DNA from: a virus | Virus record (IMG/VR): IMGVR_UViG_3300042553_000685 | Length of the DNA stretch: 64,000 bases | Strand: one strand, 5' to 3' | Shown: positions 1 through 64,000 of the stretch, one piece after another | How the letters are laid out: every line of letters begins with the position of its first letter | Numbering within the stretch: the first letter of the stretch is position 1 | Notes under the pieces: generated by a model | What the model saw: only the letters and a program-made list of their open reading frames with translations | The model's database searches: none | Told to the model about the DNA's origin: nothing | Program-made: the position numbers and the translations under genes

Positions 1-1515
1 ATTGGTATAAGACTCTAATGATTCTCTCCAGTCTAGGTGTCCGCTTACTCGAGCGCGGGCTGCGTTATTGATAGCCACCTCATAAAAATGAGAGGCCCCC
101 AGGAAGCTGGGTAGCTGAGATATAGTAGTACCAGTAGTAGCACGTATAAATGACTTATTGGTATACCCCATCTGCGTCATCTCTATATCGGAGACGTTGA
201 ACTTATTATCAGACAATAACATGCCCTTATAATACGCGAAGGCAGCGGGGTCGTCCTCGCTAGTCAACCGTATCATGATCTCCCTATTGTGCTGAGCACT
301 GAAGCGTCGAGTGCCCATATAAAGTACATCGGTGCCCTTCTCGTCTATATTCTCAAATAGGTGTTTATTATAATGAGTACCTACGTTAGAGCCCACTATA
401 ACGCCGGCTTGCTGCAGACGATTACGTATACTGGAATCTACCTGACCACTAGTAGCCATTAATATTGGTATGTCGGACGCCCGTTCTACTATAGTGTTCT
501 CGAAGCTCTCTAGTATGGCGTAGTGAGTCCTATCTAAATTATTATCTCGACTGATGATATTTCCATCATCATCTCTTGCTTGAGCTAGGCTCCAGCTTGC
601 TGGGCTCAGCACTATGCCATTAGCCTTCTGCGCGTCGCGGGTCATGGCTAATATAGCCTCTGATTCACCTAAGATGAATCTATTGCGAGAAGTATCTAGC
701 TCCCTGCCCTCTGCTAGAGAACGCATATAAGTGCGGAGTTCAGTAACAAACTTAGGGTTACTGGTTTCATAGAATACATCCTTTTTATCAGACTTAAAGC
801 CTATGTCAAGAAGACTACTATTAGTATTCCTTAGCATTACGCCAGCGCCCATGAGTAGAGGAGCGGCTATAGCCCCTACTATACCTAGTCGTGGGGCCCT
901 GCCTGATATTATAGCGCCGGCCCCTGCGATACCTGATACTACCGCTCCTACCTCGAGGGCATTAGTTCCGTACTCGGTTATATAAGGAGCCGTGTGTACT
1001 CTACCTACATCAGTACCGTCCTCTCTGGTGATCAACTCGAGCTTAGAGTGCATCAGCGTAGTACCCTGGCCCTTATTAGCAATATAGGGTATGACATTTA
1101 GATTATTAGATGCTGCCTCTAATGCCTGTGACTCTCTCTTAGATATAGTCATGTCGACTACGACGGTACCACCTACCTCATCGTATAGATCCATCTCATT
1201 AGTAAATATACCCTCTGCCATTTTTATATATGGCTTCATACTCTGATAGAATTCATCTTGCCTTTCTTGGCCTATTGCTCTGAAGCTCTCTTTATTAAAA
1301 GTATCGTGTAATAACTCTAGGGTAAAATCCGAGTGGAACCTATTGTGTGAGAACAAGGCCGCCTCTAGACTATTCGGGCGCGCATCTCTTAGAAAACGCT
1401 GAGTCTCACTGAGAGATGAGACGCCGAATCGGCTAGAGGAGCCCTCTAGTGAACCAACACCAGCCGATGGGTATTTACCCGCCGCCTCTATTTGTTTTAG
1501 TAGATCCGATTCCAC
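1..1515 (-). CDS. hypothetical protein, C-terminus cut by the window edge (not in the supplied ORF track)
   Basis: Hand check: the minus-strand frame whose plus-strand triplets start at 1,4,7... has no tta/cta/tca triplet from 1 to 1533. The in-frame stop (tta) is at 1534-1536. The first in-frame start is GTG at 1515, overlapping the end of the 1497..2132 gene. Codon style is TA-rich like its neighbours. It contains a Gly/Ala-rich hydrophobic stretch ALEVGAVVSGIAGAGAIISGRAPRLGIVGAIAAPLLMGAGVML (about nt 840-960). Confidence 0.55.
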   Translation of the reverse strand, partial: MESDLLKQIEAAGKYPSAGVGSLEGSSSRFGVSSLSETQRFLRDARPNSLEAALFSHNRFHSDFTLELLHDTFNKESFRAIGQERQDEFYQSMKPYIKMAEGIFTNEMDLYDEVGGTVVVDMTISKRESQALEAASNNLNVIPYIANKGQGTTLMHSKLELITREDGTDVGRVHTAPYITEYGTNALEVGAVVSGIAGAGAIISGRAPRLGIVGAIAAPLLMGAGVMLRNTNSSLLDIGFKSDKKDVFYETSNPKFVTELRTYMRSLAEGRELDTSRNRFILGESEAILAMTRDAQKANGIVLSPASWSLAQARDDDGNIISRDNNLDRTHYAILESFENTIVERASDIPILMATSGQVDSSIRNRLQQAGVIVGSNVGTHYNKHLFENIDEKGTDVLYMGTRRFSAQHNREIMIRLTSEDDPAAFAYYKGMLLSDNKFNVSDIEMTQMGYTNKSFIRATTGTTISQLPSFLGASHFYEVAINNAARARVSGHLDWRESLESYTN

Positions 1516-2132
1516 TGTCCATTGACCTCTATATTATCTGTATAGGAGACCTCTACCGGCACTACCGGTGTATCGTATTCTACTACTACGGGATCATTAT
1601 TAGGTAATTGTATCTCTGCCTTGAAGCGCTCTGCTCGGCTAGTGCTCTGGTCCTTGACGGTATAATCTACACTAGCACCCAGTGTATCTTTAACAACGAT
1701 GCCTGTTAGTATATCGGGGTAATCGAATAAACTAATTATATTGTTTACTGGTGTTACCTCTATACGCTCGCGACTGGTAGACATACCTATCCACCAGTAT
1801 CGTGTGTCTACTAATGACTCCTGATAATCCTGGACTACGCGCCCTGGTACCTTAGATTGTTGCCTCCATCTCCAGATCTCTATCTTATACGCATTCTCTA
1901 GTCTAAATGCCCCGCTGGCTCGCGGCGTGCTGTATTGGGGGTAGGTCAGCGGTATATACTCTGGCTCGCAGGGGGCCAGCAATAAACGTAGGGGTATAGT
2001 CGACTGGAGATGTATTCTCTGACTGGTGCCAGGCGTGACCCCACGGAGAGAACGCGGCGGCGTGATATACAGGTAGTATCGCCACGAGCTGAATAATTCC
2101 TGGAACTTAAATACAACTGGAGATAATTTCAT
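1497..2132 (-). CDS. hypothetical protein (211 aa)
   Basis: Long ORF in the dominant minus-strand array, directly downstream of the terminase gene. No motif recognised. Confidence 0.55.
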   Translation of the reverse strand: MKLSPVVFKFQELFSSWRYYLYITPPRSLRGVTPGTSQRIHLQSTIPLRLLLAPCEPEYIPLTYPQYSTPRASGAFRLENAYKIEIWRWRQQSKVPGRVVQDYQESLVDTRYWWIGMSTSRERIEVTPVNNIISLFDYPDILTGIVVKDTLGASVDYTVKDQSTSRAERFKAEIQLPNNDPVVVEYDTPVVPVEVSYTDNIEVNGQWNRIY

Positions 2133-2213
2133 TATGGTTATGGCGCGCCTGGGGACAGCTTTTAATACATCATGAATGAGGTGAGCTTATCTATTGTGGA
2201 CATGACATTCGTA

Positions 2214-3992
2214 TTAGATTGAGGGCCGCCGCTTACGCGCTGCTAGTAGTAACCCCTTACCGCGAGCTGTAGTTAGTTCTCTATTCTTCTTGAGTGTCTT
2301 GCTACTGATACTCTTGATGCCACTAGAACTCATACTGAATCCCATGAGAGTACTGTCCTCCTTAACGCAGTTGAATACAGCGTTGACTACAGCATCTATT
2401 ATGTCCTTACCACTGGCCCGCTCGTTGTGAGTTATCTTACCACTAGCCAGTTGTAATATACCGCCCATCTCGGCCATCAGACTATGCGTCCAGATACTAT
2501 CGCGAGGTAGTATCAGTCGCCCCTCATTGAGTAGTTGTCGCGTTAGGTTATAGTAACTCAGCTGCGCTGTATTAGTGGTACTCATCTCAGTAGAGCGTAT
2601 GCCGTGAGCGTGTAGTCGCTGTATAGTGGACTGAGATTGGTATGAGTCAAATGAGCAGAGATTAATATTGCGGGCCTGACATATCTGCACTAACTTCTCC
2701 TCTATATCTAGGTAGGAGACTATACGCTGTATGCCCCTCCCCTTATCATCTCTATCACTATAGGGCTTCCACACTAGTAGACCATCTACTATGACACCCC
2801 ATCTACCATCCTCTAGCTTAGTGCTCCTTACGAAGGCAATAGCGGCACTATCCTTCTTGAGCCCGTAGTCTACGTGTAGATAGGAACGGCCCTCACTGAG
2901 TCTCTCTAGTCTATTTATCTGCAGTGATACGTAATAGCGTATATCATCCCCATTGGTTATATCCAGTGGTATAGAACGCGCATCCAGACAAGAGAGACCC
3001 TTAACTGCCTCCTCTATATACTCCTTCTGGAAGAAGGAGCCGTGCCTACTAGAGCGTATGCCCTCATACTCCAGAGCTGCTGTCACGGGATCGCGTATGT
3101 AGTCCTCACTATTCTTAAGGCTATACTCACTGACCTCTGGTCGTAGATTGATATCCCAGGTGCGTAGACGGAATGCCACCATGCGCGCATCGCGTGTCGC
3201 TACCTTATAGAGATTCTGTATGTAGTCCCCCTCACCCCAAGCAGAACTGATGGCTATCTTCTTACCTTTATCACCGAAGGTACTCAGCCCCTTAGCTACG
3301 TTACTCCATATATCATCTGCCTTCGATTCCCCTAGCTCGTTATACTCGAAGCGGGCCGCCTCATCTAGAACTAACATCTTAAGAGAATAACCTACTAGAG
3401 ACTGCGAGTTAGTGTGTTTAGCGTAGATGGCTATATTCTTAGCCGGGCAACGTATCTCCTGCGTGAGTATCTCTATCTGACCACTGTTCACTAGCCCCTT
3501 GAAGTACGCGCTCTGGCTAGCGTAGCCCCTGATTGCGCCGAATAGCGTCTCATTGACCTGGGCCCCGCTTCGCGCTATAACAAATATAGCTATAGGGGAC
3601 CCACTCAGTAGACCATAGTGCTTAGCTGGGTTATCTAGGTTGATAAGGCAATAGAATTCATAGAGTACGCATATACTTGCTAGCACGCTCTTACCTCCTC
3701 GTCGCCCGCACTCTAGTACCATGTTAACGTAGGAGCGGTCTGGTACCCAGGTAGTTACATCTTGCTCAGCCCATCGTTGTAGTATATCTAGCTCATCCCC
3801 TGCTAAGGGCTCATTATAGAGAGCGCGCAGTATAGCTCTCTGAGGCGGGAATAATGTATCGCCGGGGGCCAGTAGATACTGCTCTGCAAATTCAACTATA
3901 CCTATAACGTGGCCAGTCTTAACCTGAGCTAGGCCTTCATACGCTAACTCATCGAATAGTTCTATTGGATCCAGCTTACGTTTACGCACCAA
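2214..3992 (-). CDS. terL: terminase large subunit
   Basis: 592 aa. P-loop LECGRRGGKS (about nt 3689-3712). Walker B KMLVLDEAARF (about nt 3348-3380). C-terminal RNaseH-like nuclease acidic motifs (HVDYGLKKDSAAIAF; GKDIIDAVVNAV). Size and motif order are typical of phage TerL. Confidence 0.85.
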   Translation of the reverse strand: MVRKRKLDPIELFDELAYEGLAQVKTGHVIGIVEFAEQYLLAPGDTLFPPQRAILRALYNEPLAGDELDILQRWAEQDVTTWVPDRSYVNMVLECGRRGGKSVLASICVLYEFYCLINLDNPAKHYGLLSGSPIAIFVIARSGAQVNETLFGAIRGYASQSAYFKGLVNSGQIEILTQEIRCPAKNIAIYAKHTNSQSLVGYSLKMLVLDEAARFEYNELGESKADDIWSNVAKGLSTFGDKGKKIAISSAWGEGDYIQNLYKVATRDARMVAFRLRTWDINLRPEVSEYSLKNSEDYIRDPVTAALEYEGIRSSRHGSFFQKEYIEEAVKGLSCLDARSIPLDITNGDDIRYYVSLQINRLERLSEGRSYLHVDYGLKKDSAAIAFVRSTKLEDGRWGVIVDGLLVWKPYSDRDDKGRGIQRIVSYLDIEEKLVQICQARNINLCSFDSYQSQSTIQRLHAHGIRSTEMSTTNTAQLSYYNLTRQLLNEGRLILPRDSIWTHSLMAEMGGILQLASGKITHNERASGKDIIDAVVNAVFNCVKEDSTLMGFSMSSSGIKSISSKTLKKNRELTTARGKGLLLAARKRRPSI

Positions 3993-4770
3993 GTGTCACC
4001 TCCATATACATATTCTTAGTCTCTGTGTATTCTGTTATGTATATGTCAGGTTGTATGGCCTTGACTAAATTAGGATCCTCATCTATAGCAACATAGAATA
4101 CGTCACCTTGGGGTATCATGTGTATTGCTGCAGGGCCCGATATTGTGTTTACTGGTAGTGATGGATTCAGATATATAGATGATATGGTACTCATAATATA
4201 AGGGCCCGCGTCTATCTCTAGCTCTATGTACTCGTCTGGTGTTGGTACGTCTAAGCGGGGTGGCGATTCTATATAGCGTAGTGTCCAGGGCACAGTTGAA
4301 TTGAAGCGTATAGTCGCTACCGTTGTATTCTGCGGGACCTCTAATTGTACCTCTTGATCTAGACTATTGTCTCGAGAGAATGCAGTGTAGATTATAATAG
4401 TACTAGAACTGGCTGACCGTAGTATGTATGCGCTTATACTACCCTCCGCCTTAGTAGAGAGGATGGCTCTCTGCAGTGGTTCTAGACCCCAGCTATCTAA
4501 TTCTGAGCGCATGATAAAATTACCCCTACTATCTATCATGTCGTAGGGAGCGGGCACTTTAACAGAGTGTATATCCTTATTGAGAACTACGACAGGGTAA
4601 TCAGTACTACTGAGTAATTGTATTATCCACCAATCTAATAGTGGCAGAGCCCCTAATAGTGCAGGGGCCCGTGTTCTAATTAATGACTCGAGGTTAATCA
4701 CAATGAATAATGAGTTTAGACAGCGACGCTTTAGTAGTATGCCCCTCACTATGCGGTCAATAGCAGGCAC
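3982..4770 (-). CDS. hypothetical protein (262 aa); in the position of a small terminase, but that call is unsupported
   Basis: The ORF overlaps the terL start by 11 nt and has a GTG start at 4770. No DNA-binding or TerS motif recognised. Confidence 0.5.
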   Translation of the reverse strand: MPAIDRIVRGILLKRRCLNSLFIVINLESLIRTRAPALLGALPLLDWWIIQLLSSTDYPVVVLNKDIHSVKVPAPYDMIDSRGNFIMRSELDSWGLEPLQRAILSTKAEGSISAYILRSASSSTIIIYTAFSRDNSLDQEVQLEVPQNTTVATIRFNSTVPWTLRYIESPPRLDVPTPDEYIELEIDAGPYIMSTISSIYLNPSLPVNTISGPAAIHMIPQGDVFYVAIDEDPNLVKAIQPDIYITEYTETKNMYMEVTLGA

Positions 4771-4791
4771 CGCGCATGTAGTTGACTTTAG

Positions 4792-4800
4792 ATTATAGCA
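4792..4800 (-). promoter_or_regulatory. candidate extended -10 promoter (TGcTATAAT on the minus strand)
   Basis: Plus-strand attatagca is the reverse complement of TGCTATAAT. It lies in the 153-nt gap upstream of the 3982..4770 gene, about 20 nt before its GTG. Confidence 0.3.
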
Positions 4801-4923
4801 CAGCTCGTGTAGTAATTAGTACTATGCTTAGTATTGAGGATATGGAAATGAATGACACTAGCAGTCGAGGGGGCCATAGAACTATACCCTGCTGGCCTCT
4901 CTACTAAGTCGCAGCTATAGGGG

Positions 4924-5394
4924 TCATGTCTGCTCGTTGAGCTGTAAATTGATAGTGTAATTGTATACTGCAGGTGGTACTACAGATAGTGGTGCGCTAA
5001 CTACGGTTTCTATGTGCACTACAGTACCCACGTTACTACCGCGGTTATTACCATTAGCTGGACTGGCACCAGTTAGGTTAGCCCCCCGTACTACCAATGC
5101 ATGAGTGAAGGGCCCTATCGGCGCCCCTGATGGCGTGAATGTAGCAGTAGCAACCAAACTAGCAGTGGGTGCTGTACGCGTTGGGATAGTGATGATTGGG
5201 GTAGTAACGATGAATCTACTATAACCACTAATCTCCCAGAGGGCTGCTTGAGCCATAGTGATATTCAGGCGGGCATCTATCTCAGTGGGGGTTAATACAG
5301 TACCTATACCTAGCTCGGGCCGATTGATTAGAATGACTACTAGATTAGTATTAATCTGAGATAGTAGGAAGGAGAATAGTGCTCTTGTGTACAT
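4924..5394 (-). CDS. hypothetical protein (156 aa)
   Basis: ORF in the minus-strand array. No motif recognised. Confidence 0.55.
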   Translation of the reverse strand: MYTRALFSFLLSQINTNLVVILINRPELGIGTVLTPTEIDARLNITMAQAALWEISGYSRFIVTTPIITIPTRTAPTASLVATATFTPSGAPIGPFTHALVVRGANLTGASPANGNNRGSNVGTVVHIETVVSAPLSVVPPAVYNYTINLQLNEQT

Positions 5395-5395
5395 G

Positions 5396-5764
5396 TTAAG
5401 GTAGTGTTATGTTTAGGCGGCTCTCTACAGTGCCGTCGATGATTCTATATACTATATCATCATCGAGAGGGTCATATAACTCTATATCATAGAACCATGT
5501 CTGACGCGGTGCTGTAGTAGGTATCTGCTTAGTACGTGTGGCACCTAGATAGGGTTTAATACGTGTGTAGATCACTCCATCTATATCTACTGTAATTAGG
5601 GGCTCAAACTCAAAGTTAGCAAATAACTCACCATCCTCCCCATCTCGTATCTGGCCCCGGCACTGCATTGCCGTTAGGTCTCCCTGACGTAGTATAGTCA
5701 GTAGATCCCAGAGGGCCCCCCGTATAATAGCTCTATCCTTAACTAGATCTAGCTTAGTTACCAT
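5396..5764 (-). CDS. hypothetical protein (122 aa)
   Basis: ORF abutting its neighbours (1-nt gap, 7-nt overlap), consistent with translational coupling. Confidence 0.55.
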   Translation of the reverse strand: MVTKLDLVKDRAIIRGALWDLLTILRQGDLTAMQCRGQIRDGEDGELFANFEFEPLITVDIDGVIYTRIKPYLGATRTKQIPTTAPRQTWFYDIELYDPLDDDIVYRIIDGTVESRLNITLP

Positions 5765-6603
5765 AATCTCAATGTTGCTGTTACTGCCTGCTGTATAACT
5801 ACGCCCTGTACAATACTATGGCTGAGGCGCACCCTATCAATTAACCACTGTTGTTTGTATAAAATACTATCTAATAATGGGGGGCTATCTAGTAGGAATA
5901 ATTCCTGAGTCTGGGCTCTATATTGATATAGCGTCGTCTCCTCACCATAATTAATAGTAGACCAGCCCGTATACGTTCCTATCCAGGGTTCCTCTAATCT
6001 AGTGGGTAACTCACCTACTAGATTAGGTAGTGTACGCGTCATCTGCTCTACGCTTGGTGGACCAAGGGGATCTAGTAGATTAGTAGGTCTTAATCTACTC
6101 CACTGGAGAGTATCAGGCGGTGCTATATTACCTGATACGTGCTGATATTCATAGTAAGGCCATATCACTCGCCCAGTCCATACCCAGCCGGGTAATAGGG
6201 GGTGTATACCCTGACTATTTAACAACACCACCCTACCACTGAATATAGGTACTAGATCATCCGCTGAGGGATAACGTAGTGTATAACCACCATCTACCAT
6301 TGGTATATACGGCAGGAGATGCTCTACTAAATCTACTGGTAAGTAGATGTATCGCCTATTGGGCCAGCTCTGGCCATCTATTCTTACAAATACGGCTATC
6401 TCCTGCCAGCCGCGACGGCCCCATAAATCACCGCCCAGCCACTGGATTCCTACCCATGTATAACTCTCTGCCTCTATGACTAGTGCATCTAGGCCCTTAT
6501 ACTCAAATAGACCTGCCTGCGGCTGATAAGGCCGCGCGGGGTTGAGCCGCCGCTGTTCTGCTACTAGTTCTTGCCATGGTTTAATAGTACTCAATTCGGC
6601 CAA
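5758..6603 (-). CDS. hypothetical protein (281 aa)
   Basis: ORF in the array, overlapping both neighbours. Confidence 0.6.
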   Translation of the reverse strand: MAELSTIKPWQELVAEQRRLNPARPYQPQAGLFEYKGLDALVIEAESYTWVGIQWLGGDLWGRRGWQEIAVFVRIDGQSWPNRRYIYLPVDLVEHLLPYIPMVDGGYTLRYPSADDLVPIFSGRVVLLNSQGIHPLLPGWVWTGRVIWPYYEYQHVSGNIAPPDTLQWSRLRPTNLLDPLGPPSVEQMTRTLPNLVGELPTRLEEPWIGTYTGWSTINYGEETTLYQYRAQTQELFLLDSPPLLDSILYKQQWLIDRVRLSHSIVQGVVIQQAVTATLRLW

Positions 6604-7729
6604 TCTCCTCTTTAGCTACTAGGTAATTATCATTCTCGTATGTAGCAAGAATGAATATATTACTCCATTCTCTTATAGATAAGAAGAATATGGGCTTATA
6701 GTCACCTTCTCTATATATTACGCCTATCGATGATTGTATAGGCACAGTGCGAGCCTGCGGGGTAGACCTGCCTAGCGGTATAAGCGTATTAACTGATAGA
6801 CCAGAGGGCATAGTAGCTGTCAGTAACCTTACATCTCTTACACTGACCCACCAGCTCTCTGACCCATTTACTAATATTATGCAGCCATCCTGTGAATACA
6901 TAGCCCGGCTGCTTATACGAGTACCATCTATTAAATACGCCTCGTATAACTCTGCGCCTATAGTCTCATTTATTGTGTAGTTTCGTATAAACCTAGTAGC
7001 AGCGCGAAGTAGACCTAGGTCACGAGCTATGGGCCCCCGCGGCGGCCGGGTATTAAACCATGTCTTATCGCCTTGTCTTACACTCTCTACTGTCTCTATT
7101 GGCATCGTTACAGTTATATTCCCTAGTCTACCTACTACCTGACGGCCCCGACTAGTATAGACTGTATCTGCCTCTATCGTTGTAGCGTCTCCTATTCTAT
7201 CTATGTAGAAACGACCTGAGCCCAGAGATTCTAACCATACCTCCAGGTCTATTATACTATCACTCCATCGAGATGGAACCCCAGTAGTAATCTGGAGTAT
7301 TGTATTGACTGCAGTTCTTACATCTCCTGCTGCTGTCTCTAATATGAGGTCATTATCAATTAATCTGACTGCCTCTACTATGATGCTATCTATGTATGTG
7401 ACTAGCGCAGTACGGCGTATGAGCTGTACCTCTGGCGCTATACCCTTTTCTAGGTACTCTATCACAGCCGCCTCTGCGTCAGCAGCCCAGTTAAATGGAC
7501 GTGTTAGTGTCTGCGCCACTGGGGCGTTATAGGTCGGCGTGCCATCTGGCCTAGTGTAGATAGTATTATTGCCTTGTATTATAGTCAGTACATCTCGTAG
7601 GTTAGAACGGGCGGGCCCCACTGTCACTATCTTATCAGTGATAGATAGAGTACCCGTCACCTGAGACTCTACCTTACCTACTAGATATCTCATAGTTACA
7701 GACTGACCTATGTATATCAGTAATCTCAT
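6581..7729 (-). CDS. hypothetical protein (382 aa)
   Basis: ORF in the array. Confidence 0.6.
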   Translation of the reverse strand: MRLLIYIGQSVTMRYLVGKVESQVTGTLSITDKIVTVGPARSNLRDVLTIIQGNNTIYTRPDGTPTYNAPVAQTLTRPFNWAADAEAAVIEYLEKGIAPEVQLIRRTALVTYIDSIIVEAVRLIDNDLILETAAGDVRTAVNTILQITTGVPSRWSDSIIDLEVWLESLGSGRFYIDRIGDATTIEADTVYTSRGRQVVGRLGNITVTMPIETVESVRQGDKTWFNTRPPRGPIARDLGLLRAATRFIRNYTINETIGAELYEAYLIDGTRISSRAMYSQDGCIILVNGSESWWVSVRDVRLLTATMPSGLSVNTLIPLGRSTPQARTVPIQSSIGVIYREGDYKPIFFLSIREWSNIFILATYENDNYLVAKEEIGRIEYY

Positions 7730-7740
7730 TAGACTCTCCC

Positions 7741-9672
7741 TTATTTCAGAACTTTTATATAATTACGTATAGAAGTAGCAAATGGATCTCTGTTAAAATC
7801 TACCGCAAAGGCTACGTCAACAAGAGCGAGTATCTGATTATTAGATAGCGTATCAGGATTTATGACGGGATCAGCATTTAATATTGCTTGTGCCTGATTC
7901 TTTGCTATTTGTTCTACTTGTATAGACGGAGTAGAATGGTTAATAGTGGCCTGGCCAGTTGTAGCATCTGGGGCCTGCCCTACCACTTGATTAGTAGGCG
8001 TACCCAACTCATCAGGTAGTTGCTCTACTATATCCTGTATATCACCTGTATTAGCTACTCTAGGTACTACTGGAGACCCGGGATTAATCTTTTGCTTGAC
8101 TAGATTTAATATGCTTTCTATCTGACTATCTTCAACTATTGCCTGTTTATTCTCTAGATTGACCCTTACTGTCTCTCTAAGTACTGAATCCGTTATCGGG
8201 TAGTCTCCTAGCTCTGCAGTAAGCTGGTTAGCAACTGCTTCTTCTGATATGCCGCCCCCTCCCGTAATAGAAATAACCTTATTAGCTGGAGAGGCCGGCG
8301 CAGATACAGGTGTGTTACCAGCACCTGTATTAGTTTGTAATGTATTGTGGGGTGATCTTACTGGTACAGCTGGCGCGGTTAATGTATTCGTAGGTATAGG
8401 TACTATAGGATCAATAGTATCGAATGTATAGTCTATAATAATAATAGGTTCATCGTCAATAGAACCTACAGTAGGGCTTGAGGTAATTGGGGTACCGTCA
8501 GGATTAAGTGGAAGAGGTACCTCTAGAAGAGGAGGTTTTACTGAAGTAACTCTTATATTACCAATTAATCGTTTATCTAGTATCTCGTTAAGTATTCTGA
8601 GAGCTCTCTTTTTATCAGAGATATTTTCAAGAGCCTTGAGCTTCTGGGTCTCAGTGGCGCCTGGGCGTAGAGTATTAGCAATTTTTATAATGTTATTATA
8701 TACACCCTCATCAGTTATAGCTCTGGGATACTTCTCATTATATTCACTGAGTACCTGATACCTTAAACTAGTCGCAACGCTGTCAGATACGCCGGGCCTA
8801 ACATTCTTAATATAATTAACTAATTCGGCCGGGTTCATGTCCTGTGGTCTATAACCTTCTCTGTACAGAGTAGTGGTTAACGAAGCAGGATCATCTTCTA
8901 CTGGAAAATCAATATTATTACGTATAATTTGTCTAGCACGTAGTACTTCTTCAACATCAGCACTTGGATAGTTATCGGCTATCCATCTAGACGCATCATC
9001 TATAGATATATTCTCATTACGCATTTGGATGGCTATGTCGCCGCTTTCTTGACTTACCTTATCTATATTAAGAATATCCCTTCTTGTTAAGGTTGACTGC
9101 GTATTAACAGCATTATTAGTCCGAGCTATATTACCTAAACCAGGAGTTATAAATCTAGTGAACCTAGCCGCGACGTTACTACTACTGAGATAATTCGAGG
9201 GAGGTTGTAGTATACCAGGAGTGGCGCGCTGTGTAAAGTTCACTGCGCTACTCTTAGCCTTATTAGCAGTAGAGAGAATGGCGCTACGAACGCCTTGAGT
9301 AGACCGAGCCAAGCTACCAGTTATCTTAGCACCTGGCCCAGTATTTAATATACCAGTCTTTAATACAACCTTACCCGCGAGTCTTGCTGGGGCAGATGCA
9401 ACCTTAGCACCAACACCAACTACTTTGCCTAGCGCTGCAGTTTCTATTTTAGTAGGAGCCAGTATAGTTACTGCGTCTATGGCTGCCTCAACAGGTGTGT
9501 ATTGCCTGCTATCTCCATTAGCAACTGTATTAATGAGATCACCTGCGGCGGATGCTGCGGTGGATGCTGTTACTACTCCTCCTACAATGCTAATAGTCGT
9601 AGGTATGGAGCCTGTGGCTACAGTAACGGCCTGCGCCGTAGCTTCAATACTTGCTTTACTGTATTTTTTCAT
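7741..9672 (-). CDS. hypothetical virion protein (643 aa) with an Ala/Gly/Val-rich N-terminus
   Basis: Long ORF that is visibly more AT-rich than its neighbours. The N-terminal ~150 aa are low complexity (VTVATGSIPTTISIVGGVVTASTAASAAG...GKVVGVGAKVASAPARLAGKV). Confidence 0.6.
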   Translation of the reverse strand: MKKYSKASIEATAQAVTVATGSIPTTISIVGGVVTASTAASAAGDLINTVANGDSRQYTPVEAAIDAVTILAPTKIETAALGKVVGVGAKVASAPARLAGKVVLKTGILNTGPGAKITGSLARSTQGVRSAILSTANKAKSSAVNFTQRATPGILQPPSNYLSSSNVAARFTRFITPGLGNIARTNNAVNTQSTLTRRDILNIDKVSQESGDIAIQMRNENISIDDASRWIADNYPSADVEEVLRARQIIRNNIDFPVEDDPASLTTTLYREGYRPQDMNPAELVNYIKNVRPGVSDSVATSLRYQVLSEYNEKYPRAITDEGVYNNIIKIANTLRPGATETQKLKALENISDKKRALRILNEILDKRLIGNIRVTSVKPPLLEVPLPLNPDGTPITSSPTVGSIDDEPIIIIDYTFDTIDPIVPIPTNTLTAPAVPVRSPHNTLQTNTGAGNTPVSAPASPANKVISITGGGGISEEAVANQLTAELGDYPITDSVLRETVRVNLENKQAIVEDSQIESILNLVKQKINPGSPVVPRVANTGDIQDIVEQLPDELGTPTNQVVGQAPDATTGQATINHSTPSIQVEQIAKNQAQAILNADPVINPDTLSNNQILALVDVAFAVDFNRDPFATSIRNYIKVLK

Positions 9673-11011
9673 CCTTAAGTTTTTCTATTGCTTCTCTATC
9701 AGTTACTTCAAATACTCGTCCTATAGTGAAGACGTAATATCTGCACGTCCCATCCTTATCACATACCTCACTTACGCTAAGGCGTTGACCGTTGGGGTCA
9801 GGATCCCCGCTCTCCCATTGAGAGAGCGTTTTGCCATCTTTTCCCTCCTTAGCCATCTCAATATCCTCAATTATAGCCAGGGCGCTATCCACTGCACTGT
9901 TCTGCTCTTCTACTGTAGTCCGGCTTATAGCCTCCTTGAGACTAGCGGGTATATGTTCTATCTTAGTTATCTCACACTTATCCTCCGTTAGAGAGCGCGT
10001 CTCGAATTGTAGCGTATAGTATGTTCTATCGCTACGCGCATGTGCTACCTCGAGTAGTGATAGGTGTCCGCGGAAGCGGGGATTACCTGTCTTAGCTGAG
10101 CGTATCACCCCCTCCTTTACATCGAAGGCCTGGTAGCGTGCCATGTTAATCTCTACGTCTAGATCAGCTCCGCTTAGGTATGCGTGCTCGTAGAAACTCT
10201 GCATAGCGCCATAAGTGTCTAGCTTAGCCATAAGAGTCCCTACCTTATCCTTACCAGTAGCATGAGATAGATAGGTAGCCGGGCTCGGTTTATCGCCATC
10301 CACTCCAGTGAACATTCCTACTACAGTTATCATCACACTATCTATCCCCATGTGCTGGTAAATAGGTGTGCTGCCTGGTACCCGCAACTTAGCGATATTA
10401 GCCTTAACTCGTATGTGTAAACCTGGCAGTGCGTTGGGTACATCCTTACTCGCTGTCATAGGTATGACTGAGTCCATAGCCGGCAATAGACTGAAGAAAT
10501 AACTCTTATTAGTATCTACTTGTGTAACCCTCATACCCCAGTCCGCCGCAGGTGGGTACGTTATAGTCGGCTCCTGCTTAGTTGTTAATTTGCTGGGATC
10601 CCCCTTAGAAAGATCTACTTCACCACCTGTAGGTATACCTACACTACTCGGAGTGGCAAGTCTTGCTATGTTAACTGTTGAGTCAGGTGCGGCGGCCGTT
10701 ACTTGTGAGGGAGTATAGCCAATACTCACCTGCATCTCTTGAATATTAGGATTATTGACGTTACTTTCAATTACTGTTCTTACTTCCTTTACTACGTGGG
10801 CTTTTAAGCTACCATCTGCTCTTGATAATAATTGGGATAAAAGATTTATATAAGGGGCACTACGACTACTAGGTATATCTCTTAATTTAAAAATAACATC
10901 ATTAACCAATAGAGGCGCATTTAGATCCTCTAGATTTAATAATTCAAAGTACGCTACTCTAACGGGATGACCTGGTTGTATATTGCTAGTTAAAGATAAG
11001 GTATCACTCAC
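9656..11011 (-). CDS. hypothetical structural protein (451 aa)
   Basis: ORF in the array. The 5' ~270 nt are AT-rich. No secure motif. Confidence 0.6.
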   Translation of the reverse strand: MSDTLSLTSNIQPGHPVRVAYFELLNLEDLNAPLLVNDVIFKLRDIPSSRSAPYINLLSQLLSRADGSLKAHVVKEVRTVIESNVNNPNIQEMQVSIGYTPSQVTAAAPDSTVNIARLATPSSVGIPTGGEVDLSKGDPSKLTTKQEPTITYPPAADWGMRVTQVDTNKSYFFSLLPAMDSVIPMTASKDVPNALPGLHIRVKANIAKLRVPGSTPIYQHMGIDSVMITVVGMFTGVDGDKPSPATYLSHATGKDKVGTLMAKLDTYGAMQSFYEHAYLSGADLDVEINMARYQAFDVKEGVIRSAKTGNPRFRGHLSLLEVAHARSDRTYYTLQFETRSLTEDKCEITKIEHIPASLKEAISRTTVEEQNSAVDSALAIIEDIEMAKEGKDGKTLSQWESGDPDPNGQRLSVSEVCDKDGTCRYYVFTIGRVFEVTDREAIEKLKDEKIQ

Positions 11012-11339
11012 GCAGGCTCTCCACTATTACTAAGAATTGGGCTATGGTGTGGTCAGATAGATAAGAGGGTATATGAATATACTGCCCGCGGTAATACAGC
11101 TCTCTATACGTATTAGTCATACCTGCCGTTAGGAGGCCTAGTGGTAGCGTTGTTAGGTAATCGAGCTCCTCATCTGTGAAGTCAGCTATAGGGAGGCCCT
11201 GTAATAATAGGGCCAGTCTATTATCGTAGCCCCGCGCTGCCAGCTGTGATACAGTACGACGATATAGTGCCCCTGCGATGAGGGGCACAGCGTGATTAAC
11301 TGGTATACGCTCTACTATACTCTCTAATATGTCAGACAC
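11004..11339 (-). CDS. hypothetical protein (111 aa)
   Basis: ORF overlapping both neighbours. Confidence 0.55.
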   Translation of the reverse strand: MSDILESIVERIPVNHAVPLIAGALYRRTVSQLAARGYDNRLALLLQGLPIADFTDEELDYLTTLPLGLLTAGMTNTYRELYYRGQYIHIPSYLSDHTIAQFLVIVESLRE

Positions 11340-13873
11340 TGCAGGCTCGAGACATAGGGTAATCTAGTTATGGTGCCGCTTACAATTATTTGTAATCTAA
11401 TGCGTATGCGATTTCTGACCAATGGTACATCATTATCACCCTGACGCACTAATACAGTGGGAGTGAGGCCGGACAATGTAGTCTCATTCTCGATGAGGGG
11501 TATATTACCATCTACTAGCGTAGTGGTAGGAGTAGGCATTTCAGTCCACGTCTGGCCCCCATTGGAGCTGGCACTGGCCACTACACAACTACCCTGCGGT
11601 AGGAAGGCGCGGTATATAACCTTGACGTTAGTGTACTCACGTGTAGTATAATCTATGCTGATCCAGGTAGCTTTAGAACGAGCCCGCCCTATAATCAGCA
11701 TACTCCTGTTGAGGTAGACTATGGGTGTCGTACCTGTAGTGAAGAGCACTAGCCTCATCTCTAGATTATCTGGCAGCTCCGTAGCTCGCTCGGGTAAGGG
11801 CACTAGCTCCTGCCCTTCCCTATAGAAGGTAGAGAATGAGCCCCCCTGACCTAGGTTATAACTCCAGAGGCTATTGAGCTGTGTTAGGTCTACCTGAGTA
11901 TTCGCCTCAGGCGCTGGGCTATAGGTGAAGTCTATATAGCCTGTCGAACCTAGATTCCCTCCTATTAGCTGGTATGTTAGATTACTATTGATCTGTGACT
12001 GCCAGTTACTACCACTGCGTGTCAGGAGGTAGTTGGGTATGCCGGGTATGCCCGGTATGCCCGGTATGCCCGGCCCCTCTTGGTTTCGTGATATAGCAGA
12101 CTGTGCGTTTGTATTGATGTGCATAGAGCCCGGGCTAGTAGCACTAATGACTACACAGTAACTACCTGCCACTAGATTGATGGGCGGGTCGAAGGTCAAC
12201 TCTACTGGTGTATCAGGACTACCGCTCGTTACCTGTAGGCGGACCCGTCCTAGCTCCCTCTCCTCTGGTATATTATTGGGTGCTGCTACTAGACTCACCC
12301 AAGCGCTTATGGCGCCTGCGGGATATACGCGTATACCTGTTATAGTATTGGCTGTTGATAGAGTAAACAACTGTGCCATCCCCTCCCTGATCTGTACTAC
12401 AGCTGGTGCGGGGGCTCCAGTGGAACCAAACTCCAGACACTGCCCTATTGTCCATCCACTTCCTGTTGCTGTTATAGATAGTGCTGCGCTACTAGAAGGA
12501 ACTGCTATATTTGCTACTAGTATGCCGCTGACATCAGCCTTATAGCGCCCGTCTTCTATAGAGCCGCGGGTTACTGTAGCCTGGGGAGTCCGTCCGTCTA
12601 TTTGTAATACTATACCACTCTCTAGAGATAACAGACCCTGTAGAGTGATTGTGACTTGCACTGCCTCGGTGGCTATAGTGAGACGTCCTACTTGGTACTC
12701 GATGCGCTTTGCATCGGGTGCTACTACTGGTGGGTTGAGCGTCATACGCACGTCTCGTGTCTGGGCTGCTAGTCCCAGACTGCCTGTAGCGCGTCGTTGA
12801 TCAATTATGAGACCAGGGGCAGGTCGTATATATGCCGTCTGTAGACTCCCTCCAGACTCCGTTATGGTTACATTACTACTACCTTTTATAGTTAGGTTAC
12901 CGGGCCTGATCGTGTTATACGAGGTAGGTAGTGTCATGTACCCCGTCATAGCACAGTCAAAGCCAGGAGCTGTGATGTCAGTCCCCAATGTATTCTGGAA
13001 GGCGTCTACAAAGCCACTCTCTAAAATACGCGGGGCCCCCGAGTAGAAGTTAAGTCGTTCTAGAACTATATCTATAGCCTCCTCTCGTAGTGTGTTCAAC
13101 TTAACCTGTAGATCTCGCAGTAGGCCGGGCTCTACCCATCTATTATCGCTGGCTATTAGTTCACTATTACGTATACGTGCTAGCGTGAGGGGCCCCGTAC
13201 CTATTCTCACCTCACCTTTCTTATCTATGACGATCTCACCACTAACCACCATAGGTAGATAGACAGGCTCGTATAGATCCACTATCTTACCATCTATGAA
13301 GGCCCGGCCGGGCTGGACGGCCAGACGCTGAATAGGTCGATTCTGTGTTAGGTCTATCTCTAGTGCATTATCGAAGCGCAGGCCCAGTACCTCTAGACCT
13401 CGCTGTATATAGTTGCCGTATACCTCTTTGTCTACTAACTCTATGGCCTCCTCGAGTGATGCTACTTTACTGCGCGGGGCCCGACTGAATCGCTTACCAT
13501 CGTATATGAGTATCTGGCCCCCCGATATCTGCAGGAATGGGTAACCGTCCTGTCCTACTACTGGTTTAGGAAATAGGATACTGCGCCCATCATAATCTAT
13601 CCGGTATATGCGGAGTGTAACGTTGGCGTTACCGGTTATAGTTAGATGGGCTGGGCTGATGCGATACCAGCCCTCCTCCTCTATATATATCAGACCACCT
13701 TGTATTGTTAGACTGGGGGGCGTCCATATTATATCTACCTCCGCTAGGTAATAAACATCGTATAGACTACGGCTCATCTCCTCTACATGCAAGTGTAAGA
13801 GATCCTGCATCTCTATGAGCTCTCGTGCTTGTAGGGGGCGGCCATCCGTAAATAGTAGCTTAGTTCGTTCCAT
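11324..13873 (-). CDS. large tail/baseplate-associated structural protein (849 aa), N-terminal paralogue of the 1359-aa protein
   Basis: Its N-terminus FTDGRPLQARELIEMQDLL matches LPEDGQPLVAQDLLEMQSIV of the upstream gene. Contains an in-frame (GIP)4 repeat. Located in the tail-fibre neighbourhood. Confidence 0.55.
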   Translation of the reverse strand: MERTKLLFTDGRPLQARELIEMQDLLHLHVEEMSRSLYDVYYLAEVDIIWTPPSLTIQGGLIYIEEEGWYRISPAHLTITGNANVTLRIYRIDYDGRSILFPKPVVGQDGYPFLQISGGQILIYDGKRFSRAPRSKVASLEEAIELVDKEVYGNYIQRGLEVLGLRFDNALEIDLTQNRPIQRLAVQPGRAFIDGKIVDLYEPVYLPMVVSGEIVIDKKGEVRIGTGPLTLARIRNSELIASDNRWVEPGLLRDLQVKLNTLREEAIDIVLERLNFYSGAPRILESGFVDAFQNTLGTDITAPGFDCAMTGYMTLPTSYNTIRPGNLTIKGSSNVTITESGGSLQTAYIRPAPGLIIDQRRATGSLGLAAQTRDVRMTLNPPVVAPDAKRIEYQVGRLTIATEAVQVTITLQGLLSLESGIVLQIDGRTPQATVTRGSIEDGRYKADVSGILVANIAVPSSSAALSITATGSGWTIGQCLEFGSTGAPAPAVVQIREGMAQLFTLSTANTITGIRVYPAGAISAWVSLVAAPNNIPEERELGRVRLQVTSGSPDTPVELTFDPPINLVAGSYCVVISATSPGSMHINTNAQSAISRNQEGPGIPGIPGIPGIPNYLLTRSGSNWQSQINSNLTYQLIGGNLGSTGYIDFTYSPAPEANTQVDLTQLNSLWSYNLGQGGSFSTFYREGQELVPLPERATELPDNLEMRLVLFTTGTTPIVYLNRSMLIIGRARSKATWISIDYTTREYTNVKVIYRAFLPQGSCVVASASSNGGQTWTEMPTPTTTLVDGNIPLIENETTLSGLTPTVLVRQGDNDVPLVRNRIRIRLQIIVSGTITRLPYVSSLQCLTY
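12037..12072. repeat. 9-bp tandem repeat x4 (ggtatgccc), in frame; encodes PGIPGIPGIPGIP
   Basis: Read directly at 12037-12072. Confidence 0.9.
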
Positions 13874-16800
13874 ATACCACTACCTCCATTATAGATGGCA
13901 CGTCTGTTGTCGAAATTCCAAATGCGTCTATAGACCACTTCAGCTCTCCACTACGCGGGCCGGGAGATACATATTCATAAGTTAGGCGAGATAGTCCTAG
14001 TCCTGCATCTAGTATGACTGTGGTTGGGTCGCTTAGAACGTGCCAGCCCCCTGTGCTGAACTGTATCCTTACTTGTAGCGTACTCGATGGCGGCATTAGT
14101 GCTGTTATGGCTACTGTAAATTTCGTACTCGTCTGCGGGATAGGCTGCCAGTTAGATATATGCTGCGTGGGTGACAGGTTACGATAGAGGGATACTGTTC
14201 CTATTTCTATGATGGGAGCTAGGGCTGCCGTACCTGCGGATACTGCACGTAGAAGGAGTATAGACTCTACTCTATCTAGACATACAGGCGTATTGGGTGC
14301 TATGGATATCCAGTTAAGATTCACGCCCGCCTTGTACTGATAATCTATTGTGCAGCCTGCTGGTACTATGTCTCGTACATTGAGAGCGAAGGCCGTCATA
14401 CTGTAAGAGTAGCTACCTAGGTCTATACTAATCGGAGTCGTCGGGAATACAGCGCGGTAGAGCCGCATAGTAATATCTTCTCTCTCGTGATTAGAAATGA
14501 TAGTACCATCACTGAACCAGAGGTTACCATTTATGCCTAGCTGCTGTCCTATTAGTAGCCCCGCATCTAGTATATCGGCCTCTCCTATCTCACTAGTGAA
14601 TACGCTCCAGTCTCCCTCTGTACTGCGGAAGCCTAGTGTATAATACTGATCCTCCTTGAGATAGATAGGGGTAGGGAATACGTATTTAGTCCAGAGCCGC
14701 CCCTGTATGTCAGGCAATACAGCTCCATTGACAAGAGCCTCTCCTAGTAGTATCTGCCCTGGTGTAGTAGCTGTGCCATCCCGCAATGATATAATTAGGG
14801 CTCCTGATGCCGGCGCCGATGCTATTTTTATATCAAGGCCGCTCAGGTACATATCAGAGGGTGCCTGAAATGTCTGCATCAGTGGGTCGAAGCCTACCCT
14901 CGGCATTAGGGGTAAGGGCTGAGTATCTATTGAGGATGATGGTAAACCCCAGGAGGCCGCCCCGCCTAGCGCCACGTGGGTCAGGTTATTATTGAATATC
15001 GATATCGTATTACTTACACTCAGTGTATCAGAGTGTAGCACTACGGCATGGACACCGGGGGGTAGTGCGGGTAGGAATAGCTCGACCTCAAGTATGCCAT
15101 TAGAGCGGGGCCGGAACGCGAATGGTAGGGTGCCCGATATTGGTGTGTTATTAATTGATACTGCAGTAGTCATGAGAGTGTCAGCTATCAGTAGTTGATA
15201 GCTGGCCTGGGGGAGCCCCTCTCCTCGTATAGTGTATCGTATATTCTGGGCCCGCGCCTTATCTATCTCCTCGCTCCCCATTAGATTAGCGCCTATAGAC
15301 GGTATAGCCTCACCTGCTGATATAGCCTCTCGTACACGACGAGATAGCCGCGTGAACTCTGCTCTATTACCCTCATTGATAAATCGATAGAGGGGATTAC
15401 TAGTGGAGCCGAATAGAGCAGCTCCTCGGACGGCCAGCTCGTCGCAGGGGTTAATTCGCCCTAGATCGCGATTAGCCATGATGACTCTACGGCAGAATAA
15501 CCGCGGGGCTGTAGTCTGCTGTATACTCCTTTCTTTCGTCAGCTTAGTTTGCTCGAGGAAGATACTCTCTGTATATGTAGGTACTACAATGTAAGGGTCT
15601 CCTGCGTTATTAGGTCTAGCCGAGGGGGCCGTTGCTCTGACATCGCTATATACTCTATTGGATGTCAGACTATTAGTTAGAGGCGAGAGCATACCTGTGC
15701 TCTCCGTTAGATTAATACCGCTACTACTCACTAGAGCATCGATAGATGTAAAGTTAGGTACGGCTCCTGTATTAGTGAAAGCCAGTCCCTCTGCTTTCGT
15801 TGTGAGTCGTAGTCTATCTATATCATCTGATAACGATGATACGGCGCTGGCTAGCTGCCGTATACTATCGTAATTAACAGGGCGACAGTCGATAGGCTCA
15901 ATGATGGCGCTATTATTACTTATAAGCACACGGGATAATGGTAATACTGAACCACTAACGGCAGGAGGCTGCGGATTAACTCCTACCTCACCATATATGA
16001 CAGCGGGCTGTCCCTCCTTATCTAGCGTCACTATAGCTATGCGGCTGAGGAAATAACTATAGTCTACCTGGAATGTGGTATTAGGTGCGGGGCTCCGTGT
16101 ACCAGTAAATACTATAGTGTCAGTAGCCGTCAGGAGATTGAAATCTACTCCTAGTGTTAATTGACTAGAGTACGTATACATCACAAAGTAGGTAGTACCA
16201 GGTGCCGGCTCTAGAGCCCCCGGGCCATTAGGAGCCCACTCCAGTCTACCACCATCGAGAACCTGGAAGTCCCGGCCCTCTGTGTAATTAATAGAGCCCT
16301 GGAATACATGTTTCACACTAGATACAGTATCTCGCCCTAGGTAGTCACTAGTGCCAGGTGTAGTCCCGCGCACTATGGCAGCCGTATTCTGCTGGAGCGT
16401 AGCTACTAGTCGCGTTACCTCCTTGACAGGTCGGCGAGTTAACTTAAACTCATTAGTACTGGCTGCACCTCCAATGGGACCGCTGGGCACGTCGACGCCT
16501 AGTCTATTACTGGGGGCCCCTCCTGTGATAGTGATACCTATGGTAATGTTCACTAGGTTAGACGTCGTACCTATGCCTATAGACTCCATGACGAGTGTTG
16601 GCCCATTACGGCGGAAGGCTATGGCATCTCGGAGTAGATTACGAGCCGCATCCGTAGTAATGCCGGTACCGGTAATAGTACTATTACTATCAGTACCAGT
16701 AGCTATGCGAGTTATTATGTAGTCTATGAAGGTTTCTACTGAGGTGGCTGCTGAAGTATTAGCCGTCACAGTTATAGTCGAGTTATTGATAGGGGCAAAG

Positions 16801-17939
16801 CTTATGCTTACTTTGGTATCCTGTGTTACTACATTAGCCCATGTGAAGGCACCCTGTAGCGATATGGTGCGGTTGGCTATAGCAGTTACACCTCCATAAG
16901 TAAATGTAGCCGCCGTTACTACCTGACTATCTGTGGTACGCTGTAGCGCTAGGTTTATTGGTGTATCAATAACTACTCTACGCCCCACGACGTAGGCTAC
17001 TCCAGGTGCCAGTGACATACCAAGTGAGGACTCTGATCTACGTCGGGCCTCCTCTAATTCTGCTAGCCCGCCCCGTGCTGCTGTCTGTCTCTCTCTGTAG
17101 GTAGCCTCTAGTGTAGCTACCAGGGCCTCTTCTTCCTCTACACGTGTCTCAAGATCAGCGAGTATAGTCAGGTTAGCGGGTGTGGGGCTGACACTACTTA
17201 TATCCCGTGCGTCCTCTAGTCGCAGTAGTAATCCATCTAGTCTACTCTTACTCTCTAGGTATAGGTTACGTGACTCAGTAGCCCGCGCCTCTAGTGTAGA
17301 ATAGTTATCATTGAGCGTCACTAGACTAGTATCAGCTAGAGTGCGGGGGCGGTCCAGGAGCGCTAGGTTCAGCCCCCGCACGCAGAAGTTACCGTGTCTC
17401 TCAAATACTCTCTCTGCTAGTGTCTCCTCGATACCACCAGGTAGGTCCCTCGCTCTATTAATAGGTATTCCATTGCGTATAGAGTAGAGGGGATACCCTC
17501 GCCCCGTAAGGACTATACTACTATTAACTACTAATCTAGATGCCCCCCGGGGCCCGTATTGATTGCCGGCCCGCATACTCTCATCCTCGAGTACGGTAGT
17601 AGTGACCTCGAGATAAAATGTAGTCTCTCCTTCTCGTGATACCTGAAAGCGCGCGGGCTTAGTCTTGACTACTACGCCCGCAGCATATACACGGCCTTCA
17701 GTTATAAGGATATCCATAGTCGTATCGTCATCACCTACGACGACTAATTCTACACCCGAGAGTATAGTGCCATCTCTATAGAGCGTATCCATACCGGTCT
17801 GGAACTGGCCCTGCACTATTGATTGCATCTCTAGGAGGTCCTGCGCCACTAAGGGTTGGCCGTCCTCTGGTAATACTTTCACCCAATTACTATCGAGGGT
17901 ATAATTCTCGGGGTATTCTGGTCTTTGTAATATAGACAT
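13860..17939 (-). CDS. very large tail fibre/baseplate-like structural protein (1359 aa)
   Basis: Shares its N-terminal motif with the 849-aa protein. Has a coiled-coil-like segment (LETRVEEEEALVATLEATYRERQTAARGGLAELEEARRR). Size and position fit a fibre or wedge component. Confidence 0.6.
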   Translation of the reverse strand: MSILQRPEYPENYTLDSNWVKVLPEDGQPLVAQDLLEMQSIVQGQFQTGMDTLYRDGTILSGVELVVVGDDDTTMDILITEGRVYAAGVVVKTKPARFQVSREGETTFYLEVTTTVLEDESMRAGNQYGPRGASRLVVNSSIVLTGRGYPLYSIRNGIPINRARDLPGGIEETLAERVFERHGNFCVRGLNLALLDRPRTLADTSLVTLNDNYSTLEARATESRNLYLESKSRLDGLLLRLEDARDISSVSPTPANLTILADLETRVEEEEALVATLEATYRERQTAARGGLAELEEARRRSESSLGMSLAPGVAYVVGRRVVIDTPINLALQRTTDSQVVTAATFTYGGVTAIANRTISLQGAFTWANVVTQDTKVSISFAPINNSTITVTANTSAATSVETFIDYIITRIATGTDSNSTITGTGITTDAARNLLRDAIAFRRNGPTLVMESIGIGTTSNLVNITIGITITGGAPSNRLGVDVPSGPIGGAASTNEFKLTRRPVKEVTRLVATLQQNTAAIVRGTTPGTSDYLGRDTVSSVKHVFQGSINYTEGRDFQVLDGGRLEWAPNGPGALEPAPGTTYFVMYTYSSQLTLGVDFNLLTATDTIVFTGTRSPAPNTTFQVDYSYFLSRIAIVTLDKEGQPAVIYGEVGVNPQPPAVSGSVLPLSRVLISNNSAIIEPIDCRPVNYDSIRQLASAVSSLSDDIDRLRLTTKAEGLAFTNTGAVPNFTSIDALVSSSGINLTESTGMLSPLTNSLTSNRVYSDVRATAPSARPNNAGDPYIVVPTYTESIFLEQTKLTKERSIQQTTAPRLFCRRVIMANRDLGRINPCDELAVRGAALFGSTSNPLYRFINEGNRAEFTRLSRRVREAISAGEAIPSIGANLMGSEEIDKARAQNIRYTIRGEGLPQASYQLLIADTLMTTAVSINNTPISGTLPFAFRPRSNGILEVELFLPALPPGVHAVVLHSDTLSVSNTISIFNNNLTHVALGGAASWGLPSSSIDTQPLPLMPRVGFDPLMQTFQAPSDMYLSGLDIKIASAPASGALIISLRDGTATTPGQILLGEALVNGAVLPDIQGRLWTKYVFPTPIYLKEDQYYTLGFRSTEGDWSVFTSEIGEADILDAGLLIGQQLGINGNLWFSDGTIISNHEREDITMRLYRAVFPTTPISIDLGSYSYSMTAFALNVRDIVPAGCTIDYQYKAGVNLNWISIAPNTPVCLDRVESILLLRAVSAGTAALAPIIEIGTVSLYRNLSPTQHISNWQPIPQTSTKFTVAITALMPPSSTLQVRIQFSTGGWHVLSDPTTVILDAGLGLSRLTYEYVSPGPRSGELKWSIDAFGISTTDVPSIMEVVVYGTN

Positions 17940-17942
17940 CGA

Positions 17943-18500
17943 TTAAATAGGTAATATGAATTTAACGCGTGTGCGGTCAGTAGGGGTTGCGTGAGTCACG
18001 GGAGTGAATAGGAGTGCCATCTGAGCAGGGCCCGTGTCGAGCCATTCGCCGGGTAGCCAGAAGTCAGCATTAGTATTCGCGCCTGTTTGTAATACTACAT
18101 CAGTTAGCAGTGATGCAGAACGGAAGGCACCGGGTACCTGCTCACCGGATACTATTGCCTCTACGTATAACGCCTGGGGTAATAAGCCTAGGAGTGATGT
18201 GAGGTCAGCTCTACCGTTAGGTATTATGTTCCAGCGCTGGTCCCCCTGTATAATATCACCGCCGCTCTCTACTCTATAGGCCAGTGATACTCGGTGAGGG
18301 CGCAGTATAACCTGTGTGCTCAGGAATGCAGGGTCCTGCGGTATAGGTCTATCCGGCGGCTCATCTATATCTAGTGGGTTATCGGGGGCCCATGTCGTAT
18401 AGCGCCCTATTCCCACGCGTAAGGGCAGTGTGTTTCTCATCTGTATCAGACGATATAGCCGCCCTTCTGGTGTAGTCTTACTTATGATGGTAGTACTCAT
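17943..18500 (-). CDS. hypothetical protein (185 aa)
   Basis: The ORF start overlaps the stop of the flavoprotein gene by 1 nt. Confidence 0.55.
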   Translation of the reverse strand: MSTTIISKTTPEGRLYRLIQMRNTLPLRVGIGRYTTWAPDNPLDIDEPPDRPIPQDPAFLSTQVILRPHRVSLAYRVESGGDIIQGDQRWNIIPNGRADLTSLLGLLPQALYVEAIVSGEQVPGAFRSASLLTDVVLQTGANTNADFWLPGEWLDTGPAQMALLFTPVTHATPTDRTRVKFILPI

Positions 18501-19513
18501 TATCTCACTATGGCGTCTTCTATTATGGCATTGACTATCTCGCGACTGGTTATACCAGCACTAATCAATGAGTTCTGACGAGGCCCGTCGTATGCTGTAG
18601 CCCCTATTCCGGTTATATATACATTCTTTATTAGACGAAAGCCGGGCTTAACTAGTGGAAATCTAACTAATATTGGATCAGCAGGATAATTCATTGGCCA
18701 CGATGGGTAGAAGCCAGTCGCTAATACAATAGAATCCACACCTGGTATCTCTCTACTATTAGTTATGCGGGGCATCTCCTTGTAATTATACTGGGCTAGC
18801 TCATTGGCTATATAGGGTGTGATGCTGGGCCCCCACCTCTTAACACGAGATAGGTACTCAGCACGCTTATTTAATGGGAGGGTCCTATAGTATCCGCCCA
18901 GCGCTGTCTTATTATACCAGTGCGTGTAGGATGGAGCAGGATAATTATCTATACGGTACCCCCCGTGACTCCAGGTAACTTCATTGTTCTGCGCTAGGTA
19001 CGCTACTGCCTCTGCCGCGCCCTGACCGCTACCTAGTACTAGAAGGCGTTTATTACGTGCCGGGTGCTTCAAGTAGTGACTGAGCGTATGAGTATCGTAA
19101 CCCACTGTCCAATCAGGCACGCGCTGCTCTCGTTGTCCTGTAGCTATAACCAGGGGGCCCTCCTCCAGGGGGCCTATCTCTAGACCCATGCTCAGTGCTC
19201 GTTGTAAGGCCCACTGTAAGTAGTCCTCGAATACATCCCTGTTGCATCGTTCCTGCACTGCCTCTATCTCACGCTGGCCTCCCAGTATACGCTCTCGTTG
19301 TAGGTAGTGACAGAGGCTGTAATCAGCGCCCTCTATATTAGTACATAGGTCGAAGGAGATAGGGCTCCTCATCTGTAGATTGGGTACTACTTCATCTTTA
19401 CTCCAGCTGCTCAGGGGCCTCGGGTCCCATGCGCGTGCAGTTAGACCTCGACTGAGTGCTTCTAACGCTACTGATAGGCCGCGCGGGCCTAGTCCCATTA
19501 TATTTACAATCAC
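18500..19513 (-). CDS. FAD/NAD(P)-binding oxidoreductase, class-B flavoprotein monooxygenase-like
   Basis: 337 aa with a GTG start. N-terminal dinucleotide-binding GLGPRG (about nt 19478-19498). ATG motif LVIATGQ. Second Rossmann motif LLVLGSGQGAAEAVAYL. Distal IVLATGF motif. This order is typical of N-hydroxylating/FMO-type flavoenzymes. Confidence 0.65.
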   Translation of the reverse strand: MIVNIMGLGPRGLSVALEALSRGLTARAWDPRPLSSWSKDEVVPNLQMRSPISFDLCTNIEGADYSLCHYLQRERILGGQREIEAVQERCNRDVFEDYLQWALQRALSMGLEIGPLEEGPLVIATGQREQRVPDWTVGYDTHTLSHYLKHPARNKRLLVLGSGQGAAEAVAYLAQNNEVTWSHGGYRIDNYPAPSYTHWYNKTALGGYYRTLPLNKRAEYLSRVKRWGPSITPYIANELAQYNYKEMPRITNSREIPGVDSIVLATGFYPSWPMNYPADPILVRFPLVKPGFRLIKNVYITGIGATAYDGPRQNSLISAGITSREIVNAIIEDAIVR

Positions 19514-19637
19514 GAATTATAGTCTCCGTTATATACCGTACGCCGGCGCTTAACCATACCGTCTGATCTATTGTACCTAGTGACAGTGCAGTATCGCTAG
19601 TCTCTACTATACGCTGCGCCTGCCATTAACCTGAATG

Positions 19638-21374
19638 CTAGACAGGTTCCCAGGAGTACCAATCTACGCCATCCCATGTGAACTCTGCCTGTATACTCGT
19701 GCTGCTATTACCCAGCGTCAGTACGGTAACGGTAGTATTGGGATTCTTAACTAGAATATTAAACGCGGGCGCCAGATTCAGTATACGGAAGCGCGTACCC
19801 ACCGTAGGATTAAGCGGTAATAATACATCTCTGTTCGCACCATCAGGGTCTAGGTGTTGTGTACCGGCGCTAGATAATGTGAGAGTCAGCGCACCAGTGA
19901 GAGTCTGCCTATTCAGTGATACCTGATTACTGAGGTTAGCTGCGTTCCATCTACTGGTAGAGGCATTCCACGTCAACACCTGACCCTGTGCAGGGCTAGT
20001 GATAGCTACATCAGATAGGCCTGCCAGAGTGCCGCCTCCACTATTAACTGCACCCCAGCGTAAACCAGTAGCTGTAGTGCTATCGGCTAGTAGTACCTGG
20101 TCGTTGCTGCCTACAGGGAGCCGACTTAGTACTGTGGCGCCCTGTACCAATATATCCCCCTTAGCTACTGCGGGGATTAGAGTATTGAATCTAGTAGTTA
20201 CACGCGCATCAGTGTAGTAGAGATTAGTTGTACCCTCAGCTATATCATCAGTATCAGCGGGGGCCTGCCACCGTAGCCCCGTCGTCGTTGTAGAGTCAGC
20301 TACTAAGAAGGTGCCATTAGCCCCTATGGGCAGACGAGCATCAGTGGTACTATATGTATGTAGATCACCCTTAGTAGTAAGAGGGCTAGTGAAAGTAGAA
20401 CCGGTAGGTGTGGTAGGGACCCAGTTACTAGTTGTGCTATTCCACGCTAGGTATTGCCCATTAGTAGCTACTGTATTGCTGACATCCAGTAGATCAGATA
20501 ATTCCGCCAGCTCGATACGCGCATCTACTCGAGCGCTTGTATGATAGAGGTTAGCGCCCTCAGGTAGATTAGTAGTAGTGGCTGGACCCGCCGCCAGAGT
20601 AGTAGGTATCCAGTTACCACTCTGATATGCTAGAACCTGACCATTAGTTACGCCTGCAGTATTAACATCATTGAGGTCATTGAGCAGGGCTCTATCTAGC
20701 CGTAGCCACTCAGTACCATTAGAATAATAAGCACCCCCCGCGCCATTGACTGCAGCAAACATACCTCGGTAGGTATTAGCTGGCGGTAGACCACCTATAT
20801 TAGCTATATTGGTGCTCCACCTAATAGTGCCTGTAGTGTGGATATTATTATCACCATCTATTAGATTATTGAGCGCAGTCTGTGTGTTATTTACATCATT
20901 TAAATTATTGAGCGCTAGTAAATCCCCTCCACCAGATGCTGTAGCATTAACCCAGTTAGTACCATTCCATGTCAGGCTCTGCCCTATAACAGGGGTAGTT
21001 ATAGTCACATCACTCAGCGCATTAATACCAGTGCTGTTTATACGCGTGCGTACCCAGGCAGTAGTGGCTAACCGCGTGTTATTGTCGTTACTAGGAGGTG
21101 TGGGAGCAGTAGGGGCCCCGGTTAGTGCTGCGTTATTGATAGGGGCCCGTGTTGTCAGGCCGGGTACGGTAGGCGCTGTTGCTGTACCACCTAAGTCGCC
21201 GGTTAGCCTGATAGTACCTAGTACGCTGGCTGTAGCGGGCCCAGGTAATAGGGTACTCAGATTAATACGGTATGGTGTTACTGTTCCATTACGAATTAGT
21301 ACTATTACCATTGAGTCTCCAGTTATTATGCTAGGGAGTAGTGGTAATGCTAGTGCAGTATCTTGAATAGTCAT
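19638..21374 (-). CDS. tail fibre protein with internal sequence repeats
   Basis: 578 aa. Repeated L(S/N)D(V/L)xxxxxxxGQxLxWNxxxxxW(V/I)P units (ALSDVTITTPVIGQSLTWNGTNWVNA; LNDVNTAGVTNGQVLAYQSGNWIPT; LLDVSNTVATNGQYLAWNSTTSNWVPT; LSDVAITSPAQGQVLTWNASTSRWNA). Also two KGD(L/I)...RLP(I/V)G.N...L(V/L)ADSTT.TGLRW units. Both motif types are common in phage fibres. Confidence 0.7.
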   Translation of the reverse strand: MTIQDTALALPLLPSIITGDSMVIVLIRNGTVTPYRINLSTLLPGPATASVLGTIRLTGDLGGTATAPTVPGLTTRAPINNAALTGAPTAPTPPSNDNNTRLATTAWVRTRINSTGINALSDVTITTPVIGQSLTWNGTNWVNATASGGGDLLALNNLNDVNNTQTALNNLIDGDNNIHTTGTIRWSTNIANIGGLPPANTYRGMFAAVNGAGGAYYSNGTEWLRLDRALLNDLNDVNTAGVTNGQVLAYQSGNWIPTTLAAGPATTTNLPEGANLYHTSARVDARIELAELSDLLDVSNTVATNGQYLAWNSTTSNWVPTTPTGSTFTSPLTTKGDLHTYSTTDARLPIGANGTFLVADSTTTTGLRWQAPADTDDIAEGTTNLYYTDARVTTRFNTLIPAVAKGDILVQGATVLSRLPVGSNDQVLLADSTTATGLRWGAVNSGGGTLAGLSDVAITSPAQGQVLTWNASTSRWNAANLSNQVSLNRQTLTGALTLTLSSAGTQHLDPDGANRDVLLPLNPTVGTRFRILNLAPAFNILVKNPNTTVTVLTLGNSSTSIQAEFTWDGVDWYSWEPV

Positions 21375-21473
21375 ATAATTTGCGTTGTAGTGTGATGGTT
21401 AAATGTTGAGAGTCATATTAGATGCCTCTGGACTCTAACTTGTGGGATGACTTTCTTCTCCTACACTATATAT

Positions 21474-21479
21474 TATAAT
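21474..21479 (+). promoter_or_regulatory. candidate -10 box (TATAAT) for the plus-strand island
   Basis: TATAAT lies in the 147-nt divergent gap between the tail-fibre start (21374) and the first island gene (21522). No good -35 box. Confidence 0.25.
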
Positions 21480-21521
21480 ATTAGGGTAGTCCATATTTAA
21501 CCATAACCCTGGGAGCATAGA

Positions 21522-22337
21522 ATGACAACGATGCTTAGAAGAGTACAACGACTTTTAGACTCTGGCGATAGTGATAACGCTAGAGAAGAAATTGATAGAG
21601 CTTTCGGCAATCTGAGAAGGGTGGATAGTCATGTTAGAGAGTTTTCAGATCTGTTGGCACTGGGATCGATCAAAGCTTCAGAAATCGGCTTAGGGGTATT
21701 GGGACGTAAGCTTCTACAGAATGACAGCGAGATTAACAATGAGGTTGTTTGGTTATTTATTGCGTCAATTTTATCTCGCAATAGTATTCCCCCTGATAGT
21801 CCATCTAGAATCAGCCTACTTGTTCTTACCGCTTCTGTCAATAGTTGGGAATTACCAATTTTTGCGCTTCTTGCCCCTGCCCTCGACGCTTTTTTTAAAG
21901 TTAGTCTTGCGGACGGAACCCCTTTAATTGCCGAACAAACTTTTGATTTTTTGGCCACTTGGGGAAGAATTTATGCGAAAGCACCTCATGTCAAAACGCA
22001 GCTTCAAGAACTTCAATCTCTTAGTAATAATCTATTAGAGCAAGTAGATGACTCAGAGTTAAAAGCTGAATGGTCAGAGGGAATTAATATATTTTTTGAA
22101 GAAGCCAGTACAACCAAATATTCAGATAGTAATGTTTTTTCTGCTGGTGAAGAATTAATTAAAAAAATTTATAATACTCAAAGTTTACAGCGCAATACAG
22201 AAGATAAGAATTTGGCAGAGACAAAAGACAAGTTACTCCGATTAGTCACTTCGTCTCTTGCTACTATTGGAACAGTTCTTGGTAGTGATGGAGTCATACT
22301 AAATACGGTTCTTGATAATTCTAGTAAAATAATGTAA
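21522..22337 (+). CDS. hypothetical protein (271 aa), first gene of the low-GC island
   Basis: ATG preceded by GGGAG at a 7-nt spacing. Looks helical. No motif recognised. Confidence 0.6.
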   Translation: MTTMLRRVQRLLDSGDSDNAREEIDRAFGNLRRVDSHVREFSDLLALGSIKASEIGLGVLGRKLLQNDSEINNEVVWLFIASILSRNSIPPDSPSRISLLVLTASVNSWELPIFALLAPALDAFFKVSLADGTPLIAEQTFDFLATWGRIYAKAPHVKTQLQELQSLSNNLLEQVDDSELKAEWSEGINIFFEEASTTKYSDSNVFSAGEELIKKIYNTQSLQRNTEDKNLAETKDKLLRLVTSSLATIGTVLGSDGVILNTVLDNSSKIM

Positions 22338-22366
22338 GATTTAAGTAATGAATCAAGGAGGAAATC

Positions 22367-22621
22367 ATGAGTCAATTGCAAGACAGTGTTAACGAATTAG
22401 TTAAGTACATTCTTGAGTATGAAACTGATTATTGGAGTAAGTCAGATGTTCAATTAAGCAAAGAGGAAGCTGAAAACATGGCTGCTATTTTGATTGGCAA
22501 TTTAATTGATGACATTGAGGATGCTGACATTGAGGATGCTTATAATGAAATGTATGAACCACCAGATAATCCTGACCCACTTTATATGTATGACGTTCAG
22601 ACAAGGTGGACAATTTATTGA
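22367..22621 (+). CDS. small highly acidic protein (84 aa)
   Basis: Preceded by AATCAAGGAGGAAATC-ATG. Has D/E-rich runs (NLIDDIEDADIEDAYNEMYEPPDNPD). Confidence 0.6.
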   Translation: MSQLQDSVNELVKYILEYETDYWSKSDVQLSKEEAENMAAILIGNLIDDIEDADIEDAYNEMYEPPDNPDPLYMYDVQTRWTIY

Positions 22622-22672
22622 ATTTAGTTATCAGTTATCAGTTAAAAACAACAATAAATCAAGGAGAAAATT

Positions 22673-22864
22673 ATGAAGCTTGTTGCAGTAAATATGGACA
22701 CTACTACAATTAGTTATTACGCTAATTTTTACGCAGAACAATATCAAGATGCTAAACAAGAATTTGGGGAAAAGGCATGGAAAAAACGTGACGTTTTATA
22801 CTCGAAAATCAGAGAGTATAATAAAATTCTAGAACAACGTGGACTTGAAAAAGTAGAGGTGTAG
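22673..22864 (+). CDS. hypothetical protein (63 aa)
   Basis: Preceded by AATCAAGGAGAAAATT-ATG, the same leader motif as the previous gene. Confidence 0.5.
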   Translation: MKLVAVNMDTTTISYYANFYAEQYQDAKQEFGEKAWKKRDVLYSKIREYNKILEQRGLEKVEV

Positions 22865-22871
22865 GGACAAA

Positions 22872-22958
22872 ATGATGACAAATTCAGAAAAGCGACTATG
22901 GGGTATAATCTTTCGGATAACTATTCTGGTTTATATAGTAGTTTCAACGGCTTTATAG
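22872..22958 (+). CDS. candidate 28-aa hydrophobic mini-protein (not in the ORF track)
   Basis: Hand translation gives MMTNSEKRLWGIIFRITILVYIVVSTAL-stop. It starts 8 nt after the stop of the previous gene. Contains one TM-like segment. Confidence 0.3.
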   Translation: MMTNSEKRLWGIIFRITILVYIVVSTAL

Positions 22959-23203
22959 CTAGAATTTATAGATTCTCATAAAGACTATAAGGCTAATTTA
23001 AGGTCTACCATACGGTACTGTTTAGACAACAAATGAAAGTGTAATCATGGAAAAAGAAACTAAAAAGTGTGGAAAAACTTATCAATGTCATACTGATTTG
23101 ATAAGAACAAAGGACTTGTCAAAGGAACGGAAGAACAAGAGTCTGCTAATAGACTCAAAGCATATTTAGATTATTGCAAAAAACACCTAAAGGATTGGAA
23201 ACA

Positions 23204-23356
23204 ATGAGGTACAGAATCAGGACAATAGATAAAAAAAATAAGCCTTGCAGAATTAGAACATCTATGCACGAAAGCCGACTAATGGCTTACTTAGAAGCTC
23301 TAAGTCGCAGCGGGCACCATAGCATCGTAGTAAAGGAAACAGTAGGTATTTCCTAA
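23204..23356 (+). CDS. small basic protein (50 aa from the ATG; the track ORF starts at TTG 23174)
   Basis: MRYRIRTIDKKNKPCRIRT... An AAGGA lies about 9 nt upstream of ATG 23204. Confidence 0.35.
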   Translation: MRYRIRTIDKKNKPCRIRTSMHESRLMAYLEALSRSGHHSIVVKETVGIS

Positions 23357-23381
23357 TAATTTCACCCAACAGGAGTAACAA

Positions 23382-23744
23382 ATGGACATAAAACAAATAA
23401 CAGAGAAAATATTGGAATTCTGTCACAGAAGTTATCCAAATTTAAAATGGAATCTTGACTCTGAAAATAATATAATTCAGTGTCCACTTTTTCCTGATGA
23501 ATTAATAATAGAGGTTTTTCTGGATGGACTGCTTAAGCGTGTTTCATGCGAAGCGTATTATGTAGGCACGTTTGGATTATGGATAAACCCTGACGATAAA
23601 GACAATAACTATCCTTATGAGAATCAAATAGCATTTGATTATATTAGAAAGTCAAAATCTGATTATTTCGATAACAAATACAGAGAAACTCGAAAAGTAA
23701 TGCTGGACATTTTCACTTTCATTCTTGATGAGATTCAAGAGTAA
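23382..23744 (+). CDS. island paralogue family, member 1 (120 aa, divergent)
   Basis: SD CAGGAG upstream. The N-terminus ITEKILEFCHRSYPNLKWNL resembles ALKQIEVFCKETFKQPKNWSL of member 3. The C-terminal helix VMLDIFTFILDEI resembles KIMETILNFIK. Confidence 0.6.
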   Translation: MDIKQITEKILEFCHRSYPNLKWNLDSENNIIQCPLFPDELIIEVFLDGLLKRVSCEAYYVGTFGLWINPDDKDNNYPYENQIAFDYIRKSKSDYFDNKYRETRKVMLDIFTFILDEIQE

Positions 23745-23757
23745 ATAGTAGCAACAG

Positions 23758-24168
23758 ATGGGCACATGGGAAATGGATGTTTATGAAAAGATAGAGGTGT
23801 TAAAACAAATCGGGGTTTTTTGTGATAATGCCTATAAAATGGTTGATTACTCAAAATGGACTCTTAAACTAAGGCAAATAGATGTTTTCACCGACTTAGT
23901 ATTAGAAGGCTCTATCAATATTCTCTATCCAAACAAGCTAAAAGGAAGATACGATGTTTGGGTTGAGTATCGTTCTAAGTCATCTAAATCTTTAGTAGTT
24001 AGGGTAGAGGGGACAGCCACTGGGCATGATTGGGTTAAGATAGATTCGATTAAAAAAGAACCAAAAAGTGAAGGAGACAACAAAACCTTAAATATCTTGA
24101 TTCCAGAAACGACAAAAATAATGGAGACTATTTTAAGTTTCACCGAAACAATTAAATCTGAGGGTTAA
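23758..24168 (+). CDS. island paralogue family, member 2 (136 aa)
   Basis: Shares EVLKQIGVFC, ILYPNKLKGRYDVWVEY, VRVEG, WVKIDS and GDNKTLNILIPETTKIMETILSF with member 3. Confidence 0.65.
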   Translation: MGTWEMDVYEKIEVLKQIGVFCDNAYKMVDYSKWTLKLRQIDVFTDLVLEGSINILYPNKLKGRYDVWVEYRSKSSKSLVVRVEGTATGHDWVKIDSIKKEPKSEGDNKTLNILIPETTKIMETILSFTETIKSEG

Positions 24169-24173
24169 CGCTA

Positions 24174-24680
24174 ATGAACAAAACAGAAGCATTAAAACAA
24201 ATTGAGGTTTTCTGTAAAGAAACTTTTAAGCAGCCTAAAAATTGGAGTCTTGAAGCGCAGAAGCTTGGCGCAAGTTCCTACGACAAGGACACCAATACTT
24301 TCGAGCATTTATTAGATAGAGATGGGGAGATTGTCTTAAAAGGCGTGATTTTTGTTATTTATCCTAGCGAATTACTACAAGGAGTTTTTCCTCCTGACAT
24401 ATTAGTAGGAAGATATTATATTTCAATTAAATATATTTCCAATCTGTCCAACATTTTAGAGGCTAAAGTAGAAGGTTATTTAACACAAACTCAGAAGACT
24501 ATGTTGCTAATAGGAGATTATCGCCGAGAAAATAAAAGCTGGGTTCAGCTTACTTCAACTAAAGAAGAATCAGATGTTGCGGGAGATAACGAAGGTTTAA
24601 ATATCTTGATTCCAGAAGCGACAAAGATAATGGAGACTATTTTAAACTTTATTAAAACAACCGAGGTTACAGACACTTAA
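24174..24680 (+). CDS. island paralogue family, member 3 (168 aa)
   Basis: Shares EALKQIEVFC, VIYPSEL..VGRYYISIKY, AKVEG, WVQLTS and GDNEGLNILIPEATKIMETILNF with member 2. Starts 5 nt after the stop of member 2. Confidence 0.65.
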   Translation: MNKTEALKQIEVFCKETFKQPKNWSLEAQKLGASSYDKDTNTFEHLLDRDGEIVLKGVIFVIYPSELLQGVFPPDILVGRYYISIKYISNLSNILEAKVEGYLTQTQKTMLLIGDYRRENKSWVQLTSTKEESDVAGDNEGLNILIPEATKIMETILNFIKTTEVTDT

Positions 24681-24907
24681 AACAATGGCAACAAATGAAG
24701 AACTTAGAATAGACAATAAGTAGTTAAATATGTGTAATTAATTATCTCTAGCTACTTACATCTAATAGAGTATCGCCGGGATAACTCGTTGTATCCTGTA
24801 TGCCCGGTGTTATTTGTTCAGTTGCTAGTCTGAGTGATATCACAGGAGACCTGAGTTTGGCATTTGTACAGCCTTAATAGATACAGCGTCAGAACTATAC
24901 GCAGGTG

Positions 24908-25723
24908 CTAGCAATATACTAGATTCTGCCCTATTACTCTCATCAGTATACTGCCGGAGCCTAGACGACCACAACTTATATATAACCCATGTGAATTACC
25001 TACTATGCTCACTACGCCTCCAATTTCCAGCGGCCTATCTAACCATACTAGAAATGGCTGCGCCTTAATAAATTCATCGAGGACTACATCACTAGCTGGC
25101 TTTGGTCGATTCTCCCTACAACTTACATTAGGCCTGGGGGTTATAGTGCGGGCTACAGTACTGGTATTATTAGTTATACCAAATACACCATTGTCAGTAG
25201 AGTCCCCTATTTTATACGACACTATACAGTGCAGATCCAGTGGGTAGTTAACATTGTATGCCTCAGTCGAATAACCTATATAATTAAACACATAGCCGTT
25301 CTGGTCTGGTACACCTGAGTTCAGACGTATCTGTAGTATACCTAGACCCGCATTAGAGGCACACATATATACAACTCGCTCACCTGTTAGGTTAGGTATG
25401 ACATATGGGTTCTGCACAGGAACAAATGGGCCCGGCGTAGTTTCATTGTGAGGATATACCCCTACTATGCGTAAATTGTTGTCAAATAGCACACGAGTCT
25501 TACCATCACTAGCAGTAGTTGTAACGGCTCCAGTTATAAGCTCTCGGGAAGGTATACGTGCGTGGAACCCCATAACATTAGGTAATACTTCATTATTAGC
25601 AGCACCTAGCGCTGTGTCTAGAAACTCTACTAACTGAGAACGCGTGATATCTATACCAGGACTGGGGCCTGATTTATAACCAAAGTACGTAATGCCGTTT
25701 ATTGTGTTTATTGGAGTAATCAT
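24908..25723 (-). CDS. hypothetical distal tail protein (271 aa)
   Basis: Last gene of the baseplate/fibre operon, 8 nt downstream of the 936-aa gene. Uses the core phage codon style. Confidence 0.6.
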   Translation of the reverse strand: MITPINTINGITYFGYKSGPSPGIDITRSQLVEFLDTALGAANNEVLPNVMGFHARIPSRELITGAVTTTASDGKTRVLFDNNLRIVGVYPHNETTPGPFVPVQNPYVIPNLTGERVVYMCASNAGLGILQIRLNSGVPDQNGYVFNYIGYSTEAYNVNYPLDLHCIVSYKIGDSTDNGVFGITNNTSTVARTITPRPNVSCRENRPKPASDVVLDEFIKAQPFLVWLDRPLEIGGVVSIVGNSHGLYISCGRLGSGSILMRVIGQNLVYC

Positions 25724-25731
25724 CGAATTTG

Positions 25732-28542
25732 TTACAGGGGAGCTATTCCTCGGACTACCACTACTTCGGGGCAGTCATCGTTGGTAATTGATAAAATTGC
25801 GTTATTGATACCATCGAAAACGGTAAATTGACATCTATATTTAAGTGGATCGTCTGGGCGAGCTATATCAGTAAACTTAAATTTTTTAATTTCTCTGCTA
25901 AGTACCTTGGAACTAATATCGAATGCAAAAGGAGGAGGGGGACTGAGAAGCTCATCAAATGTAAAAGGCCCATATGTTTTAATTTCATTGTTGGCATTTT
26001 TATAAATTATATTTATCTCCCACGGGAATTGAGGTATTGGATTGTATCTTCGGGTATTTCCGCATGAAGTATCAAGAGGTTGCGACCATTCTACCGCAAG
26101 AATAATGCAAGGCTCAGGAATCTCCGTAGTAATAGAACTTCCATAAGAGAAAATTCTTGGAGTTGGCACACCGGTGCAATCAAAGCCAGGGAAAAGAGAT
26201 AATTCAAAATCTACAATTACATCGCTGGCTTTAAGTATCCAATTAGCGAGATAACCCCCTCCTGAAATAGGAAGAAGGTTGGTCGAATAAGATTCTCCCG
26301 CAATTTCTTGCCAATTTTCATTGGGGTATCTGTATCTAATCTTTTTCGGTTCTTGACCAGGGCAATATACAGCAGATTGGTTGACTTCAATGATTTTTGC
26401 TGGCCTATTGGGTAAAACCCCAGGGCAATATATCCCAGATTGGTTGACTTCAATGATTTTTGCTGGCCTATTGGGTAAAACCCCAGGGCAATATATAAAC
26501 AAGAGTTCAAATGGACAGAAGTCAAATTGACCTGCGAGACAGCCATATGGCTCTGGTGCCTCACAAATACCAAACCAGTAACAGATATTACACTCCTCGT
26601 CATCTGGGACTAGCGCGCCTGCTGCTGGTATATCATCTATAGTGCCAGTCCCCAGTATATTACCCTCTCGTATAACCAGCACGCCGCCAGGAGCAGGATT
26701 AATTCTCTCTTCCCATCGTCCTAGTACTCCTACGCGCGCTGATGGGCGTGGCATACCTAGTATTCCTGTGCCTAGGGTGGTGTTACCGTAAGTAGGTAGA
26801 TTACCAACTACGTGCAGTGCCTCTCTCCACGCCTCTGTAACATATACTTCTTGATACCCTAATCCTGTTAACCAGTTGAGAATACCCGATATAGTCACAG
26901 GGACCTTAGTTGGGGCCGGAGGTACTACTAGTGGTTTATTATACGCCGCACTAATTGAGGGTACTAGGGCCTCTAGTATGCGGCCTAGATTACCCGATCT
27001 AATGGCTGTTTTACTGAATAGGCCGAAGTCTGTAGGTAGAGCCCCTCTTACGCGCGACATTGTCTTATCTATACGATAGAGATAGTTCCTATATAGAGGG
27101 CCCAGTTCATCTAGTACTCCTAGGAATGAGGTGCTGGATAGCTCTCTAGCTAGTGATAATCCACACTCTAGTGTAGGGTCATTATCTAATATAGCGCGGT
27201 ATGTAGTATTTAAATTAACATCTCCTACTAACTCTAGTTGGAGTGCTAGGAATGTAGGACTCACTGCCTGTCCTATTACATTACTGAGGCTCGCCCGCGC
27301 CTGGCTAGGTGTATCAGCGTAGTCAACTAGCACGCGGCTTATAAGAGCCCCTAGTGTTATATTTATAGCATCAGTGCCCCAGGAAGATGTGTAATAGTAG
27401 AGGCGCGCGCTCTCTATTAATCTATGAGCATGGGGTAGGTATGATCTATCTACACGACTATAGGCCAGTATAGCTAGGGCCGCTGTTATCGTACCACTAG
27501 CTGTAGGACTATCTAGGCTAAGTGACGTGCTTAGAGGGCGGGCATCTGTCCAACCAGTAATCATTCTACCGCGGCTATCTATACGACTCACTAGATACTC
27601 TGCTAGTGGAGTGACCTTATCTCCGTAGCCCGCGATGCAGAGCGCTAGCAATACAGCAGCGCATGATCTATCCCGTACCTCTCGAGATACGCGTTTATTA
27701 TTGGGGCCCACCTCTATACAGTCGCTGCAGTTCTCTACTACGCGTATCTCAGTTAATGCCTGTAGTTTCTCTGCCTCGGGGCCGTATATATCGGCCTCAG
27801 AGCTCAGGCTATACACAAAGCGAGGGATACTCCCTCGTCTGCCCGGTAGACTGCCGGGATCCATTAGTTCTAGTAGGCCTGTGCATGCCCGTCTAATGTA
27901 TTCACTGACTGTCGCGTCTATTTCAGAACTGCGGTATATTACATTAGCGTCTGGCCGTATAGATGCCCCTACCATACCTATGATAGCCCACGCTAACTCC
28001 TCAGTATCTACCGTCTGATTCGCTAGAGAGCGCGCTATACCTAGCTGCGCGTGAGGAAGACCTTGTGTCTTGTAGTAGCGTAATAGGAACTCTCCTGCCG
28101 TTGGGCTAACGCGCACTACCTCAGCGTACGGCAGGCCTGGTATGAGAGGTGTAGTTAGCTCAAGGGTACCTTGCTTCTGTGGATATAGGGCGTAATTGGA
28201 GCGCCCCGGTGTGCCAGTGAGGGGGCACACTACACCCACGTTGATTACAGTAGCTCTATTCTCATCATCAACTTTACCCGCTATGAAGAAAGGTTTACCT
28301 GCTGGGAAGAAACCTTCTGTACCCAGCGGGCCTAGCGCCTGATTGCTCCATATACCTATTCGCTCTACGCATTGCGTAGGGGTACAGTTGATCTCCAGGC
28401 AATTGGGATCCGGTGGTAGGTCTATATTATTAGCATAGCCCTGTTTATCACTAGCCAGGAATAGCTCTACCTCTCCTATCTCAGGATCAGGTATGCCCCC
28501 CGGGATTAGTAGTCGTGATAATCTATAACGATAATTAACCAA
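25732..28542 (-). CDS. large baseplate-distal/receptor-binding-like protein (936 aa) with a compositionally foreign Cys-rich C-terminal domain
   Basis: Immediately follows the J-like gene and overlaps it by 8 nt. The 3' ~880 nt (25732 to about 26610) switch to low GC and encode a Cys-rich domain with a 21-aa tandem duplication. Confidence 0.65.
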   Translation of the reverse strand: MVNYRYRLSRLLIPGGIPDPEIGEVELFLASDKQGYANNIDLPPDPNCLEINCTPTQCVERIGIWSNQALGPLGTEGFFPAGKPFFIAGKVDDENRATVINVGVVCPLTGTPGRSNYALYPQKQGTLELTTPLIPGLPYAEVVRVSPTAGEFLLRYYKTQGLPHAQLGIARSLANQTVDTEELAWAIIGMVGASIRPDANVIYRSSEIDATVSEYIRRACTGLLELMDPGSLPGRRGSIPRFVYSLSSEADIYGPEAEKLQALTEIRVVENCSDCIEVGPNNKRVSREVRDRSCAAVLLALCIAGYGDKVTPLAEYLVSRIDSRGRMITGWTDARPLSTSLSLDSPTASGTITAALAILAYSRVDRSYLPHAHRLIESARLYYYTSSWGTDAINITLGALISRVLVDYADTPSQARASLSNVIGQAVSPTFLALQLELVGDVNLNTTYRAILDNDPTLECGLSLARELSSTSFLGVLDELGPLYRNYLYRIDKTMSRVRGALPTDFGLFSKTAIRSGNLGRILEALVPSISAAYNKPLVVPPAPTKVPVTISGILNWLTGLGYQEVYVTEAWREALHVVGNLPTYGNTTLGTGILGMPRPSARVGVLGRWEERINPAPGGVLVIREGNILGTGTIDDIPAAGALVPDDEECNICYWFGICEAPEPYGCLAGQFDFCPFELLFIYCPGVLPNRPAKIIEVNQSGIYCPGVLPNRPAKIIEVNQSAVYCPGQEPKKIRYRYPNENWQEIAGESYSTNLLPISGGGYLANWILKASDVIVDFELSLFPGFDCTGVPTPRIFSYGSSITTEIPEPCIILAVEWSQPLDTSCGNTRRYNPIPQFPWEINIIYKNANNEIKTYGPFTFDELLSPPPPFAFDISSKVLSREIKKFKFTDIARPDDPLKYRCQFTVFDGINNAILSITNDDCPEVVVVRGIAPL
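26357..26500. repeat. 63-bp tandem repeat, 2 full copies plus a partial third, in frame (IYCPGVLPNRPAKIIEVNQS x2)
   Basis: agggcaatata recurs at 26359, 26422 and 26485 (period 63). The copies are nearly identical. Confidence 0.9.
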
Positions 28543-29515
28543 TTGGAACCACCTCTACACTCTCTAGGACTGGCATAGTATCAACTGGTGCGAGTGGTAA
28601 TGTACTCAGCACTCGGGCTGCGCTGGCCCCTGAATTTACTAGAGCAAGACCTATACCTCTCGCTGATGGACTAGTGAGAGGAGCTAGGTTTCTGAAGTAT
28701 TGTCTTATAACTAGACCTGCGTTGACATTACCTGCTACGGCCACACGTACATTATACGGGAATGGCCGTAGTGTCCTGACCCTGAACCCGATGCCTACTG
28801 CTTTATTATTCTCTATAACCTTACTTATCTGAAATAATGTGCGCTCATCGCTCGCGTCGGTATAAACAGTTATATAGCCAGGCGTGGGGTCAGAATCAAC
28901 TATGACTATTCGGCTGAGTGTATTTATCTCGTTAATTATAGTCGCGCGTAGAGCTGATAGACTGCTGCTATCTGATAAGTCTAGGTATTCAAGGACGCGT
29001 ATGCGTAAATCATCGTCACTCTCTCTATCAGTACCATTTACGATATCACCTACGGCCTCATTGAACGGGTTTCTATATAGGCCCACTACGCCAGTAGTAC
29101 CCGTTACGGGATCGCGCAGTAGGGTGCCAGCTGGTATGACAGCCTCACCTGGCCTCCCTACTGTTACAGCTACGCGTGTCTCGCCACTATTGTTTATGGC
29201 CTCACTTAGAATAATAGTTACATTATCAGGTGTCAGCATAACAGTACCCTCTGGTGCCGGGCCCAGCACTAGGGCGTAGCCATTAGCTGGTGTGCCCTCT
29301 TTTCTAATTATCCCGTATAATAGAGCCATCGCATCTAACTCTACGTCGGTGGCATCCATTATAGTAACGGGCCGTGTCTCCTCGTATAAATCTACTATAC
29401 AGGCGGCTATAGCTCGTAATAGAAAGTATAGATTACTGAGTGGACTGATGGTACCATTTAATACTGTCCCCTGCAGTTTTTGCTGGATGGTACTTAATAT
29501 AGTGTTTAGATTCAT
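28535..29515 (-). CDS. baseplate J-like protein
   Basis: 326 aa. Its position (after the gp25/W-like gene, before the large distal protein) and general pattern (ELDAMALLYGIIRKEGTPANGY...IPAGTLL) resemble Baseplate_J/XkdT proteins. The call is mainly from synteny. Confidence 0.55.
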   Translation of the reverse strand: MNLNTILSTIQQKLQGTVLNGTISPLSNLYFLLRAIAACIVDLYEETRPVTIMDATDVELDAMALLYGIIRKEGTPANGYALVLGPAPEGTVMLTPDNVTIILSEAINNSGETRVAVTVGRPGEAVIPAGTLLRDPVTGTTGVVGLYRNPFNEAVGDIVNGTDRESDDDLRIRVLEYLDLSDSSSLSALRATIINEINTLSRIVIVDSDPTPGYITVYTDASDERTLFQISKVIENNKAVGIGFRVRTLRPFPYNVRVAVAGNVNAGLVIRQYFRNLAPLTSPSARGIGLALVNSGASAARVLSTLPLAPVDTMPVLESVEVVPIG

Positions 29516-29574
29516 AAAAATACCTGTTATCCTAATAAGGCTTAAGATTAATTGGAACTCGCTCTAGAGAGCGC

Positions 29575-29952
29575 TTACGAAGGTGTCAATGTAGTCGTGA
29601 GAGAACGGTTATCATTATACACAACGTTAATGCGTACCTCGCGCGGGCCTGTTACCTGGATATCTACATCGCGTACACTATACACAGATGGCAAGGCGCG
29701 TAGAGCGTTGGCTATAGCTATATCAGCCCTACCTACCCAGTCAAGATTGAGGGGATCAGATAGATAATTATAGAGGGCATTGCCCACGTCAGCGTCGACT
29801 AATCGGAAGTCGCTAGTACCAGGTGCCCATATAGCTACGTGACCCAATGGAATCTCCAGAGCTCGCCTTACTAGATAGTCTCTTTCGTCTACTAGCAGTA
29901 GATCGCCAGTTGTGCTGAGGAGTATATCTCCGTCTCTCGTCGCTATATCCAC
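29575..29952 (-). CDS. small baseplate wedge protein (gp25/W- or XkdS-like)
   Basis: 125 aa. The N-terminus DGDILLSTTGDLLLVDERDYLVRRALE... and its position just upstream of the J-like gene fit this class. Weak call. Confidence 0.45.
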   Translation of the reverse strand: MDIATRDGDILLSTTGDLLLVDERDYLVRRALEIPLGHVAIWAPGTSDFRLVDADVGNALYNYLSDPLNLDWVGRADIAIANALRALPSVYSVRDVDIQVTGPREVRINVVYNDNRSLTTTLTPS

Positions 29953-29954
29953 AG

Positions 29955-30308
29955 TTATAAAGCTATAGGGGGATAAATACTATAGGGTAGCCCCACTATC
30001 CAGTAGTCGGTGGGCGCCGTTAACGCAATAGAACAGTAGCCTCGTCTATTATTTGCCTCTAATATAAGCGTATAGTAGCCTTGAGTTAATTGATTATCCT
30101 TCTTCCATAGGAATAGGGTGCCCCTCTCCCCCTGTTCACTCTCTCGTTTCCATAGGCGCGTACTAGTAGAGCAGGGTATAAGGCGGGGGTTGGGGCTCTC
30201 ACTATAAAGAATCTCGAGCGCCAGACTATCTACATTAGGTAGAGGGGGTGCGTATACTGCTATGCCGTAGCGTATGACTTGTGGGGCGTCTACTGGTGTT
30301 ATCATCAA
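29955..30308 (-). CDS. hypothetical baseplate-region protein (117 aa; the likely real start is ATG at 30305)
   Basis: The ORF track starts at TTG 30308, and an in-frame ATG follows immediately. Confidence 0.5.
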   Translation of the reverse strand: MMITPVDAPQVIRYGIAVYAPPLPNVDSLALEILYSESPNPRLIPCSTSTRLWKRESEQGERGTLFLWKKDNQLTQGYYTLILEANNRRGYCSIALTAPTDYWIVGLPYSIYPPIAL

Positions 30309-30438
30309 AAAATCATAGGTTTGAAACCCCGTCTTAGAAGGACGGCTTTACAGTTCGCCAGGAGTTGTAGACAAGAAACTTACAATCTTCTGGCTTTGCG
30401 TTTTGGCAAGCCCCGTCGCTTCAGCGCGGGGTTAGTGA
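30309..30438 (-). other. 130-nt structured intergenic region (stem-loops, then a U-run)
   Basis: The minus-strand RNA shows CCCCGCGC-UGAA-GCGaCGGGG and CCGUC-CUUCUAA-GACGG hairpins, UUGUA/UACAA pairing, then GGUUUCAAACC and UGAUUUUUUG just before the next start codon. Confidence 0.3.
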
Positions 30439-33400
30439 CTATTTCACTAGGTACGATGATGAGATGAGGGGAATAAGGCGGCCTCCGATAGCAGTACTGG
30501 GTATAGTATATATAATACCTCTATCATCGATGAGACGGAGATAACTGTACTGACCATCATATATAGCGTGGCCTACATTAGTCTCCCAATCATAGTCAGT
30601 TATTCTGTAGGTTAGCACTGAGGATGTATAGCTATTATCAATCTGCACTGGGTACAGAGTACTATTATCGTATGTCCAGCTATCTACTATTATTTGTAAG
30701 TCGTCCTCTCTACCGGGTAGTAACTCTAGTTGAGTATAGAACAATAATGGATTAGCTAGGCCCCACGTTAATTTAGTATTGATTGATAATATCTGTGTAT
30801 CTGCTAGAGCTAGCGTGAGACGCGGCAGTCGGAAACAGTCATCTAACCCTAGTCTCCAGCGGCCCTCCAGGAGCTCTACTGTAGTAGGTAATGGCTTTCG
30901 GGGAGTTACAGGATCCTCGTCATCAATAGGCCACTCAATTAATTCAATGATCTCTTGCTTTAACTCCTCGTCATCAATAGACCCTTCAATTAATTCAATG
31001 ATCTCTTGCTTTAACTCCTCGTCATCAATAGATCTAGACCCTTCAATTAATTCAATGATCTCTTGCTTTAACTCCTCGTCATCAATAGATCTAGACCCTT
31101 CAATTAATTCAATGATCTCTTGCTTTAACTTCTTGTCATCAATAGGTCCCTCAATTAATTCGATAATCTCTTGCCTTAACTCCTTATCTTCATTATTGAA
31201 TAGATCAATTACAGTATTGATATACTGAGTTAGACGCGGTAATAGAGATATAGTATCTAGTGTGTCTAATATATCAGTAGTACCAGAGCGGCCCGGTCGA
31301 CTCCTATTAGGCTGTGTATTGATATTACCTATGGCGGTGATTAGGTCGCGCGCCTGATCTATGATACCTAGACAAGAGATTATATCTATTAGTTGCACTA
31401 TTTTTTGGATAGGGCTACCGCTCAGCGCGCCTATCATACTGGGTATTAATGCCAGTGACTTACCTAGGGCTAGTCCGGTGCGACCTATATCAGTTGCTGC
31501 CCTGAGGAGAGCTGTATTATTCTCACCTATGATTTGGTCTAGCCCTCCTGATAGTAGGGATCTAATGCCATCACCGCGTATGATACTACCTATGTCCCCG
31601 GTGGAAATACTGTTGGCTAGTGTAGCGGCACTTTTATATATACTCTCTCCTAGTTGTTTATAGCGCACAGCATCTTTTAGTAAATCAGAGTTCAGTGTAG
31701 TGCCTAATGAACTCATGAGAGAGGTTATCTCCTTATCAACGTCTACGGCTTCGCCATTGGCCAGTCGTTTAGCTAAATTATATACATTATTGGCTAAGAC
31801 TGCTCCATCTACACCTAGTGTTCTATTTAGGTTACGACTAATAGAGTTAAGTATTAGGGCCTCTATAGTCTGTTCGTTTAGCTCCTGGCCATTTAATAGT
31901 GAGGCCCCCAGCTGCGCTAGTTGAGTGGTGTCTACGTATTGGCTAAGACCTGTGCTCCTGTATAGCCGGTCTAATGCAGGTGATACTAAGGAGTATACCC
32001 GCGCTAGGTCTGTTGAGTTATCACTTATTCTTAGCCCGCGGGCCGTGGTGTCTAGATCACTTAGTTCTAGGAAACCAATAGATAATAGCGATAGGGCGTC
32101 TTTAATCTCATTGATTATATAAGTCTTGAGTGAAGGAGAATTAAGAAACAATTGCTTCAATTCTGCGGGCACTAGATCCTGACTGGTCCCGCCCTCTAGC
32201 ATGGCTATGGGATCTATACTATTATTTCTACTGATAGTTAGTACCTGATTGACTAGAGTGGTTACCTGAGTGGCAGATACACTGAGCCCCAATCGTTGTA
32301 GACCCTCTCCTACCTTTTGTACCTCTAGTTGCACGTCCCCCGCTATATCTATAAGGGGCGTATTGATAGATATAGTCAACTCTCCTACCGTTTCACCCTC
32401 TCGTTCTAGATATACATCACTGGCTACTGATGATACTGCGGCCGGCTCTAGCGCTGCCAACGCTGGTGGATTCTTAGTTGTATCAGTAGCACTCTTAGCT
32501 ATGTTCTCCTTACCTGGGTTCTTAGGAGTTACCTTAGAGGCTGATATAGAACGTCGTATATCCTCTCCTAGTGAGCCTATAGCATCGCCTCCTGGCGTAG
32601 TGGCACCCGGCGTAGTGGCACCCGGCGTAGTGATAGAGTCATTAGGCTGAGTGGGTACTTGAGCGCCATCTGGATCAGACTGCTCTATATCAGACTGAGT
32701 TGGTTTATCAGGAGTATTTGTATTTTCAAGTATGTCCCCGCATCCCTTAGGTAAATCAGGTAGTTTAGGGAACTCTGGTATGTGTGGGATGAGGTCGAGG
32801 ATCAACTCTATCTCATCAGGTATAGGCGGCAGTGTATTAAGAGATATAACTCCGCTTATGGAGAATACAGAACCCGCGCCCTGGAATATGCTGAGCCCCA
32901 CAGTTATGTGATTGTGAGTTATGCCCTGGAAGGCGCTCTTCAGTGCATAGGAGTTCATACCTTCAGGACTGAAGGTCATACCTGATAGACCGCCTCCTGG
33001 TATCGATGAGTATATATTGACGCGGCCCACTGGTATCTCAGCTGGCTCCTCTTTATCATCTGCAGCAGGCTCTCCTATAGGTGATGCGGCTGCTATTAGA
33101 TCTACGTTAGTGGCTCTTGCTACCATCCCGCCGTAGCTATAGAGCTTCATTTCATTTAATGATGTGCTAGTGTGTGTAGTAGCATAACTCTTGTAATCAT
33201 TAGAGACCCGTTCCATATCGCCTAGCGCCGTAGCCTTATCTACTTGGGCTACTGTCTCACTTCTATTTGATAGGCGTAGTCTATTACCGGCTCGCTGTAA
33301 GTCGTCGCCCTCTATAATTCGAGTACTATCCTTACCCATTGCGTAGTGGTGGTCGCTAATGTGATTAATGGAGTTCCCGGACTGCACTACATAGTTATCG

Positions 33401-33927
33401 GTGACGGACTGCATGAAGGGGGCCCGTTGCGTGATATTGGTATCACTCACAAACTGTATGTTGTTGGCTACCTGCGTGAGTCTATTGGCAGGGGCAATAT
33501 TGACATTGCCCTGACTTATATCAGCTAGCTCTGCTCTATCACTAAGGAGTGAGCTCTCCTTGAGCTTACGGATTCCATCTAGTGATTGCTCAGTATTACC
33601 ATTAACTGCCGTACCTACAGCATTAATATTCTGTTCTGTATTAGACGCTATGCCCTCCCGCAGAACCTGATTGGCCTGTAAGTTCATGTCTCTTAATTCT
33701 AATAGCCCCTCTACTGCCCGTACGGGCTCCACTATAATCTGAGAGCTGATGCGACGAGGTTCAAACGGAGTGGTAGAGGCCGTTGCCTGCCCTAGTGTCT
33801 CTGCTGCTTGTTGGTATGCTGTGTTCTTGGATATCTTATTGAGATCACTGAGCGCGGGCCCCAACGTAGGAGTGTTGCGGCCCGCCCCTAGATCTCCTTT
33901 CAGTAGTTGATCTTCTATTTTACTCAT
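30439..33927 (-). CDS. tape-measure-like / internal tail protein with tandem repeats (1162 aa)
   Basis: This is the only TMP-sized gene in the tail module. It has five copies of K(Q/E)EIIELIEG..IDDEEL and three TTPGA units. The TMP assignment is tentative because the gene lies after, not before, the hub and spike genes. Confidence 0.45.
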   Translation of the reverse strand: MSKIEDQLLKGDLGAGRNTPTLGPALSDLNKISKNTAYQQAAETLGQATASTTPFEPRRISSQIIVEPVRAVEGLLELRDMNLQANQVLREGIASNTEQNINAVGTAVNGNTEQSLDGIRKLKESSLLSDRAELADISQGNVNIAPANRLTQVANNIQFVSDTNITQRAPFMQSVTDNYVVQSGNSINHISDHHYAMGKDSTRIIEGDDLQRAGNRLRLSNRSETVAQVDKATALGDMERVSNDYKSYATTHTSTSLNEMKLYSYGGMVARATNVDLIAAASPIGEPAADDKEEPAEIPVGRVNIYSSIPGGGLSGMTFSPEGMNSYALKSAFQGITHNHITVGLSIFQGAGSVFSISGVISLNTLPPIPDEIELILDLIPHIPEFPKLPDLPKGCGDILENTNTPDKPTQSDIEQSDPDGAQVPTQPNDSITTPGATTPGATTPGGDAIGSLGEDIRRSISASKVTPKNPGKENIAKSATDTTKNPPALAALEPAAVSSVASDVYLEREGETVGELTISINTPLIDIAGDVQLEVQKVGEGLQRLGLSVSATQVTTLVNQVLTISRNNSIDPIAMLEGGTSQDLVPAELKQLFLNSPSLKTYIINEIKDALSLLSIGFLELSDLDTTARGLRISDNSTDLARVYSLVSPALDRLYRSTGLSQYVDTTQLAQLGASLLNGQELNEQTIEALILNSISRNLNRTLGVDGAVLANNVYNLAKRLANGEAVDVDKEITSLMSSLGTTLNSDLLKDAVRYKQLGESIYKSAATLANSISTGDIGSIIRGDGIRSLLSGGLDQIIGENNTALLRAATDIGRTGLALGKSLALIPSMIGALSGSPIQKIVQLIDIISCLGIIDQARDLITAIGNINTQPNRSRPGRSGTTDILDTLDTISLLPRLTQYINTVIDLFNNEDKELRQEIIELIEGPIDDKKLKQEIIELIEGSRSIDDEELKQEIIELIEGSRSIDDEELKQEIIELIEGSIDDEELKQEIIELIEWPIDDEDPVTPRKPLPTTVELLEGRWRLGLDDCFRLPRLTLALADTQILSINTKLTWGLANPLLFYTQLELLPGREDDLQIIVDSWTYDNSTLYPVQIDNSYTSSVLTYRITDYDWETNVGHAIYDGQYSYLRLIDDRGIIYTIPSTAIGGRLIPLISSSYLVK
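30916..31200. repeat. 51/57-bp tandem repeat array (~5 copies), in frame
   Basis: tcgtcatcaatag recurs at 30918, 30969, 31020 and 31077, with a degenerate copy at 31134 (spacings 51, 51, 57, 57). Confidence 0.9.
32594..32632. repeat. 15-bp tandem repeat x2.6 (ggcgtagtggcaccc), in frame (TTPGA)
   Basis: Read directly. Confidence 0.85.
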
Positions 33928-35018
33928 AGGTCTAGATCCTGTATGGCTCCTCGTTGATTATCTATTTCAGATATGGCTGCTAGGTTATTACCCATTATTA
34001 CCCAGTGATCTAGCGTAGACCGCCGCAAATACTGCGAGGCGGTATATAGTAGATTACGTACCCGTCCTAGGCGTGTTCTCTCTTCATCATCAGCGAGAAC
34101 GTATACCTCTACATCGGGTCGAGGGGAATTATAAGCATGTATGTAAGCCAGGTTGGTCATGTGTGCCGCCATAGCCACCAGGTGCGTATTAAGGCCCCCT
34201 GGATATGGTAATGAGGTTATGATACTGCTGCTTACCTGCCGTAGTAGGCCGGGCTCTGTAGGTATCAACCACTCCCGTAACTCATCTGGTGGGTCCTGGC
34301 TTAGGTCCTCATAGAGATTAAATAACGCTGGGTCTATCTGCCCGTGCCATAGATCCCATAGTAGATCCGGCCCGCCTGGCACCACCCAGTAGCGTTCTAG
34401 ATAGGGAGCCTCTATATTCTGTATGGCGTTCAGGAAACCAGCTACGCGAGTTATACCAGTGGGTTGAGATAGAAATGCCTTGAAGAAGCGGTGGCTATCT
34501 AGTAGTTCCTCTACTCCTAGTGTTGCATAATACTCCTTCCAGTTGGGCTGCATGCTCCATAGAGTACGAGTGGCTTCATATACTAGACGACAGGGGCTGG
34601 CATAGTGCATCCTATAGCCTCCCAGTAGTAGGTAATAGCCTATGCTACTGGCAGAGGTCCCCCATACTCGCCTATCAGTTAGTAGTAGTGTCTCACTATA
34701 GTCATTGGGTGGTAGCCAATTAGGCCTCTCTGCTATACGCCGGTATCTATCTGCGTGCTGCGTAATGACTGTGTAGTCCAGATTACTCGATGTAGGTAGT
34801 GATAGTAACAGTATGAGCTGCTCTTCTAGAGAGCGAGTTATATCTCCCCACGTAGGACGGGTACGAGGGGCCGGCACGTTACGCATGATACTGGCTAGTC
34901 TCTCGTGAGAGCCCGCTATTAGAATAGATAGATTATTAATAGCCGCTTCATCTATGCGTGTTACAGCATCTGTATTAGCCCCGGGTAATTGAGGTACGGC
35001 CTCTAGGTTAATTAGCAC
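33924..35018 (-). CDS. hypothetical protein (364 aa)
   Basis: ORF in the array, with a 4-nt overlap with the downstream gene. Confidence 0.6.
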   Translation of the reverse strand: MLINLEAVPQLPGANTDAVTRIDEAAINNLSILIAGSHERLASIMRNVPAPRTRPTWGDITRSLEEQLILLLSLPTSSNLDYTVITQHADRYRRIAERPNWLPPNDYSETLLLTDRRVWGTSASSIGYYLLLGGYRMHYASPCRLVYEATRTLWSMQPNWKEYYATLGVEELLDSHRFFKAFLSQPTGITRVAGFLNAIQNIEAPYLERYWVVPGGPDLLWDLWHGQIDPALFNLYEDLSQDPPDELREWLIPTEPGLLRQVSSSIITSLPYPGGLNTHLVAMAAHMTNLAYIHAYNSPRPDVEVYVLADDEERTRLGRVRNLLYTASQYLRRSTLDHWVIMGNNLAAISEIDNQRGAIQDLDL

Positions 35019-35520
35019 GATATACTGCTCCTACTATGCTTTGCACTGACTCCTCCGAGTAGCCGAACCAGCGCGCTAGTTGAGCTGCCACTATTGGTCT
35101 ATTAGCCGAGTTAGCTAGCATCATAAAGTTGTTAATTAGTGGTGTATCAGGCATTCGTTTTCTTATTAGCACTTCGAGACCCTCGGCGTTTACGTTGGGC
35201 CTCTCTCTACTATCAGCTCGCATCTGTATGGTCTGTGGCAGTCTTACACCTATAGTAGCTGCATTCAGCGCTAGTACCTGGCCAGGCATCATACGACGGG
35301 GGCTACTAACTAACTCTATACCACTCAGTAGCCATACAGCATCTAACCAATAGGGCCTTGGTATTATTACTATTAATGCGTAGCCCGCACGCGCATCACG
35401 GGTATCCGCATCGTACGTATATTGTGTTAGGAGCCTGAATTGATTTACGTGAGTGCTAATACCGCCCGCGCGGGCTATAGCTCTCTCTAGTTCATCCCCA
35501 TCTCTACTAGTAGTTCTCAT
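35008..35520 (-). CDS. hypothetical protein (170 aa)
   Basis: ORF in the array. Confidence 0.55.
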   Translation of the reverse strand: MRTTSRDGDELERAIARAGGISTHVNQFRLLTQYTYDADTRDARAGYALIVIIPRPYWLDAVWLLSGIELVSSPRRMMPGQVLALNAATIGVRLPQTIQMRADSRERPNVNAEGLEVLIRKRMPDTPLINNFMMLANSANRPIVAAQLARWFGYSEESVQSIVGAVYRAN

Positions 35521-35524
35521 TAGT

Positions 35525-36718
35525 CTATATTAATCCCTTTAATACACTAAGGCGCGGGTCTACCGCATTCAGACCCCCACCTATACCAGATCTTACTCTC
35601 CACTCGAAGTGAAGATGGGGGCCAGTGCTACGGCCAGTACTGCCTACTTCGCCTATTACCTGTCCCTGCTTCACTATGTCTCCTAATTTAACAGCAAACT
35701 TACTCATATGCGCGTACCAACTCTGATTGCCCCCTACGTGTTCTAGTTTAACTATATTACCAAATCCATTATTCTCAAATCCGGCTGATATCACCTTGCC
35801 TGCCATAGTGGCTAATATAGGTGTGCCTATCGGAGCCCCTATGTCTATACCGTTGTGCATCCTACCCCAACGCCAGCCAAACCCACTAGTCAGAGATCCC
35901 TTAGAGGGTACTATGCCACTCCCAGAGCCTGGCCTACCAGGCATTACCTGACCTGCTAATGCGCTTACCTCATTGAACTGAAACCCGGGGGCTCCTGCTC
36001 CATAGGATAGAGTATTATTAGTCATAGCTCTATTAACCTGAGGTACAGAACCTGTATGAATAATAGCATCGCGTTGGTTATAGGGCCACTTGAACTCTCC
36101 TGTACGGTTGAATATAGCATTAACAAATCCATCTATACCCTCTGCTAGTGCCTGCGCCAACTGTTCAGTAGAATAAGCACTATCGCCCGGTATAGTGGGA
36201 GCATTACCCCCACCACCACTCAAAGTAGATGGTGCCGGGCCCTGTCCTCGCCTATAGGCTAGATACTGTTTATATAGAGTAGCTAGCGTATTCTCTCCAC
36301 CTCGTGCTTCAGAGGCCCCCGGTAGACTAGTCCATTGTTTCCGTAGCTTGTTATAGTAGCTTAGTATGTTACCACTCATGACCTCCTCTACCGTAGTACC
36401 AGTCTCATCGAGTATTAAATATAGTATGGCTAGATCCTGGTTCAGAGGGCTGAAGTCAGATAGCATTCCCCCAGTCTCTCTATTAATACCATCCCATGTC
36501 ACATCTAAGATCTGGTATCTACCTGCAGCCGTGGTGTAGTTCCCTCGACCTCCTATTGGGAATCTCTGGCGGGGGTGGTCCTCGTAACTACTGAATTTAG
36601 ATCCACCGTATAGTGTATTGTAATCGGCCCCCTCAAATTGTCCATCACTGATTACATCCAGGAGGGCCCTAAACTCAGGCCTATTCAGAAGAGGTTGTAG
36701 ATTCTCTCTATTCCACAT
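35525..36718 (-). CDS. bifunctional peptidoglycan hydrolase: lambda-R-like (GH104) lytic transglycosylase plus M23 endopeptidase
   Basis: 397 aa. The N-terminus has EGADYNTLYGGSKFSSYEDHP...TTAAGRYQILDVTW (about nt 36514-36535 for AAGRYQ). The C-terminus has MHNGIDIGAPIGTPILA (about nt 35840) and GSTGRSTGPHLHFEW (about nt 35600). Confidence 0.8.
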   Translation of the reverse strand: MWNRENLQPLLNRPEFRALLDVISDGQFEGADYNTLYGGSKFSSYEDHPRQRFPIGGRGNYTTAAGRYQILDVTWDGINRETGGMLSDFSPLNQDLAILYLILDETGTTVEEVMSGNILSYYNKLRKQWTSLPGASEARGGENTLATLYKQYLAYRRGQGPAPSTLSGGGGNAPTIPGDSAYSTEQLAQALAEGIDGFVNAIFNRTGEFKWPYNQRDAIIHTGSVPQVNRAMTNNTLSYGAGAPGFQFNEVSALAGQVMPGRPGSGSGIVPSKGSLTSGFGWRWGRMHNGIDIGAPIGTPILATMAGKVISAGFENNGFGNIVKLEHVGGNQSWYAHMSKFAVKLGDIVKQGQVIGEVGSTGRSTGPHLHFEWRVRSGIGGGLNAVDPRLSVLKGLI

Positions 36719-38283
36719 TATTTTGGTGTTCCTCCCTTCAGGGACTGTAAAATAGCACGGGCCTTCCCTTCGAAATAGGCATTTTGTGCTGCTGTATCAT
36801 TACCTCTCATTAGGGCCTCTACCTGTGCATTCAATATTCCTACCTCAACTAGCGGTACCCCTCTATTGGGCCCGTATAAGCCGTTGCGGTGATTTCTGGT
36901 GAAGGCGCCGAATGTTTGAGCTAGTCTATCCTCGTATGGTAGTATCTCCTTACGGCTAGGTATGACGCCAGTGGCACCCCTATACTCTCCTGCCGCACCT
37001 GCGTCGAAGTGTATCTCTAGAACACCCGCGCCATTGGTCTTCTCCTGCACGGCTCTATCTAACACTGATTGCCAGGAGGTACCTATTGGTGGTAAGAATA
37101 TAGATAGTTGGAGACCGTAAGAGGGGGCCAGTCTCTCCATTATCTTGAGGACCTGTTCATTCATCCAACTCTCCGCCGACTGACCTGGGGCCTGGGGTAG
37201 AGGTGTGCCAGCAGCTCCACTAGTACCTGATTTACCATCGCGGTGGCCGGCTGTTATGAACCAGCGAGTAGGCTCCTTATTAGTAGCACTCTGCCAGTCC
37301 TTATCATTCTTACGGCTTTCATTATATGTATCAGATACCTCAGGCCCCCTCTGTGTAGGTATGTCTTGTGCTTTATCCTCAACGCGCGCTATGCCCTCAG
37401 CCTGTCGTTGTAGATTCTGGCGGCTAGCCTCTAGGTAAGCCTGACATAACCGCCTCTCCTCTTGTATACGATAGGAAACTGTTATAGCAGTAGTCGTAGA
37501 TACAGGCTCCTCCTCTTGCCCCGCTACCATAGGTGTTATGCCGCTAGGCAGTGACTCCGTGGTAGCCGATGTAGGCCTGATACCCTGCATCCTCTCTAGT
37601 CCATCCGCTCGGGCGCAGTGTCGTGCTGATAGCTGCATGAGATGATTGACACTGCTGCGGCGGTCGCCGTTAGCTACCAGGTAAATGTTACTATCACTGA
37701 ATAGTATATTCTCTCCGCTTGTATAGAGAGAGCGGGTGCCTTCGTCATTGCGTATCTCTATAACACCGGGGCGGGGCTGTCTATCATAGGCCTCTGCTAG
37801 TGAGCCATAATCAGGGCTATCATACGCCGTATCTAGTGAATTGATGCCTGTTACGTGGAAGAAGGCATTGGGCTGTGTTATGCGATTAGGGTGCCCTAGT
37901 GGTTGGTTGAATGTCTGACCCTCGGGGCCGCGCTGATTAGGCTTCTGTAAATCACCATCTACGTATAGCTTATCGTAATTACCCTCTGAGGTATATCCGC
38001 CTAGGATGAAGGCATCCTCCATCTTCCCATCATTGAAGCCCACTATGACTGGCTGTCCTATCTCGAGAGGGTTGTATACGCCTAGCCCATTATGACCAAA
38101 GGGGCCGCTTATCCTAACATTATCCAGGATCATACCCTTCAATAGGCGCACCGAGCAGAAGTTACCTAGGCGGCCCTCCCTAGTGATACTATGGACTATA
38201 CCGCGCTGTATGCCCCACTGGCTCTTACTGTACTTATAGGAATGGGGCTCAGAGTATAGGCCGCCATTGTTATTAGCAAACAT
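36718..38283 (-). CDS. baseplate central spike (gpV/gp5 OB-fold) fused to an Amidase_3-like cell-wall amidase
   Basis: 521 aa. The N-terminus has GIVHSI..CSVRLL..ISGPFGHNGLGVYNPLEIGQPVIVGFNDGKMEDAFILG. The C-terminus has ITAGHRDGKSGTSG ... VLEIHFDAG (about nt 37001-37020). Confidence 0.7.
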   Translation of the reverse strand: MFANNNGGLYSEPHSYKYSKSQWGIQRGIVHSITREGRLGNFCSVRLLKGMILDNVRISGPFGHNGLGVYNPLEIGQPVIVGFNDGKMEDAFILGGYTSEGNYDKLYVDGDLQKPNQRGPEGQTFNQPLGHPNRITQPNAFFHVTGINSLDTAYDSPDYGSLAEAYDRQPRPGVIEIRNDEGTRSLYTSGENILFSDSNIYLVANGDRRSSVNHLMQLSARHCARADGLERMQGIRPTSATTESLPSGITPMVAGQEEEPVSTTTAITVSYRIQEERRLCQAYLEASRQNLQRQAEGIARVEDKAQDIPTQRGPEVSDTYNESRKNDKDWQSATNKEPTRWFITAGHRDGKSGTSGAAGTPLPQAPGQSAESWMNEQVLKIMERLAPSYGLQLSIFLPPIGTSWQSVLDRAVQEKTNGAGVLEIHFDAGAAGEYRGATGVIPSRKEILPYEDRLAQTFGAFTRNHRNGLYGPNRGVPLVEVGILNAQVEALMRGNDTAAQNAYFEGKARAILQSLKGGTPK

Positions 38284-40154
38284 TAATCAGCGCTTCCTTG
38301 AATAGTAGTAGTGTAATCTCTGTGTGTTAACTTATGACGAATCGAGCGTACTTTGTACTTCGGTAGTACCGCGTTAGCTAGATCAGCGTCTACATTGCTG
38401 ACTATGCGGCCACTATTAGGATCAGCATAGTTATCATCAGTGGCATTGACGTGGGCCCCCACGTACCGTGTTAGTATATCACTGCCATCAGGAAAGGGCA
38501 CGGCCCGCGCCGAGGGACTACTTGCTACGTGCTCTCGCATGCGCGCTGATAGTTCACTCAACTTCTTCTTAGTAGCGTGCATGGTGCTCTCCTCTGCTAT
38601 AGAGTCGTATGCTGATATAATCTGCCTATCGTGTATCAATGTATTATATACCTGAAACATCTCATTTGGATACCAGGTGGGGTCTCCTACTATCGTGATT
38701 TGTATCGTGCTAATATCTCTACTGGTACGGCGGGCCATGCCTAAGCCAACTAATAAAGCCCCTGTCTCTTTACTGATGCCTGCGTCAGTATAGGCGCTTA
38801 GGTTCTTATCCTCAACGACAGTGGCCCTACATGCAATACGGGGCTTTCTATCAGCGTACTTATAGGGCGTGGCCTGTAATGTAACCTCAATGGCGTCATT
38901 GAATGAATCAGATGCACCGTTACCTCCATCATCAGTTACTATAAAGCGGTTAGTTGTGGCTATACTACTACTTACTACCCGCATGGAGAGTATGCGCTGT
39001 CTCTCATCAGGGCATATGTTAAGCCCCGCCGGTAGGCTGCGGAAGAAATAGGTTCTATACAGTCTATTGGGATCTTGGAAGCCACTAGTATCGCCGCTAT
39101 TAGGCGCTATTATAAAATCACCATTGATATGACTGAATGAGGCGTCTACTACACGCTCCTCCTTGAGTAGAAACGCCGCTTGTATTATATCAGCGGGGCT
39201 CTCATTAATGAAGTTGAATACCCCGCGGTTCTGCCCCTGCTCGATAGGCGGACGCTGTAACCATATATGAGTACGGGGGTTACCCCCTGGGCTCATAGGC
39301 GTGAACATAGCAGCCCGTGTCCAACGCGGCGCATCTACTAGCTCTTCGCCTGGCGTAAGCTTATTCATGTCCTGTATGATCTTAACCTCAGAATTACTCG
39401 CATCTCCGGCTATTAGTTTATTAGCGAATAAGTATTCTATCTTACCATCTGCGCCTATGTCGTAGCCGCGTACAGTCATACCCTCCTTGAACTCTTTCCA
39501 GCAGCTGGCTACCTGCGGGCCGCTCTCTGTTTCAATAGGGGAGTAACCTACTGCAAAGTTCAGTATCTTACGCAGTATAAGGGCTCTATCGCCCTTCTGT
39601 TCCGGTGTGGGGGCACTGAATAAGGTATCTGGGTTAGATAGAACACGCGTGTTGTGTAGTAGCCTCATACGATCTTGACACGATAACACTACCTGCACAC
39701 CTGTATTAGCATCAGCCGTTACCTCTACCTTCTCAATGAAGCCCCAGAATACAGGGAATAGAGTAGCGCCCTCCTTCGGTTTCATATCTGTATTTGGTAT
39801 AGGAAATGGTATATCAGATAGATTACTGATATCCAGTACCTGCTTATCTGACCCTACCATCCCCATGTAAATTCGTATCTCATCCTCCTCGCTGAGGTAG
39901 GGGTAGCGCCCGCCTCTGTACTTACTAACATCAGGTAACGCTGGTAGTAATCCCGGTGCATCTGGTACGGTTAGCGTTACGCGAGCTCTATTTATATTCC
40001 AGTTATCGGCGTTGATTATAACATCTACGGCGCGTACAGTCCAGCGACTCTTGTTTATATCTGTAGCGCATGTCTGAGTGCCAAATAATATAGGTTGTAT
40101 ATCACTAACAGCTGTGGCCAGCGTTATTACTGCAGCAGGTGTCTTAGGACGCAT
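38283..40154 (-). CDS. candidate baseplate hub (gpD / Mu gp44 / gp27-like), 623 aa
   Basis: The functional call rests only on position (directly upstream of the spike gene, 1-nt overlap) and size. The ORF itself is solid. Confidence 0.4.
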   Translation of the reverse strand: MRPKTPAAVITLATAVSDIQPILFGTQTCATDINKSRWTVRAVDVIINADNWNINRARVTLTVPDAPGLLPALPDVSKYRGGRYPYLSEEDEIRIYMGMVGSDKQVLDISNLSDIPFPIPNTDMKPKEGATLFPVFWGFIEKVEVTADANTGVQVVLSCQDRMRLLHNTRVLSNPDTLFSAPTPEQKGDRALILRKILNFAVGYSPIETESGPQVASCWKEFKEGMTVRGYDIGADGKIEYLFANKLIAGDASNSEVKIIQDMNKLTPGEELVDAPRWTRAAMFTPMSPGGNPRTHIWLQRPPIEQGQNRGVFNFINESPADIIQAAFLLKEERVVDASFSHINGDFIIAPNSGDTSGFQDPNRLYRTYFFRSLPAGLNICPDERQRILSMRVVSSSIATTNRFIVTDDGGNGASDSFNDAIEVTLQATPYKYADRKPRIACRATVVEDKNLSAYTDAGISKETGALLVGLGMARRTSRDISTIQITIVGDPTWYPNEMFQVYNTLIHDRQIISAYDSIAEESTMHATKKKLSELSARMREHVASSPSARAVPFPDGSDILTRYVGAHVNATDDNYADPNSGRIVSNVDADLANAVLPKYKVRSIRHKLTHRDYTTTIQGSAD

Positions 40155-40160
40155 AATTAA

Positions 40161-40191
40161 TAAAAAGGGGACTCAGGAAATCCTGAGTCCC
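40161..40191 (-). terminator. intrinsic terminator after the tail tube gene
   Basis: The minus strand reads GGGACUCAGGA-uu-UCCUGAGUCCC (11-bp GC-rich stem) followed by CUUUUUAUUAAUU. Confidence 0.75.
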
Positions 40192-40212
40192 ATAAGCGGA
40201 GAGAATGTGGGA

Positions 40213-40923
40213 TTATTGTGTAATACTATTCCCAAACGATGAAGAAGAGCTTCCCACAGATAAAGGACGAGTATTGTTTTTGAACTGCTGAACAGATTCA
40301 GGAATATACCGAATACCTTCAGCTACACCCTCCCAACGTTGTGCAGGTACGCGACGACCAGGCATGAAGCCGACGCTGTAATTATCTACCTTGCATCTAG
40401 TTATTTCATATCTGAACTTCGCCCTACGATTACGACTAGCAGCACTATTACTAGGGAACTCTATGCCGCTCTGATTATCGCCATTAGAAGCGATATTCCA
40501 GAAGTCGAGGGATCCTAATCTACGACTATCTGTTCCACTACGAGTTAGTGGATTAGTTACTAACTCAGACGCATTAGCATCGAAGGTAATCTGGAACCGG
40601 GGGCTCCGACCTAGTATTTGATCACGACCAATTTCATTAGTGCCGAACGTGCGGCCCATAAATTCACCATCAACTAAACCTTGTTCTAGTACCCACGCGA
40701 TGTTATATTCCCCGTCTAGATAGACAGGTACGCGTTGGCCTAATTCTAAATAGGTCTCAGTCGAATTTCTAATACTGAGCGTCAGGGACTGGAACTTACC
40801 GAACCAGGCAACCTGTCCGCTACTAGTGTCATTAACCCAGACCTCGAAGTCAAACCCACTAAAGGGATCGAGACCAAAGTTATTGACAGCAGGAGTGAGG
40901 AAAAGAGCATCTTTAGATGACAT
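40213..40923 (-). CDS. tail tube protein
   Basis: 236 aa, 4 nt downstream of the sheath gene and followed by a strong terminator. Uses the non-TA (high-expression) codon style. Confidence 0.6.
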   Translation of the reverse strand: MSSKDALFLTPAVNNFGLDPFSGFDFEVWVNDTSSGQVAWFGKFQSLTLSIRNSTETYLELGQRVPVYLDGEYNIAWVLEQGLVDGEFMGRTFGTNEIGRDQILGRSPRFQITFDANASELVTNPLTRSGTDSRRLGSLDFWNIASNGDNQSGIEFPSNSAASRNRRAKFRYEITRCKVDNYSVGFMPGRRVPAQRWEGVAEGIRYIPESVQQFKNNTRPLSVGSSSSSFGNSITQ

Positions 40924-40927
40924 TATA

Positions 40928-43252
40928 TTACTCGCCTAAGGGACTGGTTTCTGTGTCGCGGCTAATCGTCACATAGATATAATCCGCGCTATAAAGGGGC
41001 TGGAATTGTAAACTAACGTATAGTTCGCGGCTAAAGTAAGACGCTGTGCTATTATTGCTGCCATCGATGATGGCAGGCCGGAAGCTAACAATGTTGCCAT
41101 TCCGCTTGAGCTCGCCCATAAAGGCATTAAGAGCAGCGGCTATCTGATTACGGACTAAACGACTATTAGGCATAGCCACATAATTCCGTAGGATAGCGTG
41201 CGCCCCCTGCCTAACAACGTCGTGAACCCGGCGTAGATATATACGCTCCCACGCAGGATCAGTAGATAGTGTAACACCACTAGCAAAGCGGTATGTACGG
41301 TCAACTGTATCCAGACTCAGTACCTCTAACCGCGCAGCTGAATAGATGTCCTGATTGCTGCGGCTAGTATAGTTATCCGTATCAGACTCTATGATGTTAA
41401 AGAGGGGCCCGACAAGAGACCGCGCTGCAGGACTGACAAAGAAGTCAATAGCAGCTAATTTACCTGCGTAAACAGCAGCACCAGGCACGCCATAGCGACT
41501 ACTATTAGGTTGGCCGGCGTACGTAAACCAGCCTGCTACCATAACCGCACGGGTGGAGTTGAATCCACGCGTAACACTGGCAGCCAGAGTAGGGGTAGTG
41601 CGCGGAGGAGCGGCTAATACTGCAATACGAAGGCCATCACTATCACTAGCACGTTCGGCTTCAGTAATAAGAGCCTGCTGAACACCTACGTTGGTAGTGC
41701 CCACTAGGAGAATATGCACAGGTTGGTTCTCTAGAGTACGGATGATGCTAACATAGTCATCATTAGTTACAGGAGGCCCGTCGTATCCATTCTCTAGTGT
41801 TACATCCACTAACACATTAGGACCATAAAAGTCCACGTGGGCAGGGTTCTCAACATCAGTCTCACTCTCGTCAGGCGGGGCTAGTCTCAGCGGTGACTGA
41901 CGTACTAGAGCGGCGTCGTAATTAATCGAGTCGATGGACTTAGGTAAGAAGAAGCCTCGGATAAACTTCGAATCGAGGAGTGCATTTAATTCACCTGATT
42001 CGTTTGTATCCCCCAGTTTAACAGTGTAAACTTCATCGGCGAGAGGTGGGTTGAAGGCACTACCATTTAGATCTTGTACAGTAAGGCGAAACTCGCTATT
42101 ATTCACAGGATAGATACTAACCGTAACTTGATTACCCCAGTTACCCTCACTGACTGCCTGGAGGCGCAGGAGGGGGGTACCATTGAAGGTATAGAAATCA
42201 CGGAATGCACTACGAGGACCATCCAATCCGCCCTGGAATGAGGTGAAATGAATAGCGGGATCCGGAATAGTAGTGACTAATGCAGGACTAGTGGTAAAGC
42301 CTCTATTAGCAGTGTTGTCGTTTGCCGTTACGTAGAACGAGAAGCGATTGCTGATAGAACCAGTGAGAGCAGGCTCTAATTGAATGACTACTCCGTTGTC
42401 CTCAACATTACGAGTAATCTCACCAAAGGGCTCCACACCTGCACAGGCACTGATCAGGCTAGTGACAATCTGGTTAGGTAGGTCGCCGCTAAAGATGGGC
42501 ACAGAGACTACATACTTGTTAACTCTAATACTCCAGCTATTACCCTCTACTAGATTGAGGGCCGCACCGACTACAGTACCGAAACGAACGCTGATGTTAT
42601 TACTAGTTAGTGGGATGAGAACGTTACTAGAACTACCTGCACCAGCAGCAATATTAACATCAATATCCGTAGTGACAGCCGCCCAGTTAAGTGGATTCTG
42701 ACCCAGTGGTACAAATTGCCATTTAATAGTAGCTACACCAGCAGCGACATCATCAACGCGAAGGAAATATCGGCCACTGGTAGAACCAGTATACGGGCCC
42801 GTCGCGGCTACTGTCTCTTTACTATTGACTACAGGCGCTACGGCAGTATTAGTGAGCATAGGCCATACTATATCAGCAGGTGCATCCTCGCGAGCAATAA
42901 CCTCTCCCACGAAATTGGTGTGGATATTGAGAGTGTTATTAACTCCCGCTACACCAGAGAATGTGAGGGATGCAGAAGCAGGGCGGCCCCGGCCAGTAAC
43001 TCGTACTAAGGCAATGTTAGCATCATCTTGATTAGCGAATTGATCATATACAGCCTGGTACTGTAATGAACCTGGACTAGTGTCGGAGCCATAGCGATAC
43101 GCAAAGTCCGAGAAGTTACCAATGTAGGTCAGGATGTTAGCCGGCCCTCGATTAAATCGGTCTATGATGGCGATCCGATTCAATACGTTCGGCCGCGGCA
43201 AGGCAAAACCTACATTAGTATCTTGAAATTCTATAAAGGGGGCGCGAGCCAT
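40928..43252 (-). CDS. contractile tail sheath protein
   Basis: 774 aa. The N-terminus APFIEFQ...IAIIDRFNRGPANILTYIGNFSDFAYRYG...ALVRVTG fits the conserved sheath N-terminal pattern. The C-terminal VPGAAVYAGKLAAID... region also fits. The sheath-tube-terminator layout supports the call. Confidence 0.75.
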   Translation of the reverse strand: MARAPFIEFQDTNVGFALPRPNVLNRIAIIDRFNRGPANILTYIGNFSDFAYRYGSDTSPGSLQYQAVYDQFANQDDANIALVRVTGRGRPASASLTFSGVAGVNNTLNIHTNFVGEVIAREDAPADIVWPMLTNTAVAPVVNSKETVAATGPYTGSTSGRYFLRVDDVAAGVATIKWQFVPLGQNPLNWAAVTTDIDVNIAAGAGSSSNVLIPLTSNNISVRFGTVVGAALNLVEGNSWSIRVNKYVVSVPIFSGDLPNQIVTSLISACAGVEPFGEITRNVEDNGVVIQLEPALTGSISNRFSFYVTANDNTANRGFTTSPALVTTIPDPAIHFTSFQGGLDGPRSAFRDFYTFNGTPLLRLQAVSEGNWGNQVTVSIYPVNNSEFRLTVQDLNGSAFNPPLADEVYTVKLGDTNESGELNALLDSKFIRGFFLPKSIDSINYDAALVRQSPLRLAPPDESETDVENPAHVDFYGPNVLVDVTLENGYDGPPVTNDDYVSIIRTLENQPVHILLVGTTNVGVQQALITEAERASDSDGLRIAVLAAPPRTTPTLAASVTRGFNSTRAVMVAGWFTYAGQPNSSRYGVPGAAVYAGKLAAIDFFVSPAARSLVGPLFNIIESDTDNYTSRSNQDIYSAARLEVLSLDTVDRTYRFASGVTLSTDPAWERIYLRRVHDVVRQGAHAILRNYVAMPNSRLVRNQIAAALNAFMGELKRNGNIVSFRPAIIDGSNNSTASYFSRELYVSLQFQPLYSADYIYVTISRDTETSPLGE

Positions 43253-43303
43253 TTATCTATATATCCGTAGGGACTTAGTAGTCTTATCAGTTATTAGATA
43301 GAC

Positions 43304-44002
43304 TCAAGTAGGATCTAGTATAGTAAATCTCTCTAGGGGTTGTCTTAATCTATCCCGCCAGCCCTTGCTGACGTAACTATCTAGAGCTATTAATAGACTA
43401 CCCTGATGAAAGTAAACGTTACCACTGTCCTCCCATTTACTAGTTGAGTAATTACTACTCAATACCTGTATATTATCACCTGGTAGCGCTATGCTGTGTT
43501 CATTATCGTATAATGCAAGGCGCGTTAACTCCATGTAGTTACTGATAATAGCTAGTGGAGGACTAATAGCCAGTCTAGCAGTAGATACTATGGGTTCTTG
43601 TAGGCGTGGCTCTAAATTATCAGTTATAAGTACAGGACACTCCTCTATATCGAGATCATCGAAGCTAACCTCTTGCATAGAGAATCGTATTATGAAGTTA
43701 AAGCAGGCCTGTTCATAGCCCCCCATTCCTCCCATAGTATGGGGTTTATATACACTACTAACCTCATAACCTATAGAGCTATGAGGTGTGCTAGTCTCCG
43801 CTTCATTATTAGGGAATATAGAACAAACGAGGCCCGGCTGTGTAGCTAGTCCCGCTGCCTGTCTCCAGTACTCTATATTCACTACGGCTCCAGTGACAGG
43901 GTGCTTTACTAATGGGTAGTAGAGTAGAGGGTGATTAGATAAATATGTGAATAGACAGCGGCTGATGTCGTATAGTGAGTTCTCTATCCTGAGATCTGTC
44001 AT
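43304..44002 (-). CDS. hypothetical neck/tail-completion region protein (232 aa)
   Basis: The functional hint comes from position alone (just upstream of the sheath gene). Confidence 0.5.
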   Translation of the reverse strand: MTDLRIENSLYDISRCLFTYLSNHPLLYYPLVKHPVTGAVVNIEYWRQAAGLATQPGLVCSIFPNNEAETSTPHSSIGYEVSSVYKPHTMGGMGGYEQACFNFIIRFSMQEVSFDDLDIEECPVLITDNLEPRLQEPIVSTARLAISPPLAIISNYMELTRLALYDNEHSIALPGDNIQVLSSNYSTSKWEDSGNVYFHQGSLLIALDSYVSKGWRDRLRQPLERFTILDPT

Positions 44003-45876
44003 TTTAATCTCCTGAGACGGTCAAATACATCCTGGAGGCGTGGGCTCATATCTCCTGTAGTTACTCTAACTACCTTACCGCCCTTCTTATTAGAGTCTAG
44101 TATGGCGGCCCTATTCTCATTTAAGTTATCTTGCTTCTTAGCCATTATAATTAGAGAGCGGGGGTTCGTTGTATAGGCTGATCTATTGGCTACCTCATCC
44201 CCTACTCCTACCTCGAGTTTGCTAGGGAAGCCACCATCTCCTGCTAGTAGATCGATTATCTCTCTTATCTCAAGAGCTGATTCTCTAAAGGACGTGAAGG
44301 TTATGCCCGGCACGCCATCTCTATCAATATGTATAGCGCCTAGTACCCCAGTGTAAGGGCTTATAGAGTATGTAGCCTGTAGTAGAGTCTCTACTAGTGC
44401 CATAGGTGTTAAACCATTTACCTCTATGAGTAATGTATCGTCCGTATCTAAGAATGTATAACTCTCTTCTGTAGGTTGACTACTACTAATACGAAGTCGT
44501 ACGGTTCCTTCTAAGGGGCCCGTAGTTCTGAAGTAAAACGTATTGAGCTCATAATCGGTAGTCGGTGTGGGCTCCATAGCCTTATAATTACCCTCCTTGA
44601 CCTCGAGTATAAGAGAACGACTCCCCCATTCCCCCATAGAACTAAAGTCGGGTTCCGTACTATGGAGTAGCCCTGGGATGTGATACTCACTAGAGGCACG
44701 GGCTGCTATAGCCATGGCAGGTGTTATAGTAACAACTTCCCACCGTGCGTTGGGAGGGGCTGGATTTAGACCTGCTACTAGCGCTCGGTAGAATAGGCCA
44801 TTATATCTGACTACATTACCAATAGCGTATGTAGTGCCTGCGGTCCACTCGCCTAGATAGCCTGGTAATATAGCGCTTAGTGCTATAGTATGGGCCGACA
44901 TTATCACCAGCTCTTTACCAATAGTGGCATCGTGGCGCCGTACTCCCAGGCTCATACCTACCGTCTCGAACCATACAGAGGCCCTCGTGCGCTTAGGTAA
45001 TTCATTCGGGAAATAACTCTTACTATCTATGTCTAGTTGCACAGAGCGGGGCCTCTTACTATTAGGGCCCACCAATAGGTTGGTGCAGTCTAGTGCGCCT
45101 AGCGTAGCATTATTAATAGCCATAGTAACACTAGATATGACGTCGTGAATAGTATAGCCATCTACCATAGGCACTATGACTTCTACTGCACTAGAGTTAC
45201 TTACTACGTATCCGTCGGTGGGGCCCGTTTTATTAGATAAGTAGAGATATACATAGCTATAGTTATCGCTATCTATATGTAGTGTCTCTAACTGTCGTAT
45301 TGGTGAGTTGGGCCGGCTCGTATCTAGATTGATAGATGTGAAATCAGTATAGGACAGTGAGTCTAGGTTGAGGTTAAGTGCAAAGTAGAAAGTACGTTCC
45401 TTATCAGTATCTAGCTCTCGTGTCCCGTCTCCTGATACTAAACCATCCTTATAGAGAGTTATGATACGCTCTAGATCGGTTATAGCCGCCTTCTCTAGAT
45501 TTTCCGCTAGCGTTATATTCTTAACATTAGCATCAATAGGAATGGAGGCTATTAGACGACTAGCAGTGAGAGTAGCTGCTATGGCCAGTAGACCCTCTTG
45601 GAATGGTCCGCTAGAATCACTGAGTATCTCGACTACTCGCTGGAATACTATGGGATACGTATCGCCGAATAGATATGTGTTATCCAGGGCGCGGGCTGCG
45701 CTCAGTATCAAGCCCATGCGCGGATAGGCCTGTTGCAGCGCTACAGCCACTACCTCATCCTGCCGTCGTCTATAGGCTGATAATAGAACACTGTGAGAGA
45801 CTACCATATCGAGGAATGCCTCGCGGTTAGTCTCTATATAGGTGCGGATGGGACCACTCTGGCCAAAACTGTTCAA
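43999..45876 (-). CDS. hypothetical virion protein (625 aa) with a CBM5/12-like Trp-flanked motif
   Basis: EWTAGTTYAIGNVVRYNGLFYRALVAGLNPAPPNARWEVV (nt 44734-44850) fits the W..G..Y..G..V.YNG..Y.A......P.....W pattern of carbohydrate-binding modules 5/12. Confidence 0.55.
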   Translation of the reverse strand: MNSFGQSGPIRTYIETNREAFLDMVVSHSVLLSAYRRRQDEVVAVALQQAYPRMGLILSAARALDNTYLFGDTYPIVFQRVVEILSDSSGPFQEGLLAIAATLTASRLIASIPIDANVKNITLAENLEKAAITDLERIITLYKDGLVSGDGTRELDTDKERTFYFALNLNLDSLSYTDFTSINLDTSRPNSPIRQLETLHIDSDNYSYVYLYLSNKTGPTDGYVVSNSSAVEVIVPMVDGYTIHDVISSVTMAINNATLGALDCTNLLVGPNSKRPRSVQLDIDSKSYFPNELPKRTRASVWFETVGMSLGVRRHDATIGKELVIMSAHTIALSAILPGYLGEWTAGTTYAIGNVVRYNGLFYRALVAGLNPAPPNARWEVVTITPAMAIAARASSEYHIPGLLHSTEPDFSSMGEWGSRSLILEVKEGNYKAMEPTPTTDYELNTFYFRTTGPLEGTVRLRISSSQPTEESYTFLDTDDTLLIEVNGLTPMALVETLLQATYSISPYTGVLGAIHIDRDGVPGITFTSFRESALEIREIIDLLAGDGGFPSKLEVGVGDEVANRSAYTTNPRSLIIMAKKQDNLNENRAAILDSNKKGGKVVRVTTGDMSPRLQDVFDRLRRLK

Positions 45877-45888
45877 TGTAACCTCCGG

Positions 45889-46521
45889 TTACTCAAGGTT
45901 CATTAGGGCATCAATAGTACGCGCCTTACCGATGAAACGAATACCTTTTTCTACAGCTATATCCTTGATTTCGTTAGATGTCAGTTTTTCTAACTGGGCT
46001 CGTCTATCTAAATTAGCAGCATTAATGAGGGTAGGGCTGTTAACGGTGCTAACCTCAATCTCCTTTCCATCTGCTGTCAGGAAGACCGTAGTCTCGTCAT
46101 CATCCTCATCGTAGATCTCAGGCTCTACGGGAGGCATACCGGACTCTCCTAACTCAGGAGCCTTTTCTTCAATAGGTACTAGAGGCTCTCCTGGTAAACC
46201 CACTGGGATATCATATACTTCGTAACTGATGAGACTCTCTTCTTGAGTAGAGACGCCGTGGGTAACCTCGCCTTCAATGTAATCGTAGTTAGCGCCCTCG
46301 CGGTTTACTTCATCCATCAATTCCTTATAGCCCTGTTGATACTCATCGAGATAGAAGTAATCTAGATGAATAGACTGCGGGCTAACTAGAAACTTGAGCT
46401 CCTCTTTCGCCTGTACATCATTAAGGTCGAAGTGAGGTCTATCTCCTGTGAAGTAAGCGCGACTTTTGCCCCCGAACTCATAGTCAAAGGGACTTAGGAT
46501 GGTCAGTACTAATGTAGTCAT
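45889..46521 (-). CDS. acidic hypothetical protein (210 aa) with a HeH/Rho_N-like C-terminal helix-extension-helix
   Basis: The C-terminus LTSNEIKDIAVEKGIRFIGKARTIDALMNL resembles the Rho_N/HeH motif seen at the termini of many phage proteins. Weak call. Confidence 0.45.
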   Translation of the reverse strand: MTTLVLTILSPFDYEFGGKSRAYFTGDRPHFDLNDVQAKEELKFLVSPQSIHLDYFYLDEYQQGYKELMDEVNREGANYDYIEGEVTHGVSTQEESLISYEVYDIPVGLPGEPLVPIEEKAPELGESGMPPVEPEIYDEDDDETTVFLTADGKEIEVSTVNSPTLINAANLDRRAQLEKLTSNEIKDIAVEKGIRFIGKARTIDALMNLE

Positions 46522-46565
46522 ATATTTGGAAAATAGATATCATATACAATTTAACACATTCCATA

Positions 46566-46600
46566 ATATAAAACGCTAGGAGAAATCCTAGCGTTTTATA
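46566..46600 (-). terminator. intrinsic (potentially bidirectional) terminator after the 368-aa gene
   Basis: Perfect 12-bp stem aaaacgctagga-gaaa-tcctagcgtttt (46570-46597), with A/T runs on both sides. Confidence 0.75.
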
Positions 46601-46614
46601 TAAGCATCGCACTA

Positions 46615-47721
46615 CTAGATTAAGCTTCTGTAGATAGTGCGGGAGATAGTGAGAGCATCAGATGGGCCTACAGTCACTTCAACTAGGTCAGTGGGATCAG
46701 CCCATTTAGTCAGGCGAGAGTCACCTGGTTTTCCGACCTTACGCATAGGAGCCTCATTCGCTAAGTAGATAGGATTGATGCGACCTAGTAATGCAGAGTC
46801 AGAACGAGTTAATACGCGCTGGATAGCTGGTTCGTTACCAGTCTGAGCAGACGCAGTAGTGCTGGGCATGTAATACTCAAACACAGAGACATGAGTACCA
46901 GACACAGCGTTGATGTTATTGATGTCAGCAACAACAGTACCCGCAGTGCCAGAGTTAGCGTTGCCAATGTTGGCGTAATGGAACGCAGTGCCGGGCTTAA
47001 TTAAGAAGGATTTACCAGCAGTGTTATAGCGGGCTACAGCCTCAGCCTTAGTAAATACCTTACGGACTGCAGGGAACTCAGGTACCTGAGCGCTCAACTC
47101 GAGAAATGCAGTAGAGGTGATGTTCTCTAAGAGATTCTGGGATGCTGCATTGGTCTGGGGAATTACTTCCTTGAGAACTAGGCGCACGCCAGAAGGAACG
47201 AGAGGATAAGGAGCATAAGGACGGCTGGTACTCTTAGCTCGCTCTTCTTCGTAATTGTTGAAGGCTACAATATCAGCTGCGCTAGCCGATCCCTTGAATA
47301 CGCGGTTACGCACATTATCGATACCACCAAGAGCAGCTACAGCAGCCTCGGCAGCGGGGCTGATGAATACCTCAGCGTAGGCCTCAAGATTAGCATCGTA
47401 GTTAACGAAGTAATTGACGCCAGCGGCGACAGCAGCAGTTTTATCAGTAGGTTCTAAGTAACTGGGTACTGCGCTAATGACGAAGCGCTGTCCTTGTGCT
47501 ACAAGAGAACCAAGAGCGCCAAAATCAAGAGATAAGCCATTAAGAGAAATAGGGATACCATCGAACTCGATGGTCCCACCAGTGAAGTTAATCGTGTCCT
47601 CGTTAGGAGAGGCCTGTACAGTTGCGGTGGGGGCGGTAGTTACCCCACCCAGCACATACAGCGTATCGTAGATCGGCTTACGCGCTCCAGGGAGAGCCTG
47701 CCAAACATTCTGGATAGACAT
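46615..47721 (-). CDS. abundant virion protein candidate (capsid decoration or second capsid protein), 368 aa
   Basis: Directly follows the capsid gene, uses the high-expression codon style, and is followed by a strong terminator. No motif recognised. Confidence 0.45.
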   Translation of the reverse strand: MSIQNVWQALPGARKPIYDTLYVLGGVTTAPTATVQASPNEDTINFTGGTIEFDGIPISLNGLSLDFGALGSLVAQGQRFVISAVPSYLEPTDKTAAVAAGVNYFVNYDANLEAYAEVFISPAAEAAVAALGGIDNVRNRVFKGSASAADIVAFNNYEEERAKSTSRPYAPYPLVPSGVRLVLKEVIPQTNAASQNLLENITSTAFLELSAQVPEFPAVRKVFTKAEAVARYNTAGKSFLIKPGTAFHYANIGNANSGTAGTVVADINNINAVSGTHVSVFEYYMPSTTASAQTGNEPAIQRVLTRSDSALLGRINPIYLANEAPMRKVGKPGDSRLTKWADPTDLVEVTVGPSDALTISRTIYRSLI

Positions 47722-47749
47722 AGTTTAAAGATATGTGGGGGGTGAGGAA

Positions 47750-49063
47750 TTATAAACCAGGGAAGAATAGGTCTCCTTGGATACCTAGACGCTCATTGAT
47801 TTGCTGTACGGTACAGGGAGTTACATGGCAGACGCGATAGGGGAACTTGAAGTAGGGAAGACCCGCATTACCCATCTGAACCGCGATACCAGGTGCTGCC
47901 GGAGGAGGAACATCAGTAACAGTACGAGTCCATAAGCCGGGGCTATCAATGCTGTTTTCACTAGAGCAATACTGAGTTCTACCCGGTGCTTCTACGTTAC
48001 CATTGCTATCGCGGAAGCTGACAGCTACAATTTTGTTCTTAGGCCATACGCGCTTCTCAACACCATCAACTGGGTCCTTGTAGATAGTATCTACTACGTG
48101 AACGTTGATTCCCGCAATAGAGAGGATCTCGCCGCGGGTACCTAATACTAGGCCCATGCCAGTTCCTAATCCACCAGGAGGGAGGGGACCAAAGGACCCA
48201 CCACTGCCGCTGGAGTCAATTGTACTGTCTCCAAACACTGCGCCGAGCCTAGGGATAATACCGCCTTGTGCGAGACGAGCTTCTTCAGACATGAGAATAA
48301 CGTCACGCATCTCGGGACCCATATACATATCGGTGATATCCGATTTATTGGTATCCTTAAACCAACGGTTTAGTCGACGTGCAAAGTTGGAGAGAGCAAA
48401 CTGAGGATCAGTGATAGGAATACCTGAACTGGGAGTACCGCCTGCGTTTAAATCAACGAGGTTACGGAATAAACGGGCCTCATTACGGCCACGGTAACCT
48501 TGGGTAGTGTTGAAGTTAAAGAAGTTACGCGCGGGGATGTACGCAGGGGCCTTAACACGAACTCCAGAACGAGGATCAGTGTAATTGATGCCGCCGAGCA
48601 TCATAGCAGCCTGGAACACGTTCCAGGTTAATTGATGCTTCTGCATTTGACGGGTGAGTTTCTTCTCAATCTGTTCAGCAGCAGTAGCGCGTTCATTAGT
48701 AGTACCCTCTCTCACAGTGTTATTGAGTTGGGCATAACTCATGTACATCGATTGACGGATAGGAAGGGGTTGGTAGGATTGGCGATACACTGTATAGCCA
48801 TCGTCATCAACGAATAGGTCAGGTGCACCCCATTCAACCACAGGGAAAATAGTATCGACGCCTTCAATGACGTGTTCAGCAATGACAATACGCTCAGCAA
48901 TAGTCTCATCGGGGAATACAGTGCTGAGAGGGGTCGCAGGTAACTTAGCGAGAATAGAGCGGGCTAACTCAGTGTATACAGGCTCCCGAGGGAACGTAGT
49001 GTTGTCTACTAAGTAGGGGCTGCTGATAAGCGCTTGAAAGTTGGGGCTCGGAATATCTGCCAT
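47750..49063 (-). CDS. major capsid protein (lambda gpE-like pattern)
   Basis: 437 aa, immediately after the protease/scaffold gene. The overall pattern (QLTWNVFQAAMMLGG..., ...VWPKNKIVAVS..., C-terminal ...AGLPYFKFPY) recalls Phage_cap_E-type capsids. The call rests on synteny plus recollection. Confidence 0.6.
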   Translation of the reverse strand: MADIPSPNFQALISSPYLVDNTTFPREPVYTELARSILAKLPATPLSTVFPDETIAERIVIAEHVIEGVDTIFPVVEWGAPDLFVDDDGYTVYRQSYQPLPIRQSMYMSYAQLNNTVREGTTNERATAAEQIEKKLTRQMQKHQLTWNVFQAAMMLGGINYTDPRSGVRVKAPAYIPARNFFNFNTTQGYRGRNEARLFRNLVDLNAGGTPSSGIPITDPQFALSNFARRLNRWFKDTNKSDITDMYMGPEMRDVILMSEEARLAQGGIIPRLGAVFGDSTIDSSGSGGSFGPLPPGGLGTGMGLVLGTRGEILSIAGINVHVVDTIYKDPVDGVEKRVWPKNKIVAVSFRDSNGNVEAPGRTQYCSSENSIDSPGLWTRTVTDVPPPAAPGIAVQMGNAGLPYFKFPYRVCHVTPCTVQQINERLGIQGDLFFPGL

Positions 49064-49089
49064 ATTAGTGGGAAGTTAGTAAATTAGGA

Positions 49090-50463
49090 CTAGACCTTGG
49101 ATTTCTTAGCTGAATCCCAGTTCTTCTGGGCTAGCTCGCGGAGCTGGGCTTCTAGACCAGATGGGCGGGTGGCTGCGCTCTGGCCATACTGTTGTACTTC
49201 TACGGGCTTACTGTTAACAGCAGTATTTAATAGCTCTTCTAATTCATCGGTTACATCACGCTCGCCGCCAGCCTCTGTAGAAAGCTTAATAACACGAGAA
49301 CCACCGTGGAGTGCATCGGCTAATAAACTGAAACGCTCAATTAACGCAGGGGGTACACCTCTGCTTTGTAAGCGCTTAGTACGGTTGGCCTTCTCTCTAA
49401 CACTCACCTCAGTAGAATAGGCCTGAGCTACAGATTGGGTCATCGATAGCTTTTCCTCGATAGCCTCTAACTGTTTAGTGAGGGTAGCTATTACATCAGA
49501 CTGAGCCTTAGTCATAGCTGCTAGCTTCTCTTCGTATACCGCCTCTAAATTAAGGCGCATACTCTCAAGGGCATCTTTAGCCACTGCTAGTGAGGGCTCC
49601 GTTGCCGGGACAGTACCGATCTCGGTCTCGGGAGTTTCCATAATAATCTCATCCGACATAGTTGTTTGATTAGAAATTGTTTGTTCAGGTATAACTGCGC
49701 TTAATTTAAACACTGCTCCGGCTATTGTTTGTGGGCTCTGGCTAAGTGCCACTACCTTCTCTCTATGAGGAATGAATGGGGCATTAGTTAATGCAGTTCT
49801 AACTAATACAGTTCCTCGATTAACTCCTGTATTCTTATCAGTGAAATTAGTCAGGAATTCGCCTGAGCTGTATTCGTACTCTCCCCTGCTAACTGCATCA
49901 TAGGCTTCTGACTTAGGTGTGTAGTATCCCACCAGCATGTCGCCCTCAATGCGTAACTGCTCAAGGTCCCCACGCTTACGCTGGCCATCAAGTGCTTCTG
50001 CAGTCTCTATAAATTCATCGTAGCTATTAACGTCGGAGCTCTCAATAGGGTGGCCGAATGTAAGGTATGGCTCAAAGCCTAGTACATCATTCTCGAAGTT
50101 AGTGATGGCCTCTGTGAATTTCTCCATGGTGAAGGTTACTTCACCGTAGGTGTTGTGCTTCCAGGTGCCTATCTTGGCCTGCGGTACTCTTAGTTTACCC
50201 TTTAATAACTCTATACTGGCGTCTCCTACAGCAGCTGAGCTGAATAGTCTGGGGCCGTTATGCTCTATGTTGACTGGACAGAAGTCATCAGTGCACTCTC
50301 TAGCCGCTTCAACCTCGATAAGCGTAGTCTCAACCAATGGGGCTTCGGCTGCGCTAGGTGGGGTCTCTGATATCTCGAAGGTAGGGTTATCTATACTTAA
50401 ATTATCCTCTACAATAGAGGTATCAATAGTCTCGGGCATAAGCGTAATTGCTGGTGGCTTCAT
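49090..50463 (-). CDS. head maturation protease/scaffolding protein (Mu gpI-like N-terminus, coiled-coil C-terminus)
   Basis: 457 aa. GTWKHNTYGEVTFTMEKFTEAITNFEND...YLTFGHP resembles Mu-like prophage protein I. The C-terminal half is helical (LEAVYEEKLAAMTKAQSDVIATLTKQLEAIEEKL). Confidence 0.5.
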   Translation of the reverse strand: MKPPAITLMPETIDTSIVEDNLSIDNPTFEISETPPSAAEAPLVETTLIEVEAARECTDDFCPVNIEHNGPRLFSSAAVGDASIELLKGKLRVPQAKIGTWKHNTYGEVTFTMEKFTEAITNFENDVLGFEPYLTFGHPIESSDVNSYDEFIETAEALDGQRKRGDLEQLRIEGDMLVGYYTPKSEAYDAVSRGEYEYSSGEFLTNFTDKNTGVNRGTVLVRTALTNAPFIPHREKVVALSQSPQTIAGAVFKLSAVIPEQTISNQTTMSDEIIMETPETEIGTVPATEPSLAVAKDALESMRLNLEAVYEEKLAAMTKAQSDVIATLTKQLEAIEEKLSMTQSVAQAYSTEVSVREKANRTKRLQSRGVPPALIERFSLLADALHGGSRVIKLSTEAGGERDVTDELEELLNTAVNSKPVEVQQYGQSAATRPSGLEAQLRELAQKNWDSAKKSKV

Positions 50464-50476
50464 TAGTTTGTATTAA

Positions 50477-50899
50477 TTGACATCACTAAAGGTAGGAAAT
50501 ATGCAATTAGAAAGATTATTGGCTTTAGAGGCTCTAGAGCGACTTCTTGTTCGCCGTATTCGTAATGCGACTATTGAAGATACCTCTCTGGTATTCAACC
50601 TCAATGAGGGGTTGAGTACCAAACCTTATAAAATAGATATAGCTTCCTTACTACAAGGTACGCTCGAGTCTACATATTATAATTACCTGGCCGGCCGCAT
50701 GCTAACTGAGGGCTACACTTATACTGCAGTTGAGGGAGGTGAGATAGTAGAGTCACCTCGTGGTGATATCTATCAAATACATGGCACAGACTGTAGTTGC
50801 CCTCAGCGAGGTTACTGTAAACATCTCATACTGCGAGACTGGCACCTAACATACCGAGCGCGGCAGAATGATCTACGTCATCGCGTAAAACCTAGGTAG
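50477..50899 (+). CDS. SWIM-type zinc-finger protein (likely ATG start at 50501)
   Basis: CxCx(6)CxH: DCSCPQRGYCKHL (about nt 50789-50827). The track ORF starts at TTG 50477; ATG 50501 follows AAGGTAGG. The 3' end overlaps the 3' end of the portal gene by 8 nt (convergent). Confidence 0.7.
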   Translation: MTSLKVGNMQLERLLALEALERLLVRRIRNATIEDTSLVFNLNEGLSTKPYKIDIASLLQGTLESTYYNYLAGRMLTEGYTYTAVEGGEIVESPRGDIYQIHGTDCSCPQRGYCKHLILRDWHLTYRARQNDLRHRVKPR

Positions 50900-52232
50900 A
50901 GCTAATGGCATCGGGTAATCCAGTAATGGAACGTATGTGATCCTTATCTCCATCTACTAGGAAGCCCATGTCATGCATCTGCTTAATGGCATCTATCAGT
51001 GCTGCTAGATCAGTGGCCCTCCCCGGTAAACGAGTTATATAGCCCGTGTTGTTAGCCAGTGGGTATAGTGCAGGATCGAAGTTCAACCTGATTAGATTGC
51101 CTATGACCTGCTCAGTGAAGGCGTGTATCACTGTATCGAATATACTGTTGATCTTACCATCGAAGAGTTCTAGTTGAATCTCACTGGCCCGGCCTGTACC
51201 AAAGGTAGTCTCTCTATTCTGCATCAGTAGATTAGGAATACCCATACCCATTAGCATATTGTTATCGCAGAGTGATATGGCTCTTTCGAATGAGTCGCTG
51301 AAGTTATTACCTGTAGTTAGGGCCCCCACCTGTACCGGCTGCTCCTTACTGAGCTGTGTTAATACTAAACCAGAGTCGGTGCTTAGACGACGGAGTGCGT
51401 CCTCTGCCTGCTCCGCTATAGTAGTGGTTATCTCTGTACCATCGGGGGCCTCCTCTACTACGCCCGTATTACCGGGTGGCACTATTACGTATATGAGAGG
51501 GGTACCATAGCGGTCTAGAGCTATGAGCATCATATCTCGAAAGGCCCGCTTAAAGATAGAGTAGTCTAGCACGCTAGTGAGGCAACTGGTACCCCAGGGA
51601 TTATTACCCTTAGTGTTGTAATTAATGAATAGCCGTTTGTGACTAGGGAGTCGTACATGACTACCTACCACGTCTACTCTCTTAGGGGGGTCTCCTATTC
51701 TATAGGGAGGCAGAGGCACCCAGTAGCCCGACTTGTATTGACTAGCTGTTACTGTATCACCATCTACTATACGGCCATTGTCGTTAGTGATGAGCATGAC
51801 CTGTAGTGGGTGATAATTAACTATGTCATCTAATACCGTAGCCGGCATACTATCTCGCGTGCCGTGGGCGTATATCTGCTCGCTTAGACTGAAGCCATAC
51901 GTCATAATAGACTTCACGCAATGAGATATCCATGTCTTGGCTCTATTGCGTAGTTGGTCATCTATGAAGTTCTTAATGCGTTTATCCCCGTGTTGATAGG
52001 GCCCGACCTTATTAAGTACGCTCAGTGCTATAGAGTCGAGGCCCTGCGCTATGATAGGCTCCGCCTGCGCTGCCTCATCCCAGGCACTCAGCTGCTGATA
52101 GGTAGGCTTGCCTGCTCGTTTATAGCCACCATCCTCAGATAGATAACTAGTGGCTAGGCCTAGGTGCTCCATAGCGTAGATAGTGCGCCGGCGTATTGCT
52201 GGCGTGGTGGTATTACGTACTTCCATATTCAC
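50892..52232 (-). CDS. portal protein (candidate)
   Basis: 446 aa, the first large gene of the head module, upstream of protease/scaffold and capsid. The call is from size and position, with no unique motif. Confidence 0.55.
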   Translation of the reverse strand: MNMEVRNTTTPAIRRRTIYAMEHLGLATSYLSEDGGYKRAGKPTYQQLSAWDEAAQAEPIIAQGLDSIALSVLNKVGPYQHGDKRIKNFIDDQLRNRAKTWISHCVKSIMTYGFSLSEQIYAHGTRDSMPATVLDDIVNYHPLQVMLITNDNGRIVDGDTVTASQYKSGYWVPLPPYRIGDPPKRVDVVGSHVRLPSHKRLFINYNTKGNNPWGTSCLTSVLDYSIFKRAFRDMMLIALDRYGTPLIYVIVPPGNTGVVEEAPDGTEITTTIAEQAEDALRRLSTDSGLVLTQLSKEQPVQVGALTTGNNFSDSFERAISLCDNNMLMGMGIPNLLMQNRETTFGTGRASEIQLELFDGKINSIFDTVIHAFTEQVIGNLIRLNFDPALYPLANNTGYITRLPGRATDLAALIDAIKQMHDMGFLVDGDKDHIRSITGLPDAISST

Positions 52233-52477
52233 CAGAATGAGGGTCTCTTAATATCAGATAGTGGGTTAGAGTTCATATTCTCTAAAGATTTAGTCATTTC
52301 TTCTAGGGATTGCTGTTGTTTCTTATTCTGATTCTGAATATAGTTAGACGCCGCTTGATAAGCGGCCTCCTGCATATATTCGTCTTGCTGAATGAACTCC
52401 TGCAATCCTATACCAGTGACGCTAGCTATTATAACCCACTTCTCTAGCTGATAGTACTTGGTATAGTTCTGCGCCAC
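52229..52477 (-). CDS. hypothetical protein (82 aa, GTG start)
   Basis: 4-nt overlap with the portal start. Q/N-rich. Confidence 0.45.
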   Translation of the reverse strand: MAQNYTKYYQLEKWVIIASVTGIGLQEFIQQDEYMQEAAYQAASNYIQNQNKKQQQSLEEMTKSLENMNSNPLSDIKRPSFW

Positions 52478-52659
52478 CTGAACTACATAGTTATGTTTAA
52501 TAACGGGTAGATAGGGGTCAGGTGGCGGCGGTACTATAAACCTAGCACTAGGGAATATACTGCCGGCAATTTGTAGCAGAGGGTCGGCTATACGCTGGAG
52601 CGCGGCATTCTTACAGAATAACTCAGTGTTTATTAGGTGGAAGTACGTTAGATGAATGT

Positions 52660-53022
52660 TTAGATGGCTTGCTTCGATTTTGTAGTCGTAGCTCGCGTGG
52701 AAACACCCATAAGCTTTTTTGCCTCCGCTTGGGCCTTCTCACGCCCTTTATCGTCAATGAGATATAGGGTACTGAATACCTCCATGAAGTATTGTTGGTC
52801 CTCGACACACCAGTCGTCGGTGATACCATCGGGTTCGTAGTCGTAGGCATCGCTATCCAGAACCCGGCCATTGATGTTAACAATACAACGGATAGCTAGT
52901 ACTTCTTCAGGTAATAGGCCGCACTCCTTATTATAATGCTTGATCATCTCGCGACGGTCGTGAACCAGGGGCGGCTTGAAGCTAACCTCGAATTGGCCCT
53001 TCGGTAATGTGATAGTGTGCAT
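52660..53022 (-). CDS. hypothetical protein (120 aa)
   Basis: ATG preceded by GGAGAG at a 5-nt spacing. Divergent from the giant ORF. Confidence 0.55.
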   Translation of the reverse strand: MHTITLPKGQFEVSFKPPLVHDRREMIKHYNKECGLLPEEVLAIRCIVNINGRVLDSDAYDYEPDGITDDWCVEDQQYFMEVFSTLYLIDDKGREKAQAEAKKLMGVSTRATTTKSKQAI

Positions 53023-53066
53023 AACGTCTCTCCATGTATGTGCTATAAGATATCAGATAAGCTGAT

Positions 53067-53075
53067 TGATATAAT
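53067..53075 (+). promoter_or_regulatory. candidate extended -10 promoter (TGaTATAAT) upstream of the giant ORF
   Basis: Read at 53067-53075. A second near-match, TGcTATAAg, is at 53041-53049. The first sits only 3 nt before ATG 53079, so the true start may be ATG 53151 or the mRNA may be leaderless. Confidence 0.3.
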
Positions 53076-53078
53076 CCT

Positions 53079-56000
53079 ATGAGGCCACTGCCCGCTAAAG
53101 TAGGCAGTTTTTCAGCTATAGCTCTATTTAATAGGTTTTGTACTCTACTGATGGATATCAATAGCTCACTATTCTCTAGTAATCGATTTAATGACAGTGC
53201 TCGTTGGAATGCTCTCTACCGTATTCCTGAGGATACGCGCAGTAGATTATTACAGGGCTATAATCCTCTAGAAGTATTAATGGACCCTAACTTTATACCG
53301 CCTGGTACCGACGCCTCTATGGAGATGGTGCTAGCTGATGCTTTCTATGATAGGGTAGTTGATACTAGTAGTAGTCGAGCTGCTATCTCGAGTCTGTGGG
53401 ATAGTATGGAGGGCCCCGCTCGTCAGGAGTACTTCGAATACATGGCAGGTATGGGGGGTACAGCTACTCCTGCCCGTACCCAGACCGATGATATGCTTAA
53501 TTGGATGGCCCAGCGAGATCAGCTCACTATGCGGTCTAACCTAGAGGGCATAGACGATGAACGCCGCCTACTACTAGAGAATCGCTCTAGCATGTTGGAT
53601 CTAATATCTGATGATGGTTATAATGTACGGCCCGGCTTACTACCTATTGCCGCGCTAGTAGATACAGCAGAGAGAGAACTGCGTATAGACATTTATCAGT
53701 TCCAGAATGAGCGCGCTATAGATATGGTGGGTGAAGCTGTAGAGAGAATGGCTGGTAGTGGCCAGGGCGGCCGTGTGGTAGTTCGTATGGCTGCTCCATC
53801 TGAGACTGATGGAGACTCTCGTAAGAATTATGATATCCTGGGCCCCAACATTATGTTTTATAAGCGGCTGTCTTATCTACGGGACCGCTTCGGGAGTAAT
53901 GTAGATATAGATATCCAATGGGCTGATAGACGTAATCACCCTAAGTTCTTCGTTAGTGATAGGGCCGCTCTCATAGGTACGATGAACGTGACGCGGCCAC
54001 TAGGACAATCGCTAGAACAGGCGGGCTCTAATGTAGAGTTCACGCGGACTATACGCACTAACCTGACCTATAGCCAAATACAGGATGCCGATAGGGGTAT
54101 ACTGCCTGACATTATAACGCGAGCTGATAAGTTATACCTACAGGCCCGTGATGTTATGGATAGATTAGATGGTGGCGATAGAGTTCTATTCACGGGGCAG
54201 GATAGTATAGGTGGTGCTGGTGATGTTAATACTGCTCTACGCCGCCATATAGGTGAGCTCATTAATAGGCCTACTATCGATGGTAAAACGGGCCGCCTCT
54301 ATATGGTACTCAATCAGGTGTTCCTGCTCAAGCACGATAAGACCCTGATGGCAAGCCAGCTTAAAGGAGAGATGGGAGAGAATCCTGAGCATGAGAGAAC
54401 ACTATCGGGTTACCAGGCATACATGCAAGCCAGAGAGCAGGAATACTCTAAGCTCCAGGCTAATGTATTAGATCTGGTTATAGAGGGCCGCGCTCGTATA
54501 GGAGTAGATGTACATACCTATCGAGAGGATGTGCAGGACCCTATGAGCCGCTTACTACTGAGCAACCAGAAACTAGCTGCTGAGTTATCTCAATCTAATT
54601 ATGACGTGGCCCGCTGGATTAAGGAAAGCCGGGGTACTGATGTTAGTGATATGGCTAACGTGCTGAGCACGTATGGTTTCTATAGTGGAGATCTCGAAGG
54701 CCGGCAGCGTATGGCCCGACAATTATTAGCTATAGCTAGCGGTAATATAGAGCCGACCGCAGTACCGCGCAGCCACGTTAAGGCATACCTGGCAACCTAC
54801 GAGAATGATGTCATAAATCAAGGGGCCGGGCCTGGCATGCAGAATATAAACAATCGTCAGGCCTTCGATATCCTGGGTGGTAGTCAGGGATCTAGTAACT
54901 ATGGCCTTAATTCTCTGGCAGATAATGATGATCCCCTGAGCCGCCGACTCGTTAACCAGGAGATCAATATAATTTACGATAGGGTGGGTGGGACAAGCCT
55001 TCTCAGTCTCTCTGATGAGGAGCGTGATGAGGAGAATAGGGAATACGCGCGGGCCTTCTATAAATTACAGAGCTCCCTGGGAATACAACGAATAGGTGAG
55101 ACTCCTTATATTGGTCGGGACCGTAGGTCTATGTATGGTAATAGGGTAGATAGAGGAGCCATACTGGACCTAATCAGCGAAATAGAGAGAGTTAATGCGG
55201 CTGTCGGCTCTGAGATTATAGGCGTACAGCGAGACTACGATGGTCTTAACCTAGAGGGCGCTACTCTAACACTCAATAAGGGCCTACCTACTCAGCGTGT
55301 ATATAGATGGGGTGCCTATAAGAACGCTAGTGGACGGGGGCCCGCCGCCTTCATAGATATAAGTGGGGGTCGTCAGATAGAGTCAGCTGAGCTATTCAAT
55401 ACTGGCACAATGCGTATGGAGCTGGCTATGGAACGTGATGGTCTTGGTGTGGGTCTGGATCCTCGTAGACGCCTGCGCCTTAATCCACTGGATGTAGTAG
55501 TGGGTCTTATGAGCTCTATTGCGTTAGAGAGTGAGACTACTCGTTTAGTGCGGGCCCCACTTATGGAGTACCAGAGGTACTATAGCCCTGATAATATACG
55601 CGCCGCCCAGGCCGTACAGCGCGACCCCGGCGCTCAGTATCAGAGTGCCATAAACTTCTTCGAGAAGCTATTGGGTGTGAGTGGTCTTGACCTAACCACA
55701 GACGAGGGTACTAGTAGAGTACAGCAGGGCCTCAGTAACCTGACCTCCTTGTTCTACTCTAGTGACCCTGATCTAGATCGTATACGAGACCTAGCGAGTA
55801 TATCTCGTATTGATAGCCGCCGTAGAGTGGCCTTCGAGGAACTATCTAACATATTTCTTACCTATGCGCGGTCTGTAGATGAGAGAGGCCTACCCATAAT
55901 AGACCTAGAGGCACACCGTAGAGGGGCCCTTAATCTTGCCGCTAATAAGCTATATGAGATTATGGATCAGGGCCCTATGTTCGCTGATGTGTTATTCAAG

Positions 56001-59000
56001 TTTATCGAATCCCAGAATGATAGCCGTTATAAGACTGATGTGCGCGAGAGGTTAAAGGAGATACATGATAGTGCATTCGCCGCGTTCCTTACTCCTACAC
56101 AGGCTCGTAATTATGGTTCTACACAAGCAAGTAATCGTTTACTGGCCTATGGCTTTGGTCAGGGTAGGCAGCCCGCTGGTATATCTATAGTTAATGCTGC
56201 ACTACGTCGTATTAAGGCTAATGAGACTGCCTTTAGTAATCTGAGTGCCTTTGCTTATACTGCTAGCCCACTGCCTATAGGTCCGGTATCTGACCTTGGT
56301 GTAGGCGATGACTTCCTCTTTGTACGAGTTGCTGAAGGTAATATAGACTCTACGGCTACTGATGAGAGCCAGTACTTTACTGGCTATAGTAATGTGCTAC
56401 CTCTATCTCGCCGTGCCACTGCCAGTGAGGTCTTCGACCTATCCATCATACGCAGTACTGGTGTGGGGGATATCATACGGCGAGATGAGCTGAGCGAATA
56501 CATGAAGGCAGTGAGTCATTTGGGTATAGACCGCTCCCTGCTAGAGGCAGAGTTTGATGCCCGCGGCGATAACCTACTCCGGTTCTTCTTTGATCCTAAT
56601 AAGCCGGATCAGGTGCCTCAGCGTCTTAAGAACGTGATTGGTATGCGCCCGCTCATGGATATAAGCGAGGGTTATACCCAGGTATTGGAGTTAGTTAGTC
56701 CCACTAATACTGGTAAGGTCATACCTGAGTTGACCCCCGTTAGGTATCGAGCCCGTTACGGAGGTAGCGATGTAGATGTACTGCAGGGCAGTATGTATCA
56801 GGACGCATACCTAGCTGACCTGCGCGCCGGGTTAGATGCACGTGGACTAGATAGTAGTATCGTAGATGATAGCTATCGCTATGGTGCTATATTCAGTGGT
56901 AGAATATCTCGCTTTATGAGTAGTGAGGCGGCTGTAGAATTAGAGGCTATACGGTATGAATTAGCCGACCGCCTGGGTATCGATAGTGAGGATATACCCA
57001 CTGAGGATGATAGCGTACTGGCCGAGCTATTCCGCGCTACTATAGTGCAATCTCAACTCTTCGCTAGTAGAGAGCGTGGATTGATAGGCTCTGGACGGGC
57101 CCGCCCTACTGTTATGATTATGGCACTGGAGGGAGCCTATAGTGACTACGCGTATGCTAACCCTCTACATAGGGTAAGACGCGGCTTCCTAGATCAGGCT
57201 ACTAAGAGTAGTAAGGCTAGTCTATTAGGACGAGACTGGACATTCGATAATGTACTAGTGAGTAGCGATGACCGTATTGTATTCGATGAGAGAGAGCAGC
57301 GCTACTATCTACTAGATAGAGAGGGGCGTCGTAAGCAGGCTATCACTAGTCGTAGTGAGATGCGCGTGTTCCTAGACCAGATAGAGAGTACATCTCGTAA
57401 TCCTAATATGGGGGCCGCTATGGCTACTAGTGCCGCAGCCGGTATACGCGGCGAGTACGCTATTGAGCAGCTACTACAGGTTAGTAGGCTGACTGGTAGC
57501 GATGCTACTAATGAAGTGCAGGTGCAGATACAATTCCTACGCACTCTACTTGAGGGTGGCTCTCGACGGGTAGAGGCAGAGCGCGGTCTGGCTAAGATAG
57601 TCCCTGTGTTCCTGAGCGAGGATATTATGCGTAGTGAGGTGTTCCCCACTATACAGCAAGGGGGCTATCATAGTGCCCTCGAGATAGAGGACATCCAGTA
57701 TATAATCAGCCCTACTAACCTGAAGAGCTACGCATTCAACCACGGGGCTACTCTACTTACTTATAATGGCGGGGAGCTATTCCGTCGGGGGGTACTAGAA
57801 CGGAATGATCAGCAGATAGCGGCCGCTCTCCTTTCCATAACTGATTCGCGTCTCTTTAGTAATAATAGCAATATCAATATAGACAGTGTCTATATAGAGA
57901 TAGCACAGTTGGCAGCGCAGGGGCGGCTCGGTAATTACTATCGTGACCTCTATATGTCTACTATGCTGGAACTTATGCGGAGTGATAAGCTAGGAGATGG
58001 CTCCCCTCATCTCGAAATAGGTAGGAAGCTAGTACGCGGGGGTGATGGTGCTATTAATAGACTACAGAGTCCTGTTCTAGGGGCCATTGATATATCAGAG
58101 ATAATGACAGCCCTGCGTAGTGGAACTAGTAGCGGGGCATTATCCGATAAGGTAGGTCTGATAGTAGATGCAGCAGATGCAGCGCGCAGGGGTTATGTAG
58201 ATACTGGGGCTATGGGCCGCGGCTTTGAGCGCGCTGCTATAGCCGGTAATCTAGAGATTATGATGCAGCTCATGTCGCTTAATAATACCCTAGAGCTCAA
58301 GACTACGCCAGTGACTGGTAGCGATAGTATATCTCGTCATGCGTATGCGGCTATGAGCGCTATAGCAGGTGTTACGCAGGCAGATGAGATAAGCGTAGGC
58401 CAGGAGAACGTGGCCGTTATGCTCGATAGATTGAGTAATTACTCTCGCTATGTAGTGCTATATAATGCCGTGATGGGTAGTAGCTCTAAGGTGCCATTGA
58501 GTAGTAAGGACACTGCGCAACTAGAAATGCAGCATATAGTATCTAGTCCCTTCATGGCTAACGTGGATAAATTCAAGCGTGATGGTAGTGTTGATAGTAT
58601 GCGTAGGGCTATCCTTGGCGTCATGAAGATGGCCATAGGGGCAGACCCCAATAAGATAGCGGTGGATGACATCCCTATGTATGACCTGGCTAGTCTGGAC
58701 TTCCACGCTAACTCTACGTTGGGAGAAATACTACTAGGGGCCTATAACGATGCGCGGGCCCCATTAAGCGATATAACTAATCTACGCGAACGATACAGGC
58801 AGTTCCACACTGCCTTGTCTCTACTCGAGAGTGCCAGTGATACTGACATGGTGTCATATACTAGAGGGTCGGGCCTCGATATTACTAATGTTACTCATAC
58901 TATACTTGATGAGATAGCGACATGGATGGGGCAACCTGCTGGGACTGATAGAGATACTCTGCGTAATGTAGTGCGCCAGTCACTTCGTGTCCTGAAGAAT

Positions 59001-62000
59001 GATATATATGCCCATGCGTCTCGCTGGCGTCTAGCAGGGGATAAGGTACTGGGTGTAGAGGCTACTGAAGCTACCGTGCAGTCAATGGGCCAGAGGGGTC
59101 TTCGTCGTATAGCTTATGAGTTCCCCTCCTTCCGTATAGAGGGGAATAACGTTGTATTCAATACAACTATTAAGGATAGGGGATTTATCCTGAGTCCTGA
59201 GGACGTGAGGATAGCAGGTATCCAGTTCGGTAGCCACGAGAATGAGATAGCTGCTGCTACGGTAGATAAGTGGATTATGCTGGCCCCCGGTAGTGCAGTA
59301 CGCGATATCTTCGAGAAGGTGGCCATTGAGTCTGGCTCGAGGACTACTGTTGAACTGGAGGGCCTCAGTGACTTCCAGATACAGGAGTTGACTCGGTTCC
59401 AGGAACTCAACAACACTTATGAGGCCCGCGTTTATAATGACCTGGCGAGCGCATATCTGCAGTCTATCACTGGTAATAAGATAGGCGTGACAGGTACTAC
59501 TGGTGTGGGGGCCGCTAGCTGGTATGTACCTGTGCGCGGCGCCGTACTAGCAGAGGCCACTATGGAGCGCTTCGGTACGCGAGGTAGTCAGACACGAGAG
59601 GAGATACTTACTAGATTAGGGGACCATCTTAAGAATAACCTGTCTGTTATTGGCCAGTCAGGTGATAAGAGAATTGGTCGTAGGTTAATACAACAGCAGA
59701 TATACGCTATAACTGAGGGCCTCAGTATAGCGGGCATGTATGGGCTGGAGGCAATAGTAGATAAAAGTAAGAACTTCCAGAGCAAAGCGGCCGGTATAAG
59801 AAAACTGGCTCCTGATTCACAGGCAGCTGAATACGCTCAACTAGAGATAGAAATTAAAGTTGAGATGGATAGATTCAGTAGCATGAAATTCAGCGGTAGC
59901 GGGGATTCTCTGATATCTACTCTAGGTGAAGCCGAGATGGGCACAATACTAGAATCTCTGCCTGGAGCTGAAACTCATAAGTATAGAGATCTGGGTCACT
60001 TACCTGTTATTATCTCCGGGCTCATGATAGGTAGTCATGGCCCGTCCCGCTCTATCATACCTGATAATATGCGTATCTACATTGACACTAATGCATTAGG
60101 TAATAGGTTTGATAACCTGGATCTACTACAGGGCCGCATACGTAAGAATCCCATAGACCTATCCTTCTTCAGTGATACGCGTGGTAAGGATGGTGCTGAG
60201 ATGCTGAATATATTCTCTACTAGACTAGATAGTCTAGAGAGAACTATTAATGCCGTGACCTCTGCTGTAGATACGTATTTAGAAGGTAAGAGCCCCCGGG
60301 GCACTGATTTACATAATAGAGGCGTGGCTCTCATAGCTCAGTATAGGAAGCTGGTAGATAACGCAAACGCCGCCTATGCAGTGGAACTAGATACAGTAAT
60401 GGCTAATCGTGCAGCGCGCGATTCATTATTCATAATGAATAGTACTCTGCAGGCTGATATGAGTATGTTCTTCACTGAGCTGGAGTTAACGAGAGCCTGG
60501 ATTCAACGTAGCCCGCCCCCTGGGAACACCCATCTCGATAAGCTGGTGTTCGGCTTAGATACACTCAATAGTATTAATAACATATACCGGGACCTAACTG
60601 GCAGTGGCTTTAACTTCTTTGATGATACTCGTAATAAGTCGTTGACTCTACTTAATCCTATTAGCTTTATAACTAGTAACCTAGGGGACTTCGATGGGGA
60701 TACCTTCAGCGCTATATTCTTCAATTACTCTCAAATGAAGTTGCAGCGCGATGATATGCTGGAACGAGCTAAGGAACGGCGGGAGATGGCATCTCAGGCC
60801 GCTGATCCCGCTAAGCGTACCATTCTAGAGAAGCAAGCTAATGACCTAGATATGCGCGCCAGTGCTTTACTGGATACTATACAGCAGGTAACCACTAATG
60901 CTAATTGGAATGAGTATACCGACTCAGTGTATAGCTGGGTAGCGGGCTATATGAAATTAGATAAGGGTATGCTGGAACAGCGAGGTATAGAACATGCCCT
61001 GGTATTAGTAGAACAGTCCCGCGGTCTCTTTGGTATGATGGAGGACGTATACGCGCGTATACAGCCGGCCCATGAGCCCCTATTAGAATTAATACAGCAG
61101 AGCAGAACTGATAATGCAGTTGATATAGTTAATAGATTATCTACCTCTACAGACCAGAACATACTAACCGATCTCGTTAATAACCCTGATACGGGGCCAT
61201 TCGTGCGGGCTAGTCTACATGATATCCTGAGCGCTACAGGTAATGATCAAGAAGAGAAGGCCTATGACTTCCTGCATAAACTAACTGCTGTTAATGCCCG
61301 CGATAATCTCAGCAAGTACATGAAGCGCGCTGATGGTAGTGTCATGAGCGGCGGCCAATTCGATATGATGCAGAAGGTACTGGGCCAGGCAGGTAGTGTA
61401 ATCCTCGGTAAGACGTATAACACTACCGTGGGTATGCTATACGAGCGCTCCCCTATCATGGCTGTGTCTCACGCACTAGAGAATAGCCCGGCTCTACAGG
61501 ATGACATGCGCCGTATACTAATCGATCAGGGTATGGCAGGAGGCATGAGCGCGAGTGATGCTAACCTAGAGGCCGATAGTAAGATAGTGGATATACAGAG
61601 ACTGGCTCGCCAGAGTAGAACAGAGGTAGGCGAGGTAGGCACATTCCTGCAAGAGATACAACAAATGCTACGGGACGCTATTAAGCCTAAGATGGGGGGT
61701 GCTGAGTTCCTAGAGAACTTATCGCAGTACCATAAGCGCTTTGTAGATGCTGTCGATGATGTGGAGCGCCAGCGTGTAGTAGATGATATGAGTAGACTAC
61801 TACCATCTATAACTCCTCTATTTAAGTTAGATGCGTATATAGGAGCTCATAAAGAATTACTGGCATCAGCTACTAATGATGCCCAGGACTCTAAGATTAA
61901 TGATCTGCTGACTAAGCTATCCATTGGAGAAACTGAGCAGTTAGATTTATCTCGTCGATTGAGCGTACTGCGAAGAGATGAGATAGGTACCCATAGCCGC

Positions 62001-63767
62001 GCCCTCATAGCCAGTTATCAGCTACGTCAGGACCTAGTAGGTATGACGGCTGTATTCGCCTTCGAGCGGGCTATGCCAACCGATAAGGCAGGTAACCCCA
62101 TTAGCTCTGGTAGAGGCCTAGCAGAGAGTGTAGAGACCTACATAAATAGTGAGCCCGCGCGGGCCGCTCAGATAGATGCTCTCATAGCCGGCGGCATCAC
62201 TAATGGCCTCACCGAGATGGAGATAGAAGTAGAAGAGTTTCAGAACTTCACTCGTGACGTAATAGGAGATAAGCGCTTCCAGGATATGGGAGCGGATACT
62301 AAGCGTATATTAGCTATGAACTTCCTACGTAGTAGGGAGAGTGCATCACTCTGGGCTAATATTGATGGTAGTAAACTACTGCGCTTCGCTATTAATGATA
62401 GTACCCGCTCCACACTATACGGAGGACAACTAGAGGATGTACTTGGTCAGGATCTGATTACTGCCGCTGGTGACCTTACTGGCTCAGGAGCTAGTCCGCT
62501 GGTTAGATCACTGTTACAGGCTGTATCGGCCGGGAAGATAAACGAGCCTGAGCAGGTAACACGGGCTCTCGAGTCTCTTATGGATACCTTCACTCACGCT
62601 GATGGTAAGCGCTATGAAATAGCAGACATCTTTAGCGTATTACTCAATAGCGGTACCCCTAGCCCAGCTGATAAGGAGATAGCAGAGTTTATTCAGAAGA
62701 CAGTTCTCACAGATGAGACAGCCACTAGTCGATTAGTTACTTATGTTCGCGCTACAGCGCTAGGTCAACAGGTAGATACAGCCGATAGACTAGTAGAAGA
62801 GCTACGGGACTATGAGAGTCGTGACGTCGATACGCGCTATATAAAACTGCTACAGGATATGGGTGTCGCTCCAGATAGGGCTAAGGAGTTATCAGCTCGT
62901 CGGCGCGACTATCTACTGGCCGGCTCACCCCCTGATGTGGACCCACTGGATCCTCGCCCGCGACCAGATCGCCCCCTCTTACGCGTAGTAGATGATCTAC
63001 CTATTCTTAACAATACTGCCGGTAATCTAATGGATGTACTTCTATTCCCCTTATTAGCGTTGGCAGGAGATATGATTAGTAGTGGCGGAGCCCGCCCCGA
63101 GGCAATGCAGCAGACTATGGGTAATATGCTAGGCGCTATGGCCTACGTAAGCGCCCCAGCAGGTAACCAGATGGGACGTTTCGCTGCAGGTACTCTGATG
63201 AGTATGGGATTCAAGGGCCGCTTAGCAGGTCAACTACACGAGGACTATACAATTGGTGTCGGTATGCTATTAGCACAGGAGATAGCCTTTGGCGCAACAG
63301 CTCAACTCGCAGGCCGCTATATCATCAACCCATTCGTAGAGAAGACACTCGGTAAGGCTCCCACAATAGACTCTGACCCATTCGCGGGCCTGCGTAATGT
63401 AGCTAGCAACGTCATCACGGGGGCATTGAGCCTCGTATCAGCAGGCTTCGTAAATAAATTACTCCATCGTGGGCTAGAGGTCAGTATGCAGCGTAGTGTA
63501 GCCCCCGTGGCTCTAGACGCTGTTAGTGCCGGTATACGCGCTACTCAAGAAGCTATTAATCAGGCTCGCATGGAACGAGAGGATAATGCTGAAACCGAGG
63601 TCGTAGATGACGCGGGCTCCCCTGTTGAGTTCTTCGTACAAACTATATTCAATGGTGATGAATACGACACCTATGACGCCCTCTATATGAGTGACCTAAC
63701 ATTAGATCGTCCTAATAGTATGGCCTATCGAGATGAGAGCGAGAGTTACTCTATGGATCTGGTTTAA
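53079..63767 (+). CDS. giant multidomain protein (3562 aa): PLD-like N-terminus, two-barrel-RNAP-like DFDGD core, C-terminal hydrophobic helices; candidate virion-packaged/ejected RNA polymerase
   Basis: A single uninterrupted ORF with core phage codon style. Motifs are detailed in the features and findings below. The ORF is certain; the function is inferred. Confidence 0.85.
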   Translation: MRPLPAKVGSFSAIALFNRFCTLLMDINSSLFSSNRFNDSARWNALYRIPEDTRSRLLQGYNPLEVLMDPNFIPPGTDASMEMVLADAFYDRVVDTSSSRAAISSLWDSMEGPARQEYFEYMAGMGGTATPARTQTDDMLNWMAQRDQLTMRSNLEGIDDERRLLLENRSSMLDLISDDGYNVRPGLLPIAALVDTAERELRIDIYQFQNERAIDMVGEAVERMAGSGQGGRVVVRMAAPSETDGDSRKNYDILGPNIMFYKRLSYLRDRFGSNVDIDIQWADRRNHPKFFVSDRAALIGTMNVTRPLGQSLEQAGSNVEFTRTIRTNLTYSQIQDADRGILPDIITRADKLYLQARDVMDRLDGGDRVLFTGQDSIGGAGDVNTALRRHIGELINRPTIDGKTGRLYMVLNQVFLLKHDKTLMASQLKGEMGENPEHERTLSGYQAYMQAREQEYSKLQANVLDLVIEGRARIGVDVHTYREDVQDPMSRLLLSNQKLAAELSQSNYDVARWIKESRGTDVSDMANVLSTYGFYSGDLEGRQRMARQLLAIASGNIEPTAVPRSHVKAYLATYENDVINQGAGPGMQNINNRQAFDILGGSQGSSNYGLNSLADNDDPLSRRLVNQEINIIYDRVGGTSLLSLSDEERDEENREYARAFYKLQSSLGIQRIGETPYIGRDRRSMYGNRVDRGAILDLISEIERVNAAVGSEIIGVQRDYDGLNLEGATLTLNKGLPTQRVYRWGAYKNASGRGPAAFIDISGGRQIESAELFNTGTMRMELAMERDGLGVGLDPRRRLRLNPLDVVVGLMSSIALESETTRLVRAPLMEYQRYYSPDNIRAAQAVQRDPGAQYQSAINFFEKLLGVSGLDLTTDEGTSRVQQGLSNLTSLFYSSDPDLDRIRDLASISRIDSRRRVAFEELSNIFLTYARSVDERGLPIIDLEAHRRGALNLAANKLYEIMDQGPMFADVLFKFIESQNDSRYKTDVRERLKEIHDSAFAAFLTPTQARNYGSTQASNRLLAYGFGQGRQPAGISIVNAALRRIKANETAFSNLSAFAYTASPLPIGPVSDLGVGDDFLFVRVAEGNIDSTATDESQYFTGYSNVLPLSRRATASEVFDLSIIRSTGVGDIIRRDELSEYMKAVSHLGIDRSLLEAEFDARGDNLLRFFFDPNKPDQVPQRLKNVIGMRPLMDISEGYTQVLELVSPTNTGKVIPELTPVRYRARYGGSDVDVLQGSMYQDAYLADLRAGLDARGLDSSIVDDSYRYGAIFSGRISRFMSSEAAVELEAIRYELADRLGIDSEDIPTEDDSVLAELFRATIVQSQLFASRERGLIGSGRARPTVMIMALEGAYSDYAYANPLHRVRRGFLDQATKSSKASLLGRDWTFDNVLVSSDDRIVFDEREQRYYLLDREGRRKQAITSRSEMRVFLDQIESTSRNPNMGAAMATSAAAGIRGEYAIEQLLQVSRLTGSDATNEVQVQIQFLRTLLEGGSRRVEAERGLAKIVPVFLSEDIMRSEVFPTIQQGGYHSALEIEDIQYIISPTNLKSYAFNHGATLLTYNGGELFRRGVLERNDQQIAAALLSITDSRLFSNNSNINIDSVYIEIAQLAAQGRLGNYYRDLYMSTMLELMRSDKLGDGSPHLEIGRKLVRGGDGAINRLQSPVLGAIDISEIMTALRSGTSSGALSDKVGLIVDAADAARRGYVDTGAMGRGFERAAIAGNLEIMMQLMSLNNTLELKTTPVTGSDSISRHAYAAMSAIAGVTQADEISVGQENVAVMLDRLSNYSRYVVLYNAVMGSSSKVPLSSKDTAQLEMQHIVSSPFMANVDKFKRDGSVDSMRRAILGVMKMAIGADPNKIAVDDIPMYDLASLDFHANSTLGEILLGAYNDARAPLSDITNLRERYRQFHTALSLLESASDTDMVSYTRGSGLDITNVTHTILDEIATWMGQPAGTDRDTLRNVVRQSLRVLKNDIYAHASRWRLAGDKVLGVEATEATVQSMGQRGLRRIAYEFPSFRIEGNNVVFNTTIKDRGFILSPEDVRIAGIQFGSHENEIAAATVDKWIMLAPGSAVRDIFEKVAIESGSRTTVELEGLSDFQIQELTRFQELNNTYEARVYNDLASAYLQSITGNKIGVTGTTGVGAASWYVPVRGAVLAEATMERFGTRGSQTREEILTRLGDHLKNNLSVIGQSGDKRIGRRLIQQQIYAITEGLSIAGMYGLEAIVDKSKNFQSKAAGIRKLAPDSQAAEYAQLEIEIKVEMDRFSSMKFSGSGDSLISTLGEAEMGTILESLPGAETHKYRDLGHLPVIISGLMIGSHGPSRSIIPDNMRIYIDTNALGNRFDNLDLLQGRIRKNPIDLSFFSDTRGKDGAEMLNIFSTRLDSLERTINAVTSAVDTYLEGKSPRGTDLHNRGVALIAQYRKLVDNANAAYAVELDTVMANRAARDSLFIMNSTLQADMSMFFTELELTRAWIQRSPPPGNTHLDKLVFGLDTLNSINNIYRDLTGSGFNFFDDTRNKSLTLLNPISFITSNLGDFDGDTFSAIFFNYSQMKLQRDDMLERAKERREMASQAADPAKRTILEKQANDLDMRASALLDTIQQVTTNANWNEYTDSVYSWVAGYMKLDKGMLEQRGIEHALVLVEQSRGLFGMMEDVYARIQPAHEPLLELIQQSRTDNAVDIVNRLSTSTDQNILTDLVNNPDTGPFVRASLHDILSATGNDQEEKAYDFLHKLTAVNARDNLSKYMKRADGSVMSGGQFDMMQKVLGQAGSVILGKTYNTTVGMLYERSPIMAVSHALENSPALQDDMRRILIDQGMAGGMSASDANLEADSKIVDIQRLARQSRTEVGEVGTFLQEIQQMLRDAIKPKMGGAEFLENLSQYHKRFVDAVDDVERQRVVDDMSRLLPSITPLFKLDAYIGAHKELLASATNDAQDSKINDLLTKLSIGETEQLDLSRRLSVLRRDEIGTHSRALIASYQLRQDLVGMTAVFAFERAMPTDKAGNPISSGRGLAESVETYINSEPARAAQIDALIAGGITNGLTEMEIEVEEFQNFTRDVIGDKRFQDMGADTKRILAMNFLRSRESASLWANIDGSKLLRFAINDSTRSTLYGGQLEDVLGQDLITAAGDLTGSGASPLVRSLLQAVSAGKINEPEQVTRALESLMDTFTHADGKRYEIADIFSVLLNSGTPSPADKEIAEFIQKTVLTDETATSRLVTYVRATALGQQVDTADRLVEELRDYESRDVDTRYIKLLQDMGVAPDRAKELSARRRDYLLAGSPPDVDPLDPRPRPDRPLLRVVDDLPILNNTAGNLMDVLLFPLLALAGDMISSGGARPEAMQQTMGNMLGAMAYVSAPAGNQMGRFAAGTLMSMGFKGRLAGQLHEDYTIGVGMLLAQEIAFGATAQLAGRYIINPFVEKTLGKAPTIDSDPFAGLRNVASNVITGALSLVSAGFVNKLLHRGLEVSMQRSVAPVALDAVSAGIRATQEAINQARMEREDNAETEVVDDAGSPVEFFVQTIFNGDEYDTYDALYMSDLTLDRPNSMAYRDESESYSMDLV
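53937..53987 (+). other. HKD motif 1 of the PLD-like domain (HPKFFVSDRAALIGTMN)
   Basis: Fits HxK(x)4D(x)5G(T)xN. A second, degenerate half has HVK at 54774-54782 and GGSQGSSN at 54876-54899. Confidence 0.65.
60507..60720 (+). other. beta-prime-like double-psi beta-barrel signature (RSPPPGNTH ... NLGDFDGDTF)
   Basis: DFDGD is at 60687-60701. Compare E. coli beta-prime NRAPTLH...[13 protein letters not shown]. Confidence 0.55.
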
Positions 63768-63957
63768 CTAGCTTCTCTATCATACGCAGTGGCACTATAT
63801 TGCAGGTAGCCACTAGCGTAGTACTGTGCACATATTGATTAGATAACTCTATTAAATTACCTGACTTATCGAATAGTGAAAAACGGCACTCGATAGGACC
63901 ATTAATAGGGGGCACCTCAAAGCGAGTGAAGTGAAATGGCTCATCCGCCGCGGTCAT
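63751..63957 (-). CDS. hypothetical protein (68 aa), convergent with the giant ORF
   Basis: The ORF overlaps the 3' end of the giant ORF by 17 nt and probably belongs to a further minus-strand operon running in from beyond the window. Confidence 0.4.
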   Translation of the reverse strand: MTAADEPFHFTRFEVPPINGPIECRFSLFDKSGNLIELSNQYVHSTTLVATCNIVPLRMIEKLVKPDP

Positions 63958-64000
63958 CCCAGCGAATATTATAGTCGGTAGTGATGTTATCTCGTATGTG

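Follow-up and report, generated by a model that had tools for sequence, protein, structure and literature searches.

Organization and Composition of the Block

The window, the whole stretch of 64,000 nucleotides that was analysed, comes from a Fukuivirus, a phage of Microcystis, and is ∼96% identical to Ma-LMM01. In a greedy ORF call every ORF of at least 60 aa between positions 1497 and 50463 lies on the minus strand, with the exception of one 62-aa ORF and a block of genes at 21522-24680 that runs on the plus strand through the minus-strand tail module. On one side the block is bordered by the gp105 homologue (19638-21374, minus strand), a tail-fibre-like protein of 578 aa with 96% nucleotide identity to Ma-LMM01 and matches to phrog_32934 and to tail-fibre PHROGs (phrog_9729, E 1e-24). 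On the other side lie the homologues of gp103 (24908-25723, minus strand, convergent with the island; phrog_35606, E 2e-180), gp102 and gp101, the last of these a baseplate wedge protein (phrog_6, E 2e-24). ORF strands and PHROG matches thus bear out the view, taken in a sequence-only reading of this DNA, of an opposite-strand block between fibre and baseplate genes. The C terminus of gp102, the neighbor of the slot, differs between contigs.

That reading had described the block as a single accessory island of low G+C content, with its own codon style, Shine-Dalgarno sites and nine small products of no recognizable motif. The low G+C content is confirmed by 1-kb windows (32-36% in the block versus 42-52% elsewhere) and by windows of equal size, the 2549-bp insert defined below having 33.7% against a mean of 47.3% (sd 1.8, minimum 41.9) for the others. 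Codon fractions in island and core differ in the proposed sense for AAA (0.69 versus 0.29), GAA (0.62 versus 0.27) and TTA (0.44 versus 0.20) as against ATA (0.29 versus 0.59) and CTA (0.13 versus 0.38), with chi-square p values of 1e-8 to 1e-10 for Lys, Glu, Leu and Ile, but Ser codon use shows no difference (p 0.37). GGAG/GAGG-type Shine-Dalgarno motifs are enriched, preceding 5 of 7 island genes and 12 of 42 other genes (Fisher p 0.04), although the distinction is not all-or-none. The leader said to be common to two genes is a 24-nucleotide direct repeat (D4, 88%) on the plus strand, with one copy before o84 (22347-22370) and the other before o63 (22653-22676). Seven of the nine products are credible, and the lack of motifs holds: there was no Pfam or NCBIfam match for any island product and no PADLOC match at E≤1 among eight of them. 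As proposed, the block consists of accessory DNA of foreign composition that has been exchanged horizontally, but it is not one unit; it is a composite of two modules.

The gp104 Module

The first module, about a quarter of the block span, is a single plus-strand gene (21522-22337; 271 aa; GC 0.38, GC3 0.27) that matches phrog_38246 (E 9e-174). It is the orthologue of Ma-LMM01 gp104 (YP_851118.1, phrog_38246), with 94% identity and the same position and strand, and all nine Fukuivirus records of our collection (seven distinct genomes) retain the gene in this syntenic position. The copy in the window differs in that its last ∼9 codons have been overwritten by the inserted cassette. Further copies are found in an uncultured, ∼88-kb siphophage-like lineage (90-98% identical), in Microcystis chromosomes (89-96%) and in Nostocales (∼50%), and in both phage lineages gp104 adjoins tail/fibre or host-specificity genes. 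The gp104 gene is an older, separate module common to phage and host, and the gene would appear to circulate at identities of at least ∼90% among Microcystis chromosomes, Fukuivirus myophages and the siphophage-like lineage.

Between gp105 and gp104 lies a divergent intergenic region (21375-21521) with weak σ70-like matches. The TATAAT that had been taken for the promoter of the island is present there (21474-21479), but in this position it is not the promoter of the cassette, and it overlaps, in the same AT-rich stretch, the −10 element assigned to gp105 on the opposite strand (Morimoto et al. 2018, PMC5780444, Table S3). Ma-LMM01 gp104 is expressed in subclass B3, below its neighbors and outside the early class B1 (PMC5780444).

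The AlphaFold2 model of gp104 is all-α (pLDDT 86.5, pTM 0.86). Foldseek returned designed ARM proteins with probabilities up to 1.0 but E values of 0.02-0.1, and the VIA fold search returned HEAT/ARM proteins with Z scores of 8-10 over ∼185 residues; the protein thus models as an ARM/HEAT-like α-solenoid, at the level of a generic fold only. Its sequence has no Pfam match and hence no HEAT or ARM repeat signature, HEAT Pfam matches being confined to the extra C-terminal part of the homologue P0198; among the long gp104 homologues this HEAT-repeat extension alone matched the PADLOC HEAT models. Neither the spread of gp104 to host chromosomes and siphophages nor its ARM/HEAT-like fold appears in the existing annotations and literature examined.

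Limits and Junctions of the Cassette

The second module, the cassette, is the true presence/absence insertion, and the polymorphism applies to 22314-24862 only, excluding gp104. These 2549 bp stand where Ma-LMM01 has 60 bp. None of the seven distinct genomes of cultured isolates has the cassette, whereas all ∼20 IMG/VR Fukuivirus contigs that span the slot carry it; because the isolates without it are viable, it is dispensable. Comparison of the related genomes also upholds the idea of a variable slot, which holds a transposase in MaMV-DH01 and in MaMV-CH01 has suffered a deletion that extends into gp104.

At the left junction (22309-22313) homology to Ma-LMM01 stops at 22313 and homology to the siphophage-like lineage begins at 22309, with only 2 bp of microhomology in the alignment. 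On the right, homology to the siphophage-like lineage stops at 24704, and the remaining non-coding end of the insert (24705-24862) is common only to island-bearing Fukuivirus contigs, Ma-LMM01 homology resuming at 24863. The 60 bp of Ma-LMM01 carry no footprint of the cassette ends. A transposon, insertion sequence or integrative element was considered and is argued against by the lack of any transposase or integrase ORF in the island (ORF list, Pfam) and of terminal inverted or direct repeats flanking 22314-24862. The cassette was probably inserted by illegitimate recombination where the 3′ ends of gp104 and gp103 converge, the putative capture junction lying directly upstream of its −35 box.

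That box belongs to a promoter-like element found by promoter scan at 22312-22340 on the plus strand, TTGATA-17-TAAGAT (TTGACA in most relatives), whose −10 hexamer overlaps the gp104 stop codon. The motif TTGAYA-17-TAAGAT is kept at the module head in 40 sites, in loci of both phage lineages, and this conservation marks it as the probable promoter of the cassette. A candidate terminator follows the genes (24768-24822, plus strand), a G+C-rich hairpin and then a U-rich run, seen in the fold of 24681-24870 (z −2.7) and not picked up by a consensus terminator scan.

Genes of the Cassette

All cassette genes lie on the plus strand. The first, o84 (22367-22621), encodes an acidic protein of 84 aa (pI 4.05) with homologues only in Fukuivirus and the siphophage-like lineage and a dN/dS of ∼1 on 5 pairs; in loci L005 and L015 it is gone exactly between the two copies of the leader repeat. 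The 63-aa leader protein o63 (22673-22864) heads the array in most of the loci that reach it (58-100% identity; dN/dS 0.49, n = 2). A hydrophobic 28-aa ORF (22872-22958), intact in 0 of 10 homologous stretches and free of third-position bias, is probably not a conserved gene, and a 40-aa ORF (23047-23169), ungapped over its full length in 1 of 43 stretches, is doubtful as one. Directly before the paralogs lies o60s (23204-23356), a basic leader gene (pI 10.6) that had been called as 60 aa; the start at 23204, giving 50 aa, is the more likely one, this form being intact in 25 of 26 stretches with a dN/dS of 0.18 (n = 29).

The rest of the coding sequence is a tandem array of three paralogs. Paralog 1 (o120; 23382-23744, 120 aa), an A-type member recognized by the family HMM, is 87.5% identical to MaMV-DH01 gp159 and 95% to its counterpart in siphophage locus L015 (dN/dS 0.32). 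Paralog 2 (o136; 23758-24168, 136 aa) is of the B type (dN/dS 0.31) and is 34% identical to paralog 3 (24174-24680, 168 aa), also B-type, with which it shares a 121-nucleotide 3′ repeat. The dN/dS values of o60s, o120 and o136 (0.18-0.32) point to purifying selection. Aligned with loci L008 and L064, the 3′ end of paralog 3 appears to be the product of a repeat-mediated deletion, and it is followed by a remnant (24685-24723, plus strand) of 12 codons from the start of a 110-aa array gene of the L026:5280-5612 type. The three-gene array of the window is, to judge by these alignments, a minimal deletion derivative of larger arrays.

An HMM census of the family gave 331 ORFs in 64 loci, in 2-11 tandem copies that are always co-oriented. 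A search of 5.8 billion proteins gave only 182 clusters at 90% identity and one of 1.84 billion gave 29 representatives; all of these members come from phage or Microcystis-bin sources. The paralogs are an undescribed, orphan, phage-only family in which two conserved terminal helices surround a variable β-sheet, and recombination between the conserved ends of the genes may lengthen, shorten and splice the arrays.

Paralog 2, the member modelled with AlphaFold2, has a helix, six antiparallel strands and a second helix (pLDDT 85, pTM 0.80). The best fold match was OrfX3 (TULIP-type; Z 8.9, rmsd 3.8 over 130 residues), followed by TBP-like proteins (7.4), DUF4468 (7.1) and many at 6-7, KA1 and START included. 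These resemblances are generic, and Foldseek gave nothing significant. Known defence and anti-defence proteins gave no Pfam, NCBIfam or PDB-sequence match and are not among the fold matches listed. On visual inspection the paralog translations lack any evident signal peptide or transmembrane segment.

The same family is represented in MaMV-DH01 by three tandem genes, gp157-gp159, with equivalents in CH01/02 and DL01/02. That trio differs from the cassette in lying ∼39 kb from the fibre slot, directly upstream of the DNA primase gene, in consisting of other member types, and in having no o84, o63 or o60s at recognizable identity.

Exchange with a Siphophage-like Lineage

The cassette is 84-95% identical between the window and the siphophage-like lineage. 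The backbone of that lineage, with its DUF3987 primase-like protein, SF2 helicase, DUF2793 fibre, DUF2460 and phiJL001-type hub, is unrelated, and the cassette there lies within the replication module, co-oriented with it; its prevalence there is biased by the way the loci were found. The two cassettes probably share a recent ancestor, and co-infection and recombination between the two lineages are evident.

The symmetry of the left junction leaves the direction of transfer unproven, and the cassette could have been ancestral in Fukuivirus and lost from the cultured (Asian) isolates, in which case either a third phage or the siphophage lineage would be the recipient. Every metagenomic Fukuivirus contig across the slot carries the cassette and the MaMV phages keep a related trio elsewhere in the genome, as this history would predict. 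We nevertheless consider it unlikely. The G+C content of the cassette (31-35%) is nearer to that of the siphophage-like backbone (∼36-43%) than to the Fukuivirus core (47%), and the siphophage arrays are the more diverse ones, reaching 11 copies and covering every clade of the family. Their cassette is co-oriented within a replication module, whereas in Fukuivirus it sits on the opposite strand at a convergent gene end with the gp104 C terminus rewritten, and the Ma-LMM01 slot shows no trace of its ends. The siphophage-like lineage is the more likely donor.

Discussion

The explanation we hold to be probable as a whole is that two separately exchanged modules meet at this locus, that the second was captured by illegitimate recombination, and that it supplies an early or mid-infection repertoire of binders, most probably directed against Microcystis defence. 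The cassette would combine a near-consensus host-type (σ70) promoter, small leader genes (acidic o84, o63 and basic o60s) and the tandem array, and would be transcribed by host RNA polymerase early or midway through infection. The paralogs may then form a set of cytoplasmic proteins that bind variable host targets, most probably components of the very large defence arsenal of Microcystis. In support of this function, the array lies within the replication module of the siphophage lineage and next to the primase gene, on its upstream side, in the MaMV phages; defence genes are unusually abundant in M. aeruginosa (PMC5780444); the paralog translations show no signal peptide or membrane span by eye; and viable isolates do without the cassette. 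Against it stand the generic character of the fold matches, the failure of the sequence and fold searches to find a resemblance to any known defence or anti-defence protein, the dN/dS of ∼1 for o84 on few pairs and the weak, non-early expression of gp104 in Ma-LMM01. The cassette is best read as a putative early- or middle-expressed repertoire for host interaction or anti-defence. A more specific version is possible but tentative: the array would be a new family of counter-defence or host-takeover binders, recombined and traded as a promoter-bearing unit, and gp104 a captured, truncated host ARM-like decoy. Each variable β-sheet face would then target a different polymorphic component of Microcystis defence, recombination at the conserved gene ends would reshuffle the set, and unrelated phages of the same host would pass it on to one another.

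The array might instead serve competition between phages, either through superinfection exclusion or by interfering with other Microcystis phages during co-infection, and a variable binder repertoire would fit variable rivals equally well in two lineages that evidently co-infect and recombine. Yet both lineages carry the same family, often in near-identical copies, and most of the known exclusion genes are tied to the membrane or to injection, whereas in the cassette no membrane proteins and no PADLOC matches were found, which makes this use distinctly improbable. Still less probable is that the block provides tail-fibre accessory functions, as chaperones, adaptors or decoration proteins for host recognition. 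The position of gp104 beside fibre or host-specificity genes in both lineages and of the slot beside the variable gp102 C terminus is what such a role would predict, but the array is on the opposite strand with a probable σ70-type promoter of its own, lies among replication genes in the MaMV phages as well as in the siphophage lineage, and is missing from viable isolates with the same fibre genes, and Ma-LMM01 gp104 is expressed below its neighbors. That the cassette is functionless DNA hitch-hiking in a recombination-permissive gap, as the dN/dS of o84, the two small ORFs not kept as ORFs and the shrunken array might suggest, is very hard to credit given the purifying selection on o60s, o120 and o136, the promoter and Shine-Dalgarno sites kept in 40 sites and the ORFs intact across ∼330 family copies.

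Microcystis blooms are shaped by phages, and the defence arsenal of Microcystis is among the largest known. The locus offers a concrete, testable candidate for the way in which phages cope with it, and a case in which a myophage and a siphophage-like phage of one host have recently exchanged genes: a mobile unit with a probable promoter of its own, 84-95% identical in two unrelated lineages and with a precisely mapped capture junction, adjoins a gene that host and both lineages have in common at no less than ∼90% identity. Array content could mark phage-host arms races in bloom metagenomes.

Among known systems, polymorphic-toxin polyimmunity loci (SUKH/Imm arrays) hold small diversified binders, each presumed to neutralize a different partner, and resemble the cassette as tandem arrays of small diversified, here putative, binding proteins; the paralogs differ in being phage-borne, with no toxin genes nearby and no Pfam Imm or SUKH match in 62 family members. 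T4-type internal-protein loci, the ASFV MGF and poxvirus gene "accordions" are likewise tandem paralogs of fast turnover with conserved ends and variable cores, and are thought to act on host factors; they have no sequence or fold relationship to this family. Unlike T4-type internal proteins, the paralogs have no known virion association, and their conserved N-terminal helix is modelled as part of the fold, not as a cleaved targeting peptide. T4-type and cyanobacterial myophages carry moron or hyperplastic-region islands, and hypervariable regions of cyanomyophages are described in the literature. Such islands share with ours atypical composition, presence or absence among close relatives and a place beside host-recognition genes, and the promoter of their own has a probable counterpart in the cassette. 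Morons, however, are unrelated single genes, whereas the island of the window holds a tandem paralog array and is a composite of two modules, one of which can be shown to be the very unit that an unrelated siphophage-like lineage carries.

Two modules in the opposite-strand block

When the region from 19100 to 27000 was compared with cultured phages by blastn, it matched members of the genus Fukuivirus (Microcystis phage Ma-LMM01 and the MaMV phages) with 95–96% identity, but over only 51–55% of the query, the window lying in reverse complement to those records and the genes flanking the block being orthologues of Ma-LMM01 gp108–gp101. A sequence-only reading had placed a low-G+C accessory island on the opposite strand between fibre and baseplate genes, and that placement was right, given the matches of the gp105 homologue to tail-fibre PHROGs and the identity of the gp101 homologue as a baseplate wedge protein. 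The plus-strand ORFs (21522–24680) do break a minus-strand run extending from ∼1.5 to 50.5 kb, and G+C falls to 32–36% within the block; the insert delimited below (2549 bp) has 33.7%, compared with 47.3 ± 1.8% (minimum 41.9%) across all 2549-bp windows of the rest of the window. The shift in codon style was likewise borne out, with Lys, Glu, Leu, and Ile encoded by synonymous codons in proportions unlike those of 36 core genes (p from 1e-8 to 1e-10), and the common leader noticed in the island genes is a 24-nt direct repeat. As claimed, the island products carry no recognized motif, with zero matches in Pfam, NCBIfam, or PADLOC and a sole match, phrog_38246 for gp104, once PHROGs are included. 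Shine-Dalgarno-like motifs are enriched in the island (five of seven genes versus 12 of 42 others, p 0.04), a difference of degree and not an absolute one.

The block had also been taken for one acquired island. Positions 19001 to 22313 are homologous to Ma-LMM01, as is the sequence from 24863 onward; in between, Ma-LMM01 has 60 unrelated bases. The gp104 homologue (21522–22337, phrog_38246), found in all nine Fukuivirus records, is therefore part of the conserved Fukuivirus map. Judged by these homology limits, the block consists of two modules, the true insertion being 22314–24862, and is not a single island.

The insertion lies where gp104 and gp103 converge, in the gap between their 3′ ends, which is a general indel hotspot and unstable in its own right. 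A mobile-element reading of the insert was dropped, as both a transposase and terminal repeats are absent. In MaMV-DH01 the same gap holds a transposase (L002:6390-7376), and in the isolates CH01, CH02, DL01, and DL02 a deletion fuses or truncates gp104 (L003:6047 in MaMV-CH01).

gp104 is shared with the host and a second phage lineage

Although fixed in Fukuivirus, gp104 has island-like codon use (GC3 0.27). Homologues 90–98% identical occur in ∼28 loci of a lineage of uncultured siphophage-like Microcystis phages, where an Rcc01698-like host-specificity protein and NlpC/P60 always adjoin. Annotated Microcystis genomes contain members of the same 90% clusters, for example on contigs of 5.45 and 5.67 Mb (WP_233271255.1 and WP_242030041.1), and Dolichospermum, Aphanizomenon, and Cronbergia have 404–416-aa proteins with ∼50% identity to it. 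Longer homologues have added DUF7226 or HEAT repeats; a literature search on DUF7226 found nothing, and tblastn of gp104 against plasmids gave no matches. The predicted structure (pLDDT 86.5, pTM 0.86) is an ARM/HEAT-like solenoid. In our reading, gp104 is of cyanobacterial origin and moves among the host and the two phage lineages; it ties both lineages to Microcystis, and a role as a truncated decoy of a host protein is possible. One siphophage contig (IMGVR_UViG_3300042486_001390) has two gp104-like genes (L098:4004-5671 and L074:73-804), a 555-aa DUF7226 fusion, comparable with 557-aa Microcystis proteins, and a 244-aa form.

In Ma-LMM01, gp104 falls in expression subclass B3, outside early class B1, with log2 FPKM of 3.6, 3.8, 6.5, and 7.3 at 0, 1, 3, and 6 h, its neighbours standing at ∼9–10 at 6 h (PMC5780444 Table S3). 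The TATAAT at 21474 that had been proposed as the island's promoter lies in an AT-rich segment (21464–21480) that is the reverse complement of the gp105 −10 in Morimoto et al. 2018 (PMC5780444), and this segment may be one palindrome-like element serving both divergent genes.

The cassette on two unrelated backbones

Searches of IMG/VR with the third of three tandem paralogs (paralog 3) and the leader gene o84 gave 64 loci on two unrelated backbones. On the Fukuivirus backbone (gp104...gp103), the cassette is present in all of ∼20 slot-spanning contigs, loci from the gp104 search included. The second backbone is the uncultured siphophage lineage (contigs of 82–91 kb), in which the cassette shares the orientation of its neighbours, a DUF3987 primase-like gene on one side and an SF2 helicase on the other, with a DUF2793 fibre, DUF2460 proteins, and a phiJL001-type baseplate hub downstream of that pair; its closest cultured relative is Cylindrospermopsis phage Cr-LKS4, with a helicase identity of only 30%. 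That these loci might be the MaMV primase region was rejected, as zero MaMV early-region proteins match them.

Despite the unrelated backbones, the window's cassette shares 84–95% DNA identity with siphophage loci, among them L005 and L015. Its left junction is exact, with siphophage homology starting at 22309, four bases ahead of the end of Ma-LMM01 homology. The cassette opens with a TTGAYA-17-TAAGAT element, kept at the module head in 40 sites across loci; the insertion swapped out the last gp104 codons, and the −10 box of this promoter-like element overlaps the new stop codon. At the other end, siphophage homology stops at 24704, within a 12-codon remnant of a 110-aa gene found with many arrays, and the final 158 bp of the insert are common only to other island-bearing Fukuivirus contigs. 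A G+C-rich hairpin followed by a U-run (24768–24822) is a candidate terminator; the region had no match in Rfam (E ≤ 1) or in a tRNA scan. Transfer from siphophage to Fukuivirus is favoured on the grounds of G+C, array richness, and context. The MaMV phages have another trio of the paralog family directly upstream of primase, marking a second, independent landing site.

Leader genes and a tandem paralog family

The leader gene o84 encodes an acidic product (pI 4.05), is confined to these phages, and has a dN/dS of ∼1; a second leader gene, o63, follows it. The third leader gene, o60s, encoding a basic 50-aa product, is intact in 25 of 26 relatives (dN/dS 0.18). ORFs of 28 and 40 aa are probably not genes, and the idea that the hydrophobic 28-aa ORF is a small membrane toxin was dropped, as the ORF is not conserved. 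After the leader genes come the three paralogs, of 120, 136, and 168 aa. No matches to o84, o63, or paralog 3 were found in cultured phages by tblastn, and PDB sequence searches found nothing.

An iterated HMM collected 331 family members in the 64 loci, with 2–11 tandem co-oriented copies per locus and a roughly constant subtype order between loci. The terminal helices are conserved (N-terminal KI..FC...YP.L.W and C-terminal KIM..IFNFI..EIQ) and the middle is hypervariable. Among 5.8 billion proteins the family forms 182 clusters and among 1.84 billion it has 29 representatives, drawn only from metagenomes, "uncultured phage," MaMV phages, or Microcystis bins; 62 members had zero matches to Pfam, and the ESM Atlas returned no usable match to gp104 or paralog 3. 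In these collections the family is an orphan. Across 185,579 species genomes it was found in no bacterial chromosome, and the idea of chromosomal copies was dropped, the three matches being phage-like contigs in non-cyanobacterial MAGs. These near-complete siphophage-lineage contigs (L069, which is JBIPMW010000308.1 of 86.5 kb, L070, and L071) sit in publicly available Crocinitomicaceae and Acidimicrobium MAGs, a placement that is probably mis-binned phage DNA.

The arrays change at repeats. In the window, o84 lies between two 24-nt leader repeats; in both L005 and L015 it is missing precisely from the segment between them. In arrays of the L008 type, a ∼100-bp repeat that extends from the C-terminal-helix codons through the stop codon into the start of the following gene occurs again further downstream, beside a truncated copy. 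Paralog 3 of the window tracks the full gene up to this repeat and then continues as the flank of the truncated copy, a switch indicating that the 110-aa gene and one paralog lying in between were lost by repeat recombination, so that the three-gene array of the window is a minimal derivative. The 110-aa gene (L026:5280-5612; homologues at L008:2978, L013:4773, L061:7672, and L064:2004) lies inside arrays on both backbones, is outside the paralog family, and had no match in Pfam or PHROG; its first 12 codons only are present in the window (24685–24723).

Variation near the host-range genes

In some Fukuivirus contigs (L009:5486-6400, L013:7144-8100, and L063, between gp103 and gp102), the C-terminal region of gp102 is 42% identical to a 306-aa siphophage protein encoded after the DUF2793 fibre (L026:9210-10130), which suggests that the two lineages swap receptor-binding domains. 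The gp102 C terminus of the window is without this piece, and the last 330 aa are 60 to 94% identical among slot contigs. Tandem repeats of ∼63 bp within gp102 (26357–26496) give multiple offset blastn matches to relatives, and the number of copies seems to vary from phage to phage. The siphophage 753-aa Rcc01698-like host-specificity gene has two placements relative to gp104, upstream and on its strand or downstream and on the other one (L075-L082 versus L084-L091 and L099), meaning two arrangements of the host-range locus or an invertible segment.

Proposed function of the cassette

We propose that the cassette would act as a repertoire of binders against variable host targets, given its putative host-type promoter, its dispensability (viable isolates are without it), its small proteins with a conserved scaffold and a variable face, its rapid copy-number change, its exchange among unrelated phages that share a host, and its replication-module placement in two of three contexts. 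By eye, the proteins have no evident signal peptide or transmembrane segment. As the Microcystis host is rich in defences (PMC5780444), counter-defence is our best guess for what such binders do, although a tentative one that we hold at slightly under even chances. Service in inter-phage exclusion is a weaker explanation, as are accessory roles to the fibres. That the cassette is junk DNA is also weaker; the paralogs have a dN/dS of 0.31–0.32, and their genes are therefore maintained.

The paralog 2 AlphaFold2 model is confident (pLDDT 85, pTM 0.80) and consists of a helix, a six-stranded antiparallel sheet, and a long helix. Foldseek gave no significant match to it in the PDB, and a BFVD search of the paralog model recovered family members only. 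With an exhaustive aligner, the nearest known structures were OrfX3/TULIP (Z 8.9), TBP-like folds (7.4 and 7.1), and KA1 and START domains (∼6–7), a likeness confined to a generic helix-on-sheet arrangement.

Follow-up and report, generated by a model that had tools for sequence, protein, structure and literature searches.

Two-barrel RNA polymerases that consist of a single chain include QDE-1 and the eukaryotic RNAi RdRPs, in which the second barrel is followed by the connector, the catalytic barrel, the bridge helix and the trigger loop, and SPbeta YonO. Phage virions hold others. Phage phi14:2, a crAss-like podovirus, carries gp66 (PDB 6VR4), a large, 2,180-aa virion protein delivered to the host by ejection. 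In Thermus phage P23-45, a siphovirus, gp96 is a 5,002-aa virion RNA polymerase fused to a tape measure protein (PMC10770324). It was found by a motif search of virion proteins and has no other detectable similarity to known polymerases (Chaban et al. 2024, PMC10770324); candidates are filtered by the pattern [RK]xPx{20,100}DxDxD (PMC10770324). Jumbo myophages of the phiKZ type also package a two-barrel polymerase and transcribe their early genes independently of the host, with multisubunit enzymes whose split beta/beta-prime homologues are readily recognised. Established two-barrel families are themselves reported to lack significant similarity to one another, so similarity is not strictly required of a further one.

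Among the cultured lytic phages of bloom-forming, toxin-producing Microcystis aeruginosa, Ma-LMM01 and its relatives are the principal ones. Phages of this type are described as lacking an RNA polymerase (PMC9927357), and Ma-LMM01 and its relatives as using host sigma-70 for all three temporal classes of their genes. The window analysed here, a stretch of 64,000 nucleotides (IMG/VR record IMGVR_UViG_3300042553_000685), comes from a Ma-LMM01-type Microcystis myophage and has 98% nucleotide identity with Microcystis phage Ma-LMM01. It contains a giant gene, gp080, whose product we consider a candidate, at a probability of roughly 0.45, for a divergent virion two-barrel RNA polymerase.

Reading frame, gene context and family

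The giant gene is a single unbroken reading frame of 3,562 aa with an ATG start at positions 53079..63767 of the plus strand. This frame had been reported in the initial annotation of the window, and its extent is identical to that of MaLMM01_gp080 (YP_851094.1), annotated "hypothetical protein". The gp080 gene accounts for some 6-7% of the Ma-LMM01 genome. Two small ORFs and the portal gene run divergently from it, and beyond them the major head and tail sheath genes can be located (Table 1); the myovirus context and the divergence from the portal/head genes were thus described correctly. Of three distant relatives examined, two (P0002 and P0008) likewise have the portal gene as divergent neighbour, and in the third (P0023) a portal gene lies about 10 kb downstream of the giant gene. 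In all three, the giant gene is part of a phage contig of 155-185 kb.

A full HMMER scan returns 39 cluster representatives, with lengths mostly of 3,000-5,400 aa and homology over nearly all of gp080 (aa ~170-3540). The core alignment contains these 39 sequences over aa 1940-3020, at 18-44% identity. In IMG/VR, a search with the single protein finds near-identical contigs only, and a search with the BH/TL block alignment finds 19 loci (5 near-identical, 14 at 28-44% identity over the matched block), which are left out of the 39-sequence alignment. Word-indexed protein searches (aa 2000-2900; alignment A3) return a near-identical fragment or nothing, from an index that returned no protein longer than about 900 aa.

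Only seven columns of the core are invariant. Six of these are R2477, G2482, D2537, D2539, G2540 and D2541, and the seventh is L2650. The family pattern is R-x-x-P-x-G, then 56-74 aa, then GD[FYW]DGD. The aspartate loop reads GD[FYWL]DGD in 38 of the 39 homologues covering the site and GADFDGD in the remaining one, and R-x-x-P-x-G precedes the loop at the distance given in 38/39. The motif positions first reported for gp080 are reproduced when the coordinates are recomputed, with QRSPPPGNTH from aa 2476, GDFDGD at aa 2536-2541 and DFDGD at nt 60687-60701. In shuffled versions of gp080, D[FYW]DGD arises in 175 of 20,000 (0.9%), and together with an upstream [RK]x(1-2)P in 82 of 20,000 (0.4%); a lone D[FYW]DGD in a genome scan is therefore unremarkable. 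It is the family-wide conservation that places R...GDFDGD above chance. No feature of this whole family of giant phage proteins is better conserved than the R...DFDGD pair, and the restriction of the invariant core columns to the R, G, D, D, G and D of the motif and one leucine favours a polymerase.

Table 1. Features of gp080 and neighbouring genes in the window
Feature	Residues (aa)	Position (nt)	Strand	Basis or remark
N-terminal PLD-like domain	192-306	53652..53996	+	Pfam PLDc_2, E=3.4e-4, 20.9 bits, below 27-bit cut-off
Single HKD motif, HPKFFVSDRAALIGTMN	287-303	53937-53987	+	one regex match; in family consensus
Conserved block	1988-2190	59040..59648	+	conservation profile; expected place of second (beta-like) barrel
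GDKRIGRR	2195-2202	59661..59684	+	gappy, variable stretch of family alignment
Variable, mostly helical connector	2200-2465	59676..60473	+	lowest family coverage; length varies strongly among homologues
Candidate catalytic block	2466-2550	60474..60728	+	family conservation; layout as in gp66, gp96 and RpoC
R2477-x-x-P2480-x-G2482	2477-2482	60507-60524	+	within candidate catalytic block
G2536-D-F-D-G-D2541	2536-2541	60684-60701	+	within candidate catalytic block
EQ-x-R-G-L-F-G block	2645-2653	61011..61037	+	conserved; L2650 invariant
LG-x-AG-x-x-LGKTYN...SP block	2760-2795	61356..61463	+	G, L, G, K, Y, N conserved
F-x-Q-x-x-x-Q-L-L-R-D-S-I-K-P-K block	2856-2871	61644..61691	+	Q, R, D, K conserved
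C-terminal Gly/Ala/Met-rich region	~3300-3540	62976..63698	+	conserved in family; hydrophobic segment aa 3315-3339
Portal gene (phrog_113)		50892..52232	-	divergent neighbour of giant ORF
Major head gene		47750..49063	-	beyond portal
Tail sheath gene		40928..43252	-	beyond portal

The candidate catalytic motif and searches for a polymerase fold

The order, spacing and flanks of the motif match those of genuine two-barrel polymerases, which also favours the polymerase reading. Read from their own records, the layouts are YRIPNQG-39 aa-TGSDFDIDKMYVMLP in gp66, FRNPVMG-38-TGVDFDGDTLVVLP in gp96 and NRAPTLH-35-DFDGD in E. coli beta-prime (RpoC). Like gp080, gp96 is a giant protein with the exact DFDGD; in gp96, an R-x-P-x-x-G motif (FRNPVMG) lies 38 aa upstream of it, and other modules, transmembrane-type segments included, are fused to the polymerase. 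The two differ in that the polymerase is N-terminal in gp96 (aa 327-1124) and would be the C-terminal third in gp080, and in that gp96 is a tape measure protein encoded in the tail module, whereas gp080 has a PLD-like N-terminus and lies beside a myovirus portal; the activity and structure of gp96 are proven, those of gp080 putative. The gp66 loop (TGSDFDIDK) has DFDID instead of DFDGD, and gp66 belongs to a podovirus rather than a myovirus. Loops of the QDE-1/RdRP type read G-G-D-Y-D-GD, and some gp080 relatives read GGDFDGD, although gp080 does not appear to match the R-x-P-x-H-P-G-D type motif of RdRPs. YonO is set beside gp080 by description, as a single chain with two barrels. The phiKZ-type enzymes are more distant, since gp080 is one chain and has no detectable similarity to a polymerase.

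Two features of the motif region argue against a polymerase. The conserved proline is at R+3 and not at the canonical R+2, with the strict [RK]xP form present in 20/39 sequences, gp080 (RSP) among them. In addition, only about 15-20 conserved residues precede R2477, so the first half of the barrel is not evident.

Pfam reports no RNA polymerase at E<=1 for the whole of gp080, and its RdRP family matches 1/37 family members, at E=1.3. Searches of the PDB with phmmer and hmmsearch, using four different queries, give no RNA polymerase. With aa 2462-2660 as the query, hmmsearch is swamped by coiled-coil matches from the helical hairpin that follows DFDGD, and when the catalytic block, trimmed, or the block downstream of it serves as the query, the output is vitamin D receptor, antibody or SMC noise. 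Comparison of the family profile by hhalign with gp66, gp96, RpoC and a purpose-built 78-sequence profile of the gp66 family gives probabilities of 0.1-3%, none significant, with 0.1% for the gp66-family profile; against gp96 (aa 1-1200), the DFDGD motifs are left unpaired. When the gp66 family is compared with the gp080 family block by block, P is 0.4-0.7. Within E. coli RpoC, the family profile has its best local match, with NPISFITSNLGDFDGDTFSAIF, in the 21 columns around NADFDGD; this match is not significant, but its position at NADFDGD favours the polymerase reading. The catalytic block of the gp66 family falls there as well.

Two AlphaFold2 models, of aa 1940-3020 (mean pLDDT 63.5) and aa 2296-2560 (mean 60.7), contain no barrel, and in both pLDDT is <50 at the two motifs. 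At this low confidence, the region appears predominantly helical with very few strands. In both of these weak models the DFDGD loop follows a strand (LTLL) and a short helix (PISFITS), which is the order found in the second half of a double-psi barrel and to that extent favours a polymerase. Three Foldseek searches of the PDB and BFVD with these low-confidence models as queries find no RNA polymerase or barrel; the 1,081-aa model retrieves helical-bundle and tape-measure noise plus gp080 itself, and the 265-aa model does likewise.

The initial annotation had assigned gp080 to the crAss/YonO class of polymerases and held that this idea would fall if the region showed no barrel fold and no match to a polymerase family. 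The profile searches it proposed (Pfam, PDB sequence and HMM searches, hhalign) return no RNA polymerase signal, and the proposed AlphaFold and Foldseek runs give no double-psi barrel and no polymerase match; by that yardstick, the outcome counts against the polymerase idea. Confidence in both models is low, however, precisely where the motifs lie, which makes the fold test invalid rather than negative. The negative searches are also weak, because the models are poor and the known two-barrel families likewise share only a DxDGD-type motif. The original assignment is partly supported, by the motif layout, its conservation in the family and the timing of the gp080 transcripts.

The same observations bear on an alternative that we regard as unlikely, though with a real share of the probability: gp080 could be a giant virion or ejection protein in which R...GDFDGD belongs to an enzyme other than an RNA polymerase or to a metal site, for example a different fold for nucleotidyl or phosphoryl transfer, or a Ca2+/Mg2+ site with a structural role within a scaffold made mainly of helices, and the resemblance to polymerases would then be convergent at the level of the motif. 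The uniformly negative homology and fold tests, the helical models with few strands and the departure from the canonical proline register all suit such a site, and D-x-D-G-D is likewise seen in loops of the EF-hand and HAD types. Against it, the co-invariant arginine 56-74 aa upstream and the flanks suit polymerases better, and no other Pfam family recurs across the members; the lack of an alternative known domain for the region in Pfam favours the polymerase reading. An EF-hand is unlikely, as the family lacks Gly at loop position 6 and Glu at position 12. A HAD loop is unlikely as well, as HAD phosphatases have Thr/Val at the position of the invariant third Asp, and as the first Asp is not preceded by a hydrophobic strand. 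If the motif does belong to another enzyme, gp080 and its family still represent a hallmark protein that is conserved and uncharacterised.

Proposed parts of gp080 and its probable place in the virion

From the observed reading frame, family, conservation pattern, gene context and transcript timing, we infer the fold, activity, packaging and ejection of gp080. The C-terminal third (about aa 1990-2900) would be a very divergent single-chain two-barrel RNA polymerase with its parts in the QDE-1-type order. R2477 and the aspartates D2537, D2539 and D2541 of GDFDGD would form the Mg2+-dependent catalytic site.

The second barrel would be sought in the conserved block at aa 1988-2190. Within it, aa ~1999-2119 have pLDDT 74-90 in the first AlphaFold2 model, in roughly beta-beta-alpha-beta / beta-beta-alpha order. 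The family alignment of this block shows no K-G-type signature and no convincing invariant basic pair, which argues against a polymerase, and Foldseek finds no RNA polymerase match for it. The octapeptide GDKRIGRR, which had been proposed as a weak beta-like motif, is present in gp080, but it is not conserved in the family alignment and was rejected as a motif. The variable stretch that follows, helical in both models and with one semi-conserved motif (L-E-G-x-h-R-[KR]-G, aa ~2343-2352), may be a clamp-like connector.

Downstream of the candidate catalytic block, the LGKTYN block looks bridge-helix-like by eye. It falls inside a predicted 45-residue helix (first model, pLDDT 52-64) and resembles GKSGVGITAN of gp66 and LGMCTN of QDE-1, as well as KTAN of beta-prime. 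The block at aa 2856-2871, where a helical hairpin is predicted to have its tip, looks trigger-loop-like, again by eye; its D-x-x-K is shared by the gp66 family (VD-x-AKDP) and QDE-1 (VDQSK). Both likenesses concern elements that are invariant in the gp66 family, G...G-I-T-A-N and V-D-x-A-K-D-P, and the LGKTYN and RDxIKPK blocks may accordingly be named as putative bridge helix and trigger loop. With hhalign, the gp66-family bridge-helix block has its best match at the LGKTYN block, over 4 columns only and not significant, and the trigger-loop blocks of the two families stay unpaired. EQ-RGLFG and TYN-x-x-G were also considered as marks of a lytic transglycosylase, a reading dropped on account of the wrong spacing and the lack of a Pfam SLT match in any member.

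A PLD-like domain and membrane-type helices had also been described as fused to the polymerase. For the former, the HKD motif (H-x-K-x4-D-x6-G-[ST]-x-N) occurs once and is kept in the family consensus, whereas the Pfam match is under the cut-off (Table 1); the domain may be a nuclease or phosphodiesterase. BFVD lists gp080 under the UniProt name 'PLD phosphodiesterase domain-containing protein'. Of the membrane-type helices, one clearly hydrophobic segment near the C-terminus is borne out. It appears to be of the kind seen in tape measure and ejection proteins, and the region could help gp080 to cross the envelope. The combination had been thought undescribed, and no paper was found tying Ma-LMM01 gp080 to transcription; however, P23-45 gp96 is already a giant virion protein in which a DFDGD two-barrel polymerase is joined to other modules (PMC10770324).

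Overall, gp080 is a giant multidomain protein of middle-to-late infection that is probably packaged in Ma-LMM01-type virions. One possible role there, partly compatible with the polymerase reading, is that of a tail tape measure or tail-lumen protein, for gp080 as a whole or for its helical and C-terminal parts, perhaps with a fused enzyme as in gp96. PHROGs, Pfam and tblastn recognise no tape measure protein in the tail module, most of gp080 is helical and its C-terminal region is Gly-rich and hydrophobic, its BFVD Foldseek matches after itself are mostly tape measure proteins (E 0.04-1, weak and non-significant), and gp96 is a precedent. We nevertheless consider this role improbable. The gene neighbours the portal gene, and the sheath/tube genes lie some 10 kb away on the other strand; a chain of 3,562 aa, with about 1.5 A for each residue, would extend to about 530 nm, far above the Ma-LMM01 tail of roughly 200 nm; and lengths in the family range from about 3,000 to 5,400 aa. 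The Foldseek matches are at noise level with a low-confidence model as the query, and the typical lysozyme/M23 peptidase module is a separate protein here.

Expression timing and possible consequences for transcription

For gp080, reads are absent at 0 and 1 h, and the gene is expressed at 3-6 h, in class B5, as is the portal gene. This timing fits a packaged protein, and expression with the portal gene together with the location by the portal/head module in relatives favours the reading of gp080 as a virion polymerase. Such an enzyme would be ejected with the DNA and would transcribe the first phage genes without the host enzyme. No virion proteomics for Ma-LMM01-type phages was found in the literature, and the MaMV-DH01 paper calls such work still needed.

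In the published promoter analysis (BPROM predictions, computational only), early genes have sigma-70-like promoters, which argues against a phage polymerase, and late promoters are slightly unlike early ones. In Ma-LMM01 (NC_008562), the early operon (gp054-gp063) is preceded by a 42-bp tandem repeat (6.7 copies; 43271-43551). The authors of the published model themselves find three temporal classes hard to square with near-identical promoters and an unchanged host transcriptome. That the model cannot explain three classes from near-identical sigma-70-like promoters favours the polymerase reading, as does the fact that no other transcription polymerase is known in these phages. TV-Pol of Ma-LMM01, considered as a competing enzyme, is a mobile-element DNA polymerase/primase and not a transcription enzyme (PMC2579912).

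The same data could suggest that gp080 is a polymerase that is not packaged, made from 3 h on to transcribe middle and late genes in the cell, like SPbeta YonO or P23-45 gp64. Expression only from 3 h, the slightly different late promoters and the lack of a known phage sigma factor would agree with this. Its size, single cysteine, C-terminal hydrophobic region and head-module position are more typical of virion proteins, however, and the non-virion two-barrel phage enzymes in the cited literature are small, so that we judge an unpackaged enzyme very unlikely.

A broader form of the virion polymerase reading is that Ma-LMM01-type phages carry an unrecognised, divergent family of single-chain two-barrel RNA polymerases within a virion protein of 3,000-5,400 aa that also has a PLD-type nuclease and a membrane-active C-terminus; this we hold tentatively, at rather less than an even chance. 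If true, it would be the first such single-chain enzyme for contractile-tailed phages as well as for cyanophages, and giant virion proteins with a hidden polymerase would have arisen in all three tail morphotypes. Ma-LMM01-type phages would be at least partly independent of the host RNA polymerase, which could explain the three temporal gene classes of Ma-LMM01 without altered host transcription. A further family of single-chain two-barrel polymerases would also bear on the origin of transcription enzymes.

The giant gene and its family

The DNA comes from a Microcystis aeruginosa myophage of the Ma-LMM01 type (genus Fukuivirus). Over bases 59000-62000, identity is 98.1% to the Microcystis phage Ma-LMM01 genome (NC_008562.1) and 96-97% to MaMV isolates. 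The head and tail module around the giant gene lies on the minus strand, and the giant gene starts 57 bases past the last small minus-strand ORF, in the opposite orientation. It is open for 3,562 codons and identical in extent to MaLMM01_gp080 (YP_851094.1, here gp080), which is annotated as hypothetical.

Features of the window
Feature	Position	Strand
Large terminase	2214-3992	-
849-aa protein	11324-13873	-
1,359-aa protein	13860-17939	-
Low-G+C stretch	22000-26000	
Small ORFs	22367-24680	+
Baseplate wedge	28535-29515	-
1,162-aa protein	30439-33927	
Lysozyme + M23 peptidase protein, 397 aa	35525-36718	-
Baseplate protein	36718-38283	-
623-aa protein	38283-40154	
Tail sheath	40928-43252	-
Major head protein	47750-49063	-
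Portal	50892-52232	-
gp080	53079-63767	+

The initial annotation proposed that gp080 is a packaged single-chain two-barrel RNA polymerase, and the two motifs it relied on are where it placed them (QRSPPPGNTH from aa 2476, GDFDGD at aa 2536-2541). A third, the ‘beta-like’ GDKRIGRR, sits in a gappy, unconserved part of the family alignment and is set aside. A lone D[FYW]DGD is not rare, arising in 0.9% of shuffles of the gp080 sequence; the R...GDFDGD observation, itself confirmed, is meaningful solely through its conservation, with which it is far beyond chance.

For homologues, gp080 aa 1950-3149 were searched with HMMER against the complete set of 1.84 billion cluster representatives. The family was found only in this way; word-indexed searches gave proteins of up to ~900 aa, and giant proteins appear to lie beyond them. 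The scan gives 39 proteins, most of 3,000-5,400 residues (the shorter ones look like fragments), that align along nearly the whole of gp080 (aa ~170-3540). Three were traced to contigs, all phage-like and 155-185 kb long. As in the window, the giant gene in two of these is divergent from a Mu-type portal, followed by the capsid and in one also accompanied by the sheath; in the third, the portal is ~10 kb away. Microcoleus phage My-WqHQDG is a relative among cultured phages. In a distant relative (L006), genes neighboring the giant gene include one with a weak match to an Acb2/Tad1-hairpin (anti-CBASS/Thoeris sponge) and one for a protein with a PAAR motif (7309-7629 and 22975-23232).

In the alignment of the 39 sequences, which are 18-44% identical to gp080, seven columns of aa 1940-3020 are invariant (R2477, G2482, D2537, D2539, G2540, D2541 and L2650), with P2480 and G2536 nearly so. 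All sequences but one contain GD[FYWL]DGD, the exception being GADFDGD, and R-x-x-P-x-G precedes the aspartate loop by 56-74 residues in 38 of the 39. Other invariant blocks are EQ-x-x-GL (2645-2650), LG-x-AG-x-x-x-LGK-x-YN (2768-2781) and Q-x-x-RD-x-IK-x-K (2862-2871); aa 2200-2465, predicted to be helical, vary in length and sequence.

For gp080 as a whole, Pfam gives no match at E<=1 and PHROGs only its own family. The PLD-like domain of the initial annotation is partly supported: near the N-terminus, the family conserves an HKD motif, HPKFFVSDRAALIGTMN (aa 287-303), with a weak Pfam PLDc_2 match (E=3.4e-4) below the cut-off. The C-terminus (aa ~3300-3540) is Gly/Ala/Met-rich and family-conserved, with one clearly hydrophobic segment, and the 3,562 residues include a single cysteine. 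The N-terminal two thirds hold many more family-invariant blocks, such as GEMG, TSGNI, QIPQRLKN, YSDY...NP, GGGRR and NPSNLKSY..HG.

Comparison with two-barrel RNA polymerases

The motifs can be compared with those of the virion polymerases of crAss-like phage phi14:2 (gp66) and Thermus phage P23-45 (gp96) and of E. coli beta-prime (RpoC), with these sequences and that of E. coli RpoB taken from their own records.

Upstream motif and aspartate loop in gp080 and known polymerases
Protein	Upstream motif	Gap (aa)	Aspartate loop and flank
gp66	YRIPNQG	39	TGSDFDIDKMYVMLP
gp96	FRNPVMG	38	TGVDFDGDTLVVLP
RpoC	NRAPTLH	35	[14 protein letters not shown]
gp080	QRSPPPG	60	NLGDFDGDTFSAIFF

All four have the same order of Arg, a Pro, the aspartate loop and a hydrophobic, strand-like flank, and gp080 has the Gly at R+5 in common with gp66 and gp96. 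The polymerase filter of Chaban et al. is [RK]xPx{20,100}DxDxD (PMC10770324). By the same account, gp96 was discovered by a motif search of virion proteins, the rest of it having no detectable polymerase similarity, and many two-barrel families have no significant similarity in common beyond the motif region. At this motif level, gp080 may be a virion two-barrel RNA polymerase, with a probability of about 0.45; gp66 and gp96 were discovered by the same kind of reasoning, to which the other computational tests of gp080 add no independent support. If so, gp080 would be a very divergent form of an already known polymerase type and no new category, since a podovirus and a siphovirus each have a giant virion protein that conceals a DFDGD polymerase.

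Profile searches, which the initial annotation proposed, and sequence searches return no significant RNA polymerase similarity. A PDB sequence search with aa 2000-2900 has no match, and PDB profile searches (aa 2462-2660, an 87-residue catalytic block and a downstream block) find no polymerase at E<=10. Across all members of three sub-alignments, Pfam reports RdRP in 1/37 (E=1.3), and no further family recurs. With hhalign, the family profile gives probabilities of 0.1-3% against gp66, gp96 (1-1200) and RpoC, and 0.1% against a purpose-built gp66-family profile (78 sequences), where the R and the aspartate loop are nonetheless in register; the best local match within RpoC is 21 columns around NADFDGD. 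The alternative, another enzyme or a metal site within a giant virion protein, we consider somewhat less probable than a virion polymerase.

Downstream of the catalytic barrel, structure-based alignments give the bridge-helix strings LGMCTN (QDE-1) and VGITAN (gp66) and the trigger-loop strings VDQSK and VDNAK, respectively (PMC10770324), and these positions are also conserved within the gp66 family. By eye, the invariant LGKTYN and RDAIK of gp080 resemble them, which we take as a lead only. In block-wise hhalign, where nothing is significant, the bridge-helix block falls on GQAG (aa 2769-2772); that of the trigger loop does not fall on RDxIKPK.

Neither of two AF2 models shows a beta-barrel, and both are below pLDDT 50 at the motifs: aa 1940-3020 (23 sequences) has a mean pLDDT of 63.5 and pTM of 0.33, and aa 2296-2560 (31 sequences), essentially helical, 60.7 and 0.47. 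Both run from a short strand (LTLL) through a short helix (PISFITS) to the DFDGD loop, as the second half of a double-psi barrel would, an order to which we attach little weight at this model confidence. At such confidence the absence of a barrel does not count against a polymerase, and the proposal gains no support from structure. Foldseek against PDB and BFVD, with query models of low confidence at the motifs, finds no polymerase; the only significant matches are BFVD models of Ma-LMM01 gp080 itself (UniProt name ‘PLD phosphodiesterase domain-containing protein’). Residues 1988-2190, where the second barrel would be, are conserved and modeled with good confidence in aa 1940-3020; they have no recognizable second-barrel signature and no Foldseek match.

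Expression and neighboring genes

The published transcriptome of Ma-LMM01 infection contains no gp080 reads at 0 or 1 h; transcripts are present at 3 and 6 h, and the gene belongs to class B5, as does the portal gene. Such timing is consistent with synthesis for progeny virions and excludes an early function for gp080 as an enzyme that is not packaged. A non-packaged polymerase is very improbable. Genes gp054-gp063 make up the early class. In that study every promoter is a sigma-70-like site predicted by BPROM, and the authors remark that such uniform promoters leave three temporal classes unexplained. The MaMV-DH01 genome was reported without an RNA polymerase, with virion proteomics named as future work (PMC9927357), and we found no publication connecting gp080 with transcription.

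A tape-measure-like structural role, partly compatible with a virion polymerase, is improbable. No tape measure protein is recognizable in the tail module (25732-43252) by PHROGs, Pfam or tblastn; the 623-aa and 1,162-aa proteins are candidates by position or size. The lysozyme + M23 peptidase protein is a separate protein that matches tape measure profiles at their peptidase module, the 5,002-aa P23-45-type profile among them.

Elsewhere in the window, the adjacent 849-aa and 1,359-aa proteins match the same two families of unknown function, phrog_877 and phrog_5986, and resemble paralogues in tandem, possibly fiber or receptor-binding proteins. The low-G+C stretch (0.33-0.39, against ~0.47 elsewhere), with small plus-strand ORFs amid the minus-strand tail module, resembles a cassette that has been inserted or is regulated differently. 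Immediately upstream of the Ma-LMM01 early operon (gp063-gp054), a 42-bp tandem repeat of 6.7 copies (NC_008562.1 43271-43551; 10272-10552 in locus L036) has TAGCCA...TTATGG in each unit, the last of which extends into the published early promoter (TAGCCA / GATATAAC); the repeat could be a stack of promoter-like or polymerase/regulator-binding sites.

Follow-up and report, generated by a model that had tools for sequence, protein, structure and literature searches.

The window, the whole stretch of 64,000 nucleotides that was analysed, comes from a Microcystis cyanophage and contains a giant open reading frame beside a portal-like gene.

53079–63767, plus strand: giant open reading frame, 3562 residues, ~390 kDa
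50892–52232, minus strand: portal-like gene (phrog_113 portal, E = 1e-37), divergent from the giant gene

The giant protein is the orthologue of gp080 of Ma-LMM01, the reference phage for Microcystis aeruginosa, which forms blooms and produces toxins. gp080 is the largest Ma-LMM01 gene and makes up about 7% of the genome, yet it is still annotated as a "hypothetical protein". An alternative start at M25 (nt 53151) may be the true one. An exhaustive HMMER search returned 43 homologues, 41 of them at E ≤ 1e-10 and nearly all giant proteins, and the homology extends over the full length to phage proteins of 3,500–5,400 residues. The portal-like gene corresponds to gp083 of Ma-LMM01, annotated there as a "tail protein", and the same arrangement of portal and giant gene is repeated in loci L008, L010, and L016. 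The giant gene adjoins the genes for the portal, phrog_32941, and the major capsid protein, a position that is kept in distant relatives.

The N-terminal phospholipase D-type domain

An earlier note, made from the letters of the DNA, had proposed that the N-terminal ~600 residues of the giant protein form a phospholipase D (PLD) superfamily domain with two HKD motifs. This is borne out by PLDc_2 profile matches, by invariant H, K, and N residues, by an AF2 model with its Foldseek matches, and by a BFVD model.

53610–55088, plus strand: PLD-superfamily catalytic domain, residues ~178–670, both halves and helical inserts (from AF2 and Foldseek)
53610–54068, plus strand: PLD half 1, residues 178–330 (PLDc_2 match and DSSP of the model)
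53937–53987, plus strand: HKD motif 1, HPKFFVSDRAALIGTMN, residues 287–303, H287-P-K289-FFVS-D294-RAALI-G300-T-M-N303
54018–54038, plus strand: QAGSNVE, the "N-x-E" element 3′ of motif 1, with G316 and E320 invariant
54069–54269, plus strand: helical insert joining the halves, residues 331–397 (DSSP of the model)
54270–54998, plus strand: PLD half 2, residues 398–640 (model and whole-length superposition on two-domain PLDs)
54774–54899, plus strand: HKD-like motif 2, H566-V-K568 ... G604-S-S-N607

Motif 1 is the one occurrence in the giant protein of the strict pattern H.K.{4}[DE].{4,6}G[ST].N. Its H, K, and N are kept in all 43 aligned homologues and its D/E in 41 of the 43. In motif 2 the H and K are kept in 40 of 41 aligned homologues and the N in 39 of 39, and additional IMG/VR loci also have an intact motif 2. 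A variable loop (residues 580–593, of low pLDDT) separates the strand that bears the K from the GSSN strand. The K-to-GSSN loop varies between 28 and 50 residues, and the acidic residue stands one position off, at K+6. Overall, the H, K, and N residues hardly vary in either motif among about 40 homologues of 24–49% identity.

The peptides quoted in the earlier note lie in the open reading frame where it had put them: HPKFFVSDRAALIGTMN at residues 287–303, RIDIYQF at 202–208, VLDLVIEGRARIGVDVHTY at 463–481, SHVKAYLAT at 565–573, and ILGGSQGSSNYG at 598–609, with nt 54774–54782 encoding exactly H566-V-K568 and nt 54876–54899 encoding G600–N607. The strand-helix pattern that it described ahead of motif 1 is recovered as a strand at 200–205 (RIDIYQ), a helix at 211–226, and a strand at 231–238 (RVVVRMAA). 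Its account of the second half needs one revision: motif 2 was placed correctly, but VLDLVIEGRARIGVDVHTY, which it listed first for that half, comprises a helix and strand 2 of half 2, and it is GRLYMVLNQ (residues 403–411) that forms strand 1. A search against PLD profiles, which the note had suggested, recovers half 1 below threshold and gives no match to half 2.

At the level of sequence profiles, Pfam PLDc_2 matches residues 192–306 with an E-value of 5.4e-5 and 23.5 bits, below its gathering threshold of 27, and Pfam PLDc scores 17.9 bits on the giant protein against a threshold of 21.9. PLDc_2 also matches 8 of 20 family members, with a best E-value of 4.6e-9. For half 2 there is no Pfam PLD match in the giant protein or in the second halves of 10 homologues (11 proteins), and comparison of half 1 with half 2 by BLASTP and hhalign gave nothing significant; it is the predicted structure and the motif positions alone that reveal the internal duplication. 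A PDB search with the single N-terminal sequence returned a spurious BAF match alone, and with the whole protein it returned nothing. Pfam searches of the larger homologues P0025 and P0037 for envelope-degrading domains gave a weak PLDc_2 match alone.

The AF2 model of residues 150–680 (pLDDT 84, pTM 0.86) has the two halves forming a pseudo-dimeric PLD fold, for which the earlier note had suggested looking. The strands of half 1 by DSSP are RIDIYQ, RVVVRMAA, DIDIQWAD, KFFVS, AALIG, and FTRTIR. Those of half 2 are GRLYMVLNQ, IGVDV, IEP, AYLATYEN, DILGGSQGS, and residues 630–634, with long helical inserts between them. The motif residues are placed alike in both halves, where HxK opens a strand and G-S-x-N closes the next one. 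An independent model, that of the Ma-LMM01 protein in BFVD, is in accord with the AF2 one (TM 0.96, rmsd 1.8), and the BFVD PLD proteins align over 487–526 columns. Foldseek found 70 PDB matches to the AF2 model at E ≤ 1e-3, and the best 50 of these 70 are all PLD-superfamily enzymes, nearly all of the two-HKD type. Among the matches listed, only two-HKD PLD enzymes cover both halves, among them PLD1/2, the Streptomyces PLD, the PLD3/4 nucleases, and vaccinia F13. The query TM is 0.35–0.39 for two-domain targets versus 0.19 for the single-domain NucT, and because it is about twice as high with the two-domain targets, both halves superpose as one rigid body. That residues ~178–670 adopt the PLD fold is close to certain. 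From the rigid-body superposition and the equivalent strand positions we infer that both His/Lys pairs would share one active site, and the domain is predicted, with good confidence, to be catalytically competent.

The structurally characterised two-HKD PLDs (Streptomyces 1v0w/2ze9, human PLD1/PLD2 6ohr/6ohm, and the bacterial 7e0m) likewise have one chain with two α/β halves, each with an HxK...G(S/T)xN motif, and Foldseek aligns them over both halves of the giant-protein model with a probability of 1.00 and E-values of 1e-6 to 1e-5. The giant protein differs from them in its sequence (10–13% identity; TM 0.35–0.5), in two helical inserts of about 65 and 80 residues, and in the loop that interrupts motif 2. 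Here the domain also heads a phage protein of ~390 kDa and has no matches to lipid-PLD profiles.

The motif could in principle have arisen by chance, or the region could be a dead pseudo-enzyme that serves as a structural spacer, as might be suspected from Pfam scores under the gathering thresholds and from a half 2 that is invisible to sequence profiles. We regard this as highly improbable: 20,000 shuffles of the residues of the entire protein produced the strict HKD pattern in 5 cases, the six catalytic-type residues stay essentially invariant despite the divergence of the homologues and recur in independent loci, and the PLD fold is modelled with confidence.

Proposed chemistry and substrate of the domain

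Our preferred reading, to which we give a probability of roughly 0.45 for the whole chain, is that the giant protein carries a two-HKD PLD phosphodiesterase that acts on nucleic acid and is delivered with the virion. A single chain would fold as a pseudo-dimeric two-HKD phosphodiesterase at residues ~178–670, with half 1 contributing H287, K289, and N303 and half 2 contributing H566, K568, and N607. By analogy with characterised PLD enzymes, the His/Lys pairs would come together where the two halves face each other, where one histidine would attack the phosphodiester to give a phosphohistidine intermediate and the other would protonate the leaving group. The giant protein would be packed in the head and exit with the DNA, and the PLD module would then nick or trim DNA or RNA rather than act on membrane lipid. 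The proposed chemistry is that of the branch containing Nuc, NucT, DpdK, PLD3/4, and vaccinia K4.

For nucleic acid as the substrate, taken on its own, we see even odds. We favour it because the weak profile matches are all to Nuc-like nucleases and because cyanobacterial membranes are poor in phospholipid. The sub-family profiles touched by half 1 are only those of Nuc/NucT, DpdK, and DrmC (DISARM). DpdK is matched in 7 of 20 members with a best E-value of 0.0015 and scores 12–15 bits where the cut-off is 100; NucT is matched in 1 of 20 members (E = 0.056), and DrmC has an E-value of 0.006. All of these matches are weak, with E-values from 1e-3 to 0.1, and none extends beyond the motif region. 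In its "GSxNLT ... NxE" flavour, motif 1 resembles Nuc and Zucchini. All scores stay far short of the family cut-offs of the Nuc-like single-HKD nucleases, and the architecture also differs, as those enzymes are single-HKD homodimers of ~150–200 residues, whereas the giant protein has a diverged second half fused in cis. We treat the Nuc-like nucleases as the nearest branch and not as a family to which the domain belongs.

The best PDB sequence-profile matches, obtained with the profile of the N-terminal region (A1), are the poxvirus "virion nicking-joining enzyme" and the PLD3/PLD4 exonucleases. The 5′-3′ exonucleases PLD3 and PLD4 and the poxvirus K4 have the two-HKD fold of the domain described here and work on nucleic acid, and K4 and F13 are virus-encoded two-HKD PLDs; since the PDB entry calls K4 a "virion" enzyme, it offers a structural precedent for a packaged PLD. 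PLD3/4, K4, and F13 are, in contrast, separate, unfused proteins of ~400 residues from eukaryotes or poxviruses, and their similarity to the giant protein is that of the motif alone. The nicking-joining enzyme is a two-HKD protein packaged with the viral RNA polymerase, and the domain might by this token handle DNA covalently, in a nicking-joining or Tdp1-like manner, to hold or reseal a genome end or a nick during ejection or at the start of transcription. The conservation of both His/Lys pairs would fit such a two-step transesterification, but the match is weak (E = 0.005) and covers a 23-residue motif alone, and we consider this reading improbable.

A lipid substrate would give the domain a role in entry, in which the leading PLD of an ejected protein hydrolyses or transphosphatidylates host phospholipid and so opens the cytoplasmic membrane for protein and DNA. 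The model for this is the type VI secretion effector Tle5 (PldA/PldB), a PLD that is put into bacteria by a contractile injection machine; the likeness is a working analogy, based on delivery, and the targets of Tle5 are phosphatidylethanolamine-rich proteobacterial membranes. The best Foldseek E-values do belong to lipid PLDs (7e0m, human PLD1/2, and the Streptomyces PLD), but those of nucleases lie within about one order of magnitude, and Foldseek does not separate the two groups. The domain is N-terminal, the phage has a contractile tail, and the portal gene lies next to the giant gene. Where ejected phage proteins bear an enzymatic domain, its usual target is the envelope. T7 gp16 reportedly carries a transglycosylase, and the P23-45 tape-measure protein carries a metallopeptidase. 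On the other side, there is no profile match to cardiolipin synthase, phosphatidylserine synthase, or lipid PLD models, and no hydrophobic membrane-insertion segment in or near the domain. Cyanobacterial membranes consist mostly of glycolipid (galactolipids and sulfolipid), and phosphatidylglycerol, their sole major phospholipid, would be the only substrate on offer. We think an entry phospholipase rather unlikely.

Isoelectric point and hydropathy do not discriminate between lipid and nucleic-acid substrates. The PLD domain of this phage is acidic (pI 5.15, against a family mean of 6.6), which is not what is expected of a DNA-binding surface. Host transcript levels stay largely unchanged in Ma-LMM01 infection, according to PMC5780444, which argues against bulk destruction of host DNA or RNA.

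Possible virion delivery and the DFDGD-bearing core

Delivery of the giant protein with the virion, which we favour by a little, is suggested by its gene neighbourhood and its middle/late expression. During Ma-LMM01 infection gp080 is silent at 0–1 h and on at 3–6 h, and it shares its expression class with the portal gene (PMC5780444, Table S3). It also has its own "middle" promoter and is on from 3 h together with most replication and morphogenesis genes. Such timing would also suit a cytoplasmic protein of mid-infection that is not ejected and that, for example, helps to process, replicate, or package the genome or scavenges nucleic acid of the host, its PLD domain being a nuclease. Virion proteomics for gp080, and with it proteomic evidence of packaging, was not found in the literature searched, the MaMV-DH01 paper states that mass spectrometry is still needed, and the RNA polymerase identity that lies behind the idea of ejection is at the level of motifs. 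Against an intracellular role stand the neighbourhood of portal, phrog_32941, and major capsid protein genes, retained in distant relatives, and the size and DFDGD motif of the protein, which parallel known packaged giant proteins. Late expression is likewise the rule for N4-type virion polymerases, which are produced in order to be packaged. We judge a purely intracellular role fairly unlikely.

The core of the giant protein carries two further conserved elements.

60507–60701, plus strand: RxxPxG and DFDGD motif pair, R2477-SPP-P2480-G2482 ... G2536-DFDGD2541
61389–61421, plus strand: AGSVILGKTYN, an invariant AGxxxLGKxYN block downstream of DFDGD

The motif pair, in which RxxPxG lies 55 residues upstream of DFDGD, resembles the β′-type double-psi β-barrel Mg2+ site of two-barrel RNA polymerases. 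GD[FWY]DGD (residues 2536–2541) is found in almost every full-length homologue, P0036 alone having GDLDGD, and it is also present in IMG/VR loci. Pfam gave no RNA polymerase match in the giant protein and nothing relevant on the A3 alignment, and PDB profile searches with the DFDGD region (A2) and with the barrel only (A4) returned coiled-coil or antibody noise alone. With hhalign, 9 residues aligned to E. coli β′ at an E-value of 0.052, and against E. coli rpoC and rpoB the alignment was confined to this 9-residue motif. The AF2 model of residues 2455–2925 is of low confidence (pLDDT 57) and has no strands. Judged by these motifs, the core of the giant protein may be an RNA polymerase. An N4-type (T7-like) virion RNA polymerase was rejected, as it found no support and the conserved motif is one of two-barrel polymerases.

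The nearest parallels are gp66 of the crAss-like phage phi14:2 and gp96 of Thermus phage P23-45, a tape-measure-fused RNA polymerase, which are giant virion RNA polymerases with a conserved DFDxD/DFDGD motif and no other detectable RNA polymerase similarity. Like them, the giant protein has a DFDGD motif and is encoded by a head-module gene. It differs in that its phage is a contractile-tail cyanophage described as having no RNA polymerase, and its likeness to polymerases is at the motif level. Published work describes Ma-LMM01-type phages as being without RNA polymerase and as using host sigma-70 promoters throughout infection. A more far-reaching proposal, which we put forward tentatively and consider doubtful, is that the virions of Ma-LMM01-type phages, and of a broader clade of uncultured ones, contain a single-chain two-barrel RNA polymerase of ~390 kDa with an active N-terminal PLD. 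This would be ejected with the DNA, and the phosphodiester reaction of the PLD (nicking or processing of nucleic acid, or a breach of the membrane) would be coupled to the first phage transcription. If true, the proposal would add a new architecture to those of virion polymerases. If the giant protein is packaged, a phosphodiesterase joins the enzymes that phages inject, and the question of how early cyanophage transcription starts is reopened.

The PLD domain heads every related giant phage protein that we found, and it stands in the same frame in all loci to which the DFDGD region led independently. One of these loci, L023, is split by a single stop. This obligate attachment of a PLD domain to phage proteins of 3,500–5,400 residues with GD[FWY]DGD is new, as are the two-HKD architecture of the domain and the divergent placement of the giant gene beside the portal gene. 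The bare PLD motif is not new, because UniProt automatically names the Ma-LMM01 protein a "PLD phosphodiesterase domain-containing protein". The literature searched yielded no description of the PLD and DFDGD pairing, and no PLD domain is reported for the crAss-like, N4 virion-polymerase, or P23-45 proteins in the part of the literature covered by term searches. The earlier note knew of no precedent for a PLD module fused to an RNA polymerase-like core. That statement holds for the literature searched and is qualified by the UniProt label of the orthologue, and the two-HKD domain that the note proposed stands.

The giant protein hereby gains its first well-supported enzymatic domain, one that is inseparable from the DFDGD-bearing core across the clade, and H287, K289, H566, K568, and D2537/D2539/D2541 are the residues open to test.

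HKD motifs of the giant protein and their conservation

The window DNA is ~96% identical to Microcystis phage Ma-LMM01 and to MaMV-DC, -DH01, -CH01/02 and -DL01/02, all of them Fukuivirus cyanophages with contractile tails. In PHROGs the giant protein belongs to phrog_31006 only, a family of unknown function whose 3562-position profile aligns with it end to end. The earlier note had read the N-terminal ~600 residues as a phospholipase D (PLD) domain with two HKD motifs, one in each half, and all the peptides it quoted were found where it had placed them.

53079-63767, + strand: giant ORF, 3562 aa, orthologue of MaLMM01_gp080, annotated 'hypothetical protein'
53937-53987, + strand: HKD motif 1, HPKFFVSDRAALIGTMN, aa 287-303
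54774-54782, + strand: H566-V-K568
54876-54899, + strand: G600...N607

The giant protein has a single match to the strict HKD pattern, which 5 of 20,000 residue shuffles also produce. When the 674-aa N-terminus was scanned whole, the sole match was a 28-residue PLDc motif model (E = 0.016), and a scan of aa 150-340 matched the PLDc_2 domain model over aa 192-306 (E = 5.4e-5) at 23.5 bits, below the gathering threshold of 27 bits. The proposed half 2 (aa ~400-640) matched no PLD profile in the window protein or in ten homologues; similarity between the halves was undetectable by BLASTP or hhalign. Weak matches came from PADLOC and NCBIfam, to DpdK, to DrmC and, in one homologue, to NucT, all of them Nuc-like PLD nucleases.

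An exhaustive HMMER search with aa 1-700 against 1.84 billion cluster representatives found 43 homologues (41 at E ≤ 1e-10), almost all of 3,500-5,400 aa and homologous to the window protein over its full length, with 24-49% pairwise identity to it in the N-terminal region. Of the aligned N-terminal sequences, 43 of 43 have H287, K289 and N303, 40 of 41 have H566 and K568 (a poorly aligned fragment being the exception), and 39 of 39 have N607. Also invariant are ILGPN (253-257), G316 and E320 of QAGSNYE, GEMG (430-433) and D477. Motif 2 reads PRQ-H-V-K ... GSSN; its K and GSSN strands are separated by a loop that varies in both length and sequence, and its acidic residue sits one position further on than the canonical motif has it. 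That both His/Lys/Asn sets are absolutely conserved in so deeply diverged a family argues for a working PLD active site with the usual phosphohistidine mechanism. PLDc_2 is matched by 8 of 20 family members (best E = 4.6e-9), a sequence link between the giant family and the PLD superfamily.

Predicted structure of the PLD domain

An AlphaFold2 model of aa 150-680, computed from a 20-sequence alignment, has a mean pLDDT of 84 and a pTM of 0.86, and the variable loop at aa 580-593 is its sole internal low-confidence segment. The order of secondary structure is equal in both halves, and in each the HxK starts a strand and the G-S/T-x-N ends the next. Foldseek against the PDB gave 70 matches at E ≤ 1e-3, and the best 50 of the 70 are all PLD-superfamily enzymes. 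Bacterial PLD 7e0m (E = 1e-6), human PLD1/PLD2, Streptomyces PLD, the PLD3/PLD4 exonucleases and vaccinia F13 were matched over 510-630 alignment columns. The query-normalised TM is 0.35-0.39 to two-domain PLDs, whereas it is 0.19 to the single-domain NucT, so both halves of the model superpose simultaneously on real two-HKD enzymes, in agreement with the fold that had been anticipated. Indirectly, this suggests an arrangement of the halves in which the HKD motifs would meet. In BFVD the model best matches the entry of the Ma-LMM01 protein (A0A7J4 in UniProt, first 1187 aa; TM 0.96, rmsd 1.8 Å), and hence an independently built model agrees with ours.

The DFDGD core and its genomic setting

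Farther along, the giant protein carries two motifs that together resemble the signature of the β'-type Mg2+ site of two-barrel RNA polymerases.

60507-60524, + strand: RSPPPG (RxxPxG), invariant, 55 residues upstream of DFDGD
60684-60701, + strand: GDFDGD, aa 2536-2541; GD[FWY]DGD in nearly every full-length homologue, the single exception (P0036) having GDLDGD

Two further blocks, AGxxxLGKxYN and QxxRDxxK, are invariant downstream of DFDGD. Published accounts state that such a signature first drew attention to the virion RNA polymerases of Thermus phage P23-45 and of crAss-like phages and that, for P23-45, the authors saw no detectable likeness to known polymerases in the remaining protein. 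No RNA polymerase domain was matched in the giant protein by Pfam, PDB profile searches of the DFDGD region returned noise only, hhalign against E. coli β' aligned DFDGDxxxx alone (E = 0.052), and the AlphaFold2 model of aa 2455-2925 is poor (pLDDT 57). As these gave nothing further, the RNA polymerase-like core stays at the level of motifs, and we consider it slightly better than an even bet. A long coiled-coil insertion straight after DFDGD (window ~60710-60940; aa ~2545-2620) is the sole confident part of that model (pLDDT 84-89) and swamps PDB profile searches with coiled-coil noise.

Searching IMG/VR with an alignment of the DFDGD region, independent of the PLD region, gave 16 loci. The PLD domain lies in the same reading frame at every one whose upstream part is present, with both HKD motifs intact, and this includes six contigs missed by the PLD-based scan (L024, L027, L028, L030, L032 and L033). 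At one further locus, L023, a single stop codon separates the two parts, which may reflect a true split, a recoding event or an error in sequencing.

2390-13498 of the 135,938-bp L023 contig: split giant gene, 1471-aa PLD ORF and 2231-aa DFDGD ORF

P0003, a homologue of 1467 aa, seems to be another such case. Among GenBank phages the PLD domain occurs in the Ma-LMM01 group only. The giant-gene relatives (L008-L016, L023-L033) lie on viral contigs of 31 kb to 252 kb, and the three distant loci examined (L008, L010 and L016) all encode a major capsid protein of Ma-LMM01 type (phrog_30785), which together suggest a wide clade of uncultured Fukuivirus relatives.

The giant gene and a portal-like gene are transcribed divergently, and next after the latter come a phrog_32941 gene and that of the major capsid protein.

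50892-52232, - strand: portal-like gene gp083, annotated 'tail protein' in Ma-LMM01; phrog_113 portal family, E = 1e-37

The portal-giant arrangement recurs in L008, L010 and L016 (71-kb, 72-kb and 252-kb contigs), where the gp083 counterparts likewise match phrog_113; judged by these matches, the public annotation of gp083 is probably wrong.

Neither the PLD fold nor the two-HKD type of enzyme is new, and the UniProt name of A0A7J4, 'PLD phosphodiesterase domain-containing protein', means that automatic annotation had recorded the PLD motif in the Ma-LMM01 protein. The claim that a PLD module fused to an RNA polymerase-like core is without precedent holds for the pairing, which appears in no paper found, but not for the PLD domain. 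Our literature search likewise found no paper recognising the diverged half 2, describing at least ~40 giant proteins with a fixed PLD domain, or coupling that domain to an invariant DFDGD core beside a portal gene.

Possible substrate and delivery

Substrate evidence is thin, and we give a nucleic-acid phosphodiesterase a probability of about 0.5. The sole sub-family profiles touched are those of Nuc-like nucleases, and the best PDB sequence-profile matches are PLD3/4 and the poxvirus virion nicking-joining enzyme. A covalent nicking-joining role for the domain itself seems improbable. Cyanobacterial membranes contain little phospholipid, essentially phosphatidylglycerol alone, which also favours nucleic acid and weakens the rival reading as an entry phospholipase. 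That reading, which we regard as unlikely, would draw on the best Foldseek E-values, which go to lipid PLDs only marginally, and on analogy with envelope-attacking domains on ejected phage proteins. Against a nucleic-acid substrate, the PLD domain is acidic in the window phage, and the transcriptome report describes host transcript levels as barely disturbed by Ma-LMM01 infection (PMC5780444), so any nuclease action would be local or specific, not bulk.

Table S3 of that report gives gp080 its own 'middle' promoter and lists its expression at 3 and 6 h but none at 0 or 1 h, with the portal gene in the same class (PMC5780444). Such timing is compatible with a protein made for packaging but is no proof of it, and the literature search turned up no virion proteomics. 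Delivery of the giant protein with the virion is, on balance, marginally favoured, and action solely inside the cell is doubtful. Ma-LMM01-type phages have been described as being without an RNA polymerase (PMC9927357), and the transcriptome report places host sigma-70-like promoters ahead of all temporal classes (PMC5780444). If packaging and polymerase activity were both true, the interest of the giant protein would be sharply higher.

More invariant clusters lie at aa 1175-1188, 1352-1361, 1497-1506, 1549-1556, 1804-1816, 2771-2781 and 2862-2869, with patterns that include K1175..QRxKNxxG, GxxxDxxxxN, K1549..HG, AGxxxLGKxYN and QxxRDxxK. None of these clusters corresponds to a known family, and one might be the second (β-like) barrel.

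It is uncertain at which codon the giant ORF starts (window 53066-53153). A -10-like TGATATAAT lies at 53067-53075, 3 nt ahead of the annotated ATG (53079), another in-frame ATG (M25) follows at 53151, and the first residue of P0001, the closest distant homologue, aligns near residue 33 of the giant protein. The published promoter string TATTATAAT occurs at 52929, within the ORF upstream. Residues 1-150 (53079-53525), which have no confident model, are conserved in P0001 only (48% identity over matched stretches), and this N-terminal leader is far more variable than the PLD domain after it.
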